Below, piece after piece: positions 1-64,000 of a DNA stretch of 64,000 nucleotides (within the stretch, counting starts at the first letter, position 1; each line of letters starts with the position of its first letter). The notes beneath the pieces are model-generated. The model worked only from the letters and a program-made list of their open reading frames with translations. It was not told the origin of the DNA and did not search any database. The translations under genes and the position numbers were made by a program. The DNA is from a virus. Taxonomy: Duplodnaviria > Caudoviricetes. The DNA lies in IMG/VR virus record IMGVR_UViG_3300021387_000688; one strand, given 5' to 3'.

Positions 1-1729
1 TTAAGTTACTACACCATTCGAATGCATTGTATTCGAATACTGCCCCTTGAGGTAAAATTACTTTTGTTATGTTTGTACTAGAGAAGGCATCGGCCCCTAT
101 GAAAATAGGGTTTTTTACTCTAGAGAAATCTACCTCTTCTAAGGAGCTATCTCGGAAAGCATTTTCACCTATAACTTTAAGATTTTCTCCGAATATTACT
201 TTTTTTAATTTTTTATTACCATTGAAGCAACTTGCACTAAATTTTTCTGCAGAAGGTTCATCAAACACTTCAATGTCTGCATTTTTCATATCTTTTATGA
301 GTCTACTAACACTCTTAACTTTTACCTGAGTGTTTCTAAAAGCGGCAGATCTTTGACTTAATAAAGTTTCATAATGTTCTGCAGTTTTTAGATTAGGACA
401 TTCTTGTACTATAGCTTTTCCATATTTGGTTTCAGGGTTGTTAGGTAATGTAATACTTTCAAGTTTTGAAGACTCAGAGAATGCTTCATTCCCAATAAAG
501 GTTACGTTATCTTTTATTGTAAGATGCCCTACCTCTGCATATTTAAATGCTTCGTTTCCAATGTATTCCAAGTCTTCCGGAAGTTCAAACACTGGACCCA
601 ATTCTGCAAATTCAAATGCTCTATCTTCTATACGTTTTACACTATCTGGTAATTCTGAGAAGTTTTCGAATTGGGCAGCTGTAAATGCTTGCTGAGATAT
701 TGTATTGCATTGTCTAGGCCAATGTATTTTATGTAACTCGCAAGATTCAAAACACCCTGAAGGTATAGTTTCTAAAACTTTTGGAAATCTTAAAATATCA
801 ATCTTTGTCTGATAAAAAGAAGCATCTTTCAAAGTAGAAGGTATTATTAATTTCTTAATATTGTCCCCTTCAAAAGCTGCTTTTGAAACTTTTTCTAATC
901 CTTCGTTAAGTACAATTTCATTGAAATCTATTTCTTTAAAAGAATTGCCCAATATTCTTTTTAAAGTGCTTGGACAAATCAAGTCCACTGGTGCTTTACG
1001 ATTGATATAATATTTCCACCAGTATTCGCTACTTGAAAAAGTAACTATATCTGTAATACCTTCCGGTATTTCCAATACATATTTGTCCTCAGTAAAACAT
1101 TCTTCTGGAGATGTCGCAGTGCCAATTACTTTAGTACCTCTACATAAGAATATTCCTTTCTTCTCGCAATAATTCCTTTTAATGAAGTTTTCAGGTAAAG
1201 CTAATACTTGTCGAATGTAAACGTCTATATCCGAAGGATATGAAGATGCAATGTTTCTTACAATATTGACTATGTTAGTTTTCTTAGGGGTAGCTTCAAG
1301 TAAACTATTTGCAACCTCCATTACGTCGCATATAGATTCCCCTAAGAATAATGATTTTCCATTATTTACTTTAATCAACTCCAATAATTCTTTTGGAGCT
1401 TTCAAAAGTTTTCCCAAGGATTTTGCATTATATTTATCCTCGCAAACAAATTCACCTAAATCAAATTTTACAAGGTAGCCGTCCGTACATTCTGAACCTT
1501 TAAAAATTTCTACTACGTAATACTTAGCGTCTACGGTATGTCTTAATGAAGTCTTAAAATCTTTTTCCCTGGAATGATAAGATATCTCATACCATTTGCA
1601 GTCTGGGATATCTTGGCCTACAGATTGTATATCCTGCCAGCTTTTTATTTCAAATAATTTATACTTTCCGTTATCATATATTGGTTTTGGATGCGCAAAT
1701 TGTTTTTCAGATTCTCTAAACTTTTTCAT
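1..1729 (-). CDS. BspA-type leucine-rich-repeat protein, paralog of the adjacent gene (runs off the window start)
   Basis: Not in the ORF track because there is no stop inside the window. ATG at 1729 overlaps the TAA of the upstream gene: MKKFRESEKQFAHPKPIYDNGKYKLFEIK..., then LRR_5-type repeats (LPDSVKRIEDRAF, LPEDLEYIGNEAF, IKDNVTFIGNEAF). Confidence 0.8.
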   Translation of the reverse strand, partial: MKKFRESEKQFAHPKPIYDNGKYKLFEIKSWQDIQSVGQDIPDCKWYEISYHSREKDFKTSLRHTVDAKYYVVEIFKGSECTDGYLVKFDLGEFVCEDKYNAKSLGKLLKAPKELLELIKVNNGKSLFLGESICDVMEVANSLLEATPKKTNIVNIVRNIASSYPSDIDVYIRQVLALPENFIKRNYCEKKGIFLCRGTKVIGTATSPEECFTEDKYVLEIPEGITDIVTFSSSEYWWKYYINRKAPVDLICPSTLKRILGNSFKEIDFNEIVLNEGLEKVSKAAFEGDNIKKLIIPSTLKDASFYQTKIDILRFPKVLETIPSGCFESCELHKIHWPRQCNTISQQAFTAAQFENFSELPDSVKRIEDRAFEFAELGPVFELPEDLEYIGNEAFKYAEVGHLTIKDNVTFIGNEAFSESSKLESITLPNNPETKYGKAIVQECPNLKTAEHYETLLSQRSAAFRNTQVKVKSVSRLIKDMKNADIEVFDEPSAEKFSASCFNGNKKLKKVIFGENLKVIGENAFRDSSLEEVDFSRVKNPIFIGADAFSSTNITKVILPQGAVFEYNAFEWCSNL

Positions 1730-3576
1730 TAAAAACTCCTATAAGCTTCTGGGAATACTTTACTCCAAGCCGTCTTTGGTAATATTTCAATATTATCTAT
1801 TTTAGTTAAATTATTATCAAATCTAAAAGCATCCCCTTTAAACTTTTTAATACCATGAGATAAGGTTATGTGATGTAAATATCTACATTCCCTAAAAGCC
1901 ATGGAACCTAATTCTAATAAAGATTCTGGGAACTTGATTTCTACTAATCCGCTTCTTGCGAATGCATTAAATCCTATAGCTAATAAACCCTCTGGCAATT
2001 CTATTTGTTTTAAAGCTGTGCATCCATCAAATGCACTTTCTTCTATAGTTTTTACACTTTCAGGTAATTTAACCCATTCCAGTCTTTCACATCTATAGAA
2101 AGCAGATTTAGGAATAGATTCTAATCCTTTACCTATTGCAATATGTGTTATAGATTTAGAACCTTCAAAAGTAAAATCCGTACAAGTACCTGGAATATAT
2201 ATTTGAGTTACTTTAGAATTGCTAAAAGCATTCCTTCCTATTTTCTTTAATCCCAAAGGTAATTTAATATCTTCCAAAGAATTGCAATAATAGAAACAGT
2301 TTGACCCTAATGTCAATTCTTCTACTTCTTTAGGGAAGATTACTTTGTTTAAGTTTTTACAATAAGAGAATGCCCCTTTTCCAATACGTGCAATGTTACC
2401 AAATACCACTTCTTCAAGATTAGTGAATTCCCTAAAGGTATTTGCATAAATGTATTTGAAGGTAGAAGGGAATGTAATTTTTCTTACATTTGCAAACATA
2501 GAAGGATCGTGTTTAGCAATGTTTAAGTTCAATGCTGTTGCACCTTCAGGTATTACCAATTCTTCATCTGCAGGTATCTTTATTACAATTCCACCGGAGG
2601 TCATTATATAATCATCAATATGGTGCAATTGTTTTTTAAAGAATGCGTTTCTGTGAGGTTCTCTATAAATTGCATCAATACCAGTATCTACTGGACCCAA
2701 TTCATCTATTATGTCTTGTAAAGATACTCCTAAGTAAATATGGTTAGGGTTGTCATCTACTATCTTTTCAAGTAATTCTCTAGGAGCCCCCGTTAACATA
2801 AAACCGTAATGAGCTTTATCGAACTTATCCATAAAGTCTATATGATCAGGGCTATAAACTAATTGCCAAGCTTCAACATATTTTCCATCTACCCAGTATT
2901 GAATTACATACATTCTAGAATGGTGAGAGGTAGTATATGAATCCCAATAACCCTTACCAGCGGCTGTACACCATTTTGTCTTGTAATGGGATGTTCCTTC
3001 ATATATAAAAGGCTCTATTCCTGAAGCTAATACAGAATCACCTTCTTGTGTTTTAGGAGAAAAGAGTTTCCAAGTTCCATCATCGTAAAGAGTATCATAT
3101 AAAAAGTTTTCTGAAATTCCCGATACTTTTCTACCTTTCTTTGCTCTACGGGCTGATAAATATTCTATTATATCGTGTTCAAGCTTGTGCCAATCATCAT
3201 AATTAAAACTATTATCTTCTATAATGTTTTCTAGGATTTCGGTCCACGAATCATCTTTAAACCATTGAGTTCCGAAAGCCTGGGATAAAGCTATTAAAGT
3301 ATCTGGAGATTTATTAATTGCTTCTTCCCATTTTTCAGGACCATTAAAGGTACATTTAACTAAAAAGATGATAGTTTCGTCACCTGCAATATTAGGATCG
3401 TCTCCTAATAGAGTTAAAGTGGCGTCTACTAAGTTTGCAAAATGATCTGGATCTTCTAACATCCAAGCAGGAATATATTTTTTACCACCGATTCTTCCTG
3501 CCAATTTTCCATTACTTAATATCTCTAAAGCGTCTTGGGAACTACGAATAGACCTTTTTTCCAATAAATGTTTCAT
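1729..3576 (-). CDS. Phage protein with an N-terminal TKWCTA-motif domain and C-terminal BspA-type LRRs
   Basis: Repeats such as LPESVKTIEESAFDGCTALKQIELPEGLLAIGFNAF; upstream ACTAAATA late-type motif. Confidence 0.85.
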   Translation of the reverse strand: MKHLLEKRSIRSSQDALEILSNGKLAGRIGGKKYIPAWMLEDPDHFANLVDATLTLLGDDPNIAGDETIIFLVKCTFNGPEKWEEAINKSPDTLIALSQAFGTQWFKDDSWTEILENIIEDNSFNYDDWHKLEHDIIEYLSARRAKKGRKVSGISENFLYDTLYDDGTWKLFSPKTQEGDSVLASGIEPFIYEGTSHYKTKWCTAAGKGYWDSYTTSHHSRMYVIQYWVDGKYVEAWQLVYSPDHIDFMDKFDKAHYGFMLTGAPRELLEKIVDDNPNHIYLGVSLQDIIDELGPVDTGIDAIYREPHRNAFFKKQLHHIDDYIMTSGGIVIKIPADEELVIPEGATALNLNIAKHDPSMFANVRKITFPSTFKYIYANTFREFTNLEEVVFGNIARIGKGAFSYCKNLNKVIFPKEVEELTLGSNCFYYCNSLEDIKLPLGLKKIGRNAFSNSKVTQIYIPGTCTDFTFEGSKSITHIAIGKGLESIPKSAFYRCERLEWVKLPESVKTIEESAFDGCTALKQIELPEGLLAIGFNAFARSGLVEIKFPESLLELGSMAFRECRYLHHITLSHGIKKFKGDAFRFDNNLTKIDNIEILPKTAWSKVFPEAYRSF

Positions 3577-3593
3577 AATAATTATTTAGTATA

Positions 3594-3623
3594 GAAAACT
3601 TCATCTTCGAAAAAAGCTATATT
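3594..3623 (+). promoter_or_regulatory. Class I phage promoter GAAA-N19-CTATATT
   Basis: The same bipartite motif with 19-nt spacing recurs at about ten intergenic sites. Confidence 0.7.
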
Positions 3624-3654
3624 ATAATTGTAATTAATTATTAGTTGTTTATTT

Positions 3655-4038
3655 ATGGAAGGGTGTCTAGATGAGAACCATCGAACGATATCCATAAAGA
3701 AGGTTGATAATCCGCAAGGGCACTAATGGACAATCATTGATTGTACTGCGCGGCGGCCTAACAACTTAACTCATTAAGTTGAAAACGGCGTACAAGGCTG
3801 ATAGATGTCGTGGCCAGGTAACAACACTGATGAGATGCAAAAATTGCCATACTAGGTTTTTTCAGAAACTGAAAGAAAGATTTAATCTTTTGTATGCACA
3901 TTGAAATGTTGCTGAAACAACATGATTTGCGAGTGGACGTTCGCGAGGCGCACCTAACCACAATAAAAAGAAGCCCTATGGTAGCTTAGCGCGAGGTTAA
4001 GTGAGAGTAAGGAAACTTTAATAGGACGAGCCTGCTTT
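3655..4038 (+). ncRNA. Unassigned large structured RNA candidate
   Basis: GC-richer non-coding stretch behind a class I promoter, with hairpins CAATC/GATTG, CAACTTAA/TTAAGTTG, TTTCAG/CTGAAA, ATGTTG/CAACAT, TTGCGAG/TTCGCGA. Confidence 0.55.
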
Positions 4039-4041
4039 GTA

Positions 4042-4071
4042 GAAAACTATAGCTTTGAAAAAAGCTATATT
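4042..4071 (+). promoter_or_regulatory. Class I phage promoter driving the tRNA-like RNA
   Basis: GAAA-actatagctttgaaaaaag-CTATATT. Confidence 0.7.
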
Positions 4072-4101
4072 AAATATACAGTAATTAATAATTACTTAAA
4101 T

Positions 4102-4185
4102 GGGCTAGTCAGTTAACGGCTAGGCTCTACGTTAAAGCCGATAGTGGAAAGCGTAGGAATGTGGGTTCGAATCCCATCTAGTCCA
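4102..4185 (+). tRNA. tRNA-like element with no canonical anticodon loop; G3-U70 and A73
   Basis: Acceptor GGGCTAG/CTAGTCC+A; T arm GTGGG-TTCGAAT-CCCAT; weak D stem AGTT/GGCT; CTACG/CGTAG stem closing an 18-20-nt loop; no encoded CCA. Confidence 0.65.
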
Positions 4186-4455
4186 TCCTCAAAACCGTCG
4201 TCCTAAGTTCGTACTAGGACATTTGAGAAGAGTGAGAAGCTGTTTGACGGTTAACTGAAGGCTTCCGCCAATTCGGTTCAGATGTTTTATGTGGGTTTCC
4301 GCAAGGCATTTGTTAAGAGAGTAAAGGAGTTTAAGCTTTGCGATGTTAGTATTGTAAGGTTTCCTGAACTTTAAGAATTGGTCGCTCCTGGGTTTTTATT
4401 ACCTCTTATTATAGTCATCCAGGAGTGGTTCTCAAAATCATTTTGAGATTTTTTT
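4186..4455 (+). ncRNA. Structured RNA (pseudoknot plus hairpins) ending in a terminator
   Basis: Crossing helices CTCAAA/TTTGAG and ACCGTC/GACGGT; GCTCCTGG/CCAGGAGT hairpin with TTACCTCTT in its loop; TCTCAAAA/TTTTGAGA followed by a T-run. Confidence 0.5.
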
Positions 4456-4671
4456 ATCCGGTCCCGGTATTGGGATGCGAGTCCGGTTTATCCGGTATTT
4501 ATGCGGTCGGCTCACGGAGTGAAAAACTTAAGATTCGTCTTCGGAAACGGATTCGGAATCTGAGGCCCTAATAGTTAAACGTCTTTTCACCGCGAAGATT
4601 GATACTATGGGAGTCTCCGTATTTGTACCTCCTGAAGGGTCCTCTTACGTCGTAAGGGGGCCTTTCTTTTT
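4456..4671 (+). ncRNA. Structured sRNA with a 3' anti-SD module and terminator
   Basis: Multi-stem region closed by ACGGAG/CTCCGT, then ATTTGTACCTCC and a 14-bp terminator stem (three G-U pairs fix the + strand) followed by a T-rich tract. Confidence 0.6.
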
Positions 4672-4693
4672 GGTAAAATTTTTTAACATTTTT

Positions 4694-4723
4694 GAAACTT
4701 TAGAATCCAAAGAAAGCTATATT
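4694..4723 (+). promoter_or_regulatory. Class I phage promoter
   Basis: GAAA-N19-CTATATT upstream of RBS AGGAGGTACGAA-ATG. Confidence 0.7.
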
Positions 4724-4747
4724 ATAAGTGTACGTAGGAGGTACGAA

Positions 4748-4990
4748 ATGGCAAAAGCAAAGGAATATACAATCATTAAATATCACCGTGGCCGCGAATC
4801 TGAAGTAACTGGTACTCTTGAATATCTTAAGAAATATTTCGGCTATACGCTTGAATGTGGTCATAGCTGGAATCGTAGAATCAATCCAGATCCAAAAACA
4901 TTTAAGTCGCTTGTAAATGCATTGAATGCAAGTGTAAGAGAAACACAGGGCTCTTGTTGGGATCCTGATCACTACAGTATTCCAGAGTAA
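4748..4990 (+). CDS. Hypothetical protein (80 aa)
   Basis: Start moved to ATG 4748 (strong SD). The longer ORF in the track runs through the terminator. Confidence 0.75.
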   Translation: MAKAKEYTIIKYHRGRESEVTGTLEYLKKYFGYTLECGHSWNRRINPDPKTFKSLVNALNASVRETQGSCWDPDHYSIPE

Positions 4991-5042
4991 GCGATTTTTC
5001 AAATCACTAATTTTTTAATATAATAGAATAAGAGGAATATAG

Positions 5043-6041
5043 ATGAACACTACAGGTTATTCAAATCAAGAAATCAGCGGAATGGTTCCAATTGAGAAAA
5101 TCATTGAACCTCAGTATAAAGCACAGGCTAAGCAGTATGCAGAATATCTCAACTCAATTACATTGACAGGTAATAAGAGCCGTACAAATCGTACACCAGA
5201 AGATATGCAGAAGGATGCAGAAGCAATTGATATCCTTCATCAGTTGCAGGAATGTAACGATCCAGCTTTGGCATATGGATTTATGCTTTACGATGAAGCC
5301 CATATCGTTAAAATCTATTGGGCAAAACGTTGTGGTAAGTTGCGCCAGAACAAAGCTGAGTTCTTCAATCAGGATGTTTACTTGCAGTGGTTAACTCAGA
5401 TCTTTGCAACTTTGAACGGGGATCATGAAAAGTTCCATGATCCACTTTACTTCTATAAATTGAATTCAACTGCTACAAGATCAGGAAAGAAAGTAGGTGA
5501 CTACGATGTTATGAACAGTTTCCGTACTCACTGGAATATGTACTTCCTTCCAATCTTGGCTCAGTATCTTTTCAAACTTGATCAGTTGGAATTTGAAGGA
5601 GGAGCAGTTTCAATTGAAGCTTCTCTTGAAAACGAAGATGGTGGACATCACTTGGATGCTGAACTTGCTAAGAATGCAAAAACAGTTTGGAGCGTTGAAC
5701 AGCAGGATACTTTTGATGAAGTAGAAGCTTTCCTCAAAACATTCCTTAAAGCTCCTTTGAATCAGCCAATTCCTGTAAAAGCAGGTTCACGTAGCGCCGG
5801 TGTAACATATACAGATGTAATGAAAGCTATCGTACATGCTTCAGTTTCATCTGCAGCAGGTTTGCGTTCTGAATTAGGATTGTCAATGTCTATCCTTAAC
5901 AGAACAACTGAATATATTTACCGTTTGATTGAAAAACGCGGATTGACAATTCAAGATTTTGCTGATTATCTTTCAAGTTACTCAACAGTAGCTATTGATA
6001 TCTTGGATGGTAAACCAAACTCATTCCGCATGGTAGAATAG
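5043..6041 (+). CDS. Possible divergent sigma-factor-like / HTH protein
   Basis: VSIEASLENEDG resembles sigma region 3.2; AGLRSELGLSMSILNR resembles a C-terminal HTH; biased codon usage suggests high expression. Confidence 0.35.
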   Translation: MNTTGYSNQEISGMVPIEKIIEPQYKAQAKQYAEYLNSITLTGNKSRTNRTPEDMQKDAEAIDILHQLQECNDPALAYGFMLYDEAHIVKIYWAKRCGKLRQNKAEFFNQDVYLQWLTQIFATLNGDHEKFHDPLYFYKLNSTATRSGKKVGDYDVMNSFRTHWNMYFLPILAQYLFKLDQLEFEGGAVSIEASLENEDGGHHLDAELAKNAKTVWSVEQQDTFDEVEAFLKTFLKAPLNQPIPVKAGSRSAGVTYTDVMKAIVHASVSSAAGLRSELGLSMSILNRTTEYIYRLIEKRGLTIQDFADYLSSYSTVAIDILDGKPNSFRMVE

Positions 6042-6061
6042 TTAAAACAAAGTTTCATAAT

Positions 6062-6091
6062 AAGGTAGATACAAAAGTATCTACCTTTTTT
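6062..6091 (+). terminator. Rho-independent terminator
   Basis: AAGGTAGATAC-AAAA-GTATCTACCTT followed by a T-run. Confidence 0.8.
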
Positions 6092-6139
6092 ATTGCCCTT
6101 TTCTATATTATAAATAAAATATTGAAGAGGTATAATGCC

Positions 6140-6721
6140 ATGTATAGTACAATACGTTTACAACCTTTCGATGAAAAACATATTACGGAAGAAATAGAAT
6201 TCTTATTAAGGGTTGCAGCAAATAACAAAAAAGTAAAAGATTGTTATGATAAGTTGGGTGGATTAGATAGGTGCCTAAACTTCTGTAAAAAGAATTACTT
6301 TGCAATTATTCCTATAAATTATGATTTGTGGGATTCTATGAATTTCATTGAGAAGAGGCAAGTTAGACAACTTAAAAACTTATATAAATACCCACAGTTG
6401 TTTGACAAATTGTTTATAATCATTTTTGTTAATGAAGCAACTTTATCTACTTTGGATAAAAACATTTCCAAGTATTTCGAAAAAGGGTATAGAGAAAATC
6501 ATTTACAGATAGTTTGTACAGAATCTGAAAGATACGGATCTTATGAATACGTAATCCAGGGTATTAGCTCTAAACAAATCGTTTGGAAAAAATATGAAGG
6601 CCCTGAAACTTTAAGTAAAGTAATTACAAACATTTTGAAAACAATCTCTAAAAAAGATAATAGTAAAGATTTGCAATCAATAATTGTGCAGTACAGTGCT
6701 GGCACATCTGCGGTATCCTAA
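6140..6721 (+). CDS. Hypothetical protein
   Basis: CTATATT promoter and GAGG SD; in-frame ATG at 6140. Confidence 0.65.
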   Translation: MYSTIRLQPFDEKHITEEIEFLLRVAANNKKVKDCYDKLGGLDRCLNFCKKNYFAIIPINYDLWDSMNFIEKRQVRQLKNLYKYPQLFDKLFIIIFVNEATLSTLDKNISKYFEKGYRENHLQIVCTESERYGSYEYVIQGISSKQIVWKKYEGPETLSKVITNILKTISKKDNSKDLQSIIVQYSAGTSAVS

Positions 6722-6748
6722 CTATAATAATTTAAAGGAAAAAATTAA

Positions 6749-7675
6749 ATGCCAACAAATATTTCAGTATCAAAAAAGAAATGTTTCGAGGGATGTAAAC
6801 TTCAGTTTAAGTATCAATATATTGATCATATTAAACCAGTAGAAGATGTTACACCTGACGTTACACAGAAAGGTCTGGTAATGCACCAGACATTCGAACA
6901 TCTGCTTCAGTTTGAAAATTATGAAGGGGATGTAGCAAAATTACCTTATCGCCAGGCGTCTACGGAAGACATTATGAAGATCTTCCAGAAAGCAGTAGAA
7001 GAAAATCACCTAACTGCAGAAGCCGCTAAGAAGTATAAACTTAAGAAAGGTATTAAAAGATGGTTATCGTTTAAGCACGATTATATGGATAAGAGAGGAC
7101 ATATCTTTTATGCAGAAAAGAAGTATGAAGAGTACTTGTTTGGAGAAACAAAAACAACAGCTATTCTCGACTTGGTAGAAGATAACGGGGACGGAACTTA
7201 CAACATCTATGACTATAAGACCCCTCAGAAAGTTAACTTGAAGTTGTACGAAGAGCAGTTGATGACTTATGCATATATGATGGCCGTAGTTAAAGGAATT
7301 ATTCCTCTCAACTCAGAAGATTATGATAAGGTTGCAGAACATTTTAAGCTTTATGTATTCTTCCCATTGTTAGATGCAGACCATGAAGATTATGGTCCAA
7401 GTCTTAAGCAAGTAAAGTTTACAGGTGCAAAAGTTAAAAACACAATTGAGCATTTGAAAGAAGTTTGTTCACAGATTGATGCATTTGACTTTACAAAACC
7501 TGCAGAAGCTTTGATGCCTCCAAAGGTTGAGTTTACTTGTAACTGGTGTAGCTTCTGCGGGGCGAAACCAAATCCTGAAATTGGATTTGAAGGTTGCCCA
7601 ATAACTTCTTTTGCAGGATTCTTACAAAAAACGGAATTCAAAAAGGAAGAGTATAAAAAAGAAGAAAAGAAATAA
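6749..7675 (+). CDS. PD-(D/E)XK Cas4/RecB-like exonuclease
   Basis: ILDLV...IYDYKT...QLMTYA motifs; N-terminal Cys plus C-terminal CNWCSFC...C cluster. Confidence 0.85.
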   Translation: MPTNISVSKKKCFEGCKLQFKYQYIDHIKPVEDVTPDVTQKGLVMHQTFEHLLQFENYEGDVAKLPYRQASTEDIMKIFQKAVEENHLTAEAAKKYKLKKGIKRWLSFKHDYMDKRGHIFYAEKKYEEYLFGETKTTAILDLVEDNGDGTYNIYDYKTPQKVNLKLYEEQLMTYAYMMAVVKGIIPLNSEDYDKVAEHFKLYVFFPLLDADHEDYGPSLKQVKFTGAKVKNTIEHLKEVCSQIDAFDFTKPAEALMPPKVEFTCNWCSFCGAKPNPEIGFEGCPITSFAGFLQKTEFKKEEYKKEEKK

Positions 7676-7677
7676 TT

Positions 7678-7703
7678 AAAAGGCTCCTTACGGAGCCTTT
7701 TTT
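7678..7703. terminator. Bidirectional terminator
   Basis: AAAAGGCTCC-TTAC-GGAGCCTTTT between convergent genes. Confidence 0.8.
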
Positions 7704-7706
7704 ACT

Positions 7707-10058
7707 TTATTGTAAAATTGTTGCAGTTATATTGTTGTAATACATTACTGTATCCCAATCAGAAGTTACTGTAAAGTCTGCAGGTTCAATTGAGAAAGAA
7801 GCGTTACAGGTTCTATAATCAATTGCAGATTGCAAACTTGCATAAGCTTTAGACCTTATGGTTTCCCAACCCGTGGATTTCATATTTCCTTTATAACCTA
7901 ACAATGCAACTACTTCTTCTGCAGGAATGAATAAGTAAGCTTCACAACCCTGAGATGTAGGATTGAAGTAGTAGTAAGGGGTTGTAAATAATCCAAATGA
8001 ACCTTTCAAGTTAGAAGAGAAGTCTTGCAAATCAGCTCTGGTGAAAGTGTGCTTTTCTTTTAAAGTTTCTGCCAATGTATACCTGTTACTAGAAGATGTT
8101 GCTCCCCATACCTTATACATCTGCGTACTACCCATATTGGATTTTACAGAGTCTCCTGGCAATGCAGTCTTATCATTACTAACATCGTCTGTAATTACAT
8201 AAGTAACTTTATTACCTGCAATTGACAAATTGTATACACCTACTACTTGGTTACCATCTTTGCTGTTTTTACAGCATAAACCATCTTTACCAGTTACATC
8301 CAATTTCAATTTAGGGAATTCGAATTTGAATCCGAAATAATCTTTATCCCCGATTTCTATAGATAACAACTCTGTAGAGTTTACTGTTAATAAACTTGTA
8401 TTCCAAATAGATGCAATATTGTCACTAAACTGTAAACTGCGTTTAATCAATTCAGATTGATTATAAGCATCAATTGTATTAGTATTTGGTTTACCTACTT
8501 CTGAATAAAGATGTGCGGCCAAATCAGATTCAAACCTTTCTGGAGAAATAATAGAGTTGTGCAACTCTACTTCTATTGCAGAATCGATTTCTACAATGTT
8601 TGGACTTACATATTTAATAATTTTGTTAGACAATACCTTATCGTTAATTACCAAATTAGAAATCTTATTGAAAAGAGAAATCTCAGTAGGTGTCAAAGGA
8701 TTCAAAGCTGTTGATAATCCTGTTACTCCGATTACGTTTCTATACATTGCTACATCATTTAACATTGTCTTTTCATAGAATGTTTTAATAATAGTTTTGA
8801 TAAGAGGAATAGGAGAAACCAAATTCAAGTTATCATTAAGCTCTGAAATTGTGTGCAGGATTTTATAGTTTTTAGAATAAGCAGTTTCTGCATTGGCTTT
8901 AAATTCTGCCAACGTTTCCAAATCTTTACCACCTATAATAGGCCATACATTTTGACAACCTATAGCGAATGGAATGTTATTTGAACTGAATTCTGGAATT
9001 GTAGGATTTTCAAAATCTACTGTTTTTGGAATAGTAATAGAATATTTGAAAGAATACAAATCATTGATGTTACCTGCTTCACCCCTTGTCTCCAAATAAT
9101 GTAAAGTAATCTTTGCACCATCAGGAGGAATAGCACCGTTTACGCCATCTCCGAATTTGATTTCGGTTCCAGATAAGTCATCTGTAATGTTTATTTCAAA
9201 TACTTTATCTGTTGCAGTAGCTACACCTAAGTGTTGAATTTCTTCCCAATGTTCGTTATCCCCTTCTACTTCAACCCAGCAGAATTGAGAAGTATAATAA
9301 CTGTCTGCTGCTTCAATATCTACAGTACCTAACATAAAAGATTGGGCTGCAGTATTATCAGAATTTCCTAAGTAAGTAGTTTTTTGAACACCTTGTACAA
9401 TTGGTACTACAAGATATTTATATCCTTCCCAACCACCGGAAGCTCTAAAGGAATTATATAAAGAAGCTTTGTTGTAAATACGAGACCATTTTTGTTCCCA
9501 AGTTTTAATAGTACAGTGTTTAGCACAAACAAATTCTGTACCATTATTTGCAGTAAAGATAGCTCCTACAGGAACCGAATATTTGGTAGTAGGAATCCAA
9601 GGTACTAAAGCAGACTTAAATGTATTTGCATCGTCTACTAAAGAATCATCAAGGTTTATAAGTTCTCCATCATCATAGTTACTTTCTGTATCAATGTTTA
9701 CAATTGATTTACCGATATTAGAGAATCTTGTATTACCTTCCAAGTCAGAATGGCTTACAATAATAGTTCCTACAGCGCTGTGTTTTCTGTTTAGTTTTTT
9801 AGAAACCAACTTAGCCATATGCTTAGTTGATGGGAAGTTTCTACTAGTATCCCATTTTAATTCCTGAAGTAAATATTCTCCGTACCTGGCAATCTCAGCA
9901 TTAGATTCTGCATGAGTTTCAATAAGTTGGTGAACGGCACCACCTACTTGTACGTTCTTCCATTTTGATTTCTTTTGTAAAACGGCTAATTCCCTTTCTG
10001 TAATTGCCTCTGGATCAAATCGTTTAATTTTGGGGCCTCCAAATATCTTATTTTTCAA
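7707..10058 (-). CDS. Baseplate wedge subunit (T4 gp6-like); probable true start ATT at 10028
   Basis: IKFGDGVNGAIPPDGAKITLHYLETRGEAGN and GGKDLETLAEFK motifs typical of gp6/baseplate J-like proteins. Confidence 0.8.
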   Translation of the reverse strand: MKNKIFGGPKIKRFDPEAITERELAVLQKKSKWKNVQVGGAVHQLIETHAESNAEIARYGEYLLQELKWDTSRNFPSTKHMAKLVSKKLNRKHSAVGTIIVSHSDLEGNTRFSNIGKSIVNIDTESNYDDGELINLDDSLVDDANTFKSALVPWIPTTKYSVPVGAIFTANNGTEFVCAKHCTIKTWEQKWSRIYNKASLYNSFRASGGWEGYKYLVVPIVQGVQKTTYLGNSDNTAAQSFMLGTVDIEAADSYYTSQFCWVEVEGDNEHWEEIQHLGVATATDKVFEINITDDLSGTEIKFGDGVNGAIPPDGAKITLHYLETRGEAGNINDLYSFKYSITIPKTVDFENPTIPEFSSNNIPFAIGCQNVWPIIGGKDLETLAEFKANAETAYSKNYKILHTISELNDNLNLVSPIPLIKTIIKTFYEKTMLNDVAMYRNVIGVTGLSTALNPLTPTEISLFNKISNLVINDKVLSNKIIKYVSPNIVEIDSAIEVELHNSIISPERFESDLAAHLYSEVGKPNTNTIDAYNQSELIKRSLQFSDNIASIWNTSLLTVNSTELLSIEIGDKDYFGFKFEFPKLKLDVTGKDGLCCKNSKDGNQVVGVYNLSIAGNKVTYVITDDVSNDKTALPGDSVKSNMGSTQMYKVWGATSSSNRYTLAETLKEKHTFTRADLQDFSSNLKGSFGLFTTPYYYFNPTSQGCEAYLFIPAEEVVALLGYKGNMKSTGWETIRSKAYASLQSAIDYRTCNASFSIEPADFTVTSDWDTVMYYNNITATILQ

Positions 10059-10095
10059 TTAGTGAATACTTCTATAATTAAGAACTAAATATCTT

Positions 10096-12102
10096 ATGAG
10101 TGACTTTATAAATCCAGGTTTTTACGAGAAAGTAAGATTAGATCAGCATGGTAATGTTATAGATGCAGGGCATTTGGAAGCAAAAGATATTCCTGAGCAT
10201 AAACACACCTTAGCGGATTTAGATGCAGATGAAATCCAAAGAAAGGTAATAGAAACTTTATCTACTATATTTGCAAACTCTGAAAGTTCTGCAGTTATAT
10301 TTGATTGGGACCCTTACACTAACACTGTTTCTGCAGATGTTAACATTGATGATGAAACTATTACTAAAAACGAATATGGCCAATTAATTGGTTGCTCTAG
10401 TTCCATAAGTGAAGGAACTGACTTAAACTTGGATGACGTATTAGAGGCTATAAATCCTAAACTAGAAAAACTTAAGAAAGAAATGAATGAAGATATCTCC
10501 AAAATGTTTGTAGATGATATGAACGATGGAGTTAAATTCGATTTCGATAAAACAACTAATACCTTCTCCGCAGATGTTAAAATAGATGGTGTTACTATTA
10601 TTAAAAATGAATTCGGGGAATTATGCGTAGCGTTAGGAGAAGGAGGAGAAGTAAGTCCTGTTAATACTAGTTGTGCTACTCATACTCATACTCATAATGA
10701 CATTGAAGATTTTGCAGACGCCGTTAAGAATTTATTTGAACAGTGGGCTCAAGCTATTAATATTGACATTTCTAACTACATTGATAATGAAACAATTATA
10801 TTAAATGAGTATGGCCAGATTAGTTCCGTATCCAACATTGTAAAGAAACATACTCATAAGATGGAAGATATTACAGATTACGTTCCTCCAGATCCTGCTG
10901 CCCGTCAAGCTATGAAAGATTTAGGAGAAGATGTAGTTTACGATTTAGGTGTAATTGATTTTGAAGAATTAAACATCGGATATTCTATCTTAGCTTTAAG
11001 TCAATATATTAAAGATGTTGTACTTAAAAAAATTGATAGAGTTACTAATCTTCTTGCAGAGTTTGAATTAAACAACGGGGGCAACGGAATTGGATCTGTA
11101 TTGAAAATAGATCCAAATAGCCTTTCAAATGATTTATATGATAAGATAAGTAAAGTATACCGCAGGGTTTACTATACAAACGCTTTATGGTTGATATTGG
11201 ATTATTTGCCAAAAGCAACTGGTATCATGAAACTTATCATCAATGATAATGAAGTTGATAGATGTAGTTTAGATTCTTTACAATATATTGGTTCTGGAGC
11301 AGGTGGATTTGTAGTGCAAAGAACCTACGTTAAAGGTATCGGCATAGCTAAGGTTATAAGAATTAACATGGCCAACTACATTCAAAGTGAAGGTATCTTT
11401 AATATAAGAATAGAATTCGAATCCGATGGAGGGGTTAAAGATTCATTGCCTTCTTTAACTATTGCAACTTCTCCTTATAAATCCTTACCATATGAAATTG
11501 AAGACGTTACTCAAACTCATAAAATAGGTAAGAATAATTATTACGATGTACCTACAGTTTACCGTTATAGAGTTTCTATTAAAGATTATGCAAACTATAG
11601 ATTTATAAACGATGTTGCAGGCTTTAAGAATGGTTATTTTGAGCACGATTACTTTGGCGACGTTGATATTTCTGTACCAAACTTATTTGAGCCTACTCAA
11701 CTTTCTTTACAGTTTAAGTTAAATCCAGAAGTAAGTAAATCTGAATTGTACCAGCTTGTTAAAGATGTAAGAAATTCTGTTATTGTAAATGATGTCTGGG
11801 TTCCAAACAATTCAATTGCAGAAGCAATCTTTGAAATCCCTAGAAGTGAAAAATATAACTCTATTAGAATTTGGGGAATCGATAATGATTCGTTTAGTAT
11901 TACAAAAGGTGAGTTAGTAGCAGATGCTCGTGTAGAAGCAGAATATCCTAACCACGCCGGAAGAATCTTTAACGAAGCAGATTACAAGTTGTTATCTTTC
12001 TTAGATTGTTACGACAACGGTAGGACAAAAATGCAACTACACTTAAAAGGCGGCAATCAAGTAAACCTTGCAAATGTTTACTTTGAATTGGAAAATATTT
12101 AA
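10096..12102 (+). CDS. Tail-fibre-like structural protein with HxH repeats
   Basis: HKHTLADL, HTHTHNDI and KHTHKMEDI motifs; repeated SADV.ID..TI.KNE.G.L modules; ACTAAATA 4 nt before ATG. Confidence 0.6.
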   Translation: MSDFINPGFYEKVRLDQHGNVIDAGHLEAKDIPEHKHTLADLDADEIQRKVIETLSTIFANSESSAVIFDWDPYTNTVSADVNIDDETITKNEYGQLIGCSSSISEGTDLNLDDVLEAINPKLEKLKKEMNEDISKMFVDDMNDGVKFDFDKTTNTFSADVKIDGVTIIKNEFGELCVALGEGGEVSPVNTSCATHTHTHNDIEDFADAVKNLFEQWAQAINIDISNYIDNETIILNEYGQISSVSNIVKKHTHKMEDITDYVPPDPAARQAMKDLGEDVVYDLGVIDFEELNIGYSILALSQYIKDVVLKKIDRVTNLLAEFELNNGGNGIGSVLKIDPNSLSNDLYDKISKVYRRVYYTNALWLILDYLPKATGIMKLIINDNEVDRCSLDSLQYIGSGAGGFVVQRTYVKGIGIAKVIRINMANYIQSEGIFNIRIEFESDGGVKDSLPSLTIATSPYKSLPYEIEDVTQTHKIGKNNYYDVPTVYRYRVSIKDYANYRFINDVAGFKNGYFEHDYFGDVDISVPNLFEPTQLSLQFKLNPEVSKSELYQLVKDVRNSVIVNDVWVPNNSIAEAIFEIPRSEKYNSIRIWGIDNDSFSITKGELVADARVEAEYPNHAGRIFNEADYKLLSFLDCYDNGRTKMQLHLKGGNQVNLANVYFELENI

Positions 12103-12395
12103 CCTTTAGGTAATGTCTTTCCTTTTTCATCCATAGTTGGCCAAAGGTTTACAACATTAATGGTATCGTTATCAGCTACAAGATCGAATCCTTCTTCATC
12201 AAACTCTACCTGCCCCTCTTCATTGCGTTTAGCAAGTTCGATAGCCTCTTCTTCGGTTTTAGCCATTACAGTTACCCTATCAGAAACAGAAGCAGTATAA
12301 CTACGTTCTACTACCCACTTAACCGGCTTATCCAGGGCTTTAACGGGCTGATTTTCCAAGAATGCGTCAATATCCTTACCAGATACTTTTTCCAT
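12099..12395 (-). CDS. Hypothetical protein
   Basis: AAGGAG SD before ATG 12395; contains the VMAKTEEEAIELAK phage motif. Confidence 0.7.
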   Translation of the reverse strand: MEKVSGKDIDAFLENQPVKALDKPVKWVVERSYTASVSDRVTVMAKTEEEAIELAKRNEEGQVEFDEEGFDLVADNDTINVVNLWPTMDEKGKTLPKG

Positions 12396-12476
12396 GGTTT
12401 TTCTCCTTAATAAACAATATAGTAGGGGTTTCGGATTTTGGCAAAATAAAAGCCCCTTATTCAAAGGGGCTTGTAA

Positions 12477-13016
12477 TTACTTCTTAGAGAAAACTTCTCC
12501 AGTTAGGCTAGAAGTAAAATTGTGTTTTGTCCACTTGTAAACAACTGAACCATCTGCCAAGTAGGTATAATGGATTGGCAAACCTTTCTGCTTACGAATC
12601 TTTGTTACGTCGGATCCGTTCGGCAAATCGTTACCTTTAATGCTGTTACAAATAGTACACAAACACTGTGCATTTGTAAGACTGTTAGAACCTCCAAGAG
12701 ATTTTGGCTCTACATGGTCCCAAGTTAGTAATACTTCCTGTCCACCTGCATCAATTCCGTAAAAGTTTAAGTGTGTTTGTTCTGGAGTAGCAATATGTGC
12801 TTCTACGCAAGCATACTTTGCTGCAATACCACAGAACTCGCATACCAAGTTCTTATGTACCCAAAGAAGTTTCATTCGTGTACTTTTACAGTTTACACTC
12901 ATTCCGTTTGGGAACAAAATCTTACTTTCAAGAACTGGTGGAATCTCAGGAAGGGATACTTTGATATACCGGATGTACTTGTCTTTAGTAATCAACGGCG
13001 TTTCAAAAATCTCCAT
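12477..13016 (-). CDS. HNH endonuclease
   Basis: CEFC...TWDHVEPKSLGGSNSLTNAQCLCTICNSIKGN. Confidence 0.85.
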   Translation of the reverse strand: MEIFETPLITKDKYIRYIKVSLPEIPPVLESKILFPNGMSVNCKSTRMKLLWVHKNLVCEFCGIAAKYACVEAHIATPEQTHLNFYGIDAGGQEVLLTWDHVEPKSLGGSNSLTNAQCLCTICNSIKGNDLPNGSDVTKIRKQKGLPIHYTYLADGSVVYKWTKHNFTSSLTGEVFSKK

Positions 13017-13029
13017 ACCTAAAACCTCC

Positions 13030-13602
13030 TTACTGTTTTAGTCCTTTCTTTGCTTTCTCGTAGCATTTTTCTATAGCTAAGAAAACATCTGCCAATTTTG
13101 CAAAATAAACAGCTGCCTGCCTAGCTCTATAAGCTAATGGATATTTCATAATACCGTCGTCTTCGTAGCAACGTTTTACTGCGGCATCGGAATAATTCAG
13201 ATTGAAAATTTCTTTAAAATTTTCATCATCTTTCTTTTCCTTTCTGCGCCAGTTACCAATCTTAGCATTCATGTCATGGCATAACCATTCATCCTGTAAC
13301 AAAGAGCGAACGGAATCTTTGTGACCATTGAAATCTAAGAATGTTTCAACATCCTTGTCTTTAGCATTTATGATTTCGGCTTCCGCATCGCTAGGAATTT
13401 CTCTGAAAGGATCTTGCAACTTTACTTCTACTGCACGAAGTATCATTTCAGGGTGTTTAGATGTAACAGTTGCAATCCAATCCTCTCTACCTGCGTCGTC
13501 CAAGTTGTCATTGAAAATAGAAGCATCGCTCATGCAATAAAAGAAAGCGTCTTCGGTTTCGCTATAATATTGACCGCCTTGGTTTTTGATTACATATTCC
13601 AT
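13030..13602 (-). CDS. Hypothetical early protein
   Basis: Class I promoter and AAGGAGATACAA-ATG. Confidence 0.7.
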   Translation of the reverse strand: MEYVIKNQGGQYYSETEDAFFYCMSDASIFNDNLDDAGREDWIATVTSKHPEMILRAVEVKLQDPFREIPSDAEAEIINAKDKDVETFLDFNGHKDSVRSLLQDEWLCHDMNAKIGNWRRKEKKDDENFKEIFNLNYSDAAVKRCYEDDGIMKYPLAYRARQAAVYFAKLADVFLAIEKCYEKAKKGLKQ

Positions 13603-13632
13603 TTGTATCTCCTTGATTATAATATAGAGAAA

Positions 13633-13923
13633 TCAAGATTCCTGGTTTTCCAATTCCAAGTATTCTTTTATTGATTCTATATCAATATGATCGTAGAAGC
13701 GGTTACCATCTTCATCTTCAAAAACCATTGGGAAGAAACCTCTATAATTTGGATGTTCATCTTCATAACAGATTCCAATAGGGGTACAACCCGGATGGGT
13801 TTCATAAAAAACATTCATCATGTTTTCAATACCTTCACAAAGGAATCTGTTGTCCCCGTCATGCTCACCTTCGTTCTCAATTGAAATCCTATTATCGATA
13901 AAATAAAAATCGTCTTTTAACAT
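13633..13923 (-). CDS. Hypothetical acidic protein
   Basis: ORF within an operon with overlapping neighbours. Confidence 0.65.
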   Translation of the reverse strand: MLKDDFYFIDNRISIENEGEHDGDNRFLCEGIENMMNVFYETHPGCTPIGICYEDEHPNYRGFFPMVFEDEDGNRFYDHIDIESIKEYLELENQES

Positions 13924-14087
13924 TCTCTACTCCAATTAATCAAAGCTTTGATTCTTTGTTTTTCTGAAAGGGTTGCATCGTAAACCTGCAACTTATAATC
14001 ATGGATGTGGATGTCTCCTAAAAGCATTCTCATTCTTTGAATAACTTGGCTGGGGGACATTTCCAAATAAATAGGTGGTTGATTCAT
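13917..14087 (-). CDS. Small hypothetical protein (56 aa)
   Basis: GAGG SD; MNQPPIYLEMSPSQ...; fills an operon gap; below the track cutoff. Confidence 0.55.
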   Translation of the reverse strand: MNQPPIYLEMSPSQVIQRMRMLLGDIHIHDYKLQVYDATLSEKQRIKALINWSREC

Positions 14088-14089
14088 AT

Positions 14090-14380
14090 TTATCCTCTCA
14101 ATTCTTTAATCCAATCAATGATTACATTGGTATCTGGGCTCAATTGATTTACGTGTTTAACAGCAGTCATAATGTCTACTAAATCCCCTTCGGTGTCCAT
14201 TGTACCTTCAGGTTTTCTTAATACAGTACACCCTACTACATTACCTCCTGTACGTTTCAATTCAGGGGTTTGATAAGTATAGCGGATATAAAGTTTTTCT
14301 CCTTCATATCCTGTTACAGATTCTAACATTACTTTATTAGCTTCATAAACCATTACAATGCTCCTTTGCGTAAGTTTCAA
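14090..14380 (-). CDS. Hypothetical protein
   Basis: Operon context. Confidence 0.6.
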   Translation of the reverse strand: MKLTQRSIVMVYEANKVMLESVTGYEGEKLYIRYTYQTPELKRTGGNVVGCTVLRKPEGTMDTEGDLVDIMTAVKHVNQLSPDTNVIIDWIKELRG

Positions 14381-15284
14381 CTTCTTCTTTGTTGAGAATT
14401 TTTTCTTTTAATTTCCTATCTCTATCAAAGAACCAAACTTTAACATCTTCTTTCTCTACAACATATGTGATGCGGTCATTAAGTTGACGGCTCTGCATAA
14501 TATCTTCAACTTTTCGAATAATAGGAGTAATAGGTCGGTCTCCTAGTGGCCTTCTTGTATCGTAATAACAATTTGACATGAATCCGCCAATGAGATGGAA
14601 AATAGCTCTTTCAAATGGAGTGATTTCTTCCCAACTTCTATAAATAGGATCATCGTATTTTACATTGTCGGCTACCCCTTCAGGAATCTCTTGCATGATT
14701 GGCTCCTCGTGTGCAACTCTAAAAGATTCCGATCCCATAACTTTCATATTACGGCAAGCAATGAAATCTTCATTCGTCAATTCTTTATTAATATTCCTTT
14801 CATGAGATTTTGCCCACTGAGCTTCTTTTCCAAAAACATCCATAAACAAACCTGGGCGGCTACGGTCACAGAAGTTTTCGGCTTTATCCAAAGTAGTGTT
14901 GAGCAGTTTCAAAGCTTTAACATAATGCTTCTTATAGTAATCTCTTTCCTCGATATCCTTCTGCCACTCCTCGTCATTTTTATAAGCCCGGCAAGTATGA
15001 AAATCGTCATCCCAATCCCCGCAAGGACAGATTGTTTTTGTATTTTTCAAATCAGCAATCAACTTGTTGGCTTCCATTAAATCTTGTTTTGTCTTTGTAT
15101 TGAAATTGGTTAATTGCTGATGATAAAGACTCAAATAAATAGTAACATACATTTTTTTAAAAAGATCTGCCACGCTACTATCATATTGTTCATCTATTTT
15201 ATTTCGAGAAATAAAACGCTTAGCATTTTGCTTTGCTTTATTTCTCAACATTTCTTTAGTTTCATCTCTTCTCTTTTTTGCCAT
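14343..15284 (-). CDS. Hypothetical protein
   Basis: 313-aa ORF in operon context. Confidence 0.7.
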   Translation of the reverse strand: MAKKRRDETKEMLRNKAKQNAKRFISRNKIDEQYDSSVADLFKKMYVTIYLSLYHQQLTNFNTKTKQDLMEANKLIADLKNTKTICPCGDWDDDFHTCRAYKNDEEWQKDIEERDYYKKHYVKALKLLNTTLDKAENFCDRSRPGLFMDVFGKEAQWAKSHERNINKELTNEDFIACRNMKVMGSESFRVAHEEPIMQEIPEGVADNVKYDDPIYRSWEEITPFERAIFHLIGGFMSNCYYDTRRPLGDRPITPIIRKVEDIMQSRQLNDRITYVVEKEDVKVWFFDRDRKLKEKILNKEEVETYAKEHCNGL

Positions 15285-15750
15285 ATTCTACTTCCTTTGT
15301 AAACACCCATTCGTTTCCGTCTATTTCAAAAACCTTTTTAGAGAGCCTCCAATAATGACTGGCAGCTTCCCCTACTTCTTTTTTGAAGAAATTGTAACAT
15401 TCCCTTTTTGTACCTTCGAAAACCTGCACTTTGTTTTTATAAACTTTTGTAGGCAGATTTGCTCTCTGCGCTTGTACAATTTTAGCTTTTTCTTTTCGGA
15501 TTTCTGTTTCTGTAATCTGTAACAGTTTACGGAAATACAAAAGATAAGCATAATATTTCTGATATGAGTATAAGTCGCATTCTTGTTCTTCTTCGTGGAA
15601 TCCTGTACACGGAGAATAGGATTGCCAATCATTGATGTCTAAAGGGTCTTTACCCTTTTCCCAACATGTTTTAAGCATTCCTTTCATGCTGCGAATTTCG
15701 CCATTATAGTAATAGGCTTTACGTTGAAGTTGTTTTAATCTCTCGTACAT
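15262..15750 (-). CDS. Hypothetical protein
   Basis: Operon context. Confidence 0.65.
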   Translation of the reverse strand: MYERLKQLQRKAYYYNGEIRSMKGMLKTCWEKGKDPLDINDWQSYSPCTGFHEEEQECDLYSYQKYYAYLLYFRKLLQITETEIRKEKAKIVQAQRANLPTKVYKNKVQVFEGTKRECYNFFKKEVGEAASHYWRLSKKVFEIDGNEWVFTKEVEYGKKEKR

Positions 15751-15751
15751 A

Positions 15752-15913
15752 TTATTTTTCCGTTTCTTTAAATTCGTTGATTGTTTTAGCCATGATAGTG
15801 CAAAGGTCTTCGTATTTGAGACCGGCTTTCAAAGCTTCCTGAATTGCAGTTTTAAGGTTTGTCTTTGCGACATCCTTTTTACCTTGTTCAATTTTCTTTC
15901 CATCCCATTTCAT
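15752..15913 (-). CDS. Small hypothetical protein (53 aa)
   Basis: MKWDGKKIEQGKK...; fills an operon gap. Confidence 0.55.
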   Translation of the reverse strand: MKWDGKKIEQGKKDVAKTNLKTAIQEALKAGLKYEDLCTIMAKTINEFKETEK

Positions 15914-15923
15914 GGCTTACCCC

Positions 15924-16199
15924 TTATTTCTTAAAAGCATCCTTAAAAGGATTATATTTATAATCATCTTCTTCTACCTGATTTGGTAATTTCTGAAACT
16001 TTGCATTTGGAGAATCTTTTCCATCTGGCATCCAACCATCGTGATCCCCATCCACATATCCTCTCCAACAAGTCATATCAATACAACTGTTTCCTGAAAA
16101 ACGAATACAACCACAGTTTTTGCAAGACTTTCCATCTTTTTTACACTGTTCTTCAATTTGTTTAAGTTCGTTCATCATTGAATCATCAAGCCAATCCAT
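15924..16199 (-). CDS. Cys-rich hypothetical protein
   Basis: CKNCGC...C...C motif. Confidence 0.6.
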   Translation of the reverse strand: MDWLDDSMMNELKQIEEQCKKDGKSCKNCGCIRFSGNSCIDMTCWRGYVDGDHDGWMPDGKDSPNAKFQKLPNQVEEDDYKYNPFKDAFKK

Positions 16200-16206
16200 A
16201 AACTAC

Positions 16207-16293
16207 CTACTTCAATGTTCTTCTACAAAACGGACATTTATCCCCGATTTTACCAAAACCCCTATAGCAATATTTACAATGAACATATTTCAT
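16207..16293 (-). CDS. 28-aa zinc-ribbon micropeptide
   Basis: MKYVHCKYCYRGFGKIGDKCPFCRRTLK; ATG overlaps the upstream stop. Confidence 0.55.
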   Translation of the reverse strand: MKYVHCKYCYRGFGKIGDKCPFCRRTLK

Positions 16294-16493
16294 TATTTTA
16301 CTTCTCCCTGCAACATCAAGTTTATTGTAAGTGTTGCAACCTGTTCTTTGATTTTTGATTTCTGCATAATAGTATATGCATTTTCAAGCCAAACTTTAGG
16401 AGTTTTAGCTACCTGCTTATAAAAAAGTCTTTCGCTAACGCCATGGAGCGAACTGTTCTGTAAAATTTCTTCTGCGATTGCTTTCTTGGTCAT
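16293..16493 (-). CDS. Hypothetical early protein
   Basis: Class I promoter and AAGAGGTACAAT-ATG. Confidence 0.7.
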   Translation of the reverse strand: MTKKAIAEEILQNSSLHGVSERLFYKQVAKTPKVWLENAYTIMQKSKIKEQVATLTINLMLQGEVK

Positions 16494-16584
16494 ATTGTAC
16501 CTCTTGATTATAATATAGGTTTTTCGGGTTTAAGTTTTTTCCAAAAAGAAACCCGATTCCTAAGAATCGGGTGCCATTTATTTT

Positions 16585-16962
16585 TTAGCGTTCCTGCTTT
16601 TCGATCTTTTCGATATGGTCTGCAACTTCTGGATGAAGCCGTTTCCATTCTTCAATTGTTTCTGGCTTTGCAATACCAAGAATTTCTTCACGGCAAGTAA
16701 TATAGCCATTGTCAAAATCAGATGCAAACACGCCGAAAATCTTTCTTCCCATTTTGTTTGGATCACAACCAAAACCACTTGATGCAAAATAAAGCTGATT
16801 CAATTTGTTAGCGTATTCAGCTTTCATCCAATGGTTTTCAACGGAAGTCTTCATATCCAAAACAACCCACTTACCTGTAAAGTTGTCATAATGAGATCCT
16901 GGAAGGATGTCATCTTCTGTAAAAAGATCAAACTCTTTTTCTATTGTAATCATTGTTCCCAT
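16585..16962 (-). CDS. Hypothetical protein
   Basis: AGGAGGTACAAAT-ATG; contains an ASSGFGCDP motif. Confidence 0.7.
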   Translation of the reverse strand: MGTMITIEKEFDLFTEDDILPGSHYDNFTGKWVVLDMKTSVENHWMKAEYANKLNQLYFASSGFGCDPNKMGRKIFGVFASDFDNGYITCREEILGIAKPETIEEWKRLHPEVADHIEKIEKQER

Positions 16963-16980
16963 ATTTGTACCTCCTATGGA

Positions 16981-17406
16981 TTAGTCCCAATACATATGCA
17001 TATAATCTGAAGTGCAAACACTTACACTTGCAGAGCCATCATAATTTGGAGATTTGAACCAGATGTGACCATCTTTTTCACTTACCTTAATTCGAACTGT
17101 TTTGATGATTTCTTCTTTTGTAAACTGATTTCTTTCTGGAACTGGATTGCCATCTTTATCTCTTACAATTCTTGTCCATCGATATGTTGGATCACCATCT
17201 GGTTCTTGTCCTGCATCTTCTGCTGAACATGTTTCCCATTTGATTTCGCGGAGCTTCAAAGACTTGGCTGTTTTACCTACTACTTCGTAATAGTCAGCCA
17301 TTCCCCACCAAGAACAGCGGAATATCAATCCAATGAAAACATTGTCCATGGTTACTGGTTTGCCAGCCAATTCAGATATTTTTGAGTCGTATTCTACCTT
17401 GTTCAT
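16981..17406 (-). CDS. Hypothetical early protein
   Basis: Class I promoter and SD; SWWGMADYYEVVGKT motif. Confidence 0.7.
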   Translation of the reverse strand: MNKVEYDSKISELAGKPVTMDNVFIGLIFRCSWWGMADYYEVVGKTAKSLKLREIKWETCSAEDAGQEPDGDPTYRWTRIVRDKDGNPVPERNQFTKEEIIKTVRIKVSEKDGHIWFKSPNYDGSASVSVCTSDYMHMYWD

Positions 17407-17519
17407 AATTTATACCTCTTGTTAATAATATCGCAATTTTTGGAAACTGGTTTATCGAAAAAGGCAAAAAATAACTCCGAAATTTTTTCATTCGGAGTTT
17501 TTTATAAAAGAAATTAAAA

Positions 17520-18374
17520 TTATTCTTCAGTTAAAGCTTTTACTATCTTAGATGTTTCTGCTTTCTTATATACATCTTTTACAAAGTCTTTAACATCCTT
17601 CTTAAGATCAGCTTTGTTTCCGCGGAACATATCTAAAGTTTCATCTTCTGGTACAATTTCATATTCTCTATCAGAATTGATTAGGCCGCATTTTGCTTTG
17701 AAAGAAACTTTTTTATTTCCTACATCTCTACCATCTACTACGATTTCGATTACTGTTGATTTCTTATCTACTCCTGTAGAAGTATTCAACTTAGAAACCT
17801 TTTCTGCTATGGCATCTTTGAATACTTGTTCATAGGCAGTTTTAACAGCGTCTACAATTTCATCTTTACCGATAGTGTTTGTAATAGTTTGTTTAATTCT
17901 TTGTTCTTTTAATACTTTCTTAGCTTCCTGACGGAATCCTTCTCTAGCTTCTTCTAATGCTTTAGAAGCGGCTTCATATCTTCTTTTGGCTCTAATCAAT
18001 TGCCATTCTGCTAATGAACCCTTCATTTTATTCTCCTTTAATTCTTTCTTTACTAATGATTTCAATTCTTTGTAAATATTCTTTCCACTAAAACAACTTG
18101 GGTCATCAAATAATTTACAATAAGGTTTTCCGGATGCAGGAATCAAAATAGTAAAGCGAGTTTCGTCTTGCCAGTCTCCTCCCGCATAACCTGAAACATA
18201 TCCCTCTCCTTTTTCATCATCTTCATCGCCAGGAGAAACAGAATCAATTTCCCAATTCTCGATATCCAATTCTTGTGGCCAATCTTTTACATCTTTAGTA
18301 CGAAGAGAAATGTGTCCATTCTCATCCATAAGTTCCAAATCGATTAATCTCTTAAAAAATGCTGATTTCTTCAT
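17520..18374 (-). CDS. Hypothetical protein, possibly head-internal
   Basis: Leaderless-type upstream motif; several L-x-E motifs. Confidence 0.6.
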   Translation of the reverse strand: MKKSAFFKRLIDLELMDENGHISLRTKDVKDWPQELDIENWEIDSVSPGDEDDEKGEGYVSGYAGGDWQDETRFTILIPASGKPYCKLFDDPSCFSGKNIYKELKSLVKKELKENKMKGSLAEWQLIRAKRRYEAASKALEEAREGFRQEAKKVLKEQRIKQTITNTIGKDEIVDAVKTAYEQVFKDAIAEKVSKLNTSTGVDKKSTVIEIVVDGRDVGNKKVSFKAKCGLINSDREYEIVPEDETLDMFRGNKADLKKDVKDFVKDVYKKAETSKIVKALTEE

Positions 18375-18472
18375 ATTTATATATAGTCGCGACTAAATTA
18401 AATAACATTCATATAAAACCCGTCAATCCGATATTGCTGTGATTGATTTGTTTTCTTGAATAAGGAGAAAAT

Positions 18473-19651
18473 ATGCAAAACGAAATTGAAGTTTTGTGGG
18501 AGAATTATTACATCAAAAAACCTCTCACACTCTGGGAGTTTGTTCAAAAACAAACTAATCTTATCAAACTTTTTCCTAGCGTAGAAAGAGCTTTAAAAAG
18601 GTATGATGAAACATTTTTAAAAAATCCTTTAAGAGTAGGTGAAGTATACCTTACAGGACCCGTTGGAACTGGAAAAGGAGTTTATTCTTACATTGTAATG
18701 GCTTATAGATTGTATCTTGCAATGTTGTTAAAAAATCCTAAAACAGAAATATTTAAGTTCAGCCCTGATTCTGAGTTGAGTCTTTTATATTGCGGTGAAC
18801 GTTCTGATGAAATGTTAAAAGGTTTTATACATTTCTTAAAGAATATTCAAAACCCTGTCGCTCCAATGTTTGTAATAAACGAAAGTAAAAAAACCGAAAC
18901 AAGAAGGGATGTCATTGTAATCAATATACATGAAGATAAATTATGGCCTACTGCAAACTATGGGGATAATGAAATCGTATTTAAGTATGCAAAAAATTCT
19001 GCGGGTTTTATAGGCACTAATCCTATTATAATAGAATTTGATTGTGAGCAATCAAACCGAACTGAAAGTATGTGGGATATGTTTAATAAACTAGAAGATA
19101 GATTAAATTCTAGATTCCTTAATAAAGATTTATTCACTTCTTTAATAGTTGAAAAATATCCTAACAATCTTTACTCCGATTTAATGGACCAACATATTCA
19201 AGAGCTACAAGCCTATCCTGGAGGTTCAAAATATTTAATAGAAGGGTTTGTTCCTCCGTATTTAAGAGACGTAACTAGAAAAGAAGATGAACCTAAAGAT
19301 AGTTGTTTTATAGATTTGTATACAGGTTACGCAGGGGACTTATCAGAATTGAAAGAGTATAGGACAAAACATCCAAAAAACCCTACTATGAATTTCCCTT
19401 CTGTTTATTCTACGGTGAACGGGGATATGGAACTTTTACCATTTGCAAAAGAACATCCTAAACAATTCATTAATGATATTTTAGGTATTCCGATTCCTAG
19501 ACCTTTTACTACAGATGTTAAAGTAACTGATACTTTAAGTGCTTTACAAACTGTACGTAAATTAATAAGAGATTATCATATTCAATTTACTTTTGGATCG
19601 GATGGGGGTTATTTATCTATACCGGAAGTAAATACAAAGATTAAACTTTAA
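18473..19651 (+). CDS. Terminase-large-subunit-like P-loop protein lacking an evident nuclease domain
   Basis: EVYLTGPVGTGKG Walker A followed by AYRLYLAMLLKNPK; only 392 aa. Confidence 0.5.
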   Translation: MQNEIEVLWENYYIKKPLTLWEFVQKQTNLIKLFPSVERALKRYDETFLKNPLRVGEVYLTGPVGTGKGVYSYIVMAYRLYLAMLLKNPKTEIFKFSPDSELSLLYCGERSDEMLKGFIHFLKNIQNPVAPMFVINESKKTETRRDVIVINIHEDKLWPTANYGDNEIVFKYAKNSAGFIGTNPIIIEFDCEQSNRTESMWDMFNKLEDRLNSRFLNKDLFTSLIVEKYPNNLYSDLMDQHIQELQAYPGGSKYLIEGFVPPYLRDVTRKEDEPKDSCFIDLYTGYAGDLSELKEYRTKHPKNPTMNFPSVYSTVNGDMELLPFAKEHPKQFINDILGIPIPRPFTTDVKVTDTLSALQTVRKLIRDYHIQFTFGSDGGYLSIPEVNTKIKL

Positions 19652-19706
19652 CCAAAAGAAAAGGCTCTTCTTTCGAAGAGCCTTAACTTTTTTAATTAAT
19701 TATTTT

Positions 19707-20624
19707 TTACTTACCAGATTTCAAATCATATGTATTTGGTACATAGATACTCTGTGAAGAAACCTGTACACCATCCCATTTTTCAAGACGTGCCATTTCC
19801 TCTTCATGTTTCCACTGAGCTTTCTGAATTTCAAGATTCTGTGCAACTTTTGCGTTATAATATGCAATAGCATCAGCCTCTGCTTTCTTAGCCTCAGCTG
19901 CCTTCTGAGCCTTAATCAATTCTCCTTCTGCCTGCTGTACTGCTGCATTCTTTTCAGCTTCAGCCGTTGCAACTTTCTTTTGTGCATTAGCTGCTTCTTT
20001 CAATGCATCTTGATTAGCCTGTTCTACCTGAGCTCTCATTTCCGCAGTTTTCTTAATCTGGGTTTCAAATCCTGCATCCCAATTAATATTGTCTACTACA
20101 ATATTCAATACTTCAATAGGTAAATCCAAACGAGCGGCTTCTGCAGTAACACGTGCGATTACTTTGCTAATTACATCATCCTGTTTACCCACAAATTCCA
20201 AGGCTTCGAGTTTACCAATTTCAGACTTAAAGGCCTGTTTACAAGGATTAGAAATCAAATTATAAAGTGCATCTTGCGTAGAATATTTATTCGCAACTGT
20301 AACTACAGATCCGTCTTTATACTTCCAAGTCAATGTAAATTCGATACCAAGAGACTGACCGTCTTTTGTAATAAGAGCCTTTTCTCCAAGTGGTATTGAC
20401 TTTGAATATTCGATAGGTGTCTTATTAATTTTTCTGAACCTCTGTACAAAAGGTGCTTTGAAATGAAGTCCCGGTCCAATCTGAGTGTCACTTACTGTTC
20501 CTAAAGTAACAGTAGCAGCTTCCTCTGTAGGTCCAATAACTGAACAAGAGTTAATTCCTACAACTACCAACAACCCTACAATGATTGCGGCTACGATCAA
20601 TTTTGTGAATGATTTGTCTGACAT
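19707..20624 (-). CDS. SPFH/band-7/prohibitin family membrane protein
   Basis: N-terminal TM segment; GPGLHFKAPFVQ, ITKDGQ, coiled coil, EKWDG. Confidence 0.9.
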   Translation of the reverse strand: MSDKSFTKLIVAAIIVGLLVVVGINSCSVIGPTEEAATVTLGTVSDTQIGPGLHFKAPFVQRFRKINKTPIEYSKSIPLGEKALITKDGQSLGIEFTLTWKYKDGSVVTVANKYSTQDALYNLISNPCKQAFKSEIGKLEALEFVGKQDDVISKVIARVTAEAARLDLPIEVLNIVVDNINWDAGFETQIKKTAEMRAQVEQANQDALKEAANAQKKVATAEAEKNAAVQQAEGELIKAQKAAEAKKAEADAIAYYNAKVAQNLEIQKAQWKHEEEMARLEKWDGVQVSSQSIYVPNTYDLKSGK

Positions 20625-21001
20625 TATTTATGTCCTCCTCTAACATATTTATAAACGAAGCCGGTATTGAAATTACAAACCGGTCTTCCTTTTAGTTTAC
20701 CTTTCCAAGTGCGATAAGCTTCGCCTTTTGCATTTACATATAATTTGATATCAGTTTCTCTCTTCCACCAAATATCAAAGCCATTGTCTCCATGTAATTC
20801 TTCTGTTTTTCTTACAAAACACTTTGTAAGGTTTTCTCCAGATTCATCAGATTGTCCTGTATCAGATCCTGTTATAGTATATTCTATATAATGTTTAGAA
20901 TCCATATAACCAAAGGCCTGGATACCTGCCATAGAAGGGGCGCAATGATTGTTGTTTGTTCCATCTGCATCTAAAGGCAGTTTTACTTGTTCGTATTGCA
21001 T
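20624..21001 (-). CDS. Hypothetical protein
   Basis: Operon context. Confidence 0.6.
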   Translation of the reverse strand: MQYEQVKLPLDADGTNNNHCAPSMAGIQAFGYMDSKHYIEYTITGSDTGQSDESGENLTKCFVRKTEELHGDNGFDIWWKRETDIKLYVNAKGEAYRTWKGKLKGRPVCNFNTGFVYKYVRGGHK

Positions 21002-21282
21002 CTTGTGTCCTTAATCTTTGCTACATCCATTCCGGCTTTCATAAAACCAATAGTGGATGCATTCTTTTTGACATGTACGAAAACAATGTCATCTGGTCCG
21101 ACTACCCTTCCATCTGCATAAGTAGAATATTTGATTCCCCTTCCTTTTAAGTATTCCAGAATCTTTTCGTCAGTAGTGTTACTCAACATTACCAACCATT
21201 CTTCGTTTTCACTTAGGGGATTTTCCTTTTGGACTTTTTCAAAAGCCTTTTCAAAAGGTCTTACAAATTTTCTTAACCTCAT
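20983..21282 (-). CDS. Hypothetical protein
   Basis: Operon context. Confidence 0.6.
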   Translation of the reverse strand: MRLRKFVRPFEKAFEKVQKENPLSENEEWLVMLSNTTDEKILEYLKGRGIKYSTYADGRVVGPDDIVFVHVKKNASTIGFMKAGMDVAKIKDTRCNTNK

Positions 21283-21497
21283 CCTTTAATCTCCCGGAAT
21301 CCAAGAAGAGTTATATTTTCCAATTCAGGATTTAAAGACTCAACTTCATGCTTCAACTGCAAGATTCCTTCTTTAGTATCAATATCAATATCGACAGAAG
21401 TATCCATAAAGAAAGAACCCATTTCAGTGTTTTTATATTGAGGAGCTTCTTCAACTTTTTTCTGAGCGGCATATGAAATATAGAATCTTTTAACCAT
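21279..21497 (-). CDS. Hypothetical protein
   Basis: GGAGG SD; ATG overlapping the nadD stop (TAATG). Confidence 0.6.
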   Translation of the reverse strand: MVKRFYISYAAQKKVEEAPQYKNTEMGSFFMDTSVDIDIDTKEGILQLKHEVESLNPELENITLLGFREIKG

Positions 21498-22199
21498 TAA
21501 GTCCTCCCGTAATATTCTTTGTCTGAAAGATACATATCCATCAATTCTGCAATCAAAGTATTGCGCACATTGGTTGCAGAACATTCTTCAAATTCTGTAC
21601 CCATGTCGAGAGGGACAGCTTCAATAATAGGAATTGGGGCATCGATTGTATCTGGTCCAGAATCCTTGCAATAAAAATCAAAGCCTCGTTTAAGATTGTC
21701 ATTCATCTTCAAAGTTTTACTTACATGATCTGAACGATTGGCCACAATCAATTTTGCAAGCTTAAGGATATCTTTATATCGTGTCCAAGTAGTAAACTCC
21801 TTAAAAGAATCTTCTCCAATCATTAAAAAGAGTTCGTCATTTGGATACTTGTCATGGAAATACTGTACCAAATTGATAGATCTCCAAGTACCGTCTTTAT
21901 CTTTTTCAATTGTATCGATTTCTACATCATAAGGGCATTTCACCAAAAAGTCTTTAATGATAGTAACCTTTTCATCATAAGAAAAAAGATAACGCTTGTC
22001 AGGTCTGTAATAATTTACAGTTGTAGGAACAATAACTACCTTATCTACAAGATTCTGTTCAAAGGCTTTTACAATTAAAGCCATATGCCCCATGTGAAAA
22101 GGATCAAACGTTTCAAGTGCCGCCGTAAATACCAATTCTTCTACGATTGGTATTTACGGCGGCATTCTCCTTAGTATTTGAATTTTCAATATCTTTCAT
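21497..22199 (-). CDS. nadD: Nicotinate-nucleotide adenylyltransferase, coding sequence interrupted by a 7-nt gap (22115-22109)
   Basis: 5' ORF 22199-22113 MKDIENSNTKENAAVNTNRRRIGIYGGT*; 3' frame FDPFHMGH...MIGEDSF..W...SATNVR. Joined, they give the canonical IGIYGGTFDPFHMGH. Confidence 0.85.
22118..22164. repeat. Perfect 19-bp inverted repeat with a 9-nt loop inside the nadD 5' region
   Basis: TGCCGCCGTAAATACCAAT (22118-22136) / ATTGGTATTTACGGCGGCA (22146-22164). Confidence 0.95.
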
Positions 22200-22214
22200 A
22201 TTAAGAATATAGGT

Positions 22215-23228
22215 TTATTTGTGCCTATATTTTCTTAAAAAATCTTTTCCATATTGAGTATTTATATAATTTAAAATTTCTTTCATTTCCTTGTTGCTAA
22301 AAATTTTTACATTATTTTGTTTCATACATTTCTCTTTAGCTAATAGTTGCTCATTACTAATCCCTTTAAAAGGATCTATTAGGTGACCCTCAGGATTTAT
22401 TAAATGACTTCCTTTGAGTTCTATCAATTTATCCCCTACTTTAAAATCCACTTCGTATTTATGTTTTTTACCTTCTATCTCGTATTCTAAATATTCTGTA
22501 TGGTAGGAAAAATCGATATTATGATCCTTAAGATAAATGTAGTAAGCTAACTCCCAACTTGAATCAAAATAAATGTTTTCGTAAAAATAATAATGCGTTT
22601 GATGCCCAGATCCCCCGTACATTCTTCCCCATCTTTCTAAACAGGTTTTAGCAGCTTTTTGTTTAACTTTATCTGATTGGGAAGATGCTTCATAACCATA
22701 TTTTTGAATACATGTTTGTTTTCTTTTTTGTACAGCTTCTTTTGTACTACATTTTATTTTAGATTTTTCCCTAGCTTCCTTTGTTTGCATTGGACCTGTA
22801 GAGTGTCCAAACTTCTCTATCATTGTTTGTTGTTGCTTTACGTGGGCTTCTTTTATAAGACCACCGCACGTAATTCCTTTGCCATACTTTTTCTCAACTG
22901 CAGCTGAAATGATGTCAGTCCTTTTAAAAATATTATCTACCCCATATTTCTTTATAGAAGTTTCTTTAGCTTTTTCTAACCTATGCTTTTCATAATTTTC
23001 CCAAGAACCGTATTTTTGGATTTTGGTGTCCTTGCTCTTGCAAATAGGGCATAGAAGTTTTGTAAGTCTATTATAAGGATTGTTTTTTAAGAAATGAATT
23101 TCTTTTCCACAGGATTCGCATTTTGAAATAAAAGATTGTTTACTTTGATAGATTTCACATGCTTCTTGAAAGTCTTCTATAGAAGACACATAGATAGGTG
23201 TTTCTGAAAATTTTAATTTGTTACTCAT
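22215..23228 (-). CDS. Free-standing putative homing endonuclease (Zn finger, KxTCxxKYG repeats, C-terminal PD-(D/E)XK-like domain)
   Basis: CESC..CPIC; repeats KETSIKKYG, KQTCIQKYG, KTCLERWG; FDSSWELAYY...YEVDF...IELKG. Confidence 0.75.
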   Translation of the reverse strand: MSNKLKFSETPIYVSSIEDFQEACEIYQSKQSFISKCESCGKEIHFLKNNPYNRLTKLLCPICKSKDTKIQKYGSWENYEKHRLEKAKETSIKKYGVDNIFKRTDIISAAVEKKYGKGITCGGLIKEAHVKQQQTMIEKFGHSTGPMQTKEAREKSKIKCSTKEAVQKRKQTCIQKYGYEASSQSDKVKQKAAKTCLERWGRMYGGSGHQTHYYFYENIYFDSSWELAYYIYLKDHNIDFSYHTEYLEYEIEGKKHKYEVDFKVGDKLIELKGSHLINPEGHLIDPFKGISNEQLLAKEKCMKQNNVKIFSNKEMKEILNYINTQYGKDFLRKYRHK

Positions 23229-23244
23229 AGTGTTTTTCCCTTTT

Positions 23245-23338
23245 AAGACGCGCCAACGTCTTTTATATTTTTAATTAGTAGAAAGGGTTAGAAAGAAATG
23301 AGTAAATCCTTTCAAGAGGTTGGCGCCTCCTGTCCCCT
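23245..23338 (-). promoter_or_regulatory. Two hairpins with complementary loops (kissing pair) upstream of the endonuclease
   Basis: Minus strand: CAGGAGG-CGCCAA-CCTCTTG and AAGACG-TTGGCG-CGTCTT. Confidence 0.55.
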
Positions 23339-23356
23339 ATGATTTTAGTTAGCCCC

Positions 23357-23983
23357 TTATAATGTTTTTAAGATGTCTGCTACATCTTCTTTTGTAAAAT
23401 TACTTCTATACATAATGTTCTGAAGGTCCTTTTTAATACGAGTGATTTTATCCTCGTGAAGTTCCTGCTTAGCATTATCGAAAAGTTCTTTCAAATCATA
23501 TCTTAAATATTCACGAATTTGGTCTTCCCAATTTTCAGGCATTACTTCAGCTTCTGCGGCTTTATAATCTTCATCCTTGAAAAGTACACCCATGCCATAG
23601 CCACTTGGACCGTATAAAGTTGTTTTCTGTTTAGGGGAACAATAAGGCTCATACAATGAAGGGTTAGCAGTATCAATGTAAAGCTTGTCGCAACCATTTT
23701 TTGGTTCCGGGAGGGGAACGTAATAGTAGTAATAGTTGTTGGCATAAATACGAATTGGATTGATATAGGATTCGTTATTAGATTCTGCCCACTGCACTAC
23801 AGCATAGATGTGATCTTTTATATGCCATGCTAATGCATTCAAGGCTTCTTCGAAATTAAAGCCTTCTCCAATAATAGTAGAGTTCTGAACTCCTGCTTCC
23901 GGATGAGAATTGAATTCTGCGCAAAGTCGAAATTTTACTCCAATCTTAATTTGTGCAAGTGTTGAACCTTTCATTTCAGTCAT
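23357..23983 (-). CDS. Hypothetical protein
   Basis: ORF in track; start likely ATG 23983, coupled to the upstream small ORF. Confidence 0.6.
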   Translation of the reverse strand: MTEMKGSTLAQIKIGVKFRLCAEFNSHPEAGVQNSTIIGEGFNFEEALNALAWHIKDHIYAVVQWAESNNESYINPIRIYANNYYYYYVPLPEPKNGCDKLYIDTANPSLYEPYCSPKQKTTLYGPSGYGMGVLFKDEDYKAAEAEVMPENWEDQIREYLRYDLKELFDNAKQELHEDKITRIKKDLQNIMYRSNFTKEDVADILKTL

Positions 23984-24095
23984 CCCAAACATCCTCTTCT
24001 TCGCCTTTATAAGAACCTTCTTCATAGTCAGGAAGTTCTATAACAATATCTTCAATAATATCTTTTTTAACTTCTGGTTTCTGATTTTCATCCAT
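23976..24095 (-). CDS. Small acidic protein (39 aa)
   Basis: MDENQKPEVKKDIIEDIVIELPDYEEGSYKGEEEDVWDD; operon context. Confidence 0.45.
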   Translation of the reverse strand: MDENQKPEVKKDIIEDIVIELPDYEEGSYKGEEEDVWDD

Positions 24096-24097
24096 AA

Positions 24098-24271
24098 TTA
24101 AATTCCTGTACAACTTGGTACATATTCTGTAATACGAACAGTATATCCATTTGCACGAAGTTCTTTTGCAAGGGCTTCTATTTTGGCTTCATAACGCTCT
24201 TTGCCAGTAGAACAAACAAGATTGCCTTCTTTGTCGTATGCACGGAGTTTATATTCAGTGTATGCTATCAT
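24098..24271 (-). CDS. Small early protein (57 aa)
   Basis: Class I promoter and AAGAGGTAACAG-ATG; MIAYTEYKLRAYDKEG... Confidence 0.7.
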   Translation of the reverse strand: MIAYTEYKLRAYDKEGNLVCSTGKERYEAKIEALAKELRANGYTVRITEYVPSCTGI

Positions 24272-24370
24272 CTGTTACCTCTTGAATATAATATAGAAAA
24301 ATTCAGTTCCGAGTTTATCTATATTTTCATTATATTTGAACTAAATATTCTATTAAAGGAGAATATAATT

Positions 24371-26206
24371 ATGGGAAATCCTATTACTAATGAATTACCA
24401 CCTAGCCTTGATAATTTCATGCAGGATATGTGCCAGATGTATACAAAGAAGATGAATTATTCACATGTGGCTAAATTCGCTGAAAAGGCTACCGCTGAAG
24501 ATATTAAAGCTTTGAGAAAACTCTATAGGAAAGCAAAAGAAGCCGCAGAGGTAGATGACGAAGAAGAAATGCAAGACATTGCAGACGAAGTTGAGAAACT
24601 CGTATTTGAGAAAATTGCATTGAAAGATTCTATCAAGGAATCTTTTGAAGATGAGGAAGATGATCCTTTTGCAGCTGAAAAAGAAGGTAATCCTTATATC
24701 TTAGGAAACTGTTCTATATGCGGAGCTAAGGGAACTGATACAGTAGAAAACTTCTTGAAGAAATATGGTTTTGAGGATATAGATTATTCTTGTGATATAC
24801 TCGATATTGATCCTCTTGAAGAAGTTTGTGAAGAATGTTTCAAGTCATGGCTTCCTGAATTGAATGATAAAACATATTCCGAATATGATGACTTAGGTAC
24901 AGATACAAGAACAGGTTTGCCTTTTGGAGAACCATTCGATGAAAGTGTTAAAAACAAATCCAGTTTGAAAGAATCTTGCGCTTACAATATTGTTCAAAAG
25001 GTTATAAAAGACAATATACTTCCTAGTACAGGGTATACAGAAACAAATGAAGGTATTGAAGCTACATTCAATATCAAAGAAGTAACAGATTATACAGGAT
25101 TGGATGATCCTTTAGAAGCTGTTGAAGCTCTTTTCAAGGGACTTGGTTATGATGGTGCAATTGAACAGATTGCAAATGAAGAAGAATTTATTACAGTAGA
25201 GTTCCCTTATACATCTGAAAACTTGACTGAATCAGAATCTACAGCTTATAATGCAGGAAAGAAAGCGGGTAGAGAAGGTAGAAAGTTTAATCCATATGGA
25301 TTAAGTGATCAGGATGCAGATGATTATGCAGACTTTGAAGCAGGTCGACAAGCAGGGGAAGCTGAATGTTCAGAAGATTGTTTGAGTGATTACCAAAAAG
25401 ATGTAATTAAAGATATGGTACAAGCCGACTTTGAGTGCGGACATACAATGGATTATGAAGAAGCACTTGCAGGTATGGAAGAAGATGAGGATTTAGGACC
25501 TGTAGCAGAAGAGGCAGCCAACTATTATGTAGAACTTGTTCAGATGGGTCCAGCAGGAATCATGGATGAAATTGAGGATGGTTGGAGTGATGATTATAAA
25601 GCTGAATACGGAATCCGCGAATCAAAAAAGAATACTAAGAAAGGATTGAAAGAAAGTATCAGTCCCGACGAATGGAATGATATTTACGATGGGTTTGTAG
25701 AATCTGCAATAGATAGTTATCCTGGAGATCCTGCCGATATAGATTCTCAAGCTATATACGATGATATGGCATTGACAGTAGAACATTTCGAACCTGATCC
25801 TAACGATGAAAATCCTGAAGAATCTTTAAGAGATTGGATTTACGATCATATGCAACCTAGCGATTATGTACCAGAATACGATGACGATGAAGAGTTGGAT
25901 GAATCAAAAAAGAATACTAAAAAAGCTTTAACAGAATCTGAAGAAGACGAAATGTGGCAAGCTTATAATACTTGGTTCGATGATTGTGATGCCGCTTATA
26001 ACAGGCATGAAATAAACGATGAATTCATGGCTGATTATAATGCATTCGAACAAGCTTACAAAACTGCTTCAGGCAAGGATGACGTTGAATATGGAAGTTT
26101 GAAGGATATTTACGATCCTTGGTATGAATCCCATGCGCCGCACTACGACTTAAGTCATGCAGATCATTGGGAAGCAGGTTGGAAGTTTGGTAAAGGACTT
26201 ATGTAA
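24371..26206 (+). CDS. Very acidic protein with repeated L/I-x-ES motifs (prohead core/internal protein-like)
   Basis: IKES, LKES, LTES, IRES, LDES; duplicated ESKKNTKKxLxES (20-bp DNA repeat at 25619 and 25901); ACTAAATA upstream. Confidence 0.55.
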   Translation: MGNPITNELPPSLDNFMQDMCQMYTKKMNYSHVAKFAEKATAEDIKALRKLYRKAKEAAEVDDEEEMQDIADEVEKLVFEKIALKDSIKESFEDEEDDPFAAEKEGNPYILGNCSICGAKGTDTVENFLKKYGFEDIDYSCDILDIDPLEEVCEECFKSWLPELNDKTYSEYDDLGTDTRTGLPFGEPFDESVKNKSSLKESCAYNIVQKVIKDNILPSTGYTETNEGIEATFNIKEVTDYTGLDDPLEAVEALFKGLGYDGAIEQIANEEEFITVEFPYTSENLTESESTAYNAGKKAGREGRKFNPYGLSDQDADDYADFEAGRQAGEAECSEDCLSDYQKDVIKDMVQADFECGHTMDYEEALAGMEEDEDLGPVAEEAANYYVELVQMGPAGIMDEIEDGWSDDYKAEYGIRESKKNTKKGLKESISPDEWNDIYDGFVESAIDSYPGDPADIDSQAIYDDMALTVEHFEPDPNDENPEESLRDWIYDHMQPSDYVPEYDDDEELDESKKNTKKALTESEEDEMWQAYNTWFDDCDAAYNRHEINDEFMADYNAFEQAYKTASGKDDVEYGSLKDIYDPWYESHAPHYDLSHADHWEAGWKFGKGLM

Positions 26207-26226
26207 TTAAAAAATTGCAAAATAAA

Positions 26227-26253
26227 AGCCCCTTCTAAGAAGGGGCTATTTTT
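26227..26253. terminator. Bidirectional terminator
   Basis: AGCCCCTTC-TAA-GAAGGGGCT flanked by A and T runs. Confidence 0.75.
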
Positions 26254-26260
26254 ATGCCTT

Positions 26261-27070
26261 TTAAGCTAACACTTCTCCAATTGGATCATCGAATTTCCAA
26301 TTCTCTTTTAATCCCAATTCAGGATGAGCCATTGGTAACAACTTTAGTTTTGTATTTGGATTCAAGTGCATCTTTTTGATTTTGTTATAAACTTCAAATG
26401 ACTTTGGAGCTAAACCTTCTCGGATGAAAACATCTAAAGCATCATATGTAAAGCCCATATTATCTTCATCACTCTTTCCACACATTCCATCTGAAGGGGT
26501 TTTGTGAACAAGCTCTTTTGGAAGTTTCATATAGTCACCTAAAGCAACAACTTCTGTTTTTGTAAGCTGGTTCAGCAAAGAGAAGTCCCCGCAGCAATCT
26601 CCATACTTTGTAGAGTAACCAACAAAGTCTTCTGAATAGTTACAAGTGTTGCAAACAAAACCGCCAAGCTGAGCAGCAATACCATAAAGTGTTACCATTC
26701 GTAAACGGGCTGGGGTATTTGTTGTAAATAGAGGGGTCCACTGATCAGGAGACTCTTTAATATCGGATGTATCAATCTGATCTTTCAAAGCATCGTAAAC
26801 CGGCCCAATGTTTACTTTCATTGACTGAATTCCCAAAAGTTTGCAAACTTTAATAGAGTCGTCAAGGTCCATCTGGACACCGTTTGGCATCATTACGCCA
26901 ATTACCTTTTTTGGACCTAAAGCTTCAGTCAAAAGAGCAGCACAAATGGTACTGTCTTTTCCACCTGAAATCCCTAAAACTGCAGGACCTTTCTTATCCT
27001 TAAAGAAGTCTTTGATAAAATCAAGGAGCTCATAATAGACTTCCTTTACATCAAATTCGTTTGGACCCAT
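26261..27070 (-). CDS. nadE: NH3-dependent NAD+ synthetase
   Basis: LGISGGKDS, NTPARLRM, GYSTKYGD, LTKTEV, KTPSDG, DEDNMGFTY. Confidence 0.95.
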   Translation of the reverse strand: MGPNEFDVKEVYYELLDFIKDFFKDKKGPAVLGISGGKDSTICAALLTEALGPKKVIGVMMPNGVQMDLDDSIKVCKLLGIQSMKVNIGPVYDALKDQIDTSDIKESPDQWTPLFTTNTPARLRMVTLYGIAAQLGGFVCNTCNYSEDFVGYSTKYGDCCGDFSLLNQLTKTEVVALGDYMKLPKELVHKTPSDGMCGKSDEDNMGFTYDALDVFIREGLAPKSFEVYNKIKKMHLNPNTKLKLLPMAHPELGLKENWKFDDPIGEVLA

Positions 27071-27073
27071 AGG

Positions 27074-27589
27074 TTACTCCTCTATGATGTTGCACTGACA
27101 TGCTTTCATAACAGCTAAAGCAGCCTTATGATTTTCCGGATTCAAATCTGCACAACAATTTGCCAAAACATTTACTTCAACATTGTCAATCATTTTGATT
27201 GCAAGTGCATTGCTTACGACACAAATAGATGTTACTGTTCCACAGATTGTAACTTCGTCTCCTGGACGAATAAATTCTTTCCAACCTTCGAATCCGAAAT
27301 GTTTTTTATCTACATAGAGTGTTTCATCTGTAGCTTCTTCTGCAAGTTCAGGGACGATTTCCCAACCTTCTGTACCTTCAATACAATGCTTAAATGGAAG
27401 TTTAATTCCTTCCATTGTTTCAAGATAATCTTCCCCATGGCTATCATGAGTAAAAATCAAATTCATTCCTTCTGCTTTTGCCTTCTGCAAAGCTTTCTTA
27501 ATGTTTGGAATAATTGCCACTGCATCCTTATTTGCCAATGTGCCTGTACAGAAATCGTTCTGCATATCTATTACAATAAAATGTTTCAT
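27074..27589 (-). CDS. pncA: Nicotinamidase (isochorismatase family)
   Basis: VIDMQNDF, THDSH, HCIEGTEGW, DKKHF, GTVTSICV; AAGGAG SD before ATG 27589. Confidence 0.9.
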   Translation of the reverse strand: MKHFIVIDMQNDFCTGTLANKDAVAIIPNIKKALQKAKAEGMNLIFTHDSHGEDYLETMEGIKLPFKHCIEGTEGWEIVPELAEEATDETLYVDKKHFGFEGWKEFIRPGDEVTICGTVTSICVVSNALAIKMIDNVEVNVLANCCADLNPENHKAALAVMKACQCNIIEE

Positions 27590-27590
27590 A

Positions 27591-28172
27591 TTACTTAATC
27601 TCCTTAATTTCAAACTTTGATGATGTATTTACTCTTGAAGCATACATATACCCGATTAAACCCATTCCACCTTTCTTTAACAAAGTGGCCTGGTTTTCCA
27701 ACCTATCTACAAAGACTTCACAATCTTCTGTTTTGTCCAACTTCTGCTTTTTCTTGTTTAAGAATTTGTTTAATAAACCTTTATCAACAAATTCAAAAAC
27801 ATGCATCAAGTTGTTAAAGTAGGCTGGGTTTCCATTGAAGGTTGCAATCTCTTTTAAGGAGGATTGTGCAACTTCAATTCCTGTTTCCTCTCGGAATTCT
27901 CTTACTGCGGCTTCTACTGGACTTTCATTTAAGTCAACTGTACCGCAAGGGAATTCAATTGTAGAATGTTCGCAGCCCCATCTGGTCTGTTTAACAAAAA
28001 CACAAACTGGATCTACGGTTGCGTCCTTTGCGATAATCATTACCCAATCATTGCAGTTGAGTCCTACTGGCTTGAATTCCAAGTTTTCGTATTCTTTTTC
28101 AACTACAATAAAGACTGGGGTTTTAAGAAGCTCGGTCTCTTTTACTTTATTTAAAAGTTTTGGTGTAACCAT
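27591..28172 (-). CDS. Nudix hydrolase, ADP-ribose pyrophosphatase-like
   Basis: VKQTR...IEFPCGTVDLNESPVEAAVREFREETG Nudix box. Confidence 0.85.
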   Translation of the reverse strand: MVTPKLLNKVKETELLKTPVFIVVEKEYENLEFKPVGLNCNDWVMIIAKDATVDPVCVFVKQTRWGCEHSTIEFPCGTVDLNESPVEAAVREFREETGIEVAQSSLKEIATFNGNPAYFNNLMHVFEFVDKGLLNKFLNKKKQKLDKTEDCEVFVDRLENQATLLKKGGMGLIGYMYASRVNTSSKFEIKEIK

Positions 28173-28175
28173 TTT

Positions 28176-29462
28176 TTACTCCTTTGACTTCAAACGCCAA
28201 TCAAGAGTTCTACGAAGGTAGTCAACATATTCCTGGCTGCGGCTCATTGTCTTTCCACTGTCATCAGAAAGTTTTGCAACATCCTTTCCGTTTACAAGCA
28301 CGACTTTTGCAACAATGTTAAGAGGATCAATTGACTGAGGGCCACTCCAATATGTTCCAATTCCGAAAGCTGGCTTTGCTCTACCTTCAATGTATCTGCA
28401 AAGCTTGTCCCAAAGTTCAAGGCTACTAATAGAGTTACTGAAAAGAAGTGTTTTTGTTTTTGGATCAATTCCAAGAGACTTGTAGTGCTCAATCCAATCA
28501 TCAGCCCATTTGAAAGGATCACCTGAATCGTTACGAACTCCACTGAAAAGTGTTGCATAAGTTTTCTGCATATCTCTGCGGCAAAGTTCATCTCCGATCG
28601 TATCTGTAAGCCAAATACCGTTCCAAACTCCGTACTCTTTTACCCAAGCTTCCATTGCAAACTTGTTACTATAAGCAGGATTCAAAGTTGGATTTCCCTG
28701 ACCAACGCATTCAATGAATTCATGAGCGCAAGTTCCAACAGGGGTGACATTGTATTTTTTTGCCAAAAGAACGTTTGAAGTTCCAATAAAGCCAGGAAGT
28801 TTTTCTTCTGCAAGACGGCCAATCAACCAATCCTGAGCTTCGTAAGAAAGGCGGCGACGTGCGCCAAATTCAGACCAAGCTCCAAAATGGAAGTCTCCTT
28901 CCTTCATCTGCTTGATTTTTTCTTCTGTCTTTTCTTTGAATTCTTTTAAGAGCTTGTCATAGTCGTAGTGATTGTGATAATAAACTTCTGCAAAAATCTC
29001 AAGTACTGGAATTTCGTAGTATTCAATATATTCCTGAACACCATGGAAGTTTAATCCAATACCGAACTTTTCATCTTCAGTGAAAGTAAAGTCTTCAAGA
29101 CATGGGTGCCAGAATTTCAAGAAGTTGAGATAATCCCTTTTAATCCAAGGACATTTCTTTCCAAGGTATTCAAGTTCATCTACTTCAAAACGAAGGGCAC
29201 AATAAGCTTTGATTTGATTTTCGATTTCGGTACGATCTTTGGCATCGTATTTTTCTGGATGTTTGGAATCTTTTCCAACGTTACGGGCTTTGAAGTCCCA
29301 AGTTGTTTTAAGATTTCCGAATTGATGATGATAAGTCTGGCCCATACTGAATTTGTACAAGTCAGTATCAAGTAATGATTTTACCATTGGAGGATACTTC
29401 AATCCGAAGAACTCCATTACTTCTGCTTCGTCAGCAGTTCTTTTGCCGTGAATTTCCCACAT
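28176..29462 (-). CDS. pncB: Nicotinate phosphoribosyltransferase
   Basis: SLLDTDLYKFSM, SEFGARRR, GTSNV, GTCAHE, LTDT, VRNDSGDP, FGIGT, KLSDDSGK. Confidence 0.95.
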   Translation of the reverse strand: MWEIHGKRTADEAEVMEFFGLKYPPMVKSLLDTDLYKFSMGQTYHHQFGNLKTTWDFKARNVGKDSKHPEKYDAKDRTEIENQIKAYCALRFEVDELEYLGKKCPWIKRDYLNFLKFWHPCLEDFTFTEDEKFGIGLNFHGVQEYIEYYEIPVLEIFAEVYYHNHYDYDKLLKEFKEKTEEKIKQMKEGDFHFGAWSEFGARRRLSYEAQDWLIGRLAEEKLPGFIGTSNVLLAKKYNVTPVGTCAHEFIECVGQGNPTLNPAYSNKFAMEAWVKEYGVWNGIWLTDTIGDELCRRDMQKTYATLFSGVRNDSGDPFKWADDWIEHYKSLGIDPKTKTLLFSNSISSLELWDKLCRYIEGRAKPAFGIGTYWSGPQSIDPLNIVAKVVLVNGKDVAKLSDDSGKTMSRSQEYVDYLRRTLDWRLKSKE

Positions 29463-29562
29463 AGCATTTCTCCTTATAATTTATAAGATTAAATAATTGG
29501 TACTGAATGTACCTTTTATTTAATTTTATTATAGTTAGCGGTAATTGAGGATTTTCGAAAGA

Positions 29563-29814
29563 TTAATCTTCTGGGGCATCTTCCCAACCTGTATAGCAAA
29601 GTTGTCTTTTAAAAACGTTTTTCAAAACCTGAAATTCGTCTGCAGGGAGGCCATGTCCCATTTGAAGTGCTTTGTTTGTAGCCCATTTTTCGGCAAAGGC
29701 TCTTGCAGCATTTCTACTGTATACGATTTCCAAAAGGTCGTCGCGATCTGAATTTGCATATTCTGCATCCAGCCAGATTTTAATTGTTCCTTTTTCAGTT
29801 TCTCGGTAACCCAT
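29563..29814 (-). CDS. Hypothetical protein
   Basis: AAGAGGTATAATT-ATG at 29814. Confidence 0.65.
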   Translation of the reverse strand: MGYRETEKGTIKIWLDAEYANSDRDDLLEIVYSRNAARAFAEKWATNKALQMGHGLPADEFQVLKNVFKRQLCYTGWEDAPED

Positions 29815-29816
29815 AA

Positions 29817-30119
29817 TTATACCTCTTTTCTTGGGAAAGTATCTACCCAACGAATTTCGTTTACAAAAAATTTTATATAGTTTTTGAAATCATCTATGGT
29901 ATTGATAGTTTTAACTTCTTCGGCTACATTATCTCTATAACCTGTGACGAAATCAAAATCTACATCGTCGAACATTTTATCGGGAGTTAACCAAGTGAAA
30001 TGAATATCTTTATGAGGACGGCACCAATCTACTTTCAATAAGATGATGTAATCTTTATGTTCAACTGGATTTGGATTGTTAGCGGCTTTTATATTTTTGT
30101 AAAGTCTGAGTTCGTACAT
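29817..30119 (-). CDS. Hypothetical early protein
   Basis: Class I promoter and SD before ATG 30119. Confidence 0.65.
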   Translation of the reverse strand: MYELRLYKNIKAANNPNPVEHKDYIILLKVDWCRPHKDIHFTWLTPDKMFDDVDFDFVTGYRDNVAEEVKTINTIDDFKNYIKFFVNEIRWVDTFPRKEV

Positions 30120-30201
30120 AATGTCACCTTCCTTACTAATAATATCGCTTAAAAAGAATACCCTTGTTTCTAAAAATATTAAAAGGTTGACTAAATAATG
30201 T

Positions 30202-33200
30202 ATGAACACTTTATCATCTACAGTTTTTAATGCGTCAATTCCAACACAATTGACTAACGAAATCCCACATTTGAACATGTGGAATATTTTGAATAAACAA
30301 ATTAGAATGAATTGGACTAGGGATTTGGTAGGTAAATCCAAAACCTATTTTGAGGATTATAATTCTATAAAAACAGTGTTGGGAGAAAAATCTCCCAATT
30401 ACAATTCAAGAATTGTAAAGTTTACAGATCCTGATACAAATCAAAAAGTTACAGCAAAAATCAATAAAGTTAATTTCGATATAAATGGTGCTTGGGAAGT
30501 AGAAGCTGATTATCTTATGCACGAGATGACCAGATACTTATCTAAGCTCTATCCAGATGATTTAGGTTCTTTAGTTACTCTTACTGAAAAAGAAAGGCAG
30601 TCATATTTCAATGAAGCTGCCCATATGATTCATTCTTATTTTGATACAGAGCAAATTACTGTAAATGATGATACTGTAGATTTGTATTTAAGAAACAGAT
30701 TCTTAATGAATATTACAGCTGTCCGCTCAGAGACCGGTATTGCAAAACAGGAAAGTGATTTAATCAGTTTGTTAAATGACGGTACTTTGTATGCATTCTC
30801 TGGTTATACTACATTCATGGATGATGAAGGTAATGGTGTTGTTACTGTACAATCCCAAGAATGGGAAACTGTAAACAACATTCGCTTGTTCAAATACTTG
30901 TTCAGTACAGATAGGTCTTCTTGGAAAACAGCTATTGAAGCCGTTAATGGTAAAATCAACAATGATGGTTTAGCTTCTATGTTGGAAGAGTACGTAGAAG
31001 ATGTAGATGATGTAAAGTTGTTGGATAGTGGGGTACTTGAAAACTTCAAAATATTTGACACTACAGGCTTGGCAAATGAAAAAGAAGTTGCAGAAATTTA
31101 TGTAAAGCAATTAAACGATTTATTAGGTAATGGTGTTTTGTTAAACAACTTAGGAGAAAACGCCGCCATTGAATCTGTAATAAAAACTTACGGAGATACA
31201 AGAGTAGACGTACCTTTAACAAGAGATCATGCAATGGTATTCTCTAATGACATTACAGGATCTGGAGAAGTAAGTGTATTGTTTATTAACAATGAAGAAG
31301 ACTCAGATCAGTTTGGTACTGCAGATACAAAAACTCAATTACTTTGTGCAGAAAAGATAATCACTCAAGATGGTCAATGGAAAAGCTTAGATAAATTACC
31401 TTTATTTAGAACTGGTAAAGTAAGGTTCTCAGATTCTTATAAATTGGTAGTCGGAAACTACTTGATGAATCATATGGTTCGTTTGTATGAATCTTCTGAA
31501 GAGTTCCAGGACTTTGTACGTACAGCTTCAAAGAACCCTAACGTAAGATTGGAATGTGATTTCTATGCAGGAGATACATTATATTTCAAGGGTATTATTT
31601 CAGATGATTTCTTAAGAGATGATTTCTTAGAGCATGCGCAGGAATATACTAGAAGTAATTACTTTGTAAAAAACAATTGGCTCAATAACTTCTCTTTGGA
31701 AAACGTATTAATGTGCATCAACAAGATCGACGAGAATACTCCTATTGCATTAGATGCTACAGACGATACTCGTGTAGAGTGGAAACAGGTAAACCCTCAA
31801 GTAAGGCATTTAGGTCAAGTAATGTATCTTAAGAATGCATTAACTTACATGAAGGGTACTGAAGAGGAATCTCTTTATGGAGAACTTTTTGCAGAGAATG
31901 AAGCTTGGAGATCAATTGATTGGAATGAATTAGAATATGGACCTTTGTTAAGAGATGCAGAAATAGTAGAAGAAATCATCCATTCACTTTCCCAGAAGTA
32001 TGAAATCCCGGAAGATGAGCTTTGGGATAATGAAAATAAGAAAGTAGATCCTTCTAAATATACAAACGCTCAATTGATAGATATGTACAATGACATGAGT
32101 CGTCAAGGTATGTATGAAAAATCTCAAACTATTGGGCACAGTAATGTATCTATTACAGATACAATGTATAGTATCAACACTATTGAATTGCCAATAGAAA
32201 GTTTAGTATTTGTAAAAGATTTCATTAAAAACAATACACGTACTGAAAGGGTAAAGAAGTATAGTCCTACATTAAACGTAGATTACTTCTATAAAGAATA
32301 TATTGTTAACGATCAAATTGAATGGGAAGGGGAATTAGTAGAAGCTCATGCCCTTGTAGATATTTCTACTTCTGGGTCTGATGTAAAAATGTATTCTTTG
32401 AAAACTTATAAAGGTTCTATTTTCGGAGACGATGTAGTAACAGTAGAAGAAGATATTTCTAGGTTGGTAGAAGAAAGGGGTGAAATCTTAGCTTGTATTA
32501 TTGATAACTACGAAGGAAAACATTTCGTAAAAGTTTATGAAACCTTTACAAGAAATGGAGATTGCTATGTTAAGTTCTACAAGATGGGTGAACCTGATTT
32601 GAAAATGTCTACTTTTGAAAACAAAGATATTTATTTAATCTTGGACCTCGATGAAGAGTTGAGTGACGCAAAGGTAGAAGAATTTTCAAAAGAAAGAAGA
32701 AAAACCAAGAAAGTAAATATTTATAGAAACGACCAGTTCTTCTTAATTTCTAGAAGTTGGGAGCCTATAACTCAAGAATCCCTAAACTATATGTTGGATA
32801 ATACAGAATTGGATGCACCTGAAAATTATGCACGTACTTCAATTCTTTCTACAAAGACTACTGTTCCTAGAGTATTAACAGAATTGGAAGACACTGTAGT
32901 ATTCGATGGTAGTGCAGATGATGCAAAAATTGGATTGGTAAAAGATTTAATAGCAGAAAACAAATCTTTGTATTTGGATTCTTCTATTCGTATATTGCAA
33001 CATGTTCCACTTAGTGTTAGTACAACTCAGTGGAGTGAGGATTATGGAGTACTTTCATTCTTATATGAAAGTGGAGACTTGCCTGCACAGATTTCTTTCT
33101 ATGATGTAGATATTTCTTTGTACGATCCTCTTCAAGAAAATGTAAACTTCTTAAAGAGGGATGACTTGCAAGACTTAGGAATGGATGAAGCTCAAAAGGT

Positions 33201-36200
33201 TTATAACAGAAGATATGTTGTTTGGGGTAGCGTTGTATGGGATGCAAATACAGATCGATCTGTTGAAGTTTTGAGAACTATTTGGGCATCTTATTTCAGT
33301 AACTTCGAAATATACTCTACTGAAGATATTATTCCTTCAGAGTTGGTTGCACAATCTTTAGGTGTAAAGAATACTTATTCTCAAAATATTTTGAATTATG
33401 ATTACGCAGAGAATGAAGCTAATCCTACAGAACACTGGAATGTTAGTGTCGTATCTAACTTGAGAAGTAATTCTGTTACAAGTGGTGTAATTGCAAACTG
33501 TGCAGCTATTAGATTCCAGGAAGAAAACTTAACTGGAGTAAATAAGGATGCAAATGGTAACATCCTTTTTGAAAACGTATTTGGTAGAACAAAAGCCCTT
33601 GATGTAGGAAACATGTTCTATAGAACAGGTGTTGACGATCCAAGTGCAGGTTTATCATTTGGTGAAGAGCCTATTACTTTTCATAACTTAATAACAGAAG
33701 ACTGTGACTTAACAATTTCTTACGATAACGATTTTAAAGATATCGTCTTTATGAAATATAACCCAGAAAATGCTACTGTTACATTGCATGTAAAGAAAGG
33801 TATCGAAGAAAAGAATAGTAAGTTTACAGAAGGTAGTTGTAGTTATAATAACTTGGATAAACTTATTTGGACAGATGTTACTTCTACAGGATTATTCTCT
33901 GGAGTGTTAGCTAAAGTAGATGTTTTACATGCTAAGATAGATATTGTAAAATATTTGGAATGTATACTTAAAAACTATTCTGTTTTGCACCAGCAAGAAT
34001 TAAAAGGTGAAGTAGGCACTTCTTATACAAATGTAGATGAAAACAATAATGTAAAGATGACCGACATCTTAAATTATACTTATACTTATGCAACTATTGG
34101 TTCTGTAATTCCAGTATTTGCAAGAATGGTAGGTAGTGAATTAGTTATTACAGGATTCTTGTTAGATAAGAAAGGTGAGAATAAATACCACTTACATGTT
34201 TTCCAATTCGGTGCTCCATTTATTGCTCCGGTTGCAAAGACTGTAATTAATACTGACAAATATAATAGATTCCCTGTATTGGAAAAAGACTTTGAAAAAG
34301 TTGTTAAAGAGATTTCTGTATATCCTATTTATATTCCTACTTCAACTTATGATTGTAACTTGAATTTTAAGACAACGGGTGGAGATATTATTCCTAATGC
34401 TATCACAAAAGATAGTCAAGTAGAAGTTTTGGATGAAACTTTAGACACTGAAGATGGGGACGAAGGTAAAATAGATAGAAGCCGTTTGCAGATATCTTAC
34501 TTAGATACAGATGGTAAAAAGAAAAATATCTTCTTGAATAATAACCTTAAGAGATTTAAGGAGTATAAGAATTGCACTGTTTCTTTAAGTACAAGGGCTG
34601 ATGAGGATAACGAAAATTACTTGGATTGTATAATGACTTTTGATGGAGAAGATTTAGATCTTTCTGCTGAAGGCCTTATATCTTTGTACGATATGAAAGT
34701 TCCTGATTTCCGTACAAGATATGATCGTGCATTAGACAATGAAATTAAAGTTGTAGAAAGAAATACAATCTTGGATGATTTACACATTACTGCTTTCAAG
34801 CCTAATGATTTAGATCCTTCTAAAACAGATTTGATTTTGATGAATCCTTTAGATGCAAGTAACTTTAATGTAACTAATGCAATTGAACAACTTACCCCTA
34901 TTGACGAGAATGTACACACTCAGAAGGTTGTAGGAGGAAAAGGTTATATTGCAGATTTGTGGGAAGATGCAGGTTATCCAAAGATTGGATATTCTTACTA
35001 TAAGAGAGCTTTCATTGCAAATGGCGTAATTTCTCCAAACGACATTACAAGGGTTACTTTAAGTGATGAATCTTTAATAGAAGATGGTATAGATTTGACT
35101 AAGCACATAACTGCAGATGACCCAGTTACTTTGATTTTACACAATCCTCCTTCTTACTATATTGGAGCAGGTGTTAATCTGGAATTGGATACAGGTACAT
35201 ATAGTACTGCAGATGGTCCTTATAAAATCTTGCATGAAGAAACAAAATATGAAGGAGAAGATAAGGGTTCTTCTATCAATTACATCTTGGCCGGTAAACA
35301 TTCTATTGTAGTTGTAAAGGTTAATTTTGAAAACACAAAAGTTCAAGTTACAAGCGTATTTGAACTTCCAGAAGATGTTTCAAACATTAATTACGTTAAT
35401 GGAATATTCACTTTAGAAAAGAATGGTGAAACATATGAATTAAGGTCTACTGGAAATGGTAATTTACCTATTACCACAGATATGTTCTATGCAGGTCAAG
35501 TAAATAATGATACTGCAACTTTCGATGGTTACGTAGCTGTAAAGACTGTATATGATGGAGAAAATACTCAAGATGTAAGAATTAATAAAGTTTCTCAATT
35601 GGTAAATGCGCATGCAGGGTATGAAGATTTAGGACCCGTTAGTATCAAAGCTATTACAACTGTAGGTAGATATACAATCAAGTTTGATGATAAAGATCGA
35701 GTTTACGGAGAAGCTAGATACGGTGGAGAACCTTTAAGATATGTTACAGATCCTGCAGCATTAGAGATATTTGATGCTAGTGGATTTAAAGGTCAAATAT
35801 TAACTGAAGGTTCTGAAGACGATCCAGGATCATTCTCTGTAGAAAGCATTGAAGGTCTTACAGATTTGGATAAATTGAAAGACTGGATTGTTAAAACATT
35901 GAGGAATCAATTCGGTGGAGACCCAACTTTAAGCGACCCTCAATTTGAAGGCTCTATGGAAAAGAGTCAGGATTACTATTACACTACTGCTCAAGGTTCT
36001 GGATTTGCAGCATCAAAGAGTGAATGGGTAAAAGATGAGTTGATGAGAACTCTTCTAAACATCACTGCAAATGATGTATACAATAAACCAGAAGGTACTA
36101 AGCGCTGGAGAAAGGTAATTTCTAAAGATACAATTTATGTACCTACTCTTGAAGAAAGAGACGTAGAAGTAGTTTACGATGATAACTTAACTAAATGGCA

Positions 36201-39200
36201 GAAAGTGTATGTAATAAATTCAATAGGTAATACTCTTCTTAAAGATTGTACAGACCCTGAAACATTACAGGCTTTCGTAAAGGCTATCTTGCCAACCAAC
36301 TTTATTACAAGAAAAAGACCTATCATAAGTACTGAAGCTTCTTTGGACGGTACAAAAGTATTATGGGATCAAGACGCTTGTGCACTTACAGTATTTGATA
36401 AAGATGGTAACATTTCTAACAGAATTGCATATCAATACTTAGGATTAAATTACCCTGTAGATCCTGATAAGAGTGGAAAGAATGCTACAGAAGATTGGCT
36501 CATACCTAATAGAATTTATTTGAAAGCAGATGGTACTACTTTCAACAAAGCATTTAATATGGAAACTAGTGATGGAGAAGGTACATCCGAATATGACCAA
36601 ATGTATAAAGAATTTGGAAAGTATGAAGTAAAGGATAAAGTAAATGGTACAATCACAATAGTGGATGGTGCTTTATATATGCCAACTCTGTTAGCTAATG
36701 TTAATGAGGATGACATAGAAATTGTTACTCCAGATGATATGAAGTTCCAGCAGTTAGTTGCAATTTCGAAGGACGTTGAAAAGTGGAACGCCTATGTAGA
36801 TTATATGAAGAAGTTGTCTTGGTTGGCACCTGATTATAGTAATTATATGGTTTTCAATTCTCCTAACGCTATAATCAACTTCCAGAAATTAGATAATAGA
36901 TTGGAAGGATTAAAGAACGCTGGCAAGATTACTGAAGCGCAATATAACAATGCTTCTAATGTGATTAAAAATATTAACACTACTGCAAAAGATGATGATT
37001 GTGCAACAGGTATTATTAAAGGTTCTCCTTATTTGTCTTTCGATAATTATAAGAGTAATCTCTACTTAACTTCTATAGGAGTAGGAGTAGATAGTGGAAC
37101 TAACAAACCTTTGTATTTCAAATCTTTAATTACCAACTCTGGTATATTAATGAGTAGTGGTAAAGAAGCTTACATTTACGGTACAATGAAGTGGCCTACA
37201 TTTACAGAGATTAGAAATCTTTGTGAAGATTCTATCAAGGCAAAATATTCAAAGATGGAAGGTACAGAAAAGGATAATGCTGTAAATGAAGATTTGAATA
37301 AGTTGGCAGATTCATTAAATGCTAGATATGCTAAGTTTGAAACTACTAGTGAAGATGGTATGGACCAATATAAAGTAGGAGAGAATGAAGATGTAGCTCC
37401 TGCAGATACTAAGTTCATGATAAGGGTTAATTTAGATACCGGAGCTATTACACCTATGGGAGGAATGGATGCAGGTAAGACTGCTTCATTCAACAACTTA
37501 TATGCTACTACAATTGTTAATAATAAGATTATGGCAATTACAGATGTAGGTATAGGAGAATTAGGATCTGTAGGTGGTAGTGAATTTAATCCTAGTGTAG
37601 CAGGCGGAGAACAGATTAATGCATTTACGGGAGAGTTGATAAGTGCATTAAAAGATGCTAAAGCCTTTAATGGAAAAATTTCAAGTGAAGGTTCTAAGTT
37701 AACTTTAGGATCAAGTGGAACAACTGTTCATAATCAGCCAGCCGTATTTACGAAGGTAGGTGTAGTAGGAGCTACTAGTTTCACTTTGGAAGACGATGTC
37801 ATTATGGCAGATGAGGGAGACAATACTCCTATCAATGTAACAATGGTTGTAATGGATACAACTAAAGATAACTTCCAATACGGTTATGGGGATGTAGAAG
37901 GTTTGGATCAATTAAATGCCGCAGGTTCTATCTTCCAAGTAAACAGTTCTGAATATGCAGACTTTGCAACTTATGAAATTGCAAACGGCGATCTTATAAG
38001 TTACTATGCACAGAAGACTGAAGGTGAAGAAAAAACTTGGATATCTGTAGGAAGTAAAATACAAGGATTGTTCGAACCTAGACAAATCGTCAATAGAGAA
38101 AGAGATGAAAATGATACCATCCAGATAGAAAATGTAAGCGTTGCCAAGAGTGTTTATCCTAAACCTTCAGATATTGATGATGAATTGTTAGGTAACTTCT
38201 ATGACTTAGATGCAGAAGGAAATATTAAAACTGTAAAGAATACTTATGGTAGAGAAATCTTAAGGCTTGCTGATTCTACAGAACAGTGGGGTAACTTAAT
38301 TAAGAAAGTTCCTGGACTTGAAGGAAAAGATAAAATATTAGGTGACTTAACAAGTATGGTAACTTACGAAACATTGGAAGGTGGTTCTATAAGTATAACC
38401 CCTACTGTATATCCTGAAGAAATAGATCCTTCGAAGGGAGTTGCTTGGCCAGGAGAGTTAATTGGAAAGGGCTATGATTATGTAAGTAAAATAGGTCAAC
38501 CTATTCCAAAGCTGGTAAAGGTACCTAAAAACAGTGTACAGAACCTTCCTTATACTCAAGCAGAATTTATGATAAATGGAGATTCTGACATTTATGTAGG
38601 AGAAGATTATTTGAAATTGACCGCCACATTCAATAAGCCAAATGCATTATCATCTGAAAAATTCGATGATAATAAAATGAATAATACCCAAGTAACTTCT
38701 ACAGAATTCTATAAAGATTTTACAGAGAATCATCCTTACACTGCTGCTAGGGATGGTTTAGTTACTAGACAGTTGAAAATTAAAGTAGTTAATCCTACTA
38801 CTCAATTGCCTAAATTGGTAGATATTTCAAATTATAGAGTTACAAATAGCAATATATCTAAAGTCTTTAGTATACTTGGTACAGAATCTACAGAAATTGT
38901 AATACCTGCAAACGGTTACGGACAATCTGTAAGAGGTGTTTATACAAAACCTTCTGAATGCAAGTTTGAAGATGATTTATTCTATATGAAAGGAGAAGTA
39001 CAAAACGAGTACGGCGAAACTATTTACTGGGTAGACGGTAGTGATTTGACAGTGAAAGAAAATGGATTACCTGCAAACTATGAACCTATGAGAAGAATGG
39101 TTTACAGATCTTTCAAACAGGCCGATGCACATTTACTTCCAAAGTTGGCTACTAAAGAAAAGACTTCTTATGAAAACCCAGCTGTTGTAATTGACTTGAC

Positions 39201-40071
39201 CCAAGAAAAACTTAGAGTAGATAATGCAAATACAATTGTATTTAAGTCTGAAGATGTTTATCCAGATTTCTTTATTAGTAAAGAACGTTCGGCTTCTGCC
39301 AATAAACAAGCTGCTTACAACCAATTCTATTCTAACGTAGAGTTCTCTTGTAGGGTTATGTACACCAAGTTAGGATTTGATGAATCTTCAAGACAAGTTG
39401 ATTTAATTGCAACAGCGGGATTAGATCGTCAGTATGCTACAAGATTGTATACAGATAAAAAGCATATTCCTACATTTACAAAGTATTCTATAGGTGGAGG
39501 AAAGTTTGCAAGAACTGGCGGTTCTTTCGTAGCAGATAATAAATTGTATAGAGTTAGCGAAGATGGTAGAAACCCAATGTACTTAAATGAAGAAGGTGAG
39601 TTAACTCAAACTCCTAATAGTTTAGGACCTGTACATGCAATTGACTATGAATACTTATTACAATTGTATAAGGGATTGGGAAACATCTTTACTTCTATTA
39701 AAGTAACAAACGATGTAGGTTCAAGTGCTTATGACTTGAGTGGTTTGAATATTTCTAACAACTGTTTGTTACCAGATTGGAAAACAAAGACTGTAGGATT
39801 TACTAACAACTCTAACTACAAGATCTTCGTAATGATGAAAGATTTGAATGAAGAAGATTTCGCTTACCAGACTGTAGAAAATGAGGCCGGAAGTAAATCT
39901 TTGTTGAAGATTACTACTCCAACTACAATCTCTGTAGAATATCCTAACACCTTTAAGGAATACAACTTAGCTTACATTAAAGATAAACAAGGAAATATTG
40001 TAGCTAAAGCTTACTTTGATAAGCATAAGGTTAAGGAAGATAGTTTGTTAGTATTCTCTAAATTAAGTTAA
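30202..40071 (+). CDS. Giant (3289 aa) putative virion structural protein
   Basis: Uninterrupted ORF, acidic and beta-rich; ACTAAATA 4 nt before ATG, like the other structural genes. Confidence 0.6.
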   Translation: MNTLSSTVFNASIPTQLTNEIPHLNMWNILNKQIRMNWTRDLVGKSKTYFEDYNSIKTVLGEKSPNYNSRIVKFTDPDTNQKVTAKINKVNFDINGAWEVEADYLMHEMTRYLSKLYPDDLGSLVTLTEKERQSYFNEAAHMIHSYFDTEQITVNDDTVDLYLRNRFLMNITAVRSETGIAKQESDLISLLNDGTLYAFSGYTTFMDDEGNGVVTVQSQEWETVNNIRLFKYLFSTDRSSWKTAIEAVNGKINNDGLASMLEEYVEDVDDVKLLDSGVLENFKIFDTTGLANEKEVAEIYVKQLNDLLGNGVLLNNLGENAAIESVIKTYGDTRVDVPLTRDHAMVFSNDITGSGEVSVLFINNEEDSDQFGTADTKTQLLCAEKIITQDGQWKSLDKLPLFRTGKVRFSDSYKLVVGNYLMNHMVRLYESSEEFQDFVRTASKNPNVRLECDFYAGDTLYFKGIISDDFLRDDFLEHAQEYTRSNYFVKNNWLNNFSLENVLMCINKIDENTPIALDATDDTRVEWKQVNPQVRHLGQVMYLKNALTYMKGTEEESLYGELFAENEAWRSIDWNELEYGPLLRDAEIVEEIIHSLSQKYEIPEDELWDNENKKVDPSKYTNAQLIDMYNDMSRQGMYEKSQTIGHSNVSITDTMYSINTIELPIESLVFVKDFIKNNTRTERVKKYSPTLNVDYFYKEYIVNDQIEWEGELVEAHALVDISTSGSDVKMYSLKTYKGSIFGDDVVTVEEDISRLVEERGEILACIIDNYEGKHFVKVYETFTRNGDCYVKFYKMGEPDLKMSTFENKDIYLILDLDEELSDAKVEEFSKERRKTKKVNIYRNDQFFLISRSWEPITQESLNYMLDNTELDAPENYARTSILSTKTTVPRVLTELEDTVVFDGSADDAKIGLVKDLIAENKSLYLDSSIRILQHVPLSVSTTQWSEDYGVLSFLYESGDLPAQISFYDVDISLYDPLQENVNFLKRDDLQDLGMDEAQKVYNRRYVVWGSVVWDANTDRSVEVLRTIWASYFSNFEIYSTEDIIPSELVAQSLGVKNTYSQNILNYDYAENEANPTEHWNVSVVSNLRSNSVTSGVIANCAAIRFQEENLTGVNKDANGNILFENVFGRTKALDVGNMFYRTGVDDPSAGLSFGEEPITFHNLITEDCDLTISYDNDFKDIVFMKYNPENATVTLHVKKGIEEKNSKFTEGSCSYNNLDKLIWTDVTSTGLFSGVLAKVDVLHAKIDIVKYLECILKNYSVLHQQELKGEVGTSYTNVDENNNVKMTDILNYTYTYATIGSVIPVFARMVGSELVITGFLLDKKGENKYHLHVFQFGAPFIAPVAKTVINTDKYNRFPVLEKDFEKVVKEISVYPIYIPTSTYDCNLNFKTTGGDIIPNAITKDSQVEVLDETLDTEDGDEGKIDRSRLQISYLDTDGKKKNIFLNNNLKRFKEYKNCTVSLSTRADEDNENYLDCIMTFDGEDLDLSAEGLISLYDMKVPDFRTRYDRALDNEIKVVERNTILDDLHITAFKPNDLDPSKTDLILMNPLDASNFNVTNAIEQLTPIDENVHTQKVVGGKGYIADLWEDAGYPKIGYSYYKRAFIANGVISPNDITRVTLSDESLIEDGIDLTKHITADDPVTLILHNPPSYYIGAGVNLELDTGTYSTADGPYKILHEETKYEGEDKGSSINYILAGKHSIVVVKVNFENTKVQVTSVFELPEDVSNINYVNGIFTLEKNGETYELRSTGNGNLPITTDMFYAGQVNNDTATFDGYVAVKTVYDGENTQDVRINKVSQLVNAHAGYEDLGPVSIKAITTVGRYTIKFDDKDRVYGEARYGGEPLRYVTDPAALEIFDASGFKGQILTEGSEDDPGSFSVESIEGLTDLDKLKDWIVKTLRNQFGGDPTLSDPQFEGSMEKSQDYYYTTAQGSGFAASKSEWVKDELMRTLLNITANDVYNKPEGTKRWRKVISKDTIYVPTLEERDVEVVYDDNLTKWQKVYVINSIGNTLLKDCTDPETLQAFVKAILPTNFITRKRPIISTEASLDGTKVLWDQDACALTVFDKDGNISNRIAYQYLGLNYPVDPDKSGKNATEDWLIPNRIYLKADGTTFNKAFNMETSDGEGTSEYDQMYKEFGKYEVKDKVNGTITIVDGALYMPTLLANVNEDDIEIVTPDDMKFQQLVAISKDVEKWNAYVDYMKKLSWLAPDYSNYMVFNSPNAIINFQKLDNRLEGLKNAGKITEAQYNNASNVIKNINTTAKDDDCATGIIKGSPYLSFDNYKSNLYLTSIGVGVDSGTNKPLYFKSLITNSGILMSSGKEAYIYGTMKWPTFTEIRNLCEDSIKAKYSKMEGTEKDNAVNEDLNKLADSLNARYAKFETTSEDGMDQYKVGENEDVAPADTKFMIRVNLDTGAITPMGGMDAGKTASFNNLYATTIVNNKIMAITDVGIGELGSVGGSEFNPSVAGGEQINAFTGELISALKDAKAFNGKISSEGSKLTLGSSGTTVHNQPAVFTKVGVVGATSFTLEDDVIMADEGDNTPINVTMVVMDTTKDNFQYGYGDVEGLDQLNAAGSIFQVNSSEYADFATYEIANGDLISYYAQKTEGEEKTWISVGSKIQGLFEPRQIVNRERDENDTIQIENVSVAKSVYPKPSDIDDELLGNFYDLDAEGNIKTVKNTYGREILRLADSTEQWGNLIKKVPGLEGKDKILGDLTSMVTYETLEGGSISITPTVYPEEIDPSKGVAWPGELIGKGYDYVSKIGQPIPKLVKVPKNSVQNLPYTQAEFMINGDSDIYVGEDYLKLTATFNKPNALSSEKFDDNKMNNTQVTSTEFYKDFTENHPYTAARDGLVTRQLKIKVVNPTTQLPKLVDISNYRVTNSNISKVFSILGTESTEIVIPANGYGQSVRGVYTKPSECKFEDDLFYMKGEVQNEYGETIYWVDGSDLTVKENGLPANYEPMRRMVYRSFKQADAHLLPKLATKEKTSYENPAVVIDLTQEKLRVDNANTIVFKSEDVYPDFFISKERSASANKQAAYNQFYSNVEFSCRVMYTKLGFDESSRQVDLIATAGLDRQYATRLYTDKKHIPTFTKYSIGGGKFARTGGSFVADNKLYRVSEDGRNPMYLNEEGELTQTPNSLGPVHAIDYEYLLQLYKGLGNIFTSIKVTNDVGSSAYDLSGLNISNNCLLPDWKTKTVGFTNNSNYKIFVMMKDLNEEDFAYQTVENEAGSKSLLKITTPTTISVEYPNTFKEYNLAYIKDKQGNIVAKAYFDKHKVKEDSLLVFSKLS

Positions 40072-40078
40072 TAAAAAG

Positions 40079-40103
40079 AAAAGGCTCCGTGAGGAGCCTT
40101 TTT
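40079..40103. terminator. Bidirectional terminator
   Basis: AAAAGGCTCC-GTGA-GGAGCCTTTT. Confidence 0.8.
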
Positions 40104-40121
40104 GTTTATTTTTTTAATCTT

Positions 40122-40835
40122 TTAGATTGAATTGATCAAACTGAACAATTCTGCTCTAGCTTCTGGCTGAGTTTCAAATACCCCGCGAAGTACTGAAGTT
40201 GTAGTTGTAGCATCTTCAGATTTAACACCACGAACTGCTACGCAGCTATGAGTAATATCTTTCATTACTACTGCACATCCTACTGGGTCCAATACATCTA
40301 CCATTGCATCTGCAATCTGTTCACTCAATTGTTCCTGAATCTGGAAACGATGTGCATAATCTCTTGCCATGCGAGGAATCTTTGACAATCCACATACTTT
40401 GTCTTTTGGAATATAAGCTACATAAACAAATGAATCATCTTTATATGTTCCAAACGGTGCAATATGATGTTCACATTGTGAGAATAACTTAAACTTGCAA
40501 ATAACAATACCATTCTGGAAGTAAGATGTTTTCTGTACTCCAGTCTTTTCTCCATTAATGGCATTACCGCGTTCAACGTCAAATACTTTTTTGATATGAC
40601 GTTTTGGATCTACCATGTATCCTGATGCAAATGCTTCAGTCCAATACTTTGCAAGACGATGAGGAGTTTCTTTCATTCCATCTGGAAGCTCTTCTTCATC
40701 TGTAAGTCCCATTGTTTTTTTAAGAAGATGTGCAAACATTGCTTCATCTTCTTTGTTAAAAATGTTTTTGATTTCTACCTCAGATTCGGTAGTTTCATAG
40801 ACAGGCTGTCCGCCTTTGTAATTAATGTGTTTCAT
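40122..40835 (-). CDS. folE: GTP cyclohydrolase I
   Basis: ETPHRLAK, SQCEHHIAPF, GLSKIPR, QIQEQL, HSCVAVRGV. Confidence 0.95.
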   Translation of the reverse strand: MKHINYKGGQPVYETTESEVEIKNIFNKEDEAMFAHLLKKTMGLTDEEELPDGMKETPHRLAKYWTEAFASGYMVDPKRHIKKVFDVERGNAINGEKTGVQKTSYFQNGIVICKFKLFSQCEHHIAPFGTYKDDSFVYVAYIPKDKVCGLSKIPRMARDYAHRFQIQEQLSEQIADAMVDVLDPVGCAVVMKDITHSCVAVRGVKSEDATTTTSVLRGVFETQPEARAELFSLINSI

Positions 40836-40951
40836 TCGGTTTTACTCCTTTGAGAGAAAATGAACAAGCTCTCATTTAATTAATAATTCTTTAGAAAAAA
40901 TATAGTAGAAGTTTCTGTAAAATATCAAAAATGACAATCTATATTTAGAAT

Positions 40952-41500
40952 ATGAAAGAAACAAAAACAGAAGCACAGAAAAGAATTTTTGAACATTACG
41001 TAAACTCATGTTGGCCGGTTTTGGATTTTGATAGTTTTACAAACTCTATTACTGATTCAAAAGATAAGAAAGTTTTTACTGCAAATACTTTTAAGACTTA
41101 CTTCTTGAAGAATTATAAACCTTCTGAAGATGCTAAACAGAATGCTTTGATTCTTAAAGATATAAAAGCTGACAAGTATAAGGTTGGAACCAATTGCGTG
41201 CAATCTGCTAAAACATTGTCAGGAGAAATTAGGATTGGGCAATATGGTAGCCCCAAGTCTTCTGAAAAAGTAATTACCAGTATCAATGGTAGCTTTACAT
41301 TAGATAAAACCTTATCTGATAAAAAGACTGGAGAAGTTTTAATGAAGGTTTATAAAATAAATTGGAATAGTAAATTCCCGGGTCAACCTTCTTGCTTCTT
41401 TGTATCTAATGAATGGGGTAACCATTTTAGAACAAGCCCTAACTTTGTCAAACAGTTTGTAGAATCTGCCGCTTTAAGGAAGAAATATAAGCTTGACTGA
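40952..41500 (+). CDS. Hypothetical protein
   Basis: ORF with CTATATT 6 nt before ATG. Confidence 0.6.
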   Translation: MKETKTEAQKRIFEHYVNSCWPVLDFDSFTNSITDSKDKKVFTANTFKTYFLKNYKPSEDAKQNALILKDIKADKYKVGTNCVQSAKTLSGEIRIGQYGSPKSSEKVITSINGSFTLDKTLSDKKTGEVLMKVYKINWNSKFPGQPSCFFVSNEWGNHFRTSPNFVKQFVESAALRKKYKLD

Positions 41501-41516
41501 TCTGTCTAATTAAGAC

Positions 41517-41765
41517 ATGACAGAAAGTGAATTTAAGGATAAGATTTTAAGCAGCAAAGAGTTGGACGATCAAACTAAAAAAGATATCCTACTCTTTCTG
41601 TATAATTATGTAAACGAAAAAATTGTTAAAGCTGTTCAAAATATTTGCGACATTGTTATCAATAAATACGATAGACAATTCGAAAATGATTCTATAGCCC
41701 TCTCTCAATTAAAATCAGATTTAGAAAACCTCAAAAAAGATGTTTGGGTGGAAAACTTAGATTAA
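41517..41765 (+). CDS. Hypothetical protein
   Basis: CTAATTAA 3 nt before ATG. Confidence 0.6.
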   Translation: MTESEFKDKILSSKELDDQTKKDILLFLYNYVNEKIVKAVQNICDIVINKYDRQFENDSIALSQLKSDLENLKKDVWVENLD

Positions 41766-41781
41766 GTCCTCTAATTAAGTT

Positions 41782-43569
41782 ATGAGAATTGTAACTTTAA
41801 AAGATGAGGATTTCAATCAAGAATTTGTTCCTTCAACAGATATCAAAGATATAAACGCAATAAATGCTAAATGGGATTTCTTGTTTAGAGATCCCTTCCA
41901 TTCAAATACAGACTATAACAATTGGCGTTTAGCGCATTACATTTTTAAACCTACTAGTAATAATTATACATGGGAAAATTATAACAATTCTTATTGTTCT
42001 ACTTATATTTTAAATGAAGATAATATATCCGGGTATGCTGAACCTTTTGACCCTGAATGTATATTTGCAAATTACAACGGGTCTTACGGTGCAAACATTG
42101 ATACTTTTGGAAAAGCTTATAATCCTTATTATATAAAAGATTTAGATGAGAAATTATCTAATTCTAGAATAAATATACCTAACTATACAAAGAAAATTTA
42201 TGTAAAAGGTTTTGACGAATTTGAGGTTATATCAACCAGTTACCGCCGAAATTACAATGATGATACGTACTCCGTAGTAGAATCTAAAGATTATTACAGG
42301 AACAATGGAAATAATTATAATTCAAATTTAGGGGCTTCTTTTAAGGACATAGATAAAACTCAAATAAGAGATTCTGTAGTCGAAGGGGGGTATACTATAA
42401 AATTGCCTTACTTAAAAGATTCTCAAATAAACGCAATGTTTACCGAAATCAAAAAGAAACCTTGGGAACCAGTTGTATTTAAACTAAATGCAGGTACTAT
42501 TACTATTAAAATAAAACCATTTGCACAAGAGATTACTTATGTATGGAAGCCTACTAAAAATATTGCAGTAAAAATTCCTAGGTATCATAACGACAACCCT
42601 GCTAATGGAGTATATGATTACCAATATATGTGTTACGATAAAGATGTAGAATATATTGTTACACCTAAGGTAACTTCAGATTTATTATCTAATAAAAACG
42701 TTTTTAAGTTTGAAAGTATTTCTTTCGGGAATACTTTGAAGGACCCTTGCGCCAATGTAAATATGAGTAATTATGAGTATGGTTTTATGTACATACCTAA
42801 TACTGAAAAATTACTTCATTTACCTGCATTAGATGTTGCTGTAGATATTAGAGATCAAATTACAGAAGAAACAAGGTTGAGGCAAGAGGGTGATACAGCT
42901 TTACTTCAAAAGATTAATAAAGAAGCTCAGGATAGAGCTACAGCTGTTAGTAATGAAGCTACTGCTAGGACTAATGCAGATAATTCTTTGGACCAGAAAA
43001 TTACTACAGAAAAGAATGATCGTATCAAAGATGTAGAGGATGAAGAAAACGCTCGTAAAAAAGCTATTGAAGAAGAAGCTAAAATTAGAAAAGAAGAAGA
43101 CGATAAACTTGAAGATAAAAAATTAAATCGTTATGATAAAGATGAAAAGGTTGATGGAGTTAAACCTGATTGGGATGAAGAACCTACTCGTAATTCTCAT
43201 AAGGCCGTAAATTCTGATGCCGTTTATAAGATGTGCAAAAACTTAAGATTGTATCAAGCCAATATTGGAAAAGATAAGATTGCAGTAGCTAAACTTAAGC
43301 CAGTAGATTATCCTTTCCAAGTAACAATCTTTAGTAAAGGAGAGATGGCTACCTTTGATATTCACTCTACTGTAATGGGAAGGGCTTTAACTCCTGGATG
43401 TAACTTAAGTGCAAAATACTATATGACTAGTGATTGGATTTATCTTTATTTCAAGCCTGCACAAGGTCCAGTTTCTTTAACTATAAGTGCAAACGACTCT
43501 GAAGGCATGGTGTTAACTGAAACTGATAAGTTCCCTGAATTAGCAACTACAGTTCCGTTGGCAAAATAA
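41782..43569 (+). CDS. Structural/fibre-like protein with a coiled segment
   Basis: EAQDRATAVSNEATARTNADNSLDQKITTEKNDR repeats typical of phage fibres; late-type motif upstream. Confidence 0.55.
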   Translation: MRIVTLKDEDFNQEFVPSTDIKDINAINAKWDFLFRDPFHSNTDYNNWRLAHYIFKPTSNNYTWENYNNSYCSTYILNEDNISGYAEPFDPECIFANYNGSYGANIDTFGKAYNPYYIKDLDEKLSNSRINIPNYTKKIYVKGFDEFEVISTSYRRNYNDDTYSVVESKDYYRNNGNNYNSNLGASFKDIDKTQIRDSVVEGGYTIKLPYLKDSQINAMFTEIKKKPWEPVVFKLNAGTITIKIKPFAQEITYVWKPTKNIAVKIPRYHNDNPANGVYDYQYMCYDKDVEYIVTPKVTSDLLSNKNVFKFESISFGNTLKDPCANVNMSNYEYGFMYIPNTEKLLHLPALDVAVDIRDQITEETRLRQEGDTALLQKINKEAQDRATAVSNEATARTNADNSLDQKITTEKNDRIKDVEDEENARKKAIEEEAKIRKEEDDKLEDKKLNRYDKDEKVDGVKPDWDEEPTRNSHKAVNSDAVYKMCKNLRLYQANIGKDKIAVAKLKPVDYPFQVTIFSKGEMATFDIHSTVMGRALTPGCNLSAKYYMTSDWIYLYFKPAQGPVSLTISANDSEGMVLTETDKFPELATTVPLAK

Positions 43570-43598
43570 AACCTCCTATTTTCTAGGAGGCTTGTAAA

Positions 43599-43814
43599 TT
43601 ACTCTTCTTCTGTCTCGTCAGGTTCGTCTTCTACCATATCGGCAGCTGACTTTAATTCCTCTGCGAGCCCTCTAATATATTCGGCCAACTCTGCATTTGT
43701 TTCAGAATTTGTATAACAACCTCTTACACAGTTTCTAACTTCATACATTAGAGATTCAAGATTAGAGAATGATTCTTCCAAATCATCCCTTACATTTTCG
43801 CTCCAACCGTCCAT
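43599..43814 (-). CDS. Hypothetical protein
   Basis: AAGGAG SD; operon context. Confidence 0.6.
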   Translation of the reverse strand: MDGWSENVRDDLEESFSNLESLMYEVRNCVRGCYTNSETNAELAEYIRGLAEELKSAADMVEDEPDETEEE

Positions 43815-44964
43815 AAACTTTACGCTCCTTTGGTTTAATATCTTTATTTAGTTGATCCTTCAAATCATCTTTTGTGAGAATACCTTCTTCCATCAATTCG
43901 TTTAAAGCTTCCAAAGCTTTTACTTTATTATCTTTCTTTGTTTCTTCTTCTGATTTAATAGATTCGTAACCCCTTATCAAAGAGAGTTTGCTATAAATAT
44001 CCTTTTTAGAAACATGGCAGAAATAATCTTTTACGCGAACAATGTATCCGAAATAATCTCCGGCTTCTTTATTTTCTTTATAAGATTCCCCATCCCTGTA
44101 ACAATGCCAAGTAATCCAAAGATTGTTCTTTTCTTTTAAGAGGTCACAAGAAGGATGATCCATCCCGTGTACAGGAATGACTACATCATATTTCTTTTCA
44201 AAATCTCTTACAACTTCTACATTCTCCCAATGCTTATATTTTCTCAAAGGGAATTCTAATTTAGGAGATTGTTCCCTTCGGTACAAAGCCATTCTTGCAT
44301 TATAAAGGTCTTTAAGATCTTCTTCATAAGAAAGTGCATCGTCATTCATAATAAAAGCACATTCAACGGCCTGTACATTATTCTTTACGGTTTCTGGAAT
44401 CATGGCTGCAAAGAAAGCGCTGAAAGGTTGCTGTTGCATTCCATTTGGATCGAAATTACGATTGTATAAGTCCGGTCCAATCATTGTTAGTCCTTTTACT
44501 CTTTGCTTACCATATACTTTTTGCAAAACCTTTGCAGCGAGACATGCGGCTAATACACTTTCTCCTCCAAAGTTTAATCCGTATAGAACTACATTTTCGC
44601 CTTTTTCTAGATGACGTATTGCAAGGGAAGTGGAATCGTATCCCCCAGAATACATGATTGCATAAGTAGGAACTTCATAAGAATAAGGTTCTCTGTCGCA
44701 AGAGAATATATTTAACAAACGGGTACCTTCAGTTTTAGAAGGATCTTCTTGTAGATACTCCATATTTAATTTCTTAAACATGTTGCCAATAAGTTTGTTA
44801 AAAACGCTTTCTTCGTTTGTAACCCTCCAGATGTCTATCCTTCCATAAGACCAAGATTCTGAAGGTAAAACACATTTTTGGTAACTTAAGTGTTTTGCAT
44901 AATAATCTTTATAAGGGGTTTCGGCCTCCATTACTTCAATTTTTTCTGATGGATTAGAACTCAT
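43783..44964 (-). CDS. QueC-like PP-loop ATPase (divergent)
   Basis: IMYSGGYDSTS PP-loop, EFPL, TWHCY; lacks the C-terminal CxxCxxC. Confidence 0.55.
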   Translation of the reverse strand: MSSNPSEKIEVMEAETPYKDYYAKHLSYQKCVLPSESWSYGRIDIWRVTNEESVFNKLIGNMFKKLNMEYLQEDPSKTEGTRLLNIFSCDREPYSYEVPTYAIMYSGGYDSTSLAIRHLEKGENVVLYGLNFGGESVLAACLAAKVLQKVYGKQRVKGLTMIGPDLYNRNFDPNGMQQQPFSAFFAAMIPETVKNNVQAVECAFIMNDDALSYEEDLKDLYNARMALYRREQSPKLEFPLRKYKHWENVEVVRDFEKKYDVVIPVHGMDHPSCDLLKEKNNLWITWHCYRDGESYKENKEAGDYFGYIVRVKDYFCHVSKKDIYSKLSLIRGYESIKSEEETKKDNKVKALEALNELMEEGILTKDDLKDQLNKDIKPKERKVYGRLERKCKG

Positions 44965-45370
44965 CTTTTACTCCTAACTTCCTTCTTACTTTTAATATTT
45001 TGGGAAACATTTTGGCATTCCAATCAATCATGGTTTCATTTCTTGCCCAGCCGTTTTCACAGCCATCTGTTCCTGTACAAATGTCTAAACCAGCCTCCAT
45101 ATAAAAAGCATGGTATAGTTCGTGAGTGATGTCTTGATCTATGGCAGGGTTGTCGTCTGGCATTTGCTGAGAATCTTCTGTAGAAATGTAAGCGTCTGCA
45201 TCAACCCAAATCTCCCTTAAGTAAGCTTGAGTTAATGCATTAGCTTCCTGTTCTTCAAGAATCCTCTTTTCGTAACATTCCTTGTCAGAATCTACTACTT
45301 TGATGGTCCAAGATTCTCCTAAAATGGAAACTTTTTTGTTGTGCAGTTTTTTGAGTGCATCTATTGTCAT
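44954..45370 (-). CDS. HExxH metallopeptidase-like phage protein
   Basis: ITHELYHAF...NETMIDW. Confidence 0.6.
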   Translation of the reverse strand: MTIDALKKLHNKKVSILGESWTIKVVDSDKECYEKRILEEQEANALTQAYLREIWVDADAYISTEDSQQMPDDNPAIDQDITHELYHAFYMEAGLDICTGTDGCENGWARNETMIDWNAKMFPKILKVRRKLGVKDEF

Positions 45371-45382
45371 GCCGCATCCCCT

Positions 45383-45646
45383 TTAGTATAGAAAATCATC
45401 ACGCTCTTCTTCAAGGCGCTCCCACATCTCACTAACCCTGTCCTGATAAAGTTTTCTCATTTCAGGGTTATCTACCTTCCCTTTAATTTCTTTACGTTTT
45501 TCTTGAACGTGTTCGGCCGTTTCAAGATTCCTTTTATGCTCCAGCATCCTTCTTTGATTATCCATTTGCATTTGATGCATTCTTTGTTGCTGTTGCATAT
45601 TGGCGGCTATGATAATTGGCATAGCCATTATTGCAGGGTTGAGCAT
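45383..45646 (-). CDS. Hypothetical protein
   Basis: GGAGG SD. Confidence 0.6.
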   Translation of the reverse strand: MLNPAIMAMPIIIAANMQQQQRMHQMQMDNQRRMLEHKRNLETAEHVQEKRKEIKGKVDNPEMRKLYQDRVSEMWERLEEERDDFLY

Positions 45647-45654
45647 TTATCCTC

Positions 45655-46320
45655 CTAACAACGATTTGCAACTACTTCACTATCTTCAGCGATAGCTGTC
45701 TGTCCACTATAATTAACATCAATAAAACTTGTACTGCGTCTCAGGTCTTCTGAAAAGATGTTAATTTCTGCCATTGCGGCTTCGTAATCTGCATAAGCGT
45801 CTCCGGTAACTCCGAAGTTGTATTCCTTCAGCAGATTTCTAAAATCATTTAAGAAATTCTTAGCCTTTTCCTTAAACATTTCGTCGTAACGGATCTGCTG
45901 GAAGTGCTCCTTAACAGGTTCTGTACTGAAATCCTTTGCAGTGTACTTACGAGCTGATTCCTTAGTGATACCTAACTTGCGGTTAACCCAAGCGGCCATC
46001 TTTCCAGCTTCGTGAGTAAAGAATTCTCCAAACTCTGCTCTTGATTCATCGTTTACAGAATAGCTCTTGTAAATCTCTACAAATTCGTTTTCAATGAAAA
46101 TGAACTTTACGTAAGCATCGATCTTAATACGCTTACCGTTTGTAGCACTGCAGTTAAAATTCAAATACCAACTTGTATCGTAATTTGTCATACAATACTC
46201 GTTCAGTTCATTCTTATATTTTTCAATGATTTCCTTCTTAGAGCAAGAAAAGATACGAGTAGTTCCTGGCTTAGAAATATCCACGCGATTGTCGATTACT
46301 AAAAATTCCTGATTTTCCAT
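45655..46320 (-). CDS. Hypothetical early protein
   Basis: Class I promoter and AAGAGGTACAAATT-ATG at 46320. Confidence 0.7.
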   Translation of the reverse strand: MENQEFLVIDNRVDISKPGTTRIFSCSKKEIIEKYKNELNEYCMTNYDTSWYLNFNCSATNGKRIKIDAYVKFIFIENEFVEIYKSYSVNDESRAEFGEFFTHEAGKMAAWVNRKLGITKESARKYTAKDFSTEPVKEHFQQIRYDEMFKEKAKNFLNDFRNLLKEYNFGVTGDAYADYEAAMAEINIFSEDLRRSTSFIDVNYSGQTAIAEDSEVVANRC

Positions 46321-46447
46321 AATTTGTACCTCTTGATAATAATATAGCTTAAACCCGGAAATTAGATTTCTAAAATGTGAAAATATTTTTAGCAAAATAA
46401 AACCCCCTATTTTTAGGGGGTTTGTTTAGATTCGGAATCGGATTCCG

Positions 46448-46891
46448 TTAGTCATCGGTTACTTTTGTAATCTGAAGTTTTTCATGTTTAGGTTCAGCTT
46501 CCGGAGATTCTACTACAATTTCTACATCTTCCATAAACTTTTCAAGCTTCTTATTCTTGCGGCGAAGCTTCTTATTCTTCTGCTTAAGTTTACGATTCTT
46601 GCGGCGAAGCTTTTCATTACGTTCATTGTAAGCTGAAGTATTTCCATCAAAATAACCTGCATTGTAAGAAGCTTCACGTTCTCGTTTTGAACGATCCTTC
46701 ATTGCAATGTAAACAGGAATATCCATTGCATCGATGATTGATGCTCCAATCAAAACCCATCCTGCAATTTCAAAACCGAATGGAAGAATGTGATAACCGC
46801 GAGACAGTACAACTGCTGCGATTCCAGCTGCTACGAACAAAATCCAAATTGAGAAATACTTAAGTACTCTCTTCATAAAGTAACGATCCAT
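46448..46891 (-). CDS. Two-TM membrane protein with basic heptad repeats
   Basis: KLRRKNR/KLKQKNK/KLRRKNK; 18-bp direct repeat at 46553 and 46595. Confidence 0.7.
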   Translation of the reverse strand: MDRYFMKRVLKYFSIWILFVAAGIAAVVLSRGYHILPFGFEIAGWVLIGASIIDAMDIPVYIAMKDRSKREREASYNAGYFDGNTSAYNERNEKLRRKNRKLKQKNKKLRRKNKKLEKFMEDVEIVVESPEAEPKHEKLQITKVTDD

Positions 46892-46906
46892 AATAGTCTC
46901 CTTTAA

Positions 46907-47197
46907 TTAAAGTGTATTTAAAAACTTTTCAAGTTTTTTGTTGCCTTTACGATTTGCTTCTTCTACTGAAGAGCATCTATATGTGTTAAGTGATTTGCTC
47001 CAAATTCCGCCGAACTGTCCATGTCGTCCAGATCCGTGAATTGTTATATGTGAAAAGTATGTATCATCCCAAGCTTTTCCTTCGTAGCGTTCAATCTGAA
47101 CAACGTCTCCATTACGCATAGTTTTGTAGCAGATATAGTTCGAGTTGTTAGGGTTCTTTCCTTCATTTGAGATGATTTCGATTTCGCCTTCTTTCAT
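46907..47197 (-). CDS. Hypothetical early protein
   Basis: Class I promoter and AAGAGGTACAAAGA-ATG. Confidence 0.7.
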   Translation of the reverse strand: MKEGEIEIISNEGKNPNNSNYICYKTMRNGDVVQIERYEGKAWDDTYFSHITIHGSGRHGQFGGIWSKSLNTYRCSSVEEANRKGNKKLEKFLNTL

Positions 47198-47277
47198 TCT
47201 TTGTACCTCTTGATAATATTATAGCTTTTTCTGGATTCCAAGATAACTAAAATGTTTACTTTTTCTATACTTTTTTT

Positions 47278-47436
47278 ATGAGCCAATTTAAGACAGAAGA
47301 AGAAAGAAAAGAATTTATAAAGAAAGATTATGAAAGGCGAGCTAAAGAACTTTGCGAAGGTAAAACTTTAGAAGAAGTAGTTATAGGATTATTGAAAATA
47401 ATAGATAACAACGATCGTCATTTTTACCCCCTCTAA
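47278..47436 (+). CDS. Small hypothetical protein (52 aa)
   Basis: MSQFKTEEERKEFIKKD...; below the track cutoff. Confidence 0.45.
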   Translation: MSQFKTEEERKEFIKKDYERRAKELCEGKTLEEVVIGLLKIIDNNDRHFYPL

Positions 47437-47454
47437 TATCCTCTAATTAATTCT

Positions 47455-48249
47455 ATGAGTGATTTCGTAGAATTATATAGGATTAGTCCTAAAGCATTTG
47501 TAGTTACAATTTCTATCGTTTCTTTGATAGTTGTATGTGCTGCTGTTGCTATTTTTTATTTCATTGCAAAGAATAAGATGTCTGTAAGGATCGGTTCCTT
47601 TAAAATCGATATGCATGAAAAGGAATCTGTAAAAGAACCTGAAGACAAATTAAACAAAGAAATCTACCAAGCTAAAAAGAATGTAGAAGATTATGTAAGA
47701 TCTGTTTTAGCTAAACAATACGATCAGGTAGTTCCTTTTTTACAGTCCCTCCGACCTATTTTTAATCGATTAGTTTTTAGTATTTTGAATGAAGCTGTAG
47801 CTGAAAGTTTAGGAGTTGAAAGAGAAATCCGGATTCCGAAGCCAGATGAAAAATGTAAAGTTCCAGGTAGTCATTATAAAGTAGAACTTGTAAAAACATA
47901 TATTACAGAACCTCAAACCAGATTGTTCACTAACCTTGTTGAAAGTACAGTAGATTCTTTAATTGGTAAACTTGAAAGAGAAATCTACAATATGTTAGTT
48001 AATAACAATATTGGAAAGAATAGAGATGAAGTTAGATCTTATATACATATGAAGAGTGAAAACATTGTCGGGGTTATAAGAAATGTTTTGTGCGATGCTT
48101 ATAATAATCTAAGTAATAAGAATTTATTTGATACTAAGAAGTGGTGGTTAGAAGTAGGTATTAACTATCCTGAAGATTGGATTGAAGATAAATTATATAA
48201 ACTATTCGCGCTTTGTATGCAATGCAGATATAGTGATTTTGATGAGTAG
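47455..48249 (+). CDS. N-terminally anchored membrane protein (late)
   Basis: One TM helix; CTAATTAA 4 nt before ATG. Confidence 0.6.
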   Translation: MSDFVELYRISPKAFVVTISIVSLIVVCAAVAIFYFIAKNKMSVRIGSFKIDMHEKESVKEPEDKLNKEIYQAKKNVEDYVRSVLAKQYDQVVPFLQSLRPIFNRLVFSILNEAVAESLGVEREIRIPKPDEKCKVPGSHYKVELVKTYITEPQTRLFTNLVESTVDSLIGKLEREIYNMLVNNNIGKNRDEVRSYIHMKSENIVGVIRNVLCDAYNNLSNKNLFDTKKWWLEVGINYPEDWIEDKLYKLFALCMQCRYSDFDE

Positions 48250-48293
48250 AAAAATAGCCTCCTTTTCAGGAGGCTTTTATTTTGGTTTTTTAA

Positions 48294-49136
48294 TTATTTT
48301 GCTTCTTCTTGAGTACCTTCAGTAGCCATCAAAGACTTGTTGTAAGCATCCTGGCGAAGATAGATTTCAATATTTCTACGAGTCCTGTCTTCAAGATCCT
48401 TACTTGCATTTACACCAAAGAGTTCATCCGCTTCTGCTCCACGTTCGTAAGCTTCAGGAGTAACTGCCTTATCATAAACCATTGTAATCTTTTTAATACC
48501 TACAATAGAGGTTGGGCTATACAACCAATCTCCTGGAGCCTGGTGAGTTACAACTTCAATTCTTGTTAGGCGGATATCTGTCATTTTCAAACCAGCTACT
48601 GGAATCTGCGCGGTAGATCTATTTTTAGGGTCTTTAACATATTCAGTAAAATCAATATGGGCTGTAAATTCTACCATTGATTCGATTGTAGATGTAGCAT
48701 CTGCGGCTTTGAATTTTCTTTTATTCTCTTTACCATTCTGTAACCAAAAGATTTCAACTTCATCATATCCACGATTAAGAGTCATTGTAATATCCATACT
48801 CTTAATGGCAGCTGCATTTGTGATATAACCTGCACCGTTATTAGCTTCATTGAAAGAAGGCTCTACGAATGCGATTGCATAACGGCTGTCTGAATATCTT
48901 GGAGCTGAATCAGTTCTAATACAAAGTCCATACTTTTCAGAAAGTACTGGATTAAAAAGATTTCTACCTGGCTCGTAAACACCTGAAATACCTACGGCTC
49001 TAGAATTTTCGATCCAATCATAACCTGTGTCAAGAACATCAGCTTTTGTATTACAATCAAATAAAGTTGCTTCATCTGCAAATACAATACCTGTAAACAT
49101 TACAAGCGCTACCAAAATTGAAATAAACTTCTTCAT
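48294..49136 (-). CDS. flaA: Spirochaete flagellar filament sheath protein FlaA-like
   Basis: Signal peptide ending VFA-DEATLFD; GYITNAAAIKSM and KITMVYDKAV...MATE resemble Treponema FlaA motifs; adjacent to flaB. Confidence 0.7.
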   Translation of the reverse strand: MKKFISILVALVMFTGIVFADEATLFDCNTKADVLDTGYDWIENSRAVGISGVYEPGRNLFNPVLSEKYGLCIRTDSAPRYSDSRYAIAFVEPSFNEANNGAGYITNAAAIKSMDITMTLNRGYDEVEIFWLQNGKENKRKFKAADATSTIESMVEFTAHIDFTEYVKDPKNRSTAQIPVAGLKMTDIRLTRIEVVTHQAPGDWLYSPTSIVGIKKITMVYDKAVTPEAYERGAEADELFGVNASKDLEDRTRRNIEIYLRQDAYNKSLMATEGTQEEAK

Positions 49137-49241
49137 TTTGTTTTATTTTCTCCTTTAATTTAATGCAATATAGGGGAGGTAAAATCCTCCCCTTCAACTT
49201 TTTATTTTACTCTGGCACGAACCCACCTGTAGTTGGCGATT

Positions 49242-50093
49242 CTATTTTAACAAGGCAAGTACGTTCTGAGAAGAATTGTTTGCCTGAGCCAACATAGCTA
49301 CAGATGCCTGTTGCAATACTTGGTTCTTAGTATATTCTGTAATAGACTGAGCCATATCAGTATCGCGAATACGAGATTCTGCAGATTGTGTATTTTCGGC
49401 CGCAATGTTGATACCCTTCTGGGCCATCTCCATACGGTTCTGGTAAGCACCAAGATCTGCTCTTTGCTTTGTTACATTTTTCAAAGCTTCATCTACCGTT
49501 GCAAGGGTTGTACTTGCTTCATCTGGACTTGCGATAGAAATTACATTAGATTCCTCTCCCTGCTGCCCCTTCAATCCAAGCGCAGTAGCTGTCATTGTTC
49601 CAATGTAAGCTCTAATATTCTGATCCATATTAGCTCCAATCTGGAACTGCATAACCTGATCTGACTCCCTAGAGAATCTACCTGTCAAAAGGTTCATTCC
49701 ATTAAATTGTGCAGAAGATGCAATTCTATCTACTTCAGATACTAACTGGCTTACTTCAACTGCAATCTGCATGCGGTCTTCATCTGAATAAACTCCATTT
49801 GAAGCCTGTACTGCCAATTCTCTAATGCGCTGAAGTACATCTGTAGTTTCTGCAAGATAACCTTCTGCTACCTGAACAAATGAAACTGCATCACCGATGT
49901 TTCTTGAAGCCTGATTAAGACCCCTAATCTGAGATCTCATTTTCTCACTTACTGCCAAGCCTGAAGCATCGTTACCTGCTTTGTTAATTCTTTCTCCTGA
50001 AGAAAGAGCTTCTACTGATTTCTGAAGGTTCTGTGTGTTAAGACCTTCCATTCTGCTTGCGAACAAGCTACTCATGTTGTGATTAATGATCAT
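49242..50093 (-). CDS. flaB: Flagellin (Treponema-type FlaB core protein)
   Basis: MIINHNMS...[30 protein letters not shown]...[12 protein letters not shown]...[11 protein letters not shown]...MLAQAN. Confidence 0.97.
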
Positions 50094-50102
50094 AAAATAA
50101 CC

Positions 50103-50180
50103 AACTCCTTTTGTATTTTATTTAAGTAACATCCCTGCTACTTATATTTATATTATCGGGACATTTCTTAAAAAACTTTA
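50103..50180 (-). promoter_or_regulatory. Sigma28 (FliA) promoter and CsrA-type GGA hairpin in the flaB leader
   Basis: TAAAGTTT-N12-CCCGATAA (50180-50153); GTAGCA-GGGA-TGTTAC hairpin (50141-50126); SD AAAGGAG. Confidence 0.8.
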
Positions 50181-50181
50181 A

Positions 50182-50346
50182 TTATACTAATAAGTCTATC
50201 AACTTTTCGGCCTTCTCTTCTTCTGTTAAAGGCTTTTCTTCTTTAGACTTCTCAACGTTAATCTTAATACTTTCTTTATTTGCATTAAGATTTTTTCCTT
50301 GCATTATGGAGGAGACCGGCTCCTTTATTATTGGATTTATTTTCAT
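50182..50346 (-). CDS. Small protein (54 aa) with two GGA hairpins in its leader
   Basis: MKINPIIKEP...EKLIDLLV; leader CAAAA-GGA-TTTTG and GTCAA-AAGGAG-TTGAC. Confidence 0.6.
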   Translation of the reverse strand: MKINPIIKEPVSSIMQGKNLNANKESIKINVEKSKEEKPLTEEEKAEKLIDLLV

Positions 50347-50430
50347 ATGTCAACTCCTTTTGACTGCTACAAAATCCTTTTGGATACCAATTACTTAATT
50401 TAGTAATCCCCTCCATAACAATATAGAATG

Positions 50431-51894
50431 TTATACCTCAATGTTTGAATAATATTCGTTTAATTTATTTTTTCTCCAAACTCCTCTTATACAACCTGTT
50501 TCAAAGTCTAACGGGATTCCAATAATGAGTTCATCACTAAAATGTTCTTGTTCAGTCATTTTATGTAAAAGAGTTTCCAAATCGCAATAAAGTTTGTCGA
50601 TTACCTCCACTTGGGACTCTATTACTTGGTCCCCGTCATATCCTATAAACACGGAGCCCCACCTATTTAAAACTCTCCAATTACTACACATACCTATACG
50701 AGGTTCAATACTAGATTCAAAATCATCTCTAGAGAATATTTTTACAATATATTCAAGTACATCTGCTTCACTTTCAAGCTTAACATTTAAGATTTTTGAC
50801 AATTTTTCAAAGGTATCTCTTTTCTCTAAAGCAGTTTTATTAGTAAAATAATGAATCATGTATTTAGATTGGTTGGCAATCAATTGCGCGTATTTTTTAC
50901 CTTTCTTAATGAACTGTGTAATTTCAGATTCTTTTTCCTCTTTCTTTGGTTTTTCTACTTTCAAGTTAGGACCGTAATCCCAGCCTTTGTAAAGACCTAA
51001 GACCTCTCTTAGTATATCTTCTACATCATCTCCTTTTAATGGGCCAAACTCAGGAGGTAATAAAATAGAATCACTTAAAGAATTGTACATTTCTTGTTTA
51101 GTTTTCTTTAAATAATCGCATAAGACTGAAGAGGCTGCCAATCCATTACATTGCTTTTCGAGCATGGAGTTGAAAGGAGCTGCAGTAAATTCAATAGTAT
51201 CAATGTTATTAAATTCTACAGGTTCACATTTGAATACTTTTGAAGAATTTATAATACAGAAAGGAGTATAAGCATTACTCCATTTGTCTAATCTATAATC
51301 TGGGTGTTTATAAGCACCTTCTTTTACCAATTTATCAAAATCTTCATAGAATGGGTCTTCTTTTTCTGCCATAGGAGCGGCACCGTCATAGAGTTCATAT
51401 ACAATACCCATAACTTTATAAAGAGGGGTAGAGACCCCATTTTCCTCTTTACCTAAACGATCCATTTGCATTCGAGATGAGATGGTTAATTCTACCCCAT
51501 CGAATCTAAATCCATTTCCGCAAGGGTAATAATAAATATGCAATTTATCCAAATCTGAATTAGATTTTAATTCTTCGATTGTTTTTGTTTCAATGAATAA
51601 ACTACTGTTTTCCATTAATTCTTTTAGAGCTTTAAACACTAAATTTGGTTGCCAACTGTGCCAAATAATAGCATGATTTGTTATGCCACTTCTGTAAGGA
51701 CAAATTGTTAAGTTAGCTATTCTGTAAAGGGTTAAAAGATAAATAAAAGTGTTTGTACCTGAATTGTCTGGGGCTTTGCAAATATAAAGGCCATTTTGAC
51801 TATCTGCATTGTACAGATATTTGAGTGTGTTAGAATAAAAATTCTTTTGAGTAAAGGAATCGATAAATTCCTTTGGGGATAAGTTTCTTACCAT
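50431..51894 (-). CDS. Hypothetical protein, possibly a degenerate terminase-ATPase-like paralog
   Basis: LSPKEFID start and APDNSGTN..LLTLYRI loosely parallel 18473..19651. Confidence 0.35.
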   Translation of the reverse strand: MVRNLSPKEFIDSFTQKNFYSNTLKYLYNADSQNGLYICKAPDNSGTNTFIYLLTLYRIANLTICPYRSGITNHAIIWHSWQPNLVFKALKELMENSSLFIETKTIEELKSNSDLDKLHIYYYPCGNGFRFDGVELTISSRMQMDRLGKEENGVSTPLYKVMGIVYELYDGAAPMAEKEDPFYEDFDKLVKEGAYKHPDYRLDKWSNAYTPFCIINSSKVFKCEPVEFNNIDTIEFTAAPFNSMLEKQCNGLAASSVLCDYLKKTKQEMYNSLSDSILLPPEFGPLKGDDVEDILREVLGLYKGWDYGPNLKVEKPKKEEKESEITQFIKKGKKYAQLIANQSKYMIHYFTNKTALEKRDTFEKLSKILNVKLESEADVLEYIVKIFSRDDFESSIEPRIGMCSNWRVLNRWGSVFIGYDGDQVIESQVEVIDKLYCDLETLLHKMTEQEHFSDELIIGIPLDFETGCIRGVWRKNKLNEYYSNIEV

Positions 51895-51971
51895 ATAAAT
51901 TCTCCTTATATATGTTCTTGTATACGAAAGTCTCGTTATCGTATACCTTTTTAATATAGTAAGGAGTTTAA

Positions 51972-52616
51972 TTAACGGCGTTCTTTAGCTATTTCTTTCC
52001 AACTTCTAGAATCTATTTCTTCTTCTGATATTTTATACTTTTTAAAAAGTTCCATGATAGATTTCTTTATATCATTTGTGCCTTTATTTGCCGACCATCT
52101 TTTACTTACAGAGAAATAAATATCTGAATTATTCATATTGGTAAATTCAAATTTGAAACCGGAATTTGTATAAAGGGTTGCGCTTCTTTTAACTGCAGTT
52201 AAGTAAGGCTGATATTGAGTCAAGTTTGCTAATAACTGAAAAGCTTCAAAAGCATGTTTATCCAAATTGGCTTCTTTAGATTCAGAACTAGATATTATCT
52301 GTATTTTGATTTCTTGGGCTGCAATAAGAGAATTGTCTAACTTTTCTTTTGTTAAGAAATCTACTATTTGTTGCATTCTATTGTATGCCGCGAAATTCTT
52401 ATCTTTGTTTTCGATCAAACTTGTAGAAGGTGGAGGTAATTGATAATCAGTTACATCTTTAATACGTACATCGTTTTTAGGATTAACTAATTCTTCTCCA
52501 TTATGGGAGTAATAAGATATACTAGTTACTGAATATTCCAATTGGTCCACATCAACATCTTTTAGGATAGCTTGTATTTGTTCTTTAGATGTTTTTACTT
52601 TTAATTCTACTTCCAT
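51972..52616 (-). CDS. CYTH-like protein (degenerate)
   Basis: N-terminal EVELKVK; VRIK; KR..LY; C-terminal SRSW. Confidence 0.5.
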   Translation of the reverse strand: MEVELKVKTSKEQIQAILKDVDVDQLEYSVTSISYYSHNGEELVNPKNDVRIKDVTDYQLPPPSTSLIENKDKNFAAYNRMQQIVDFLTKEKLDNSLIAAQEIKIQIISSSESKEANLDKHAFEAFQLLANLTQYQPYLTAVKRSATLYTNSGFKFEFTNMNNSDIYFSVSKRWSANKGTNDIKKSIMELFKKYKISEEEIDSRSWKEIAKERR

Positions 52617-52624
52617 TTTTTATA

Positions 52625-53611
52625 TCAACCCCCTACGGGCCAAATTACTTTACCTTCATTAACGTGAAGAGTTTTCTTTTGCCTTTCCAAACATTTAGCA
52701 TATTCTTCTTTATCTTCTTCGTAAACCCAATCAGGTACAGTTGCATCCTTTTCAGCGAAATACTTATAAGATTGATTAAATGCATTTTCTATACATCTTC
52801 TGGCTTCAGTTTCCTGTTCCATTTTCTCATCATCGTCTTCTTCATCACTACCTGCAAGTACACAAGAATATGGGTTGCAAAGCCATTCACCTGCTTTAGG
52901 CCTACCATCTTTTGGTTTACGACATACGGCTGCATAAAACTCTTCATGGTCATAACAACCTAAACTAAACCAATCGTTTTCATCTGAAGTTTCACTAAGG
53001 TAATGGTCTTTTATATAATACTTAAATTCAATTTCGACTTTTGGTCCTTCTTCAATTTCTTCGTTTTCTTTTAAGAAATATGAAATAACCCATTCCACGC
53101 TACCCTTAAGTATTGTTAAGTACTCCTGAAATTCTTCAATTAATTTATCATTTTCAGGCGCCAATTCTTTTTCATATTTTTTAAGGTCTTCTACATATTC
53201 ATTATAACGTTTTGCTTTTTCTTCAGTTAGTTCGAGTTTCTTCTTTTCATCTTTTGCATTTTCAGGATGTACCCATTGGGATTTGTCATAAGGAATTGTA
53301 TGCATCCTATCTGTAAAGAAGTGTTCTAATACAGTGCCGTAAAGATAAATGAATTTATCATTTAAAGTTTTATGGGGTACATAGCGTCTAACGGAAAAAG
53401 GAGCGTCGTCCAAATAGATATCATTACATTCCACTTTTATGTAGTAAGAACCATCTTCCTTCTTCCATCGTTCGCATTCCTTAAGAACATATTTATGATA
53501 TTCTTTCCAATCTTTCAAAGGGGATGCAACTACTAGTGCATGCGTACTGGAAGAATTTGTTTCAAAAACCCCTTCACGTATAGAAATAAACTTTTTCAAA
53601 AAATCAAACAT
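52625..53611 (-). CDS. Conserved phage hypothetical protein (IRxGVFETNSSSTH motif)
   Basis: N-terminal motif recurrent in phage proteins. Confidence 0.65.
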   Translation of the reverse strand: MFDFLKKFISIREGVFETNSSSTHALVVASPLKDWKEYHKYVLKECERWKKEDGSYYIKVECNDIYLDDAPFSVRRYVPHKTLNDKFIYLYGTVLEHFFTDRMHTIPYDKSQWVHPENAKDEKKKLELTEEKAKRYNEYVEDLKKYEKELAPENDKLIEEFQEYLTILKGSVEWVISYFLKENEEIEEGPKVEIEFKYYIKDHYLSETSDENDWFSLGCYDHEEFYAAVCRKPKDGRPKAGEWLCNPYSCVLAGSDEEDDDEKMEQETEARRCIENAFNQSYKYFAEKDATVPDWVYEEDKEEYAKCLERQKKTLHVNEGKVIWPVGG

Positions 53612-53621
53612 TTGAACTCCA

Positions 53622-53948
53622 TTAGAAATAAGGATCGTAATCGTCTACGGTGTTTCTTAAGCTGTTATAAAAATCACATCCAGAAAGTCCTTCTTCATAT
53701 TTGTCTAAGATATCAGAGATGTCGTTTTTGAATTCAATTGCACTATCTCTTGCACTTTCAACCTCATCTTCGAGATCTTCTATTCGGCCTGAATAGTCTT
53801 CAATTTCGACTTGATTTACTTTATCATAAATCTTTTGGGCCATATCTTCAATATCTGAATAATTATAAGGATACTCTTTATCTTTCTGTTCTTTAAGAAA
53901 ATCAATCAAAAGGTTTTCAACCTGCTTTAATACTACACCTTCTTCCAT
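53622..53948 (-). CDS. Hypothetical protein
   Basis: Operon context. Confidence 0.6.
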   Translation of the reverse strand: MEEGVVLKQVENLLIDFLKEQKDKEYPYNYSDIEDMAQKIYDKVNQVEIEDYSGRIEDLEDEVESARDSAIEFKNDISDILDKYEEGLSGCDFYNSLRNTVDDYDPYF

Positions 53949-54205
53949 TATTTCTTACTCCTTTTTTCTTTGATTGTTCCGTATTTATGTTTACCATTGT
54001 TCCAGTCATCATACAACTCTTTTGGAGTAGCATCTACGTCTATTTTGAAAACTTCTGGAGCTGGACCTTCTTTGAAAGAAAGTTTAACATAATCACTGCC
54101 GCCGTCAATTGCTACGTTTTGACAACTACACCAATGCATATCATGACGAGATCTTGAATAAATTGTGTCTCCGCACTTTGGGCATTTAATTGCATTTACT
54201 TTCAT
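53948..54205 (-). CDS. Zinc-binding phage protein
   Basis: CPKCGDTIYS..RHD...CSC..VAIDGG. Confidence 0.7.
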   Translation of the reverse strand: MKVNAIKCPKCGDTIYSRSRHDMHWCSCQNVAIDGGSDYVKLSFKEGPAPEVFKIDVDATPKELYDDWNNGKHKYGTIKEKRSKK

Positions 54206-54241
54206 TTTCGCTACCTTCCTTCATATTAATATAGAAGTTAA

Positions 54242-54508
54242 TTATTTGAATATTTCTTCTAAAGCTTCTTTATGTTCTTTCCAAAATTTATCTTCTTGTT
54301 CATTATACTTTTCTAAGGCTTGACGGTCAATTTCTTCAAGTTCTTTTAATCTTCTTTTGATATAAGCTTTAGTTCTTTTACAACCGTAAGTTCCATCTGC
54401 ATATTCAGTTCCAGGGTCTCTTTCTCCTGTAATGTTGCAAAAGATATCATCTGAATAACCATCCGGATCATAACAAACATGTAAGGCCGGGCATACTTCA
54501 CATCTCAT
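54242..54508 (-). CDS. Cys-rich hypothetical protein
   Basis: CEVCP..C..C..C. Confidence 0.6.
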   Translation of the reverse strand: MRCEVCPALHVCYDPDGYSDDIFCNITGERDPGTEYADGTYGCKRTKAYIKRRLKELEEIDRQALEKYNEQEDKFWKEHKEALEEIFK

Positions 54509-54520
54509 AATTTCTCCAAT

Positions 54521-54618
54521 AAAAAAGGTCCTAGAATTTCTCCTAGGACCCTAAGGGAGGTACAAAACCTACATCTCCGAAGGAGTTCGTTGTAGATAAG
54601 ATCTACCGTTTTAGAATA
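54521..54618 (-). ncRNA. sRNA candidate with the anti-SD module and terminator
   Basis: CTATAAT upstream; hairpins; TTTGTACCTCC-ctt-AGGGTCCT, same module as at 4622-4643; terminator GGTCCTAG/CTAGGACC followed by a T-run. Confidence 0.6.
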
Positions 54619-54651
54619 TTCTTATTATAGAATATGCTCCCTTGTCCTTTT

Positions 54652-54930
54652 CTAAAGATCGAGTAATTCTTTAACTCTCTCTGTTACATAAAATCTTTTC
54701 TTTGAGTTTGGACCAGGCTGAGTGATGATGTATAGTTCACCATCTTTCTCTTTAATCAAACCTGTAGTAGTTGGAATACACTGACAGGTTGGTACCCATT
54801 TATTGTCCCCACTCAAATCTTTAGAATCCATGTCCATTACATAATCTACGTAGTGTGGCGTGTTCTGGACGGCAATGTGTGCTTCAGTAAGTTTGGTAAG
54901 CATCGCATCTGTAAATTCTCTAACTTCCAT
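54652..54930 (-). CDS. Hypothetical early protein
   Basis: Class I promoter and GGAGG SD. Confidence 0.7.
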   Translation of the reverse strand: MEVREFTDAMLTKLTEAHIAVQNTPHYVDYVMDMDSKDLSGDNKWVPTCQCIPTTTGLIKEKDGELYIITQPGPNSKKRFYVTERVKELLDL

Positions 54931-55212
54931 ATGCAGACCTCCTCTACGTTATCAATATAGCTATTCTCGGAGCGGTAAATTTCAAAAATGTGAATAAATG
55001 TTTAGGTAAAAAAGTAACAAACAATATTTATATAAATTTAAAATTTTAAAATAAATATTTAGGGAATATTTTTACACATACATTTCAATAGTAATTCTAT
55101 ATAATATAAGGAATTAAGCCCGATTCCAGGAAATACCACCCTCATACATTTCAATTGAAAATAATTGAATAAAGTTAGAAACCCATCTATATAATTTAAT
55201 GAAAGGAATATT

Positions 55213-55815
55213 ATGAGCGAATTACTAAATGTGAAAGTAGATAGTTTGGAAAAAATCAATGAATATTTTTCTAATGAAGTTAAAAAACTAACTGGCGAAA
55301 ATTATAATTTATTTGATGATACTCTTGAAGGATTAGAAAAAGAAATTACTTTCGTAGAGGCCGAAGATTGCACCTACAATGTACCTGGCAATAATTCTAC
55401 TTATAAAAATGTAGTAAGAATGTCAGGGCTATGGTTACCAGATGATAGGTTTAATAAAATAAAAGAAGCTATAGATTATTTCTTTGATGATTATAAAGCT
55501 AAAACTATTTCTCAATTACAATTTAACCTTTTAGTTAAAGATTTAGAAAGCGGAAAAGAGTCTGCTACAATGTTAGAGAACAGGGATACTATCCATATAG
55601 CTTTTGTATCTTTAGGTGGTAGAATAACTAAAAGTTTTAGAAGGTCAATTATTTCTATTATATTTCAAGATGTAGAATATTATATTGTCAAAGTAGATAA
55701 AAGTATTTATTTTATGGTAAATGATGATACCGCAGATCTTTCTATAAAGAAGTCATTTGAAGAATTTGGTTTTAAAGATTTTATTGATAAGGACTTTGAC
55801 GAATTGGTAAATTAA
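55213..55815 (+). CDS. Hypothetical protein
   Basis: AAGGA SD. Confidence 0.65.
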   Translation: MSELLNVKVDSLEKINEYFSNEVKKLTGENYNLFDDTLEGLEKEITFVEAEDCTYNVPGNNSTYKNVVRMSGLWLPDDRFNKIKEAIDYFFDDYKAKTISQLQFNLLVKDLESGKESATMLENRDTIHIAFVSLGGRITKSFRRSIISIIFQDVEYYIVKVDKSIYFMVNDDTADLSIKKSFEEFGFKDFIDKDFDELVN

Positions 55816-55839
55816 AGGACCCCTCCACTATATATAAAA

Positions 55840-56100
55840 AAGAAAGCGGTACGACAGGTAGTTGCAATACCTGTACAGTCTATAGAATTTGCAACATTCG
55901 TGATAGACAAGAGCCCTATGAACTTAGTAACGGTTAGTAGTAAAACGAAGCTTTATGACTTCTAGGATGTATATGCCTAGGGGCCAGACGGGACGCGAAG
56001 AGTTGACAATGGTTCCGATGATGCAATAGGCCGATTGGCGCGGAGGAATTAGAGGCTACAGAGAGTTGACGTTCGCAATGGATGAAGGCTCTCATTTTTC
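55840..56100 (+). ncRNA. Unassigned structured RNA candidate
   Basis: GC-richer intergenic island: ACAGGTA/TACCTGT, GTCTAT/ATAGAC, CTAGG/CCTAG, long-range AGAGCC/GGCTCT; T-rich end. Confidence 0.55.
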
Positions 56101-56135
56101 TTTTCTATTATTTATCCTTCCTAACTAAATAATTC

Positions 56136-57587
56136 ATGAGCGAAGAAATAACTAAACAGGAAACTCCCCCTGAAGAACAAGTAGAAAAAACAGAAGTTAA
56201 AAAAATAAAAATAAAGAAATATAAGGATCAATCTGGTCAACTTGTTAAACCTGAAGCTCTCACAATCAAAAAAGTAACTACAAAAAAGGATGATGAAGGA
56301 AAGGAAACTTCAAAGACTGAGATTTTACCTTATGAAAACCCTACATTAAGTTTAGATACTACTTCACTCACTATAACTTCTGAGATACCTACATTATATA
56401 CTTCTCCTGAGCTTTCACTCGTTTCTAATGAACTAAACTCCTTTCAATCTCTTTTACCTGCAAATTCTATAAAGACTGAATCTTGGGATTGGGTAAAAAG
56501 TATGAGGGGTACAGACAATAATTGGTTAACAAATTTTGAAAAAGGGTGGAAAACATATTCTTTTGGTATACTAGATAATGCCGTGGAGGAATTTTCAAAA
56601 GGTACTCGATTATTAGCAGATGGCTTCGATGTTTCTAAATACCTTTGGGAAGATCTTTCTAAAGAACTTTCCAGGGAATTTGAAAGTTGGAAAAATCTTT
56701 TTACCGATTGGGATAATAATTATTGGAATGCTAACAATTGGTTAGGTGTAGTCGGAATCAATAAAGGTAAAAGTGATATAATGAAAGAAGCGCAGTACGA
56801 ATATTATATGACTGCGCAAAGAGATTTTGATTCCCCTGAATTAAAAGAAGAACTTGATAAAAAATTAGCTAAAAAATATACTACTGAAAAATTAGAAGAT
56901 TTAATTCCTAACAGCATGTATAATATCTTCTCTGATATTATGATGGATCCTGATGCAGAATTACAATATTTTATTGCATGGATATCTAGATCTAGAGAAG
57001 AGACTCCTATTAAAATATCAAAAGGAGGGCAAGAAGCAAAAGATGGAAAAAATGCAAATTATTTCTTTTATTTAAATGATATTGATTTTGCACCAGCCAC
57101 GAAATCTACTTCTACATTAAATTATGGGGGTATGGAAATTCAAGTATTCACAAACCACGTAGAAGGAAAGAATATAGGTAAGTTCAGTATGTTAGGGGAC
57201 TTAGGATTAAGTTTTTACAACTATGTGTTGAAAAACGGGTTAGGATATAATACAGAAAAAGGAACTTATTCTGATGTCATTGATACTAGAAAGTTTAGTA
57301 ATAGTAGTGAAGAATCTTCTTATGCAGTTAGAACAAAAGTAAAAGCGGAAGAAGAAACAAGTGCGCCTAAAGATTCTGGATTAGATTTGCACGTTATGAT
57401 TCCTGGTTGGTACCGTGACTCTACTAAAACATTTTACGTAAACCATTTTATTTTAAGGTCTATTAAGTTTACTAATATCAGTAATTTAGGATTTAGCCAG
57501 GAAGCTAAACAAATGGTACATTCTGTAGAATTTGATTATCTTAAAGCTTTATGGATTCATAACAGGCCTTTGACTTTTAAAGGCTAG
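56136..57587 (+). CDS. Structural protein with a tail-tube-like (gp19/gp54-like) C-terminal region
   Basis: LNYGG...FSMLGD...FILRSIKFTNISNLGFSQE...SVEFDY pattern; ACTAAATA 4 nt before ATG. Confidence 0.4.
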   Translation: MSEEITKQETPPEEQVEKTEVKKIKIKKYKDQSGQLVKPEALTIKKVTTKKDDEGKETSKTEILPYENPTLSLDTTSLTITSEIPTLYTSPELSLVSNELNSFQSLLPANSIKTESWDWVKSMRGTDNNWLTNFEKGWKTYSFGILDNAVEEFSKGTRLLADGFDVSKYLWEDLSKELSREFESWKNLFTDWDNNYWNANNWLGVVGINKGKSDIMKEAQYEYYMTAQRDFDSPELKEELDKKLAKKYTTEKLEDLIPNSMYNIFSDIMMDPDAELQYFIAWISRSREETPIKISKGGQEAKDGKNANYFFYLNDIDFAPATKSTSTLNYGGMEIQVFTNHVEGKNIGKFSMLGDLGLSFYNYVLKNGLGYNTEKGTYSDVIDTRKFSNSSEESSYAVRTKVKAEEETSAPKDSGLDLHVMIPGWYRDSTKTFYVNHFILRSIKFTNISNLGFSQEAKQMVHSVEFDYLKALWIHNRPLTFKG

Positions 57588-59142
57588 TATAAGTAGCTGA
57601 TTTATTATCCTGTTGAGGTTTTTCTCCCTTAAATGCATTAACCATACTATTGTAAGATTTAGATACTTGTGTGGCATTAGATTTAATATTCTTAACAGAA
57701 GTAATTACATCATTTACTTTACCCCTAATTTCTGCAGGAACAGCATTGGAATATAATTTATGAGGATCAGTAAACATATCTGTAAAGTCTGACCAGGCCC
57801 CTCCAATATCTCCAAGATAACTGTTTGGATCAGACCACTTATTCTTTAAGTCTTCTACTTGTTCTGTCAAATCATTTTTCAAGTGATCAATAGCTTCTTT
57901 CCATGCATTTCCAGTTTCCCCAAATTCAATAGCAGTAGCTTCTACTGCACCGAATGTACTGGACAAACCTGCAAGGGTTGCATTAATTTGGTTTACAAGA
58001 TCAACAGAGGTTGCAGAAATACAATCGAAGTTTAATAAAGACCATAAGTATAATAATAACATTGCTACAATTTGGAATATAATAGCAGATACCCTTTGCA
58101 AACAATAAGAAATCAAAGAAGCTAGACATGGAGGGTTAATCCAACACAATTGAGCATCCTTTGCAATTGCAGCAGCTGCTTTTGCAATATTCAACATAGT
58201 AACAAATACTTGTATTAATATTTTTATAATCTTCAAAACGATTAAGATAATTCTCAACCAACTTAATTCAAGTTCTGGACAATCTGGGTTTGCATTAGCT
58301 CCAGGAGGTAAAGAATTGTCAAAATCCTCTTCTCCCTCTTCTGTACTATCTCCTAGATCTAGATCTACTTTTGCATATAAAGTAATATCCTTTCCTTTGA
58401 AGTGAAGTTTATTGTTAGTTAATTTTGTGTTGTAAGCTTCATCAAAATACCATCCTTTAAACTTGTAATTATTATTAGTAATTTGGAGAATGGCAATATT
58501 TTTAGGGCATTCATCTTTTGTATAAGTAGTAGGGTTACTAGAAGGGTTAGTACCTATTGCATTATCAAACACATAGGTAATGTTATAAGTTTTCTTAGAA
58601 GGGTCTTCTGGAGTAGTAGTGTTTGCACCTGAATCATCTTTTTCAACTTCATCCGGATTGTACTCAACTTCTACTTCTTCCATAAGAGGATCTTCTTCAT
58701 CTTCCTCTTCGATATCGAATTCATCTTTTTTACCAAGAGGAGACACTCCCTCGCAATTTAATTTAAAAGGTTTATTAAAAACATCGTCTCCATCGTCTGG
58801 ATCTTCAATGAAAGGTGTTAATTGACCGGCTTCAATAGAAAGGCCTTGATTTTCAACCAAACCAATTAAAGGGTTTTTATTGTAGAGTCTTTCAAGATTA
58901 TCTAAAGCAGATTGTAAACCTTCTACTGTAGGAATATCAATACTTGTAAGATTATCATCAGGTTCAATACCTAAAGACTCATAAGCATTTAATATCCTAT
59001 TTTTAACTCCACCTAATATTTCATTGAATTGGGATTCCAATTGAGTGTTTGAAGTAGGGTTTAAGTTATCAGTTGCTATTAAATTATAATCTGTAGCTGT
59101 ATATTTGTCATATACCCTTTTGGTTACCTTTCTAACGATCAT
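57577..59142 (-). CDS. Protein with an InlB-B/Listeria-Bacteroides-type repeat and hydrophobic helices
   Basis: YNITY...NPTTYT...YKFKGWYFD...DITLYAK; two long hydrophobic segments. Confidence 0.6.
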   Translation of the reverse strand: MIVRKVTKRVYDKYTATDYNLIATDNLNPTSNTQLESQFNEILGGVKNRILNAYESLGIEPDDNLTSIDIPTVEGLQSALDNLERLYNKNPLIGLVENQGLSIEAGQLTPFIEDPDDGDDVFNKPFKLNCEGVSPLGKKDEFDIEEEDEEDPLMEEVEVEYNPDEVEKDDSGANTTTPEDPSKKTYNITYVFDNAIGTNPSSNPTTYTKDECPKNIAILQITNNNYKFKGWYFDEAYNTKLTNNKLHFKGKDITLYAKVDLDLGDSTEEGEEDFDNSLPPGANANPDCPELELSWLRIILIVLKIIKILIQVFVTMLNIAKAAAAIAKDAQLCWINPPCLASLISYCLQRVSAIIFQIVAMLLLYLWSLLNFDCISATSVDLVNQINATLAGLSSTFGAVEATAIEFGETGNAWKEAIDHLKNDLTEQVEDLKNKWSDPNSYLGDIGGAWSDFTDMFTDPHKLYSNAVPAEIRGKVNDVITSVKNIKSNATQVSKSYNSMVNAFKGEKPQQDNKSATYTSL

Positions 59143-59202
59143 TGTATTTTCAATTAGTCGATATCCTAGTTTTAAAATACGGGTTAAGCACTAATATAAG
59201 AT

Positions 59203-59643
59203 ATGAGCGAGCAAAATAAAATATTTGAAAAAGAAACGAGGATATATAAACATTACATAAATTCAGTGGAGAGGGACGCGGCATCTATTGATTTTATCAA
59301 AACCTTGTTCAAACTAGAACTTATCAATATGGACAAAACAGAAGAACAAGATTTAGTCCAATTGTATAACATTGTTGGTTTCGATGCATTCTTTGAAATG
59401 ATTGCATTGTTTAATTCTAAACCTATCAAGCTTCCAAGAGCAGATAAAATTAAAAAACTTTTAATAGTTGCGATTGCATATTACCATGTAGTTATGTTAG
59501 GCATTCCTCCAAAAGAAGTTGGAAAGATTTTAACAGACAAGCTTGGGGCATGCAATCTTAAACAAAAGAGTGTTAAAGCAATTGTTAATAAGTTACAGAA
59601 AGAATTGGAAGAGTTAGGATCTAAATACCGTAGAGAGGCATAA
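59203..59643 (+). CDS. Hypothetical protein
   Basis: ORF with a leaderless-type upstream motif. Confidence 0.6.
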   Translation: MSEQNKIFEKETRIYKHYINSVERDAASIDFIKTLFKLELINMDKTEEQDLVQLYNIVGFDAFFEMIALFNSKPIKLPRADKIKKLLIVAIAYYHVVMLGIPPKEVGKILTDKLGACNLKQKSVKAIVNKLQKELEELGSKYRREA

Positions 59644-59644
59644 G

Positions 59645-60217
59645 ATGAGTGAGAATTTGATAAACGATGAAAATCAATTGGACTTAGCAACTCGTGCTCT
59701 TGCCACTATGGAAAAACAAGAACAAAAATCTGAAACATCAATGGAGCGCCTAGAAAACACTTTGATAGATTTTACCAAAGAATCTATGGCCCTTACTATA
59801 AAAAGTAACCATCTAACGGATGTATTGGAAAACGATTTTGCTAAAGGCGTGGAAGATGGTTCTTTATCTAATACAGAAAAGATAACAATTTACAATATTA
59901 AGAAATCAGCAGACAATGATAGGTTGTTTAAGATTATGTCAACTTCATTTGGAGTTATTAGTAATAAACAACAAGCTGAAATTCAAGCCGCTGCAAGAAG
60001 AGATGAGCAAGTTGCAAATCAAACACAAATCAACATTCATACAGGTAATACTAAAGATGCTGAAATAGCTTCTTCTGTGTCCGCCGCTGTAGTAAACGGT
60101 TCTAATGCTTTTAGTGGATTGTTAGCCGCTTTAGAGGATAGAGCTAAAAGAAGAGAAGCAGAAAAACAAAATGCCACTACAGTAGAAGTTGAAGTAAAAG
60201 ATGAAGAAAATGAATAA
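59645..60217 (+). CDS. Hypothetical helical protein
   Basis: GAGG SD; operon context. Confidence 0.6.
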   Translation: MSENLINDENQLDLATRALATMEKQEQKSETSMERLENTLIDFTKESMALTIKSNHLTDVLENDFAKGVEDGSLSNTEKITIYNIKKSADNDRLFKIMSTSFGVISNKQQAEIQAAARRDEQVANQTQINIHTGNTKDAEIASSVSAAVVNGSNAFSGLLAALEDRAKRREAEKQNATTVEVEVKDEENE

Positions 60218-60295
60218 AAATTAAAAGCCATTTAGGATACTCCTTCTATATTGTTCAACAAGATGCAGCACAAGCTGCGAAAAGGAGAAAAATAA

Positions 60296-62422
60296 ATGGC
60301 TTTTAGTTTGAACAAAAAAGCGAACCAAGCCGTTTCATCAGAATCAGTATGGAGAGTAGACCATATTGTTGGAAACGAGTTTGTAACCGTCGTTCTCGAT
60401 TTACCTATTCGAGAAATGTCTAGTCTTGATAAAGAAATCCTAAAATATCTAGAAAGTATTTTATCTAAAGCAGGAATTGCTTCTTATGTAATTACTTCTG
60501 CGCTTTCTAAATATCCTAACGAAAAAGAGCTTAAAAAAGGTCTTACAGATTATTACATCAATCACAATTCGGGTTGGTTTGAACAGATTGTTAAACCTGC
60601 AAGAGAAAAAGGAATGACGGCAGATGTTATTGTAGCATTCGGTCCAGCCTTATATCAAATTACAAAAACAGCAACAGACTTCACAGTAGATGATTTAATC
60701 TATCCTGCATTTGAAAATTATGTTTATGTAGGACACGGATATGTAGGAGATTATGATGCATTTATATTCCCGCAGTATCCAATTCAGGAAGTTTTCGTTC
60801 CAGGACTTCAAGATGGAGTTGAACAAGTAGAACTTGGTTGTTGGAAAATGAATTTCATGGTTTCTGTATTTAAGAAAATTGCAGCTCGTAAATATCAGTT
60901 ACCGGACGACATGGGTCCAGTTGAATTAAGAGAGATTGGGGAGAATTACGATACAGATAAAGAAGGTGCAGTAAAAGAAACTGAAGAGTTTTTGAAAACA
61001 CATTTCAATGAAGATGTATGCGCATTCGACTTGGAAACATCTGGTTTCAATGCATGGAAATGTAAGATTAGATGTATTACACTTTCATTTGATGGTAACG
61101 TAGGTTATTATTTGGAATGGAAGATTTTCAAAGAAAATCCTTATTTAATTGATTTACTTTCTGAAATGATGTTAACTGCTAAGCATCGTGTAACAGTTAA
61201 TGGAAAGTTCGATATTAAGTTCCTTTGGGTTAATGGCTTAAGTTTGGATGTAAATGTAAACGAAGATGCAATGACATTGAGCCATGTATTATGTTCTGGA
61301 AGACATAAAGGTTTGAAAACGAATGCATTCTTCTGGACCCCATATGGTGGTTACGATCACAAACTTGATGAGTATCGTGATAACTTGAAAAAGAAAGGAA
61401 TTAAGGACCCATCATTCTATGATATTCCAAAAATAATTCTTAGACCATATGCGACTATGGATGCTATCATAACAGTTCGTATTTGGAGAGCAGGTCTTAA
61501 ACGTATTCAGAAATTCGATTTTGAATATCCTACAGAATATCCAATCGAGTATACAGGCGGACATGCATATGGTGCTTATGAATGGTACCAGAACGTTATG
61601 CAGATTTATCCAATCATTTGTAGAATGGAATATGATGGCATGTATGTAGATGAAGAAATCATCGAAATGCATAGAAACATTTTCAGAAGAAAGATTGATG
61701 AAGCTCGTAAAGAGTTGAGTAAGATTTTTGGAACACCTTATGATTTCAAATATGGTTCAGCTGCAGCTTTAGGAAGACTTTTGGAAGAAAAAGGTTGGCC
61801 ATGTCATGGTAGAGCCAAAGATGGTTCATATGAAACATCGGATGATTGTTTCGTAGAATGGACAAGAGATGGTATGCCAGGAGTTAAATGGCTTAAGAAG
61901 TTCCGTGTAGCAAATACATGTTTGAGATCTTATCTTGGAGTAACTGAAAAGACAGTAGATCAGAAAAGAGGAACAATTAAAGTTGAACAAACTGGTTGGC
62001 CTCAGTATTGGGTAAAACATCCAGATGGAAGTACTCGTATTCATTGTAACTTTACAGTATGTGGAACAGAAACTTTCCGTATGATTTCTCGTGAACCAAA
62101 CTTGCAGAATGTGCCAACTCATTCACAGGAAGGTTCTATTACAAAGATGTCATTTACAGTTCCTCCTGCAGCCGCTGCAACTATTACAGATGAAAATGGA
62201 AAGAAGTGGTGGATTACAGAGTTAGGAATTATTAATACAGAACGTGGTTATGTAGCAATGAAGGCTTTGACAGAAGACGATACTATTGTAGATATCGGAG
62301 AAGAAACTACTTTGGAATTTGATGAATGGATGGCTAAAGGAATTAAGCCAATTGGAATGGAAACAATGTTAGGTAAACACAATCAAATTCTTGAAGGAAA
62401 GTTTGTATTACAGGAGGAATAA
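60296..62422 (+). CDS. polA: Family A DNA polymerase piece 1: UDG-like domain, 3'-5' exonuclease, thumb, then a half-Hint-like tail
   Basis: DVIVAFG; FDLETSG, NGKFD, YATMDA; RIHCNF..CGTETFRMISREPNLQNVP; ends before motif A. Confidence 0.9.
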   Translation: MAFSLNKKANQAVSSESVWRVDHIVGNEFVTVVLDLPIREMSSLDKEILKYLESILSKAGIASYVITSALSKYPNEKELKKGLTDYYINHNSGWFEQIVKPAREKGMTADVIVAFGPALYQITKTATDFTVDDLIYPAFENYVYVGHGYVGDYDAFIFPQYPIQEVFVPGLQDGVEQVELGCWKMNFMVSVFKKIAARKYQLPDDMGPVELREIGENYDTDKEGAVKETEEFLKTHFNEDVCAFDLETSGFNAWKCKIRCITLSFDGNVGYYLEWKIFKENPYLIDLLSEMMLTAKHRVTVNGKFDIKFLWVNGLSLDVNVNEDAMTLSHVLCSGRHKGLKTNAFFWTPYGGYDHKLDEYRDNLKKKGIKDPSFYDIPKIILRPYATMDAIITVRIWRAGLKRIQKFDFEYPTEYPIEYTGGHAYGAYEWYQNVMQIYPIICRMEYDGMYVDEEIIEMHRNIFRRKIDEARKELSKIFGTPYDFKYGSAAALGRLLEEKGWPCHGRAKDGSYETSDDCFVEWTRDGMPGVKWLKKFRVANTCLRSYLGVTEKTVDQKRGTIKVEQTGWPQYWVKHPDGSTRIHCNFTVCGTETFRMISREPNLQNVPTHSQEGSITKMSFTVPPAAAATITDENGKKWWITELGIINTERGYVAMKALTEDDTIVDIGEETTLEFDEWMAKGIKPIGMETMLGKHNQILEGKFVLQEE

Positions 62423-62425
62423 AAG

Positions 62426-63388
62426 ATGTTAAAGATTACTAAAAGATCTGCTACAATAGATGATTTTTTGAAAATGAAAAAGAAAGAGCCATTTGCAACA
62501 TGGCGACAGACATCTAAGCTTGAAAACTTCGGTTTGATGTTCGGTGCACAGTATTCAACATTCGCCCACATTCTTCAGACAGCAGAACCACCTTTTACAA
62601 TTGAAGATTGTAAAAACTATATCAAACTTGCACATGCAGAAGATGTTTATAATGAAATGTTGATGAAGGCTCAGAAAGGAAGACACCGTCTTTATGAAAT
62701 GAGACCTAATGTAGAATGTTGGTATTATGCAACAGCAAAAGTAATGCGTGAAGCATTCTTGAATGGATATAGTGGATTGAAAGAACGTATTGAACGTGAA
62801 CATAAGTTTGCTATTAAACATTACTATACAAGAAACTGGTATGGTTCTGTAAGATGGTACCCTGAGTTAGCTTATATGAATATTGATCCAATTGAGAAAA
62901 CATTGAAGGGTGCAGATAAAAAGTATTTTGCATATATCTTCTCTCATTTAATGAACAACGCCGCAAACGGTCCTGTACAGAGTGGAGAGACGGTATTTAT
63001 TTACAATGGTTGGATTCATGCAAATAAAAAGATGAAGGAATGGGATTTAAGATCTCAGATTTGTAATACAATTCATGACTCTTTGGATGCATATTTGTGG
63101 AAGCCAGAAAAAGAATTAATGAAGGCTTTGATTAATGCAAGTGTACATGATAAGATTCGTTATCCTCATGAAAATGTATTCCACTTCATGGAACCTGAAA
63201 TCTCTGACATTAGAGATTATGAACATATTACAGGTTATAAAGAAGGGGAGTTTACAGGAGATGAAAAGATCTTAGGACACTTCTATAAACATGGTGAAGA
63301 AGAGAAAGCAGCCCCAATTGCAGATGCTCTTAAAGCTTATAATGAAACTTGGGGAACCAATTGGGAATGGACATTGCCATTAATTTAA
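62426..63388 (+). CDS. polA: Family A DNA polymerase piece 3: motifs B and C
   Basis: RQTSKLENFGLMFG (B), AANGPVQS, TIHDSL (C); own SD GGAGG. Confidence 0.9.
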   Translation: MLKITKRSATIDDFLKMKKKEPFATWRQTSKLENFGLMFGAQYSTFAHILQTAEPPFTIEDCKNYIKLAHAEDVYNEMLMKAQKGRHRLYEMRPNVECWYYATAKVMREAFLNGYSGLKERIEREHKFAIKHYYTRNWYGSVRWYPELAYMNIDPIEKTLKGADKKYFAYIFSHLMNNAANGPVQSGETVFIYNGWIHANKKMKEWDLRSQICNTIHDSLDAYLWKPEKELMKALINASVHDKIRYPHENVFHFMEPEISDIRDYEHITGYKEGEFTGDEKILGHFYKHGEEEKAAPIADALKAYNETWGTNWEWTLPLI

Positions 63389-63398
63389 GGAGAATAAT

Positions 63399-63785
63399 AT
63401 GAGTTGTAAAATTGAAATAGATCCATTTAATAAAAAAGCAGGTAAGTTATGTTATTTGTTAATGACTCAGGATGCTGCGTCATTGGAGGCTCGTGTATGC
63501 ACAAGTGATACTGTTCTTAATAAGAATGGTATTGATAAAGTTTTGTTCTCGGTATATGATCCAGTACATGGAAATAACGACTTACATAGTACTACAAGTT
63601 TCGCTACATTCGGTTCATCTGTAAACTTACAGATTAATGAAATAGTAGACGATAACGGAAAAACATGGTTGTGTTTGGATGACCAGTCTATTGTAATTAA
63701 AAGAGATGGCCAGCAGATCACGGTTTTAGGAAAAGAATTAAAAGAAACAGATGAAATTGTTGGTTATGTAGAGGATGTAGCTTAA
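63399..63785 (+). CDS. polA: Family A DNA polymerase piece 2: motif A, then a half-Hint-like tail
   Basis: LMTQDAASLEARV (A) and DLHSTTS; own SD AAGGAG. Confidence 0.85.
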   Translation: MSCKIEIDPFNKKAGKLCYLLMTQDAASLEARVCTSDTVLNKNGIDKVLFSVYDPVHGNNDLHSTTSFATFGSSVNLQINEIVDDNGKTWLCLDDQSIVIKRDGQQITVLGKELKETDEIVGYVEDVA

Positions 63786-64000
63786 AAATTAAATCCGTAA
63801 GGAGTCATTCTTTTAGCTTGTTGCTTTTTCACTTGGTTGAACGCTTTTAAAGTTTGACTAAGTGTAGGCACAACATTATATTCTATCTCATTTGTAAATT
63901 CAATTGGTTTACATTTTGTAGGACTAACATAAGTTATGTGACCATCTTTAAGGTAAGCCAACAACATGGAACAATTTATGTTAGGACAAATTGAAGGCAA
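63782..64000 (-). CDS. 3' end of a hypothetical protein entering from outside the window
   Basis: Open frame to the window edge; convergent with polymerase piece 2. Confidence 0.45.
   Translation of the reverse strand: MPSICPNINCSMLLAYLKDGHITYVSPTKCKPIEFTNEIEYNVVPTLSQTLKAFNQVKKQQAKRMTPYGFNF

Follow-up and report, generated by a model that had tools for sequence, protein, structure and literature searches.

In the Firmicutes C-rich or UCCC-motif sRNAs, such as RNAIII and RsaE/RoxS, several exposed C/U-rich motifs, situated in loops and single-stranded stretches, pair with the Shine-Dalgarno (SD) sequences of multiple mRNAs. Phage T4 makes two stable RNAs, species 1 and 2, that are co-transcribed with the phage tRNAs and for which we know of no function. 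In phages P1 and P7, RNase P releases the c4 RNA from a precursor. This RNA is a phage sRNA that pairs around the ribosome-binding site (RBS) of the phage's own mRNA, blocking its translation (PMC12197685). The trans-acting phage sRNAs that have been reviewed are mostly those of temperate coliphages, each with one target or a few host genes (PMC12197685). In T4, RegB inactivates many early mRNAs at the SD through the sequence GGAGRAYARAA, and most middle messages and all late messages are spared (PMC3014915).

A literature search found no sRNA family of a virulent-type giant phage in which a shared seed mirrors the leader of the phage's own early-gene class. The locus described here is a candidate for such a family. 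It is part of a 64,000 nucleotide stretch of phage DNA (Caudoviricetes; IMG/VR record IMGVR_UViG_3300021387_000688), referred to here as the window, in which the initial annotation had placed a trans-acting sRNA with an anti-SD tail at 4456–4671. By analogy, its working mode would be most like that of the P1/P7 c4 antisense RNA.

The non-coding island and its transcripts

The locus is within a non-coding island of 1.17 kb (3577–4747), between a minus-strand LRR gene (1729–3576) and a plus-strand gene (4748–4990). No credible ORF was found in the island under translation table 11, under table 4, or with TAG read as Q. An ORF at 4607–4990, in frame into the gene starting at 4748, was rejected as coding on account of its ATG being missing in the relative L001. 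The neighbouring 332 aa protein has many homologues, with the island kept only in the close ones. These are L012 and L014, which are about 99% identical, and L001 and L002, in which the neighbour protein is 90% identical. In relatives where this protein is 40–57% identical, the island was not found at this site. Searches of INPHARED by blastn, of IMG/VR with three neighbouring proteins, and of IMG/VR by a 20-mer scan returned no relatives, and a metagenome scan returned only L014, a 99% identical strain. One IMG/VR relative (140 kb) had RBS-type matches only, and a gapped-pattern match, L013, was rejected as a chance match in GC-rich sequence.

The promoter motif AAAGCTATATTA is present in 7 copies in the window, against 1.4 expected. 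Three plus-strand copies are within the island, at 3613, 4061, and 4713. The copy at 4713 (+) and those at 16511, 46340, and 47217 (-) are each immediately 5' of an (A/G)GAGGTAC(A/G)A-ATG leader. The copy at 4061–4072 is part of an early-type promoter (TAGAAA ... AAAGCTATATTA; 4040–4080, plus strand), which most likely drives a single transcript made up of a tRNA-like element and two further domains, RNA-2A and RNA-2B. The tRNA-like element (4102–4185, plus strand) would form the 5' end of this transcript. It matches the Rfam tRNA family at 33.6 bits, with G3:U70, A73, and a 20 nt anticodon loop, and is a possible signal for processing by RNase P/Z.

The tRNA-like element has been swapped between near-identical strains (4102–4185 in the window, 3064–3148 in L012). 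The L012 version has compensated changes in all three stems (acceptor, anticodon, and T), and G3:U70, A73, and the 20 nt loop UUAAAGCC.A.AGUGGAAAG are retained. A third version is found in L001 (269–383), with a 53 nt insert and A3:U70. Assemblies often break at this element. Between 3500 and 4800, cmscan at E≤10 returned only the tRNA match and four chance-level matches, and no other Rfam family. There was no covariance match to the P1/P7 c4 family (Rfam C4) and no match in the window to ROOL/GOLLD, both at E≤10. Weak matches to Moco and ROOL on terminator hairpins were below threshold and were rejected, as was membership of ROOL in L001, where a partial match of 17.6 bits (E 0.5; gathering score 99.1) is on the wrong strand. 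No tmRNA was found by standard ARAGORN; a call that appears only at 60–80% thresholds combines parts from either side of a promoter and has an atypical tag. This call and an intron-bearing tRNA from relaxed ARAGORN were both rejected as artefacts of the lowered thresholds.

Behind the 3613 promoter is RNA-1 (3643–4030), which has a contig depth of 14–99 in four metatranscriptomes and exceeds the other species of the island in abundance there. It matches no Rfam family and its minimum free energy is no better than that of shuffles (z = -0.55). In L012 there is a 217 nt insertion after window position 3832, ending in the T-arm-like sequence GGGAGGTTCGAATCCTCCC. An IS605-type OrfB/TnpB (Cas12f-like) gene is located a few kb downstream in the 90% relative (4905–6272 in L001, 4618–6003 in L002) and is missing from the corresponding place in the window.

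RNA-2A (4186–4430, plus strand) is a highly conserved structured RNA, with long stretches identical between the window and L001. Its hairpin at 4383–4427 presents a second anti-SD motif, UUACCUCUU (4399–4407), in the apical loop. Changes in the stem of this hairpin between the window and L001 are compensatory, and its loop is conserved. The loop motif can form 8 pairs with the AAGAGGUA leaders of the genes starting at 6140, 17406, and 29814. An AU-rich hairpin followed by U7 (4430–4456, plus strand) is present in the window's lineage only, being absent in L001 and L002, and may separate RNA-2A from RNA-2B as a weak terminator or a site of processing. RNA-2B (4456–4672, plus strand) corresponds to the sRNA of the initial annotation. 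It consists of the hairpins H3 (4527–4565) and H4 (4581–4599), a small hairpin, the anti-SD seed, and an intrinsic terminator with its U-tract (4634–4672), in which a hairpin of 15 pairs (4634–4666) includes several G-U pairs. The folding of the whole unit of 590 nt is better than that of shuffles (z = -4.5).

RNA spanning the reported stretch exists in rumen metatranscriptomes. RNA contigs in four metatranscriptomes from four studies cover 3643–4030, 4186/4203–4425/4430, and 4467–4664; such contigs show neither strand nor true RNA ends. RNA-2A is covered in two studies (4207–4425 and 4203–4430) and RNA-2B by contigs at 4481–4664 (X15) and 4467–4627 (X18). The contigs of X15 and X18 break at 4430–4456 and that of X17 continues through. 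Stretches without RNA contigs are the tRNA-like element, in X15 and X18, and 4430–4467. Break points common to studies are weak hints of separate or processed RNA species. The flanking coding DNA (3400–3640 and 4681–5200) has no cover at all in X15 and X18, a pattern that favours abundant, stable RNAs over DNA carry-over.

Folding is energetically more favourable on the plus strand than in the complement for each of the hairpins (terminator -22.5 versus -10.5 kcal/mol, H3 -10.6 versus -3.6, loop hairpin -17.9 versus -11.2). Natural variants preserve the hairpin pairing through G-U pairs or double changes. Because all of the hairpins are clearly more stable on the plus strand and the variants preserve their pairing, the RNA is assigned to this strand, which the predicted structure fits. 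Variants were folded one by one, since diverged hairpins align out of register. The terminator has a compensated variant in L012 and is replaced by a different hairpin at the same place in L001. The expressed non-coding transcript is thus discrete and ends in an intrinsic terminator, its 5' end and strand being not directly visible in the contigs. Of the sRNA proposed at 4456–4671, the presence of the RNA and its terminator stand; a separate start at 4456 is not supported, since in L001 there is no terminator before RNA-2B. RNA-2B is probably the 3' domain of a transcript of about 590 nt led by the tRNA-like element, because in L001, without the AU-rich hairpin and U7, RNA-2A and RNA-2B are continuous.

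The anti-SD seed, its predicted partners, and a second module

Directly 5' of the terminator, 4616–4633 reads TCCGTATTTGTACCTCCT (UCCGUAUUUGUACCUCCU). The leader of the gene at 16585–16962 (minus strand; 125 aa) is AGGAGGTACAAATATGGGA, with a paired segment AGGAGGUACAAAUAUGGGA. As had been proposed, the two can form 18 consecutive pairs, 2 of them G-U, over the SD, spacer, and AUG (16961–16979), with an RNAduplex energy of -31.3 kcal/mol. No other of the 65 gene starts (median -12.1) scores as well, nor does any other of approximately 12,800 segments of 40 nt on both strands, the RNA's own antisense excepted (mean -7.3, standard deviation 3.5), making this gene the best predicted target. The next best of these segments is the initiation region of the gene at 12477–13016 (minus strand; -28.3 kcal/mol), where the predicted duplex has two helices around an internal loop, one over AGGAGGU and the other over UAUGGAGAU. 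The shorter duplexes that had been predicted with the leaders of the genes starting at 4748, 46320 (GAGGUACAAAUUAU), 47197, and 16493 were also found. The leader of the adjacent 80 aa gene (4748–4990), which is the second candidate target, forms 13 contiguous pairs at 4734–4750 on the plus strand (-22.8 kcal/mol). In L001 this pairing is kept as 12 pairs, one mismatch, and then 3 pairs over the AUG.

The anti-SD motif is not a chance occurrence. GTACCTCY is present 8 times in the window, against 1.73 expected, and none of 100 shuffles reaches 8. Terminator-like hairpins number about 40 in the window, and only 2 of them have CCUC(C/U) within 25 nt upstream, both carrying UUUGUACCUCC. The complementarity to target SD and AUG regions is likewise beyond chance. 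The opposite strand has ACG after the motif, as initially noted, and no ATG, GTG, or TTG within 12 nt. An antisense ORF is excluded by the lack of an opposite-strand start codon within 12 nt at either module; an antisense ATG in L001 was rejected, its frame being only 4 codons long.

The conserved seed is UUGUACCUCCUG (4623–4634, plus strand), which has an extended, lineage-specific form at 4616–4634. RNA-2B of the window and of L001 are 64% identical, the longest identical runs, of 12 nt, being the terminator U-tract and the seed TTGTACCTCCTG. On its 5' side the seed is preceded by CCGUAU in the window and by UUCAUC in L001, and the pairing of H3 and H4 is kept in L001 by compensatory substitutions. 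The core has a UCCU end that is predominantly unpaired (0.67–1.00) in each of the four predicted ensembles. The GUACC part is unpaired in L001 (0.81–0.98), about half unpaired in the long transcript of the window, and paired with an upstream GGUAU in the short form from the window (0.05–0.10 unpaired). These findings support the anti-SD core as the element of the RNA that is conserved and for the most part unpaired, an accessible seed amid structure that evolves by compensatory change.

Each module is represented by only two diverged lineages, too few for seed-target covariation. An orthologue of the 16962 gene from the sample of L001 has the leader AGGAGGTATAAATATGG, and the tail of that lineage is CUUCAUCUUGUACCUCCUG; these pair over only 12 nt and the AUG is not spanned. 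Judged from the sequences, the 18 bp duplex may therefore be specific to the window's lineage, with only 10–12 nt conserved, or else the two contigs may not be from one phage.

A second module, M2, is on the minus strand at 54519–54632, in the 3' UTR of a 92 aa gene. It has a TATAAT -10 box (54628–54623), a hairpin, a small hairpin, a 26 nt seed (54577–54552) containing the core UUGUACCUCC (54565–54556), and a terminator (54552–54525) with a U-tract. M2 contains AUGUAGGUUUUGUACCUCCCUUA, and its terminator again starts with GGGUCCU. In L028 and L029, where the adjacent protein is 74% identical and the longest identical coding run is 14, the M2 seed is identical at 26 of 26 positions. The first hairpin is fully rewritten there (GUAGAU/AUCUAC to ACAAAC/GUUUGU) and the changes in the terminator stem are compensatory. 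Alignment of M2 with the module in RNA-2B (M1) in all lineages, six sequences from two loci, leaves one invariant block of 10 nt, UUGUACCUCC. No convincing partner for the 26 nt M2 seed was found within the 64 kb window, and in IMG/VR and the species genomes it had only chance matches inside coding sequences. In the retrieved loci of the relatives, no targets of the L001 tail or of the M2 seed were found, nor any anti-SD and terminator modules besides M1 and M2.

Contiguous pairing of the 10 nt core has a bimodal distribution among the 65 gene starts, being of 8–10 nt in 10 and of 6 nt or less in 55. The general shut-off of SD-led mRNAs that had been suggested is not supported, given this 55 of 65; ordinary AAGGAG starts pair with the core over only 4–6 nt. 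Nine of the ten strong pairers have (A/G)GAGGU-type leaders, mostly of early genes, with eight of the form (A/G)GAGGUA(C/U)(A/G)A and the ninth that of 13016 (AAGGAGGUUUU). Five GAGGUAC starts belong to operons with a promoter of the TATATTAT type, which immediately precedes four of these starts. The promoter and GAGGTAC cassette is also present in the distant relatives L003, L016, L020, L024, and L026. The tail of 16S rRNA is ACCUCCUUU. The UAC(A)A of the leader adds no pairing with this tail, so its conservation fits a second reader of the sequence.

About a dozen genes have no SD and instead carry ACTAAATA or CTAATTAA 3–10 nt before the ATG. Genes of this kind start at 3576(-), 10096, 30202, 41517, 41782, 47455, 56136, 59142(-), 59203, and 18374(-). 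They are probably a late promoter class with leaderless or near-leaderless mRNAs. This is compatible with the leaderless late class of the initial annotation, an agreement that is not proof.

Proposed mechanism and rival explanations

We give about an even chance to a phage sRNA family that would prevent initiation on early GAGGUAC-leader mRNAs, with a seed close to the terminator base pairing in trans across the stretch from SD to AUG. An RNA of about 590 nt would start at the 4061 promoter, with the tRNA-like element first, and end at the terminator at 4634–4666. The seed UUGUACCUCCUG, predicted to be exposed just 5' of the terminator, would recognise its complement (C)AGGAGGUACAA, the leader behind the sigma70-like early promoters of this phage family. 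Members of the family would have the same 10 nt core beside a terminator and different bases 5' of it. The seed would pair in trans with the SD-to-AUG regions of a subset of early mRNAs, in the window those of 16962 and 4748 first and then 13016, 46320, 47197, and 16493. Such pairing would block 30S binding and might trigger decay. The promoter class of the sRNA is that of its targets, and the outcome would therefore be delayed negative feedback, a self-limiting pulse of early protein synthesis. With this shared promoter class, timing would need slow accumulation or processing of the RNA. We infer pairing in vivo, repression, its timing, and the escape of SD-less late mRNAs. A wider version is rather unlikely, namely an RNA programme switch in which sRNAs with gene-tuned 5' seed extensions silence the whole GAGGUAC-leader class while leaderless late mRNAs of the ACTAAATA/CTAATTAA type escape.

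A rival reading is a function in cis. In read-through transcripts the anti-SD (4623–4634) could pair with the SD of the gene at 4748 (4737–4746), about 100 nt downstream, such that the gene is translated only from its own 4713 promoter and not from the abundant upstream RNA operon. The 13 contiguous pairs with this leader are consistent with such an insulator, as is the conservation of both sides in L001, where one G-U pair has changed to A-U and there is extra pairing at the AUG. The P1 c4 RNA and its target are likewise in one operon (PMC12197685). However, the M2 core could pair with the SD of the gene that follows it over no more than about 5 nt, the leader downstream of M2 is replaced in L028 with the seed still identical at 26 of 26 positions, and the best M1 duplex is with a gene 12 kb away. 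An insulator is for these reasons considered unlikely. A more outward-looking function, in which the CCUCC core, like the 3' end of 16S rRNA, titrates strong host SDs and aids host shut-off with the phage matches being incidental, is decidedly unlikely. In its favour, the universal anti-SD pentamer is part of the core, metatranscriptomes contain the RNAs in abundance, and the long conserved seed of M2 is without a phage partner in the window. Against this, AAGGAG starts pair over only 4–6 nt, and conservation runs past CCUCC into UUGUA, which matches the UACAA spacer of the phage family and not the 16S tail (ACCUCCUUU).

It is quite unlikely that the tail has some other job, such as protein binding, stabilisation of the 3' end, termination efficiency, or an intramolecular switch. 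For the last of these there is a possible configuration, since CUCCUG (4629–4634) complements CAGGAG (4420–4425) of the same RNA, and the tail might compete with the CUCCUGG arm of the 4383–4427 hairpin for CCAGGAG. This intramolecular partner is altered in L001 (CCGGGGG) and yet the tail is unaltered. Conserved regulatory blocks follow one another all the way between the seed and the next gene, but M2 carries the same core in an unrelated RNA body and the other terminators of the window are without the motif. The leader cassette could also have given rise to the motifs by being copied in inverse orientation. Read as its reverse complement, the tail resembles a leader with a decayed ATG (AGGAGGTACAAATACGG), and the complement of the UUACCUCUU loop motif resembles a -10 box and leader without an ATG (TATAATAAGAGGTAAT). 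That they are inert relics, promoter-leader cassettes inverted by recombination between repeated early cassettes, is highly improbable. Relics would be expected to decay at the rate of the flanks, whereas identical runs of 12/12 and 26/26 are seen in diverged RNA, and the core is always at the same place relative to a terminator, within a transcribed and abundant RNA.

Comparison with known regulators

Trans-acting pairing with the early GAGGUAC leaders, the preferred reading, would share features with each of the systems described at the outset. As with T4 species 1 and 2 and tRNA-linked viral small RNAs, a non-coding RNA is located behind a tRNA-shaped element in one transcription unit. Like RNAIII and RsaE, the RNA has several C/U-rich motifs predicted to be exposed, one in a hairpin loop (4399–4407) and one before the terminator. 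Unlike here, those RNAs are bacterial; there is no homology to them, and the seed of the phage RNA extends into a phage-specific spacer. As in the c4 system, a regulator is upstream of a target in the same region, and here a tRNA-like element heads the precursor. In contrast, c4 controls one antirepressor operon for immunity, while here the seed matches the leader of about nine genes per 64 kb and there are at least two paralogous sRNAs.

If the proposed mechanism is true, the seed and leader would be a compact, portable pair with which timed translation control could be engineered. The programme switch, if true, would do with RNA what RegB does in T4, and would link this to a changed mode of translation initiation. 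The proposed logic is the same as that of RegB, an early phage product that acts against many early mRNAs by way of an extended SD. Recognition would here be by an RNA seed, with no implication of cleavage, whereas RegB is a protein nuclease assisted by ribosomal protein S1. The early shut-off for which T4 uses the RegB nuclease would then be achievable by RNA alone.

Follow-up and report, generated by a model that had tools for sequence, protein, structure and literature searches.

Our knowledge of programmed translational bypassing has so far come from T4 gene 60 with its homologues, from the byp elements of yeast mitochondria, and from one tested short case in a Streptomyces phage. Studies of gene 60 have described stop or hungry codons at the take-off site, latitude in P-site re-pairing, pairing of the exiting mRNA as a driver, and a 5' stem-loop whose loop lies 26 nt from take-off (10.1101/2022.08.31.505936; 10.1101/2024.12.09.627546). 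For the terminase gene of the Streptomyces phage phiHau3, a short bypass has been reported, with the junction peptide of a UAA variant detected by mass spectrometry in E. coli (PMC10732093). Unprogrammed stop-hopping in E. coli, as summarized in later papers, allows 9 nt to specify one amino acid (Weiss et al. 1987, via PMC10732093 and 10.1101/2024.12.09.627546), and the mitochondrial byp elements of Magnusiomyces capitatus, as described in papers citing Lang et al. 2014, are mobile coding inserts that are skipped.

In this study, we analysed a 64-kb stretch of phage DNA, hereafter the window, in which a nadD-like gene is interrupted by a 7-nt gap that begins with a stop codon. A previous reading of the letters without database searches (the sequence-only reading) had proposed that a Thr-to-Thr stop-hop coupled to a hairpin restores this gene, and that the whole arrangement sits on a mobile endonuclease cassette. 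All the comparative tests that were run support this predicted arrangement, and several of its details have to be revised.

Results

The ORF, the stop codon and the ACT and ACG codons of the proposed hop were all found as described, on the minus strand (Table 1). ORF1 has 28 codons, starts with an ATG at 22199-22197, reads MKDIENSNTKENAAVNTNRRRIGIYGGT, and ends in GGC GGC ACT TGA. The sequence TTT GAT CCT TTT CAC, which continues the nadD motif GGTFDPFH, directly follows the landing ACG in a frame other than that of ORF1. When Thr is joined to Phe, the 28 and 203 codons give a 231-aa product in which the GIYGGTFDPFH motif is restored, as predicted, and this joined product equals the intact relative P0074 residue for residue from RIGIYGG onward, the protein of the nadD body being 100% identical to that of this intact allele.

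Table 1. Features of the interrupted nadD locus, in window coordinates
Feature	Position	Strand	Remarks
nadD body	21497..22108	-	203 codons, the first being the resume codon TTT; stop codon 21499-21497; encodes FDPFHMGH ... CSATNVRN
Coding gap, 7 nt	22109..22115	-	stop TGA 22115-22113, spacer A 22112, proposed landing codon ACG 22111-22109
Proposed take-off codon ACT	22116..22118	-	Thr28 of ORF1
ORF1	22116..22199	-	N-terminal extension of ~20 codons plus native nadD codons RIGIYGGT; last codon is the proposed take-off
5' hairpin	22118..22164	-	5' arm 22164-22146 (NAAVNTN), loop 22145-22137, 3' arm 22136-22118 (IGIYGG plus first take-off base)
CCTATATT box, conserved	22206..22213	-	6-7 nt 5' of the ATG
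Nuclease gene, free-standing, 337 aa	22215..23228	-	N-terminal Cys4 ribbon, KYG helical repeat units, C-terminal PD-(D/E)XK-like domain
Small GC hairpin with T-run	23245..23262		in the 5' untranslated part of the cassette, before the nuclease gene; flagged as terminator-like on the + strand
Mobile cassette	22109..23351	-	nuclease gene, promoter-like box, N-terminal extension, hairpin, own RRIGIYGGT codons, coding gap

The nadD body matches the Pfam profile PF01467 with 54.6 bits against a cut-off of 21, and both family motifs, (T/H)xGH and SxTxxR, are found in the window gene as FDPFHMGH and CSATNVR. The best NCBIfam matches of an intact twin, P0001, are NadD models, yet they fall under the equivalog cut-offs (99.5 against 112.45 for TIGR00482). 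On these motifs and profiles, the window gene is a nadD-like adenylyltransferase from a divergent phage clade of the NadD/NMNAT nucleotidyltransferases, and the phage nadD likely has a role in NAD metabolism. The phage that carries it is a giant gut phage. The N-terminal extension is also found in frame in the intact relatives P0020 and P0102, and every gapped allele keeps the beta-1 motif (K/R)IGI(F/Y)GG(T/S) in the frame of an ATG.

The CCTATATT box occurs at equal spacing in the window and in L005, L113, L118, L119 and L121, and may be the -10 element for a transcript with a short leader or none. The octamer is not enriched within the window, on which ground it was rejected as a general promoter motif. 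No tRNA genes were found in the 64-kb window. An alternative genetic code was also rejected: long ORFs are open in table 11, the frames differ across the gap, and in L120 the TAG that occupies the gap is also nadD's own terminator, so that TAG is not recoded there.

The gap itself is not an assembly error, which the sequence-only reading had named as the first thing to exclude. Positions 22109-22118 are covered by two Logan contigs of the likely source sample with zero differences, and comparable gaps are present in many independent assemblies from many studies. In the RNA library of X5, contigs match stretches of nadD and of the nuclease gene that lie outside the junction, and another sample, X17, contains an intact relative.

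Close relatives of the window nadD were obtained from exact-protein look-ups. Single-protein queries of IMG/VR gave zero close relatives, a profile scan of IMG/VR returned only intact alleles at no more than 53% identity, and a DNA search of a phage database, made for distant relatives, found no match. Nine gap types, that of the window and eight further ones, were found in six or more nadD backgrounds, mutually 55-75% identical (Table 2). In addition, long contigs carry truncated nadD calls of 169, 178, 179, 195 and 198 aa, which probably represent further gapped alleles.

Table 2. Gap types, written from the take-off codon to the end of the gap
Gap type	Found in	Remarks
ACT TGA A ACG	window	
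ACT TA ACG	L118	window type minus GA
ACT TAG AA ACT	L024	
TCG TAG A TCA	L005, L119	
TCG TAG A TCG	L117	
TCG TAG TCG	L120	in frame
ACA TGA A GCA	L103-107	
ACA TGA A ATT	L108, L109	
ACT TGA TT	L110-112	

In all nine types a stop codon stands immediately 3' of the take-off codon, with TGA, TAG and TAA all in use, and the take-off codon is ACT, ACA or TCG (Thr or Ser) at an identical position of the motif. The gaps of 5, 6, 7 and 8 nt require shifts of +2, 0, +1 and +2, respectively, so that a single frameshift cannot fit all of them, whereas a hop from take-off to landing yields GG(T/S)FDP in every type. This spacing is free of insertions in ~90 of ~100 diverse intact nadD genes, and the other ~10, which replace a glycine, are likewise insertion-free. 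The landing triplet lies in the codon box of the take-off codon in six types, among them the window with its ACT/ACG pair, and to this extent the matched synonymous landing proposed earlier holds. With G-U pairs allowed, a UGU or UGA anticodon can pair with all nine landing triplets, but those of the remaining three types (GCA, ATT and ATT) match through G-U pairing only, being weak matches that need it at non-standard positions.

The hairpin of the window has 19 bp, is 100% complementary with a 9-nt loop, and stops at the A with which the take-off codon ACT begins, as the sequence-only reading had noted. It is the sole perfect one among the longest 25 of 60 inverted repeats in the 64 kb, and the inverted-repeat scan of the window found no second hairpin of such kind. 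The surrounding 156-nt region folds with -50.3 kcal/mol (z = -6.3), a value equalled by none of 200 shuffles. Each of the 10 gapped alleles forms a hairpin (-21 to -33 kcal/mol, z <= -4.3), against none of the 8 intact ones; it ends on the first take-off base or, in L108 and L120, one base earlier, and its loop lies 24-28 nt from take-off. The compensatory changes expected in carriers were found, five pairs being altered on both sides (for example GCCGCC/GGCGGC versus GCCACC/GGTGGC) with a covariation score reached by none of 500 shuffles. In four lineages, G-U pairs give the sense RNA an advantage of 9-15 kcal/mol in stability over the antisense RNA, which identifies the hairpin as a feature of the sense-strand RNA. 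That the 5' arm is encoded by the N-terminal extension is true for the window, where it encodes NAAVNTN. It is not a general rule: L024 has no extension and only 9 codons before take-off, and its 5' arm lies in the 5' UTR, so that the extension is not required.

At the gap itself, the gapped alleles have no local stem-loop in common, an outer helix between the landing region and the extension is formed in the window and in L024 and is not conserved, and mini-SD sequences are absent from the gaps, whose 5-8 nt leave no room for one. A common nascent-peptide signal is also absent, the extension differing by lineage and missing in L024.

The cassette is present in one and absent from another of two genomes with identical flanks. 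In another sample (X3), a 30-kb contig shows zero differences from the window over 21400-22108 and 23352-23400, and carries 33 nt (ATG AGA ATT GGA ATA TAC GGG GGT ACT, an intact start) where the window has the 1243-nt block 22109-23351. This comparison shows that the cassette replaced the native ribosome-binding site and the first nine nadD codons by its own copy, which is preceded by the extension encoding the hairpin 5' arm and followed by a stop codon plus 4 bases. In the comparison of the window with the gapless L001, synonymous differences are concentrated at the 5' end of nadD, in keeping with co-conversion of sequence next to the cassette.

The nuclease ORF, proposed earlier to be an endonuclease gene, ends 16 nt 5' of the ORF1 ATG. 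Its product matches Pfam DUF7487 (51.8 bits, cut-off 27) and PHROG 3339, 'homing endonuclease' (1.3e-7), and D261, E270 and K272 of a D...ExK motif are invariant or almost so among 44 homologues. An AF2 model has a pLDDT of 87.8, and its residues 208-329 align to TnsA, I-Bth0305I and Vsr with Z scores of only 4.6-5.5. Based on these profile and model matches, we regard the product as a putative homing endonuclease. A PDB sequence search with the nuclease gave no useful match, a literature search found DUF7487 mentioned in no paper, and tblastn found neither paralogues of the nuclease nor a second cassette in the window. The pairing of nuclease and gap is looser than had been supposed. L121 carries the nuclease together with an intact, gapless nadD, a GGA GGA allele. 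The prediction that endonuclease-free alleles lack both gap and hairpin is half right: intact alleles have no hairpin, but most gapped alleles have no adjacent endonuclease, and gap and hairpin are retained in lineages without the nuclease gene.

Between L110 and L112, which share the same gap, 26 of 549 nt are different, each of them a third codon position, with 0 amino-acid changes, and the flanks of the two are ~95% identical. dN/dS among the gapped alleles is 0.00-0.24 (0.02-0.24 for the other gapped pairs), and none of 10 gapped ORFs has a further break. These values point to purifying selection on the gapped alleles rather than to the pseudogene decay that the sequence-only reading had considered for the 3' frame. 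Recombination could blur the dN/dS argument. Each gapped allele has an intact counterpart at 95-100% identity, which indicates that most of the interruptions are recent; for these, the open 3' frame alone is little proof.

Discussion

The reading that we consider probable from these comparisons is a programmed short translational bypass (stop-hop) inside a homing-endonuclease-resistant nadD-like allele which still makes NadD. In this scheme, ORF1 would be translated up to Thr28 (ACT), where the stop codon in the A site would be decoded slowly. The 5' arm and the loop of the hairpin would by then be outside the ribosome, the 3' arm being the last 19 nt through the first take-off base, and the emerging 3' arm would zip onto the 5' arm, pulling the mRNA forward. 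The peptidyl-tRNA-Thr, most likely a U34 species reading ACU, ACA and ACG, would release ACU and re-pair 7 nt downstream at ACG. Decoding would then restart at TTT to give a single 231-aa protein with the exact GIYGGTFDPFH, and the predicted junction peptide is IGIYGGTFDPFHMGHMALIVK. Most of the 3' arm is inside the ribosome at take-off, and its role as a driver is a model. As for the endonuclease, the gap would split its target, the highly conserved GGTFDP-coding DNA, so that carriers would evade cutting yet keep making the enzyme, and the bypass module would outlast the loss of the nuclease gene. The hop might also tune NadD output, as the sequence-only reading suggested.

Alternatively, the gapped nadD may be dead. 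The insert would then be a scar, or a resistance allele that keeps the homing endonuclease out, spread by drive in mixed infections although it destroys an accessory gene, and the 3' frame would look intact only through the recency of each interruption. The close intact twin of every gapped allele and the accessory nature of nadD would fit such a history, and so would the conservation of the module, which exceeds that of its target (94% versus 78% between L005 and L117, 90-92% for the cassette versus 68-76% for the nadD body between the window and L118) and is a sign of repeated recent transfer. We nevertheless regard a dead gene as unlikely. It leaves unexplained why a stop follows a Thr or Ser codon directly in all nine gap types, why six of the nine landing triplets are synonymous with the take-off codon, why a covarying sense-strand hairpin accompanies every gap and no intact allele, and why the beta-1 motif stays in frame in the short ORF1 despite saturated divergence. 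The 26 synonymous and 0 non-synonymous differences between L110 and L112, whose flanks diverged equally, and the persistence of gap and hairpin in nuclease-free lineages also speak against it. Removal or neutralization of the 7 nt before translation, by RNA excision or editing, or an assembly artefact, is hardly credible. No positive evidence for it came to light, the gap recurs in independent contigs of the source sample and in assemblies of many studies, the hairpin lies upstream of the gap and not across it, and we know of no bacterial or phage system that excises 5-8 nt.

The stop codon could also be passed by a local event. An A-site stop is a classic stimulator of +1 frameshifting, as in prfB, the window requires merely +1, and for the in-frame gap of L120 readthrough alone would be sufficient; such +1 or +2 shifts or suppression would leave one or two extra residues in the motif (GGT-ET-FDP in the window). 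This seems quite improbable, given that the alleles would need +1, +2 or 0 and would insert ET, EA, EI, RS, T, I or XS, with no common mechanism or product, and that ~100 diverse intact nadD genes have no insertion between GG and (T/S)FDP. Moreover, the 2-nt deletion of L118 relative to the window alters the required shift, yet the stop and the ACG are kept, and neither ACU to CUU nor UCG to CGU offers re-pairing. A further reading is expression in two pieces or of the 3' piece only, through termination and nearby restart or through a start at TTG 22135, with beta-1 supplied in trans or dispensable. Precedents are T4 gp60/gp39 and Aeh1 nrdA, in which a homing-endonuclease insertion has divided a gene into two functional parts (10.1101/2022.08.31.505936), and gene callers call alternative starts in some alleles. 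We consider this very improbable all the same. Near the gap the alleles share neither a start codon nor an SD, TTT being preceded by ACG, GCA, ATT, ACT, TCA or TCG; MVFTAALE-type N-termini are not conserved; a 9-residue strand of a Rossmann core is unlikely to serve as a trans partner; and TTG 22135, which the sequence-only reading had listed as a possible NadD start, is part of the 19-bp stem and is not matched by any such codon in L005, L024 or L120.

The proposed short bypass has its closest parallel in gene 60 and the MobA element (10.1101/2022.08.31.505936, 10.1101/2024.12.09.627546). Both systems have their gap within a highly conserved motif and a stop immediately after the take-off codon, a single tRNA can read the take-off and the landing codon, and the loop of a 5' stem-loop lies ~26 nt upstream of take-off (24-28 nt in the nadD alleles). 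In both, the gap is brought by a free-standing homing-endonuclease cassette, a putative one in the case of nadD, with its own flanking codons and an N-terminal extension, and the bypass is kept after nuclease loss, sometimes to be lost later. However, the gap is 50 nt long in gene 60 and 5-8 nt in nadD, and none of the A-site (take-off) stem-loop in the gap, the mini-SD and the nascent-peptide signal of gene 60 is found at nadD, where the hairpin lies directly against the take-off codon and exceeds the 5' stem-loop of gene 60 in conservation and, by far, in strength. The likeness to gene 60 drawn by the sequence-only reading thus extends to the stop, the matched codons and the 5' structure, and not to the A-site stem-loop or the mini-SD. 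The nuclease is of a PD-(D/E)XK-like type (DUF7487) as opposed to the HNH nuclease MobA, the target is nadD as opposed to the large-subunit gene of topoisomerase II, and there is no sequence homology; the nadD cassette is an analogue of the MobA element and not a member. The three landing triplets that match through G-U pairs only, the missing A-site stem-loop, mini-SD and peptide signal of gene 60, and the occurrence of the nuclease without a gap in L121 are points against a bypass.

Other systems share single aspects of this locus. The phiHau3 site is also a short-range bypass in a phage gene with a poorly decoded A-site codon after take-off, and the junction peptide of its UAA variant shows that hops of such size can be productive; its codon is a rare UUA, a regulatory role is proposed for the site, the accessible part of its report mentions neither an abutting 5' hairpin nor a homing-endonuclease cassette, and host and gene are unrelated (PMC10732093). 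In E. coli stop-hopping, as summarized by later authors, the peptidyl-tRNA quits the codon before the stop and re-pairs at a nearby match, and TCG TAG TCG of L120 has exactly this layout. Such hopping is described as low-level and without stimulators, whereas the nadD site has a conserved hairpin and its gene would depend on the hop. The byp elements, according to papers citing Lang et al. 2014, resemble the nadD gaps as mobile coding inserts that are skipped with imperfect take-off/landing matches tolerated, but are mitochondrial, 27-55 nt long and numerous within a single gene, and an endonuclease gene is not linked to them. The putative nuclease resembles, in the D...ExK motif and by a fold match (Z ~5.5) of its C-terminal domain, PD-(D/E)XK and Vsr-like homing endonucleases such as I-Bth0305I and the TnsA fold; it is free-standing with presence/absence polymorphism, and what sets it apart are the Cys4 ribbon at its N-terminus and the array of KYG repeats, both specific to DUF7487.

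If the bypass operates as proposed, this locus would be a much simpler natural bypass system, with a 5-8-nt gap and one obvious stimulator, a hairpin that ends on the take-off codon. Its nine natural variants differ in gap length, stop codon, Thr or Ser take-off, landing match and N-terminal extension, and make the model that pairing of exiting mRNA drives forward sliding directly testable. A broader possibility, which we put forward tentatively and hold to have somewhat less than an even chance, is that a portable minimal device (a ~45-nt hairpin abutting take-off, a stop, and 2-5 spacer bases) would be enough for efficient hopping without a gene 60-type A-site stem-loop, SD or nascent-peptide signal, and is used repeatedly by large gut phages, possibly several times per genome, to shield essential motifs from homing endonucleases. 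There is also a consequence for annotation, in that gene callers split or truncate gapped genes or invoke TAG=Q, so that functional phage genes would be scored as broken. Finally, these alleles suggest that an endonuclease-resistance form of a gene likely to serve NAD metabolism can persist without the nuclease.

Results

The interrupted nadD gene and its mobile cassette

The short ORF, stop codon, gap, hairpin and upstream nuclease ORF that the sequence-only reading had described were all found at this locus by minus-strand reading, folding and ORF calling. The downstream frame encodes a cytidylyltransferase-like protein of NadD type (profile match to PF01467, 54.6 bits), and the best NCBIfam matches of its intact twin are NadD models. 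Removal of the 7 nt between ACT and ACG fuses GIYGGT with FDPFHMGH, an exact restoration of the NadD motif as had been claimed, and the 231-aa hop product is the same as the protein of an intact relative, P0074, from RIGIYGG on. Of 60 inverted repeats found in the window, the 25 longest include no perfect hairpin other than this one, and folding of its region gives -50.3 kcal/mol (z = -6.3). In a consensus scan the hairpin also appears terminator-like on the plus strand, antisense to nadD (tail TTCTCCTT), which may serve to halt antisense transcription or may be coincidence. The small GC hairpin in the untranslated 5' part of the cassette may control the nuclease gene.

Elements of the nadD locus in the window
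Element	Position	Strand	Description
ORF1 (extension and first nadD codons)	ATG 22199 to TGA 22115-22113	minus	codes MKDIENSNTKENAAVNTNRRRIGIYGGT
Downstream nadD frame	to 21497	minus	opens ACG TTT GAT CCT TTT CAC ATG GGG CAT, one base past TGA; 204 codons
Perfect inverted repeat	22146-22164 / 22118-22136	minus	19 bp, 9-nt loop; last base is the A of ACT
Nuclease ORF	22215-23228	minus	337 aa; ends 16 nt ahead of nadD ATG
Mobile block	22109-23351	minus	1243 nt; present/absent versus X3
Small GC hairpin with T-run	23245-23262		in untranslated 5' part of cassette

The gap withstood the check for assembly error, as 22109-22118 is unchanged in Logan contigs of the probable source sample. These contigs break off at both sides of the hairpin, with an overlap of just 28 nt (22091-22118); evidently the perfect palindrome splits de Bruijn assemblies, which may conceal such sites in other data. 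A 30-kb contig from another sample of the same study (X3) matches the window without a single difference at 21400-22108 and 23352-23400, and where the window carries the mobile block it has 33 nt, ATG AGA ATT GGA ATA TAC GGG GGT ACT, then directly TTT GAT. Phages that are otherwise identical thus differ by having or lacking the block, in agreement with the endonuclease-bearing mobile cassette proposed earlier. Within the block are the nuclease gene, a CCTATATT box, the N-terminal extension and the hairpin, along with RRIGIYGGT codons of its own and the gap; the landing codon marks the right edge. Two close relatives (L001 and L002; 98% and 88% protein identity) are gapless and nuclease-free with the layout of X3. 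Between the window and L118, a related contig, DNA identity is 90-92% in the nuclease part and only 68-76% in the nadD body, which indicates that the cassette moved between diverged targets.

A family of gapped alleles

DNA of relatives was obtained by exact-protein look-ups of nadD with odd N termini and from one metagenome match. Besides that of the window, eight further gap types were found, all at the same motif position.

Gap types in nadD alleles (take-off codon to first codon after the landing triplet)
Allele	Sequence	Gap (nt)	Remark
Window	ACT TGA A ACG TTT	7	nuclease upstream
L118	ACT TA ACG TTT	5	window minus GA; stop becomes TAA; nuclease upstream
L024	ACT TAG AA ACT TTT	8	without extension
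L005, L119	TCG TAG A TCA TTC	7	
L117	TCG TAG A TCG TTC	7	
L120	TCG TAG TCG TTT	6	in frame
L103-107	ACA TGA A GCA TTT	7	
L108, L109	ACA TGA A ATT TTT	7	
L110-112	ACT TGA TT TTC	5	

A stop directly follows the take-off codon in nine of nine types, and all three stop codons occur. The L120 gene was called by the pipeline with TAG as Q, yet it terminates at TAG where its intact relatives do, which makes TAG a genuine stop in this gene. Gaps of 5, 6, 7 and 8 nt require differing frame shifts; as read from the sequences, only a hop from a Thr/Ser codon to the triplet before TTY would yield a common product, always GG(T/S)FDP. Among ~100 diverse intact nadD genes none has an insertion in this motif; about 90 have its exact spacing, and the remainder substitute a glycine (PGS, PGT, FGS etc.). 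The landing triplet lies in the codon box of the take-off codon in six of nine types and in the other three is a transition still G-U-pairable with a UGU anticodon, and comparable latitude has been reported for gene 60 homologues and yeast byps (10.1101/2022.08.31.505936; 10.1101/2024.12.09.627546). Many further nadD calls on long contigs (P0055, P0078-84, P0086, P0091, P0106, P0112, P0117-126) have internal Met/Leu starts and 169-198 aa, one type opening MIKNFWHIGH as though broken within FDPW; these probably represent additional gapped alleles, or else a second type of break in the gene.

For each allele we folded the 67 nt up to and including the first base of the take-off codon. A hairpin formed in all ten gapped alleles (-20.8 to -32.9 kcal/mol, z -4.3 to -8.2), its 3' strand reaching that base or stopping one nt short of it (L108, L120), and a comparable one in none of eight intact alleles (z -2.4 to +1.3), including the extension-bearing L113. 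Eight distinct hairpins were aligned: 83% of the alignment's cells pair and five pairs are changed on both sides (e.g. window GCCGCC/GGCGGC versus L118 GCCACC/GGTGGC), a covariation score reached by none of 500 shuffles and far above that of slid registers. The stems of L005, L117, L024 and L120 have 3-4 G-U pairs each, making the sense RNA 9-15 kcal/mol more stable than the antisense, which points to selection on the mRNA and not on a DNA palindrome. That the N-terminal extension encodes the 5' arm, as proposed, is true of the window, but L024 carries this arm, SD included, in its 5' UTR; the extension can thus supply the arm but is not required.

The nuclease and its relation to the gap

The 337-aa protein matches Pfam DUF7487 and a PHROG family whose annotation reads 'homing endonuclease'. 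Conservation across 44 aligned homologues is complete or almost so at a Cys pair, repeated KYG units, FDSSWE, D261 and E270-x-K272, and in an AlphaFold model (pLDDT 87.8) the C-terminal domain (208-329) aligns to TnsA, the homing endonuclease I-Bth0305I, Bax1 and Vsr (Z 4.6-5.5). A putative PD-(D/E)XK-type homing endonuclease is a reasonable reading of this sequence and model. Two of the gapped contigs, L110 and L111, have a second, longer DUF7487 gene (597 aa; 4763-5558 in both) ~1.7 kb downstream of nadD, next to a gene with a faint DNA_pol_A match; these phages have several DUF7487-family nucleases.

The expectation that endonuclease-free alleles are gapless holds for X3, L001 and L002 but not for most gapped alleles, which lost the nuclease or never had it: it adjoins the gap in the window and L118 only. 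In L113-116 (L113:1380-1600) nothing is left of the nuclease gene but its last codons, which continue in frame into the extension and a nadD that is intact, reads GGA GGA ACA TTC and lacks the hairpin; a 5' arm remnant (GCCGCT GGA ACA ACC AAT) is now without a partner. Judged by these remnants, L113-116 looks like a cassette that lost both nuclease and gap, which suggests gap loss by recombination. In another contig (L121:3001-4260) a DUF7487 nuclease, 78% identical, lies directly upstream of an intact, gapless and hairpin-less nadD that starts MKEK (MKEKIGIFGGTFDP) and has GGA GGA as Gly codons; such synonymous recoding may be an alternative route to nuclease immunity in place of the gap. This pattern resembles that of MobA elements, for which Manning and Atkins described invasion, nuclease loss and then bypass kept or later lost (10.1101/2022.08.31.505936).

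Discussion

We consider it likely that ribosomes hop the gap and make full-length NadD, and the gap catalogue, the hairpin and selection on gapped alleles support this bypass interpretation, with corrections. The 3' frame shows no pseudogene decay: it is unbroken in ten of ten gapped alleles (174-204 codons), with pairwise dN/dS of 0.00-0.24. L110 and L112 share a 5-nt gap and no adjacent nuclease gene, and are about 95% identical both in flanking genes and in nadD, where 26 of 549 positions differ, all third codon positions with zero amino-acid changes. The (K/R)IGI(F/Y)GG(T/S) of ORF1 likewise stays in frame with an ATG in lineages with saturated synonymous sites. Together these observations speak for translation of the two halves and their joining.

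The main alternative, which we regard as unlikely, is that gapped nadD is a dead, non-expressed resistance allele kept afloat by drive. As a caveat to the bypass interpretation, for each gapped allele there is an intact twin whose protein is 95-100% identical, and the L005/L117 module is 94% identical against 78% for its surroundings; evidently, to judge from such identities, the module was transferred often and many interruptions are young. A dead gene fits this youth but does not account for the constant stop after take-off, the matching of landing codons, the hairpin at RNA level or the L110/L112 pattern. Local frameshifting or readthrough at the stop is quite improbable, defeated by the variety of gap lengths together with the invariant motif spacing. 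We give very little weight to split expression or reinitiation, as no start codon or SD is conserved; the TTG at 22135, raised earlier as a possible NadD start, is not favoured, being buried in the stem and without equivalent in other lineages. RNA-level removal of the 7 nt, or an artefact, is barely credible, with nothing in support of either.

For the hop itself, the distance from the loop's 5' side to the take-off codon downstream is 24-28 nt, and Wills et al. gave 26 nt for the 5' stem-loop of gene 60 and argued that pairing of ribosome-exiting mRNA drives forward movement (10.1101/2024.12.09.627546). In the nadD alleles, the stem would nucleate outside the ribosome while the stop idles in the A site, and zipping of the rest of the 3' arm would pull the mRNA forward the few nt required.

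Low-level stop-hopping over a layout like TCG TAG TCG is classical. In how it works, T4 gene 60 with MobA is the closest known system, but the nadD cassette falls outside that family: the two differ in nuclease class, target gene and sequence, and gene 60's A-site stem-loop, mini-SD and nascent-peptide signal are absent or not shared in the nadD gaps. In the literature we found no description of a nadD gap, of DUF7487 or of a family of 5-8-nt bypasses abutted by a hairpin. Mass spectrometry has demonstrated a productive bypass of short range in one phage gene, the phiHau3 terminase (PMC10732093).

Contigs bearing these genes reach about 400 kb, and the runs with the stretch are recorded as animal gut metagenomes, some of them with the labels sheep, goat or bovine; sizes and records thus indicate a jumbo phage from the gut communities of animals, probably ruminants. 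In the close relative L002, an NAD synthase gene (PF02540; L002:1-95) lies ~3 kb upstream of nadD, an arrangement that suggests a phage NAD-synthesis gene cluster. Phage NMNAT enzymes belong to NAD reconstitution against depletion-type defences (10.1101/2024.02.11.579819), and we infer that the nadD gene probably serves phage NAD supply.

Follow-up and report, generated by a model that had tools for sequence, protein, structure and literature searches.

A Treponema-like NAD+ salvage module in a probable Treponema phage, with nadD interrupted by a putative homing endonuclease cassette

Several phage pathways that rebuild NAD+ have been described. NARP1 combines Adps with Namat, NARP2 (Vibrio phage KVP40) combines Nampt with Nmnat, and the label NARP3 now denotes PnuC with NadR (PMC13464706). 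The three pathways are amidated and two-step and have been proven against Thoeris, DSR2 or SIR2-HerA; phosphatases added to NARP1 operons counter aRES. Complete Preiss-Handler clusters (pncB-nadD-nadE) were reported from huge gut phages such as Kuafu_71, the 'NAD-jumbo phages' (Microbiome 2024), with NAD+ supply and a possible counter to SIR2-type NAD+ depletion proposed as speculation (PMC11662467).

The locus analyzed here lies in a window of 64,000 nucleotides contained in a 397,621-bp phage contig from the ruminant gut (100% identity over the stretch compared), and this ~398-kb phage probably has the spirochaete Treponema as its host. The host assignment was based on homology, including a flagellin with 70-72% identity to Treponema FlaB, and on one related 66-kb contig binned into a Treponema MAG; CRISPR spacers formed no part of its basis. 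The locus has in common with the NAD-jumbo phages a genome larger than 200 kb, an origin in the animal gut and clustered genes leading from NA to NAD+. It differs from them in that pncA and an ADP-ribose-type Nudix gene belong to the conserved set (a Nudix protein is never mentioned for NAD-jumbo phages), in its likely host, which is Treponema rather than Bacteroidota, and in the endonuclease cassette of its nadD (PMC11662467). As in NARP1, NARP2 and NARP3, NAD+ rebuilding would be phage-encoded with nicotinamide as the pyridine source, and PRPP would be drawn on as in NARP2; unlike the NARPs, the proposed route would be deamidating and comprise four steps plus a hydrolase, and it has no specific family in common with Adps, Namat or NadR. 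A preliminary description had proposed a new, third route. The interpretation is only partly new, since this type of module and the anti-depletion idea had already been published for huge gut phages (PMC11662467), and the third label belongs to NARP3 (PMC13464706).

Family and motif matches confirmed the five genes proposed earlier on the minus strand (Table 1). Four of them, pncB, the Nudix gene, pncA and nadE, form a single operon, as tight as had been described (intergenic gaps of 3, 1 and 3 nt), and the hairpin after nadE closes both this operon and a convergent 611-aa gene. nadD is located ~4.06 kb from nadE, in agreement with the earlier figure of about 4 kb downstream; between the two lie the 611-aa gene on the plus strand, small ORFs and two further genes, one of 208 aa and an endonuclease-like one of 337 aa. 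The enzyme assignments likewise held in Pfam, NCBIfam and PDB comparisons and in their motifs. PncB scored 315.8 bits against the equivalog model TIGR01514 (cut-off 269.6) and NadE 157 bits against TIGR00552 (cut-off 63.7); NadE contains the SGGKDS P-loop and lacks a glutaminase domain. The top PDB match of PncA was P. horikoshii PncA (1im5, E 1e-16), with the Asp-Lys-Cys catalytic triad and the Asp/His/His metal site kept in the alignment. The gene call for pncA is 171 aa long and opens with the ATG, which is the real start; the ORF that opens with TTG extends to 27613 and overlaps the Nudix gene. Contigs from a sheep-gut RNA library map to nadD, the Nudix gene and their neighbours, a hint of expression, and DNA carry-over could be the source of these contigs.

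Table 1. Features of the NAD+ module and its surroundings (positions in the window)
Feature	Position	Strand	Basis
nadD as listed	21497-22135	-	PF01467 1.7e-14; NadD models are the best NCBIfam matches
nadD ORF2, 203 codons, FDPFHMGH through SATNVR to stop; putative NaMN adenylyltransferase body	21497-22108	-	homology
Coding gap, 7 nt: stop TGA (22113-22115), A, landing codon ACG	22109-22115	-	alignment with intact nadD of L001, L002, L007
Mobile cassette, 1243 nt	22109-23351	-	alignment with L007
nadD ORF1, ATG-started, 28 codons	22116-22199	-	sequence reading
Perfect hairpin, 18-20 bp	22118-22164	-	3' arm is the IGIYGG codons, ends at take-off codon
DUF7487 protein, 337 aa, putative free-standing homing endonuclease	22215-23228	-	PF24308 1.4e-13
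611-aa gene between nadE and nadD unit, outside module	24371-26206	+	no family match
Bidirectional terminator-like hairpin	26227-26247	.	9-bp stem, 6 GC pairs, T runs on both strands
nadE, NH3-dependent NAD+ synthetase, 269 aa	26261-27070	-	PF02540 2.6e-48
pncA, nicotinamidase, 171 aa from ATG	27074-27589	-	PF00857 1.1e-30
Nudix hydrolase, 193 aa, ADP-ribose/ADP-sugar pyrophosphatase type	27591-28172	-	PF00293 3.9e-11, complete Nudix box
pncB, nicotinate phosphoribosyltransferase, 428 aa, operon gene 1	28176-29462	-	PF04095 1.4e-50, PF17767

In the proposed route, PncA would convert nicotinamide to nicotinate, which PncB would join with PRPP to give NaMN; NadD would adenylate NaMN to NaAD, and the NH3-dependent NadE would amidate NaAD to NAD+. 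The Nudix pyrophosphatase would split ADP-ribose into AMP and ribose-5-phosphate. Recycling of both products of NAD+ cleavage had been proposed, and the entry enzymes for both are indeed present, but no PRPP synthetase (Prs-like) gene was found among the annotated genes of the window or in the complete relative G001, so carbon from ADP-ribose could return to the pathway only by way of ribose-5-phosphate and a Prs supplied by the host. Running all four steps would consume PRPP and three ATP, and an active NADase may outpace the route.

A survey of co-occurrence, suggested in the preliminary description, recovered all five genes in shuffled order from three other very large, only distantly related contigs: G001, a complete 301-kb phage, and the phage-like L041 (437 kb) and L042 (295 kb). 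The full comparison was made with G001, whose five module genes are 53-83% identical to those of the window, with pncB the highest at 83%, compared to only 28-30% for the polymerase and baseplate, the polymerase reaching about 28%. The same five genes are clustered in L041 and L042, again in differing orders. Their co-occurrence in four very large contigs with differing orders suggests that the five genes behave as a module. The 611-aa gene had no match in Pfam, NCBIfam or PHROG, and a homolog was absent from G001 and from the module surroundings in L041 and L042.

Chromosomal loci of Treponema MAGs (L035, L036) carry the operon pncB-nadE-nadD-pncA-nrtR, in which the same four enzymes are tightly clustered in a different order, with 51, 53, 33 and 40% identity to the phage PncB, NadE, NadD and PncA, respectively (50-55% for pncB across the Treponema MAG genes). 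A Nudix-fold gene also stands at the end of the Treponema operon; its product is the ADPR-sensing regulator NrtR with a winged-helix domain, whereas the phage Nudix protein is stand-alone with its catalytic residues intact, and a BLASTP comparison found no specific kinship between the two (E 0.24). Because the four phage genes mirror the Treponema operon, the module looks host-derived. In keeping with a need for the salvage route in the genus that probably hosts the phage, NadA, for de novo synthesis, was found in only six of its 81 genomes and a PncB homolog in 30.

The anti-defence purpose put forward earlier fared less well, since the likeness to the host operon makes general NAD+ supply at least as likely. 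We consider it less likely than not that the module is a fourth route of the NARP kind, dedicated to counter-defence and selected mainly by SIR2- or TIR-type cleavage of NAD+ to nicotinamide and ADP-ribose. PncA and the Nudix protein would be the entry enzymes for exactly these two products, the four salvage genes keep their link to the same Nudix family in each of four huge phage-like genomes, and NARP1, NARP2 and NARP3 provide precedent. SIR2_2 defence-type domains occur in 16 of the 81 genomes, in proteins of 800-1400 aa, and the modules of L041 and L042 contain phosphatase genes (His_Phos_1 and Metallophos, respectively); in NARP1 operons it is added phosphatases that counter aRES. Against this, the four genes copy an ordinary host salvage operon, the route depends on host Prs and much ATP, no SIR2_2 domain was seen in the four Treponema MAGs whose genes are the nearest homologs, and NAD+-consuming enzymes carried by the relatives, such as an NAD-dependent ligase, fit general supply.

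The frame of nadD is broken immediately after the GGT codons of the GGTFDPxHxGH motif, and the earlier remark that the gene would have to be repaired was right. The cassette stands in place of 33 nt, consisting of the RBS and nadD codons 1-8 of the cassette-free variant. Its boundaries were set with the cassette-free L007 (98.7% identity outside the cassette), and in run X3, another sample of the same study, a depth-19 contig joins 22108 to 23352 via exactly those 33 nt. nadD is intact in L001, L002 and L007, and the top PDB matches of the L007 protein are all NadD enzymes (1kam, E 2e-16). ORF2 is 100% identical to the intact L007 gene, and judged from this identity the insertion is evolutionarily recent. 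The DUF7487 protein encoded in the cassette matched phrog_3339, 'homing endonuclease' (1.3e-7), and its homologs (55-80% identity) adjoin nadD upstream in four other contigs.

The layout is that of the T4 gene 60/MobA cassette: a homing endonuclease gene, then an N-terminal extension, then recoded codons of the deleted target, with a coding gap that opens with a stop codon, matched take-off and landing codons, and an upstream stem-loop that may drive forward movement. ORF1 runs from its ATG through a 21-codon extension and the recoded IGIYGGT codons, which depart from the parental L007 codons by four synonymous changes, to the take-off codon ACT, directly followed by the TGA. The 121-nt hairpin region folds with -40.7 kcal/mol (z = -7.6). 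The 7-nt gap is the same in L008 and L009, from two separate assemblies, and ORF1 of L039 is open and of equal length despite amino-acid changes. Gaps in four nadD cassettes measure 5, 7, 7 and 11 nt, and every one of these cassettes has an in-frame, ATG-started ORF1 whose take-off codon is immediately followed by a stop, a synonymous landing codon directly 5' of TTT GAY CC, and only synonymous changes in the recoded IGI[YF]GG[TS] segment. Comparable upstream hairpins accompany each of the four cassettes and are absent from both cassette-free alleles. Together, the short gaps, the matched codons and the hairpins suggest a ribosomal hop of the T4 gene 60 kind, in which the ribosome would pass over the TGA by 7 nt, from ACT to ACG, so that the interrupted nadD would still be expressed. 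The putative hop in nadD differs from the T4 system in the bypass (50 nt in T4 gene 60 versus gaps of 5-11 nt, too short for a stem-loop inside), in the endonuclease (HNH MobA versus DUF7487) and in the target (topoisomerase II versus nadD).

We consider it rather less likely than not that nadD is instead a fresh pseudogene broken by the cassette, with the step from NaMN to NaAD left to the essential NadD of the host. Such a reading would account for the interrupted frame, with ORF1 stopping after 28 codons, and for the gene caller finding only a 195-aa piece without the HxGH motif; after so recent an insertion, decay would not yet show. However, the four cassettes, with endonucleases that share just 55-80% identity, agree in their fine structure, namely the extension, the synonymous recoding, the placement of stop and landing codons and a hairpin that stops at the take-off site. 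All four cassette-bearing sequences retain an intact downstream ORF of 187-203 codons, and in three of them the downstream nadD frame lacks any ATG, GTG or TTG. The dN/dS between interrupted copies was 0.03-0.11, low values that may reflect pre-cassette history because homing can be recent. With a hop, nadD is probably still expressed, and the pathway is therefore probably complete.

The Nudix residues R91, E92, E95 and E96 were invariant among 39 homologs, and ADP-ribose pyrophosphatases were the top PDB matches by sequence. In a Foldseek search of PDB with the AlphaFold model (pLDDT 91.3), the best 50 matches were all ADPR/NDP-sugar hydrolases. The modelled fold is thus of the ADP-ribose/NDP-sugar pyrophosphatase structural group; to this extent the earlier assignment as an ADP-ribose pyrophosphatase stood, while ADP-ribose as the substrate is what we infer. 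A role outside the pathway, in ADP-ribose detoxification, destruction of an ADPR-derived immune signal or removal of RNA NAD caps, seems to us unlikely. Sequence does not reveal the substrate, the nearest solved relatives including broad 'ADP compounds' and GDP-mannose hydrolases, no phage Prs joins ribose-5-phosphate to PRPP, and the ADPR-sensing NrtR occupies the equivalent place in the host operon. In four genomes, however, the gene is linked with pncA, pncB, nadD and nadE. Its product has every catalytic residue of the Nudix box and is not specifically related to NrtR, and there is a parallel in Atu_ph07, where an annotated ADP-ribose pyrophosphatase is 3 kb from the NAPRTase.

Although the nearest cellular homologs are Treponema genes and a related contig was binned with Treponema, we regard an origin of the region from the host chromosome, or from faulty assembly or binning, as extremely improbable. 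Two separate assemblies, with contigs of 397,621 and 397,595 bp, agree completely in the module region. Its flanks contain a gene for a baseplate wedge, a DNA polymerase of family A, HNH and PD-(D/E)xK genes, a 3289-aa ORF and many genes without a known family, and the record of the relative G001 is that of a complete virus bearing terminal repeats.

We consider it likely, from the gene content, that the phage carries a host-type nicotinamide-to-NAD+ salvage route with an ADP-ribose-type Nudix hydrolase, a module that would keep or rebuild the NAD+ pool of the infected cell. Because the module resembles a salvage operon captured from the host, dedicated counter-defence is no more likely to be its purpose than general supply, and maintenance of the pool would also blunt NAD+-depleting defences. 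The interrupted nadD is the more unusual part of the module.

The preliminary description had placed pncB, a Nudix gene, pncA and nadE in a tight operon, with nadD in the same orientation some 4 kb further downstream, and the coordinates and protein families that we obtained agreed with this arrangement. The four operon genes are separated by gaps of 3, 1 and 3 nt. The first gene encodes a PncB-type NAPRTase with both domains of the family, scoring 315.8 bits against the NAPRTase equivalog model TIGR01514 (NCBIfam cut-off, 269.6). The solved structure nearest to the phage PncA is the nicotinamidase of P. horikoshii, and alignment to this protein (1im5) showed that the Asp-Lys-Cys triad and the Asp/His/His metal site were kept at six of six residues. 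NadE harbors the ATP-binding loop as SGGKDS (family motif SGGxDS) and is without a glutaminase domain, suggesting an ammonia-dependent enzyme. PncA converts nicotinamide to nicotinate, PncB joins the product with PRPP to form NaMN, NadD converts NaMN to NaAD and NadE uses ammonia to form NAD+, while ADP-ribose pyrophosphatase splits ADP-ribose into AMP and ribose-5-phosphate. Judging from their sequences, the five genes probably constitute a nicotinamide to NAD+ salvage module equipped with an ADP-ribose-type hydrolase. Between nadE and nadD we located a convergent gene of 611 aa, small ORFs, a 208-aa gene and a 337-aa DUF7487 gene. Neither the 611-aa nor the 208-aa gene had a family match or a homolog in the related NAD modules; contigs from an RNA library map on both.

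Coordinates of the features of the NAD module, the nadD cassette, the compared junctions and selected neighbors (window positions unless a contig is named)
Feature	Position	Strand	Details
pncB	28176-29462	-	428 aa; PF17767 + PF04095 (N-terminal + catalytic domains)
Nudix gene	27591-28172	-	193 aa
pncA	27074-27589	-	171 aa from its ATG; PF00857, 1e-30
nadE	26261-27070	-	269 aa; PF02540, 2.6e-48; TIGR00552, 157 bits (cut-off 63.7)
Terminator-like hairpin, bidirectional	26227-26247		after nadE
611-aa gene	24371-26206	+	
208-aa gene	23357-23983	-	
DUF7487 endonuclease cassette	22109-23351		1243 nt; at 5' end of nadD
nadD ORF1 (piece before the coding gap)	22116-22199		ATG at 22199; 28 codons, a 21-codon extension plus recoded IGIYGGT
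Perfect hairpin	22118-22164		3' arm formed by the IGIYGG codons
Junction, window			ACT TGA A ACG; gap 7 nt
Junction, L039	L039:2660-2890 (cassette region)		ACT TA ACT; gap 5 nt
Junction, L040	L040:2000-2300		TCT TAAAAAAA TCA; gap 11 nt
Junction, L037	L037:4990-5450		TCG TAG A TCA; gap 7 nt
Flagellin (Flagellin_N/C)	49242-50093	-	70-72% to FlaB of Treponema MAGs; 73% to G001 gene
Gene adjoining flagellin	48294-49136	-	
GTP cyclohydrolase I	40122-40835	-	near 3289-aa ORF

The Nudix protein had been taken for an ADP-ribose pyrophosphatase. It carries a full Nudix box whose catalytic Arg and Glu show no variation among 39 homologs, and its nearest solved relatives by sequence are ADP-ribose pyrophosphatases, among them those of B. 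methanolicus, T. thermophilus (Ndx4), human (NUDT5) and E. coli (NudE). With the predicted model (pLDDT 91.3) as query, the 50 best PDB matches of Foldseek were all ADPR or NDP-sugar hydrolases, with target-normalised TM of 0.62-0.81. The Nudix box and the two-domain ADPRase fold, as in the NudF/NudE/NUDT5 group, support the initial assignment, but the best NCBIfam match, NudE, fell far under its cut-off (42.5 vs 169 bits). The ADP-ribose assignment is well supported at the level of the predicted fold, and the substrate preference is a prediction. The proposal that both products of NAD+ cleavage are recycled survived in part: the module has entry enzymes for both, but the return of ribose-5-phosphate needs a host PRPP synthetase. 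Ribose-5-phosphate re-enters the pathway only through that enzyme, and none was found among the annotated genes of the window or in the complete phage G001, in which the Prs N-terminal domain was absent, so this step would be left to the host.

The five-gene set recurred in G001 and in two other very large phage-like contigs, L041 (437,441 bp) and L042 (295,461 bp). G001 is a complete IMG/VR phage of 300,878 bp with terminal repeats, and its five NAD genes lie in the same orientation inside a 15-kb stretch, with identities of 83% (pncB), 67% (nadE), 59% (pncA), 55% (Nudix) and 53% (nadD). Genome-wide it is distant from the window phage, with 28% identity in the DNA polymerase and 30% in the baseplate. 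The same five genes are clustered in L041 and L042, yet in other orders. Their co-localisation despite shuffling, together with the linkage of the Nudix gene to the four salvage genes, argues for one functional unit. With the module region or L042 as query, megablast gave no match in the phage collection. Both pncB (14 records) and pncA (7) were rare in the curated phage collection, in which nadE had 49 records. Several human-gut phage contigs showed pncB-nadE, pncA-nadE or pncB-nadE-nadD neighborhoods, and the human-gut phage Phass-1, of a clade with genetic code 15 (OQ749652.1, 96860-101298, L015), contains the series nicotinamidase-prs-'Nampt'-hypothetical-NadE-like, a hybrid cluster whose gene content is a further sign of a deamidating route among gut phages. 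In Agrobacterium phage Atu_ph07, which is in culture, an NAPRTase, an annotated ADP-ribose pyrophosphatase and a pncA-like gene share a 6-kb stretch, and nadE is encoded at another site. A phosphatase lies beside pncA inside the module of L041 (His_Phos_1, L041:12563-13126) and of L042 (weak Metallophos match, L042:4605-5180); according to a recent report, NARP1 operons with an added phosphatase use that enzyme against the aRES defence. A second cytidylyltransferase-like gene was present in G001 (C1:82746-83174, L011, within a 511-aa ORF) and L041 (L041:321-887), and such genes could, from their sequences, be further nucleotidyltransferases of NAD or other cofactor pathways.

Over the 17-21 kb that we compared, the window matched contigs of 397,621 and 397,595 bp from two animal-gut metagenome assemblies at 100% identity, and it corresponds, in reverse complement, to about 278.8-342.8 kb of the 397,621-bp contig. 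Its other genes include a baseplate wedge protein, a family A DNA polymerase, HNH and PD-(D/E)xK nucleases, GTP cyclohydrolase I, an ORF of 3289 aa and a flagellin, which is adjoined by a further gene on the same strand. The GTP cyclohydrolase I gene could be a sign of 7-deazaguanine-type DNA modification or of a folate branch. The nearest cellular PncB homologs that we found all came from Treponema MAGs (50-55% identity), and this homology, together with that of the flagellin, makes gut Treponema the most likely host of this huge phage. Treponema MAG chromosomes contain the operon pncB-nadE-nadD-pncA-nrtR, flanked by hydrogenase maturation genes, argininosuccinate lyase and a solute-binding protein; the identities to the phage proteins are 51% (pncB), 53% (nadE), 33% (nadD) and 40% (pncA). 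NrtR is a Nudix-fold, ADP-ribose-responsive regulator of NAD genes, and the last gene of the operon (L035:9044-9904) encodes such a protein, with Nudix and NrtR winged-helix domains. Whereas the Treponema operon ends in this regulator, the phage modules carry a stand-alone Nudix of the catalytic type. Derivation of the phage Nudix from NrtR was rejected, as the two were not specifically related (BLASTP E 0.24); a Treponema-annotated homolog matched the phage protein at 53% identity. From these comparisons, the phage module looks like a captured host salvage operon in which an ADP-ribose hydrolase replaces the regulator.

The gene set is a real, coherent and recurrent phage module, and the kind of system to which it belongs has already been described. 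Of 668 huge gut phages assembled in a 2024 study in Microbiome, 174 were named 'NAD-jumbo phages' on account of complete salvage or Preiss-Handler pathways (PMC11662467). The study showed a pncB-nadD-nadE cluster, mentioned phage pncA, nowhere mentioned a Nudix gene, and explicitly raised, subject to experiments, a role in countering Sir2-mediated NAD+ depletion (PMC11662467). The window phage falls within that definition (>200 kb, all steps of one NAD+ route), as the 397,621-bp contig carries pncB, nadD, nadE and pncA, with nadD interrupted. The idea of a possible third route has therefore been overtaken, both by the Preiss-Handler clusters in print since 2024 (PMC11662467) and by NARP3, published in 2026 and consisting of PnuC and NadR (PMC13464706). 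The window module has none of the signature pairs of NARP1 (Adps + Namat), NARP2 (Nampt + Nmnat) or NARP3. Searches with Pfam and NCBIfam in the region, and precomputed Pfam results for the other called genes of the window, revealed no Prs-like, NadR-type or PnuC gene, and the sole phosphoribosyltransferase was a PncB-type (NAPRTase) enzyme rather than Nampt or Namat. The literature to November 2026 that we searched contained neither an experimental test of a deamidating phage route nor a 'NARP4' of such kind. What is new here is the conserved link to an ADP-ribose-type Nudix, the parallel with the Treponema operon and the state of nadD.

A general supply of NAD+ is at least as likely a role for the module as a dedicated counter-defence, and the present data do not decide between the two. 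The genes copy the host's own route, and G001 encodes an NAD-dependent DNA ligase. Among 81 genomes of the likely host genus, which are incomplete MAGs, NadA was found in six and a PncB homolog in 30, and these few detections suggest that many potential hosts may have a thin NAD+ supply. That the module serves mainly against defence seems to us somewhat doubtful, even with several observations in its favor: SIR2/TIR NADases release two products, which the two entry enzymes match, 16 of the 81 genomes have SIR2_2-domain proteins of 800-1400 aa, and three other phage NAD+ pathways are proven counter-defences. A role against NAD+-depleting defences is a reasonable idea from the gene content. NAD+ is a central battleground of bacteria and phages, and the recurrence of a deamidating four-step route with an ADP-ribose hydrolase in unrelated huge phages makes it a clear candidate for another way of restoring NAD+. 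The host lineage from which the route appears to have been copied seems for the most part to be without de novo NAD+ synthesis, highlighting the capacity of huge phages to take over bottleneck metabolism of the host.

The most surprising feature of the locus is an endonuclease cassette in nadD with an apparent short translational bypass. The window nadD carries both NadD motifs, GGxFDPxHxGH and SxTxxR, and the first is broken after GGT by a stop codon and a 7-nt gap. Compared with intact nadD (MKIGIFGGTFDP... in G001; MRIGIYGGTFDP... in L007, a contig of another assembly), the window has 7 extra nt directly after GGC GGC ACT. L007 is 98.7% identical to the window, is without the 1243-nt cassette and has in its place 33 nt with a ribosome-binding site and codons 1-8; its nadD is intact, with NadD as the best PDB matches. 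A depth-19 contig of an independent run showed exactly the same joint, and the cassette-free allele co-exists in other samples. The 337-aa DUF7487 gene of the cassette matches a PHROG annotated as homing endonuclease. The recoded IGIYGGT at the end of ORF1 has four synonymous differences from L007 and is followed by the stop TGA, one A, ACG and then directly TTT GAT CC (FDP...). The hairpin region of the window folds at -40.7 kcal/mol (z = -7.6). A TTG at 22135 was rejected as the nadD start, as a protein begun there would have an N-terminus without the motif's Gly-Gly, and the other three cassettes offer no start codon in that frame.

We compared endonuclease homologs from four contigs (80%, 78%, 55% and 55% identity) and read the junction DNA in three of these and in the window. 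All four homologs lie directly upstream of a nadD-like gene in genomic contexts that are partly different, and a relative (P0012) has a cytidylyltransferase-like gene next downstream. IMG/VR searches with the window endonuclease and with a degenerate junction pattern returned no relative and no match, respectively. Each of the four cassettes whose junctions were read (window, L039, L040 and L037) has an ATG-started ORF1 ending in IGI[YF]GG[TS], a stop codon right after the take-off codon, and a synonymous codon of the same residue right before Phe, this landing codon immediately preceding TTT GAY CC. The nadD ORF downstream is intact in all of them (187-203 codons), and in three of the four its frame contains no ATG, GTG or TTG. 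A strong hairpin ends at the take-off site in every cassette (-25 to -38 kcal/mol), compared to only -11.5 in two cassette-free alleles, and its arms co-vary, since GGG GGT faces ACCCCC in L040 and GGC GGC faces GCCGCC in the window. In the recoded segment, six of seven codons differ between L040 and L037 and every change is synonymous. Simple +1 or -1 frameshifting was rejected as the shared mechanism: the frame change is +1 with the 7-nt gaps and +2/-1 with the 5- and 11-nt gaps, which a single slippery frameshift cannot account for and a hop between matched codons can. We lean slightly towards the reading that a programmed, ultra-short hop of 5-11 nt over the stop expresses nadD here and in at least three other phage-like contigs. 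The hop would be encoded by a mobile cassette built around the DUF7487 homing endonuclease, would be driven by the hairpin re-forming behind the ribosome, and would yield the junction peptide ...IGIYGGTFDPFHMGH....

The alternative, which we consider unlikely, is that the window nadD is a fresh pseudogene and that a host NadD covers the step. The dN/dS between interrupted nadD copies is low (0.03 and 0.11) and may pre-date the insertions; as homing may be recent and the body of the window nadD equals that of the cassette-free allele, we downgraded this ratio as proof of function. A further caveat on the hop is that gene conversion could refresh the recoded segment. RNA contigs of run X6 left the hop site uncovered, and transcription cannot be proven from them.

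To our knowledge, the topoisomerase gene of T4-like phages is the only place in which endonuclease-plus-bypass cassettes have so far been described. The nadD cassettes resemble the T4 MobA/gene 60 arrangement in the endonuclease, the N-terminal extension, the recoded homologous region and the gap opening with a stop, and they share with gene 60 the matched take-off and landing codons, the stop after take-off and the linkage to a homing endonuclease. In T4, DNA that holds the insert is protected from the endonuclease, and forward movement is driven in part by a stem-loop lying upstream. Gene 60, however, has a gap of about 50 nt with an internal take-off stem-loop and a joined protein that has been demonstrated, whereas the nadD gaps measure 5-11 nt and have their sole strong hairpin 5' of the take-off codon rather than in the gap. 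By analogy, the nadD locus may work like the T4 cassette, and it is not a member of that family. If the hop is true, the nadD cassettes would mean that an endonuclease-plus-bypass family had evolved independently a second time, and the phage NAD+ pathway would be complete despite a formally broken nadD. If the cassette works as proposed, homing endonucleases would have recruited translational bypassing more than once, and a gap of 5-11 nt with one hairpin would provide a minimal system for studying ribosome hopping.

Follow-up and report, generated by a model that had tools for sequence, protein, structure and literature searches.

As judged from its sequence, the DNA analysed here belongs to a phage of about 400 kb that infects rumen Treponema and carries an intact flaB and a shortened, likewise intact flaA, both under selection, for the core flagellin and the sheath protein of the internal flagellum of its host. 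Since these copies are intact and selected, the phage probably supplies its own parts to the swimming organelle of the host during infection. Both ORFs lie on the minus strand of the window, by which the whole stretch of 64,000 nucleotides is meant. The features of the locus are, in the direction of transcription of flaB:

50182..50346, minus strand: micro-ORF of 54 aa, directly upstream of the flaB promoter; its membership of the module is uncertain
50153..50180, minus strand: promoter motif of the sigma28 (FliA) type, TAAAGTTT-N12-CCCGATAA, lying 60 nt before the start codon of flaB
50094..50152, minus strand: flaB leader, with a 9-bp hairpin at 50123-50144 whose loop carries GGGA and, behind it, AAGGAG as ribosome-binding site (50105-50110)
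49242..50093, minus strand: flaB, encoding a 283-aa FlaB3-type core flagellin (from Pfam, PDB alignment, tree and dN/dS)
49172..49193, minus strand: GC-rich hairpin between flaB and flaA, 8 bp of which 6 are GC, lacking a U-tail on the coding strand
48294..49136, minus strand: flaA-like gene, for a compact homologue of FlaA (280 aa) made up of a Sec signal peptide at residues 1-20, a predicted jelly-roll body and a helical arm at the C-terminus
48256..48275, no single strand: bidirectional intrinsic terminator, with an 8-bp stem (5 GC pairs) and a T-run on each strand, closing the flaB-flaA unit

The flaB product scored 138 bits on the Pfam family Flagellin_N (PF00669) and 86.7 bits on Flagellin_C (PF00700), for which the curated cut-offs are 26.6 and 23 bits. 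The best solved chains were the T. denticola flagellins 9pil, 10pp (FlaB3) and 10pl (FlaB1), aligned from end to end. Both results agree with the initial annotation, made from the letters alone, of a full-length Treponema-like flagellin. The closest counterpart, FlaB3 (T. denticola TDE1475, PDB 10PP), is a minor core flagellin that enters the periplasmic flagella late and in a distal position. Phage FlaB is colinear with it over the full length (E about 2e-111 to 3e-111) with two gaps of 1 aa, versus gaps of up to 4 aa in the alignment with FlaB1 (10PL), and has the same short D1 loop, which lacks the N147/S152 insert of FlaB1. All four glycosylation sites of FlaB3 (S115, S126, T137 and T167) are kept, as S115, S126, T137 and T166. 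Of the inter-subunit filament contacts, seven out of eight are retained (Q88, R91, E92, D106, R223 (=R220), E225 (=E222) and R244 (=R241)), while N277 of FlaB3 is replaced by S; sites and contact residues were taken from PMC13439194. The flagellin termini to which chaperones bind are conserved as well, and merely about ten fixed differences separate phage FlaB from the host FlaB3-type proteins.

The product of 48294-49136 is read from profiles, transitive homology and predicted fold as a FlaA that is compact and diverged. As the sequence shows, the N-terminus of this protein, MKKFISILVALVMFTGIVFA|DEA, has the make-up of a host FlaA signal peptide (AFA|DEA), with a KK n-region, a hydrophobic core of 14 residues, the cleavage site VFA|DE and no lipobox cysteine, in line with the first description of the gene as diverged and signal-peptide-bearing. 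FlaA export does not proceed by the type III route. Direct searches returned no match in Pfam (E<=10), NCBIfam, PHROGs, the PDB sequences or 50,697 deposited phage genomes, and in five Treponema genomes nothing matched the phage FlaA clade except the shared signal peptide. Nine relatives (27-31% identity, phmmer E 1e-23 to 2e-4), however, score 29-80 bits on Pfam FlaA (PF04620, cut-off 25 bits), and a joint profile (A2) matches the solved Treponema FlaA chains 9pim_BR (E 4e-25) and 10pl_Ab (E 1e-22) and the host long FlaA at 88-96 bits. A profile of the clade only was aligned with host FlaA at an hhalign probability of 69% (E 4e-5). An AF2 model from a wider alignment (pLDDT 80) replaced a poor one from the close clade only (pLDDT 61). 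FlaA1 9cyn was the top match of both (Foldseek E 1e-5, TM 0.43-0.56; VIA Z 11.8 over 175 aa), with unrelated jelly-roll carbohydrate-binding modules within about 1 Z unit. The FlaA-like call of the initial annotation is thus upheld by joint profile and transitive relatives, with a fold that may be that of FlaA, but not by the direct profile searches on which it had staked its refutation.

The host counterpart is the major sheath FlaA of Treponema (T. denticola TDE1712, 349 aa; PDB 10PL, 9PIM; PF04620). Host and phage proteins share the Sec signal peptide with the cleavage site (A/V)FA|(D/E)E, an IYDKA motif and, at the C-terminus, a helical arm with an LMATE-like motif at its end; a jelly-roll body is predicted for the phage protein as well. 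The profile homology of the two (E 4e-25) covers profile positions 97-271. Unlike host FlaA (349-374 aa), the phage protein has 280 aa, is 16-19% identical to it, finds no direct Pfam match and lacks three segments of the N-terminal half (about 35, 17 and 27 aa), including the region with S86. The phage protein does not have the complete layout of the major FlaA of Treponema with its N-terminal core-contacting segments.

A predicted jelly roll near carbohydrate-binding modules (Z 9-11) would also suit a virion or extracellular role, in which FlaB and/or the FlaA-like protein would be virion parts or carbohydrate binders that are secreted and have nothing to do with flagella, and compact FlaA-like genes without flaB in the flank were found at four loci (L085, L086, L134 and L137). 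Such a role is nevertheless very unlikely: the cleavable Sec signal peptide would lead to the periplasm, away from virion assembly in the cytoplasm, the C-terminal arm with its LMATE-type motif and the homology to sheath-protein profiles are retained, and in the window clade flaA is invariably accompanied by flaB.

The neighbours in the window include a baseplate wedge gene (phrog_219), a DNA polymerase gene (phrog_17), an HNH endonuclease gene, an NAD-salvage cluster and many ORFans. No further flagellar family was found among the approximately 50 window ORFs scanned, and within the window the pair is therefore surrounded, as first described, by phage genes without other flagellar genes. The order flaB then flaA was observed at nine loci (the window, L002, L123, L122, L001, L126, L121, L053 and L136), and the identities of FlaB and FlaA to the window proteins drop in step (87/87, 87/79, 82/84, 79/77 and 69/59%). 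A search of IMG/VR for related loci yielded one short locus. L130, an independent assembly of 2.2 kb, is 98-100% identical over the upstream gene, the micro-ORF, flaB and the start of flaA, and the downstream neighbours at 47455-48249 and 45655-46395 were found again beside flaA in L002, L125 and L131. The GC3 of flaB (0.32) and flaA (0.23) compares with 0.22-0.34 for other window genes. Chimerism of the contig, named at the outset as a ground for refutation, is excluded, since independent assemblies show the same pair with the same flanks and the codon composition is phage-like. The micro-ORF, which matched no family, is kept upstream of flaB in L130 (98%) and in L002/L120 (53%, E 4e-10); its conservation there is weak in L123 and L122. 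The GC content of the 48-50 kb bin is slightly higher.

Both genes are under strong purifying selection, with dN/dS values of 0.087 for flaB and 0.096 for flaA at saturated dS. The phage FlaBs form a single clade (support 98/95) inside a 34-row group (100/99) together with host flagellins of 281-285 aa; the label FlaB3 for this host paralog group rests on the length of its members, their tandem gene position and the identity of 10PP as FlaB3. Identity of phage FlaB to the closest hosts, rumen and gut Treponema, is 72-77%. The compact FlaAs form a group that is sister to the host major (long) FlaA and apart from the short FlaA1/FlaA2-type paralogs, and their context was phage-like in every case examined. 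An origin from the two short tandem FlaA paralogs of the host was rejected, as the profile did not match them and a tree branch with 99% support lies between. Phage flaB and flaA are accordingly placed by trees and profiles as derivatives of Treponema paralogs, the pair being conserved across the phage clade.

Functionless passenger genes, acquired by recent host capture or joined by an assembly chimera, would have nothing in their favour except the GC of the bin mentioned above. This explanation is refuted by a dN/dS of about 0.09 over saturated dS, by a monophyletic phage clade at its distance from the closest hosts, by a GC3 that fits the phage and by independent assemblies spanning the junctions, and can be regarded as extremely improbable.

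Upstream of flaB, the pattern TAAA-N14-17-CCGATAA has its single match in the 64-kb window, where 0.22 matches are expected by chance. Host Treponema flaB genes are preceded by a sigma28 motif of this type, as is flaB2 of T. denticola (PMC9481697). Phage FlaB differs from FlaB3 in being phage-encoded, in forming a clade of its own and in having its own sigma28-type promoter, whereas flaB3 of T. denticola sits in a sigma70 operon (PMC9481697). The motif is limited to the window lineage (the window and L130) and absent at the other phage flaB loci; it was rejected as a clade-wide trait, and host-style transcription is consequently not general in the clade. In the space between flaB and flaA, the GC-rich hairpin is possibly an attenuator or an RNA-stability element.

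The fold of the flaB leader had a z of -3.9. The leaders of L002, L123, L122 and L001 likewise have a hairpin whose loop contains GGA (ACGGAU or AGGGAU) and, after it, AAGGAG, the stem sequences being different. By analogy with the known two-site architecture, we infer that CsrA may bind this leader; CsrA-type leader control has been discussed for loci related to the prophage FRphi (PMC13418256). With the GGA-loop hairpin and the GGA-containing ribosome-binding site kept in five phage flaB leaders, a perturbation of FliW-CsrA signalling, as suggested in the initial annotation, is possible, but acting through the flaB leader it leaves the secreted FlaA unexplained. A rival explanation is a regulatory decoy, in which phage FlaB and/or the leader RNA would titrate FliW, FliS or CsrA in the cytoplasm and rewire the CsrA regulon or a flagellar checkpoint, no filament being built. 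Both these leaders and the conserved chaperone-binding termini would fit a decoy. The decoy accounts neither for a FlaA that is inherited together with FlaB, exported by Sec and selected just as strongly, nor for retained glycosylation sites and filament contacts, which are relevant solely in an assembled filament, and is considered unlikely.

With moderate confidence, flaB and flaA are instead interpreted from their sequences as a filament module, whose phage-made subunits would enter the periplasmic flagella of Treponema and remodel or sustain them. In the window lineage, flaB would be transcribed from a host FliA-type promoter, and its translation would probably be gated by host CsrA/FliW via the leader hairpin. 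FlaB would pass out by the flagellar type III export channel, receive O-linked glycans from host enzymes at the conserved Ser/Thr positions and polymerise at the growing tip, as host FlaB3 does. FlaA would be exported by Sec, cut after VFA and coat the filament surface. The expected net effect would be that filament growth is sustained and/or that the make-up and mechanics of the filament are changed in the infected cell. Of these, remodelling seems likelier than plain resupply, given the strong divergence and shortening of FlaA.

The same divergence and truncation of FlaA (16-19% identity, three segments missing) could also point to poisoning, with phage subunits capping, weakening or mis-sheathing the host filaments and paralysing the infected cell; in T. 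denticola, moreover, cores of the FlaB3 type are unsheathed and the less stable form. A poison should have disrupted interfaces, however, and those of FlaB are conserved, with assembly contacts and glycosylation sites kept and only the few fixed changes from the host type, which makes poisoning distinctly unlikely. In general terms, the action on host filaments proposed in the initial annotation fits intact, selected genes that have kept the features for export, glycosylation and assembly; jamming of the filament is not favoured, as the polymerisation contacts are conserved. As spirochaete flagella lie in the periplasm, out of reach of phages, the superinfection exclusion also proposed there is unlikely, and antigenic change found no support.

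Some observations count against the filament module. Two FlaA-FlaB1 contacts are described in T. denticola, involving FlaA S86 and FlaB1 N147 (PMC13439194), and both are missing here, since phage FlaA lacks the S86 region and phage FlaB, like FlaB3, lacks the N147 loop. FlaB3 filaments of T. denticola are unsheathed (PMC13439194), so phage FlaA may coat phage FlaB, coat host cores, or act otherwise. A complex prediction for FlaB with mature FlaA gave a score of 0.00 in a run without controls, which points neither way. Assembled filaments are stable, and a benefit of resupply within one infection cycle is hence not evident. A bolder version is put forward tentatively and is itself rather doubtful: the co-evolved FlaB and compact FlaA would build a phage-specific distal segment with altered stiffness or curvature, as one arm of a multi-gene motility takeover by giant T4-like phages in which swimming is re-programmed and not merely maintained.

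Cyanophage psbA is a phage auxiliary gene that replaces a labile host component. Like it, the genes described here are host-derived, structural, under purifying selection and carried by a lytic phage, where they presumably keep a function of the host going in infected cells. Unlike psbA, they target a motility organelle instead of metabolism, and FlaA is far more diverged than plain replacement needs. FlaA has been stated to occur in spirochaetes only (PMC9481697), a range that is widened by a compact FlaA family on giant phages. The compact FlaA also offers a natural minimal sheath protein for comparison with the 2026 filament structures of Treponema and Leptospira. As a marker, flaB-flaA links uncultured phages of about 300-600 kb to Treponema hosts and flags mis-binned contigs.

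No description of phage-encoded FlaB or FlaA, of flagellin-bearing jumbo or huge phages or of rumen jumbo phages of spirochaetes was found in the literature. Among known systems, the flagellin-remodelling prophage FRphi of Enterobacter comes closest; it is the only phage, a temperate one, for which flagellar remodelling has so far been demonstrated. It encodes the flagellin FliC-P and the RNA-guided repressor TldR, by which its own flagellin is swapped in and host motility is changed (PMC13418256). Both systems comprise a phage-borne flagellin isoform; that of FRphi enters the host flagellum and alters its properties, as the present one probably would. FRphi, a temperate siphovirus, infects a host with external flagella and has a single flagellin and a repressor silencing the host gene, in contrast to a T4-like phage of about 400 kb with a core and sheath pair for periplasmic flagella. 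If the filament module is real, a virulent-looking giant phage with both subunits would extend phage flagellar remodelling to periplasmic flagella and to lytic infection, and raises the question whether phages steer the motility of infected rumen cells. No TldR/TnpB (OrfB_IS605) domain was detected among the roughly 50 window ORFs scanned, nor adjoining flaB, and nothing pointed to a silencing of host genes. In the relative L002, a TnpB-like gene is located about 9 kb from flaA.

The module forms a compact unit on the minus strand of the window (48256-50382), with seven elements in this order:

50182-50346, minus strand: ORF of 54 codons, just upstream of the flaB promoter
50153-50180, minus strand: sigma28-type promoter motif
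between promoter motif and flaB, minus strand: structured leader
49242-50093, minus strand: flaB (283 aa)
49172-49193, minus strand: GC-rich hairpin between flaB and the flaA-like gene
48294-49136, minus strand: flaA-like gene (280 aa)
48256-48275: bidirectional terminator, end of the unit

The 54-aa ORF gave no family match and is kept beside flaB in several relatives (53-98% identity).

FlaB was confirmed as the full-length Treponema-like flagellin described in the initial annotation. It passed both Pfam flagellin domains and aligned end to end with Treponema denticola FlaB3 (PDB 10PP, assigned according to PMC13439194; E 2.6e-111) and FlaB1 (PDB 10PL; E 7.8e-110). Compared residue by residue with the T. 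denticola structures of 2026, phage FlaB is missing the FlaB1 loop insert bearing N147 and S152, as is FlaB3. All four FlaB3 glycosylation sites (S115, S126, T137 and T166) were kept, and of the eight residues listed as inter-subunit contacts in the T. denticola core, seven are conserved. The nearest bacterial proteins belong to rumen and gut Treponema (72-77% identity; T. bryantii 75%). Each of five host Treponema genomes carries three FlaB paralogs, and only about 10 fixed-difference positions separate phage from host FlaB3-type proteins. A phylogeny had been proposed in the initial annotation; a careful maximum-likelihood tree placed the phage clade (the window protein, six others whose phage context is known and nine close database sequences; support 98/95) inside a 100/99 group with the host paralog of 281-285 aa. 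This paralog lies downstream in a tandem pair and is thus FlaB3-type.

Direct family and sequence searches with the flaA-like protein gave no match, so that the FlaA-like call formally fails the profile-search check set in the initial annotation; its homology to FlaA is supported by deeper evidence from relatives, profiles and predicted structure. Scanned in full with HMMER, 1.84 billion representatives yielded only 24 matching clusters. Nine relatives of 27-31% identity (E 1e-23 to 2e-4) were found, all of which pass Pfam FlaA with 29-80 bits (cut-off 25). A joint profile matched the solved T. denticola FlaA chains (E 4e-25) and the long FlaA of the five host genomes (88-96 bits), and a profile restricted to the close clade matched host FlaA with an hhalign probability of 69% (E 4e-5). 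The AlphaFold model (wider alignment, pLDDT 80) combines a jelly roll and a helical arm at the C-terminus. Among PDB entries it best matches the sheath protein FlaA1 (9cyn), with E 1e-5 in Foldseek and Z 11.8 across 175 residues in VIA; generic jelly-roll carbohydrate-binding modules are close behind. The signal peptide noticed earlier was also recovered, VFA/DEA paralleling AFA/DEA in the host. Compared to host FlaA (362-374 aa), three segments of the N-terminal half are absent and the tail is shorter. In a quick tree the compact FlaAs grouped together (support 94), with the host long FlaA as their sister; a 99% branch sets this group apart from the host's two short paralogs. These tandem FlaA-family paralogs (237-256 aa), found with one long FlaA in each host genome, are probably the T. 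denticola minor sheath proteins FlaA1 and FlaA2.

Median pairwise dN/dS, a measure likewise suggested at the outset, was 0.087 (flaB) and 0.096 (flaA); the underlying dS values approach or exceed saturation. The flaB-then-flaA order is kept in nine phage loci with a spacing of about 100 nt to 2.8 kb, identity to the window copies drops in parallel for both proteins across relatives, the flanking genes are conserved and GC3 agrees with the phage. Accordingly, these phage genomes have long carried and maintained the module. An independent assembly spans its junctions; together with dN/dS, the tree and GC3 this excludes a passenger gene or the chimeric contig considered in the initial annotation.

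The most parsimonious reading has both proteins following the route of their host counterparts. FlaB would reach the filament tip by way of the flagellar export channel and FlaA the filament surface via Sec, so that phage subunits would lengthen or rebuild the periplasmic flagella of the infected cell. A virion component or secreted binder is possible, but fits fewer observations than this filament reading. The near-native FlaB sequence argues for real incorporation, and the highly diverged, trimmed FlaA for a changed filament over a like-for-like replacement. In T. denticola, the distal segment formed by FlaB3 is unsheathed, and the coupling of FlaA to FlaB1 runs via N147 and D162 (PMC13439194); the N147 loop is missing from phage FlaB and the S86 region from phage FlaA. 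Filament poisoning is also possible, but again explains fewer observations than filaments altered by incorporation.

The sigma28 motif (TAAAGTTT-N12-CCCGATAA) is the single match of its type within the window and resembles motifs 5' of host flaB genes; a like motif precedes T. denticola flaB2 (PMC9481697). It was not found in the other phage relatives, whose flaB upstream sequences differ, and the promoter is lineage-specific. Five phage flaB leaders share a hairpin whose loop contains GGA and, after it, the ribosome-binding site AAGGAG; the stem sequences vary. This is the architecture of CsrA-controlled flagellin leaders, and by analogy CsrA may bind them. That phage flagellin and/or its leader RNA acts as a cytoplasmic FliW/CsrA decoy is possible, but this accounts for fewer observations than the filament reading.

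Outside the module, the window resembles a giant phage genome, and contigs with the identical FlaB sequence reach 397,621 bp. A baseplate wedge (phrog_219), a family A DNA polymerase in split form (phrog_17) and an HNH endonuclease are present, besides many ORFans and the following:

2-3576, minus strand: two neighbouring BspA-type leucine-rich-repeat proteins (LRR_5, 159-177 bits)
19707-20624: SPFH/Band 7 protein
21497-29462: NAD-salvage cluster, with NAD synthase (26261-27070), a NUDIX gene (27591-28172) and NAPRTase (28176-29462)
30202-40071, plus strand: ORF of 3289 aa, no Pfam match
40122-40835: GTP cyclohydrolase I

As first reported, no further flagellar families occurred among about 50 scanned window ORFs. 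The LRR_5 proteins may serve in host adhesion or receptor binding; a similar gene flanks the compact FlaA locus L135.

Every compact FlaA context examined was phage-like, making its distribution phage-only in these contexts. The gene adjoins T4 rIIA/rIIB in L134 and L135 and ThyX in L086 and L137, lies with a methyltransferase, a radical-SAM gene and a 5'-3' exonuclease in L085, and is paired with flaB in L136, L053 and the window clade. The L053 pair (5950-7773), whose FlaB is a member of the phage clade in the FlaB tree, is found on a contig of 306 kb that was binned with a 'Candidatus Fimenecus' MAG (Bacillota); as no FliM/FliN gene was present in this MAG, the contig is almost certainly a mis-binned Treponema phage. 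In L121 (3136-3930; JAEIGA010000001.1, 377,952 bp), FlaA is 90% identical to that of the window; its flaB ORF, shorter at about 265 aa and with only 61% identity, may have been replaced or interrupted. L001 (1-20843; ENA ERZ28612970 scaffold_1, 940,564 bp) carries both genes among dense small ORFans; an insert of 2.8 kb that includes an Endonuclease_NS gene lies between them, and flaA is followed by a gene for a GGDEF protein (c-di-GMP synthase). Its contig would be of exceptional size for a single phage genome, or could be a mis-join.

No description of a phage-encoded FlaB or FlaA was found in the literature searched, and neither was present in any deposited phage genome; FlaA is stated to occur in spirochaetes only (PMC9481697). 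The nearest studied system is the Enterobacter prophage FRphi, which swaps the host flagellin for its own isoform, altering motility and immune recognition, and whose TldR repressors descend from TnpB (PMC13418256). The two differ in phage type and host flagellar anatomy, and FRphi combines a single subunit with an RNA-guided repressor, whereas the window phage encodes FlaB and FlaA. In the close relative L002 (15092-15854) and a 290-kb ENA contig, a TnpB-like gene (HTH_OrfB_IS605, OrfB_IS605, Cas12f1-like_TNB) was observed about 9 kb downstream of flaA.
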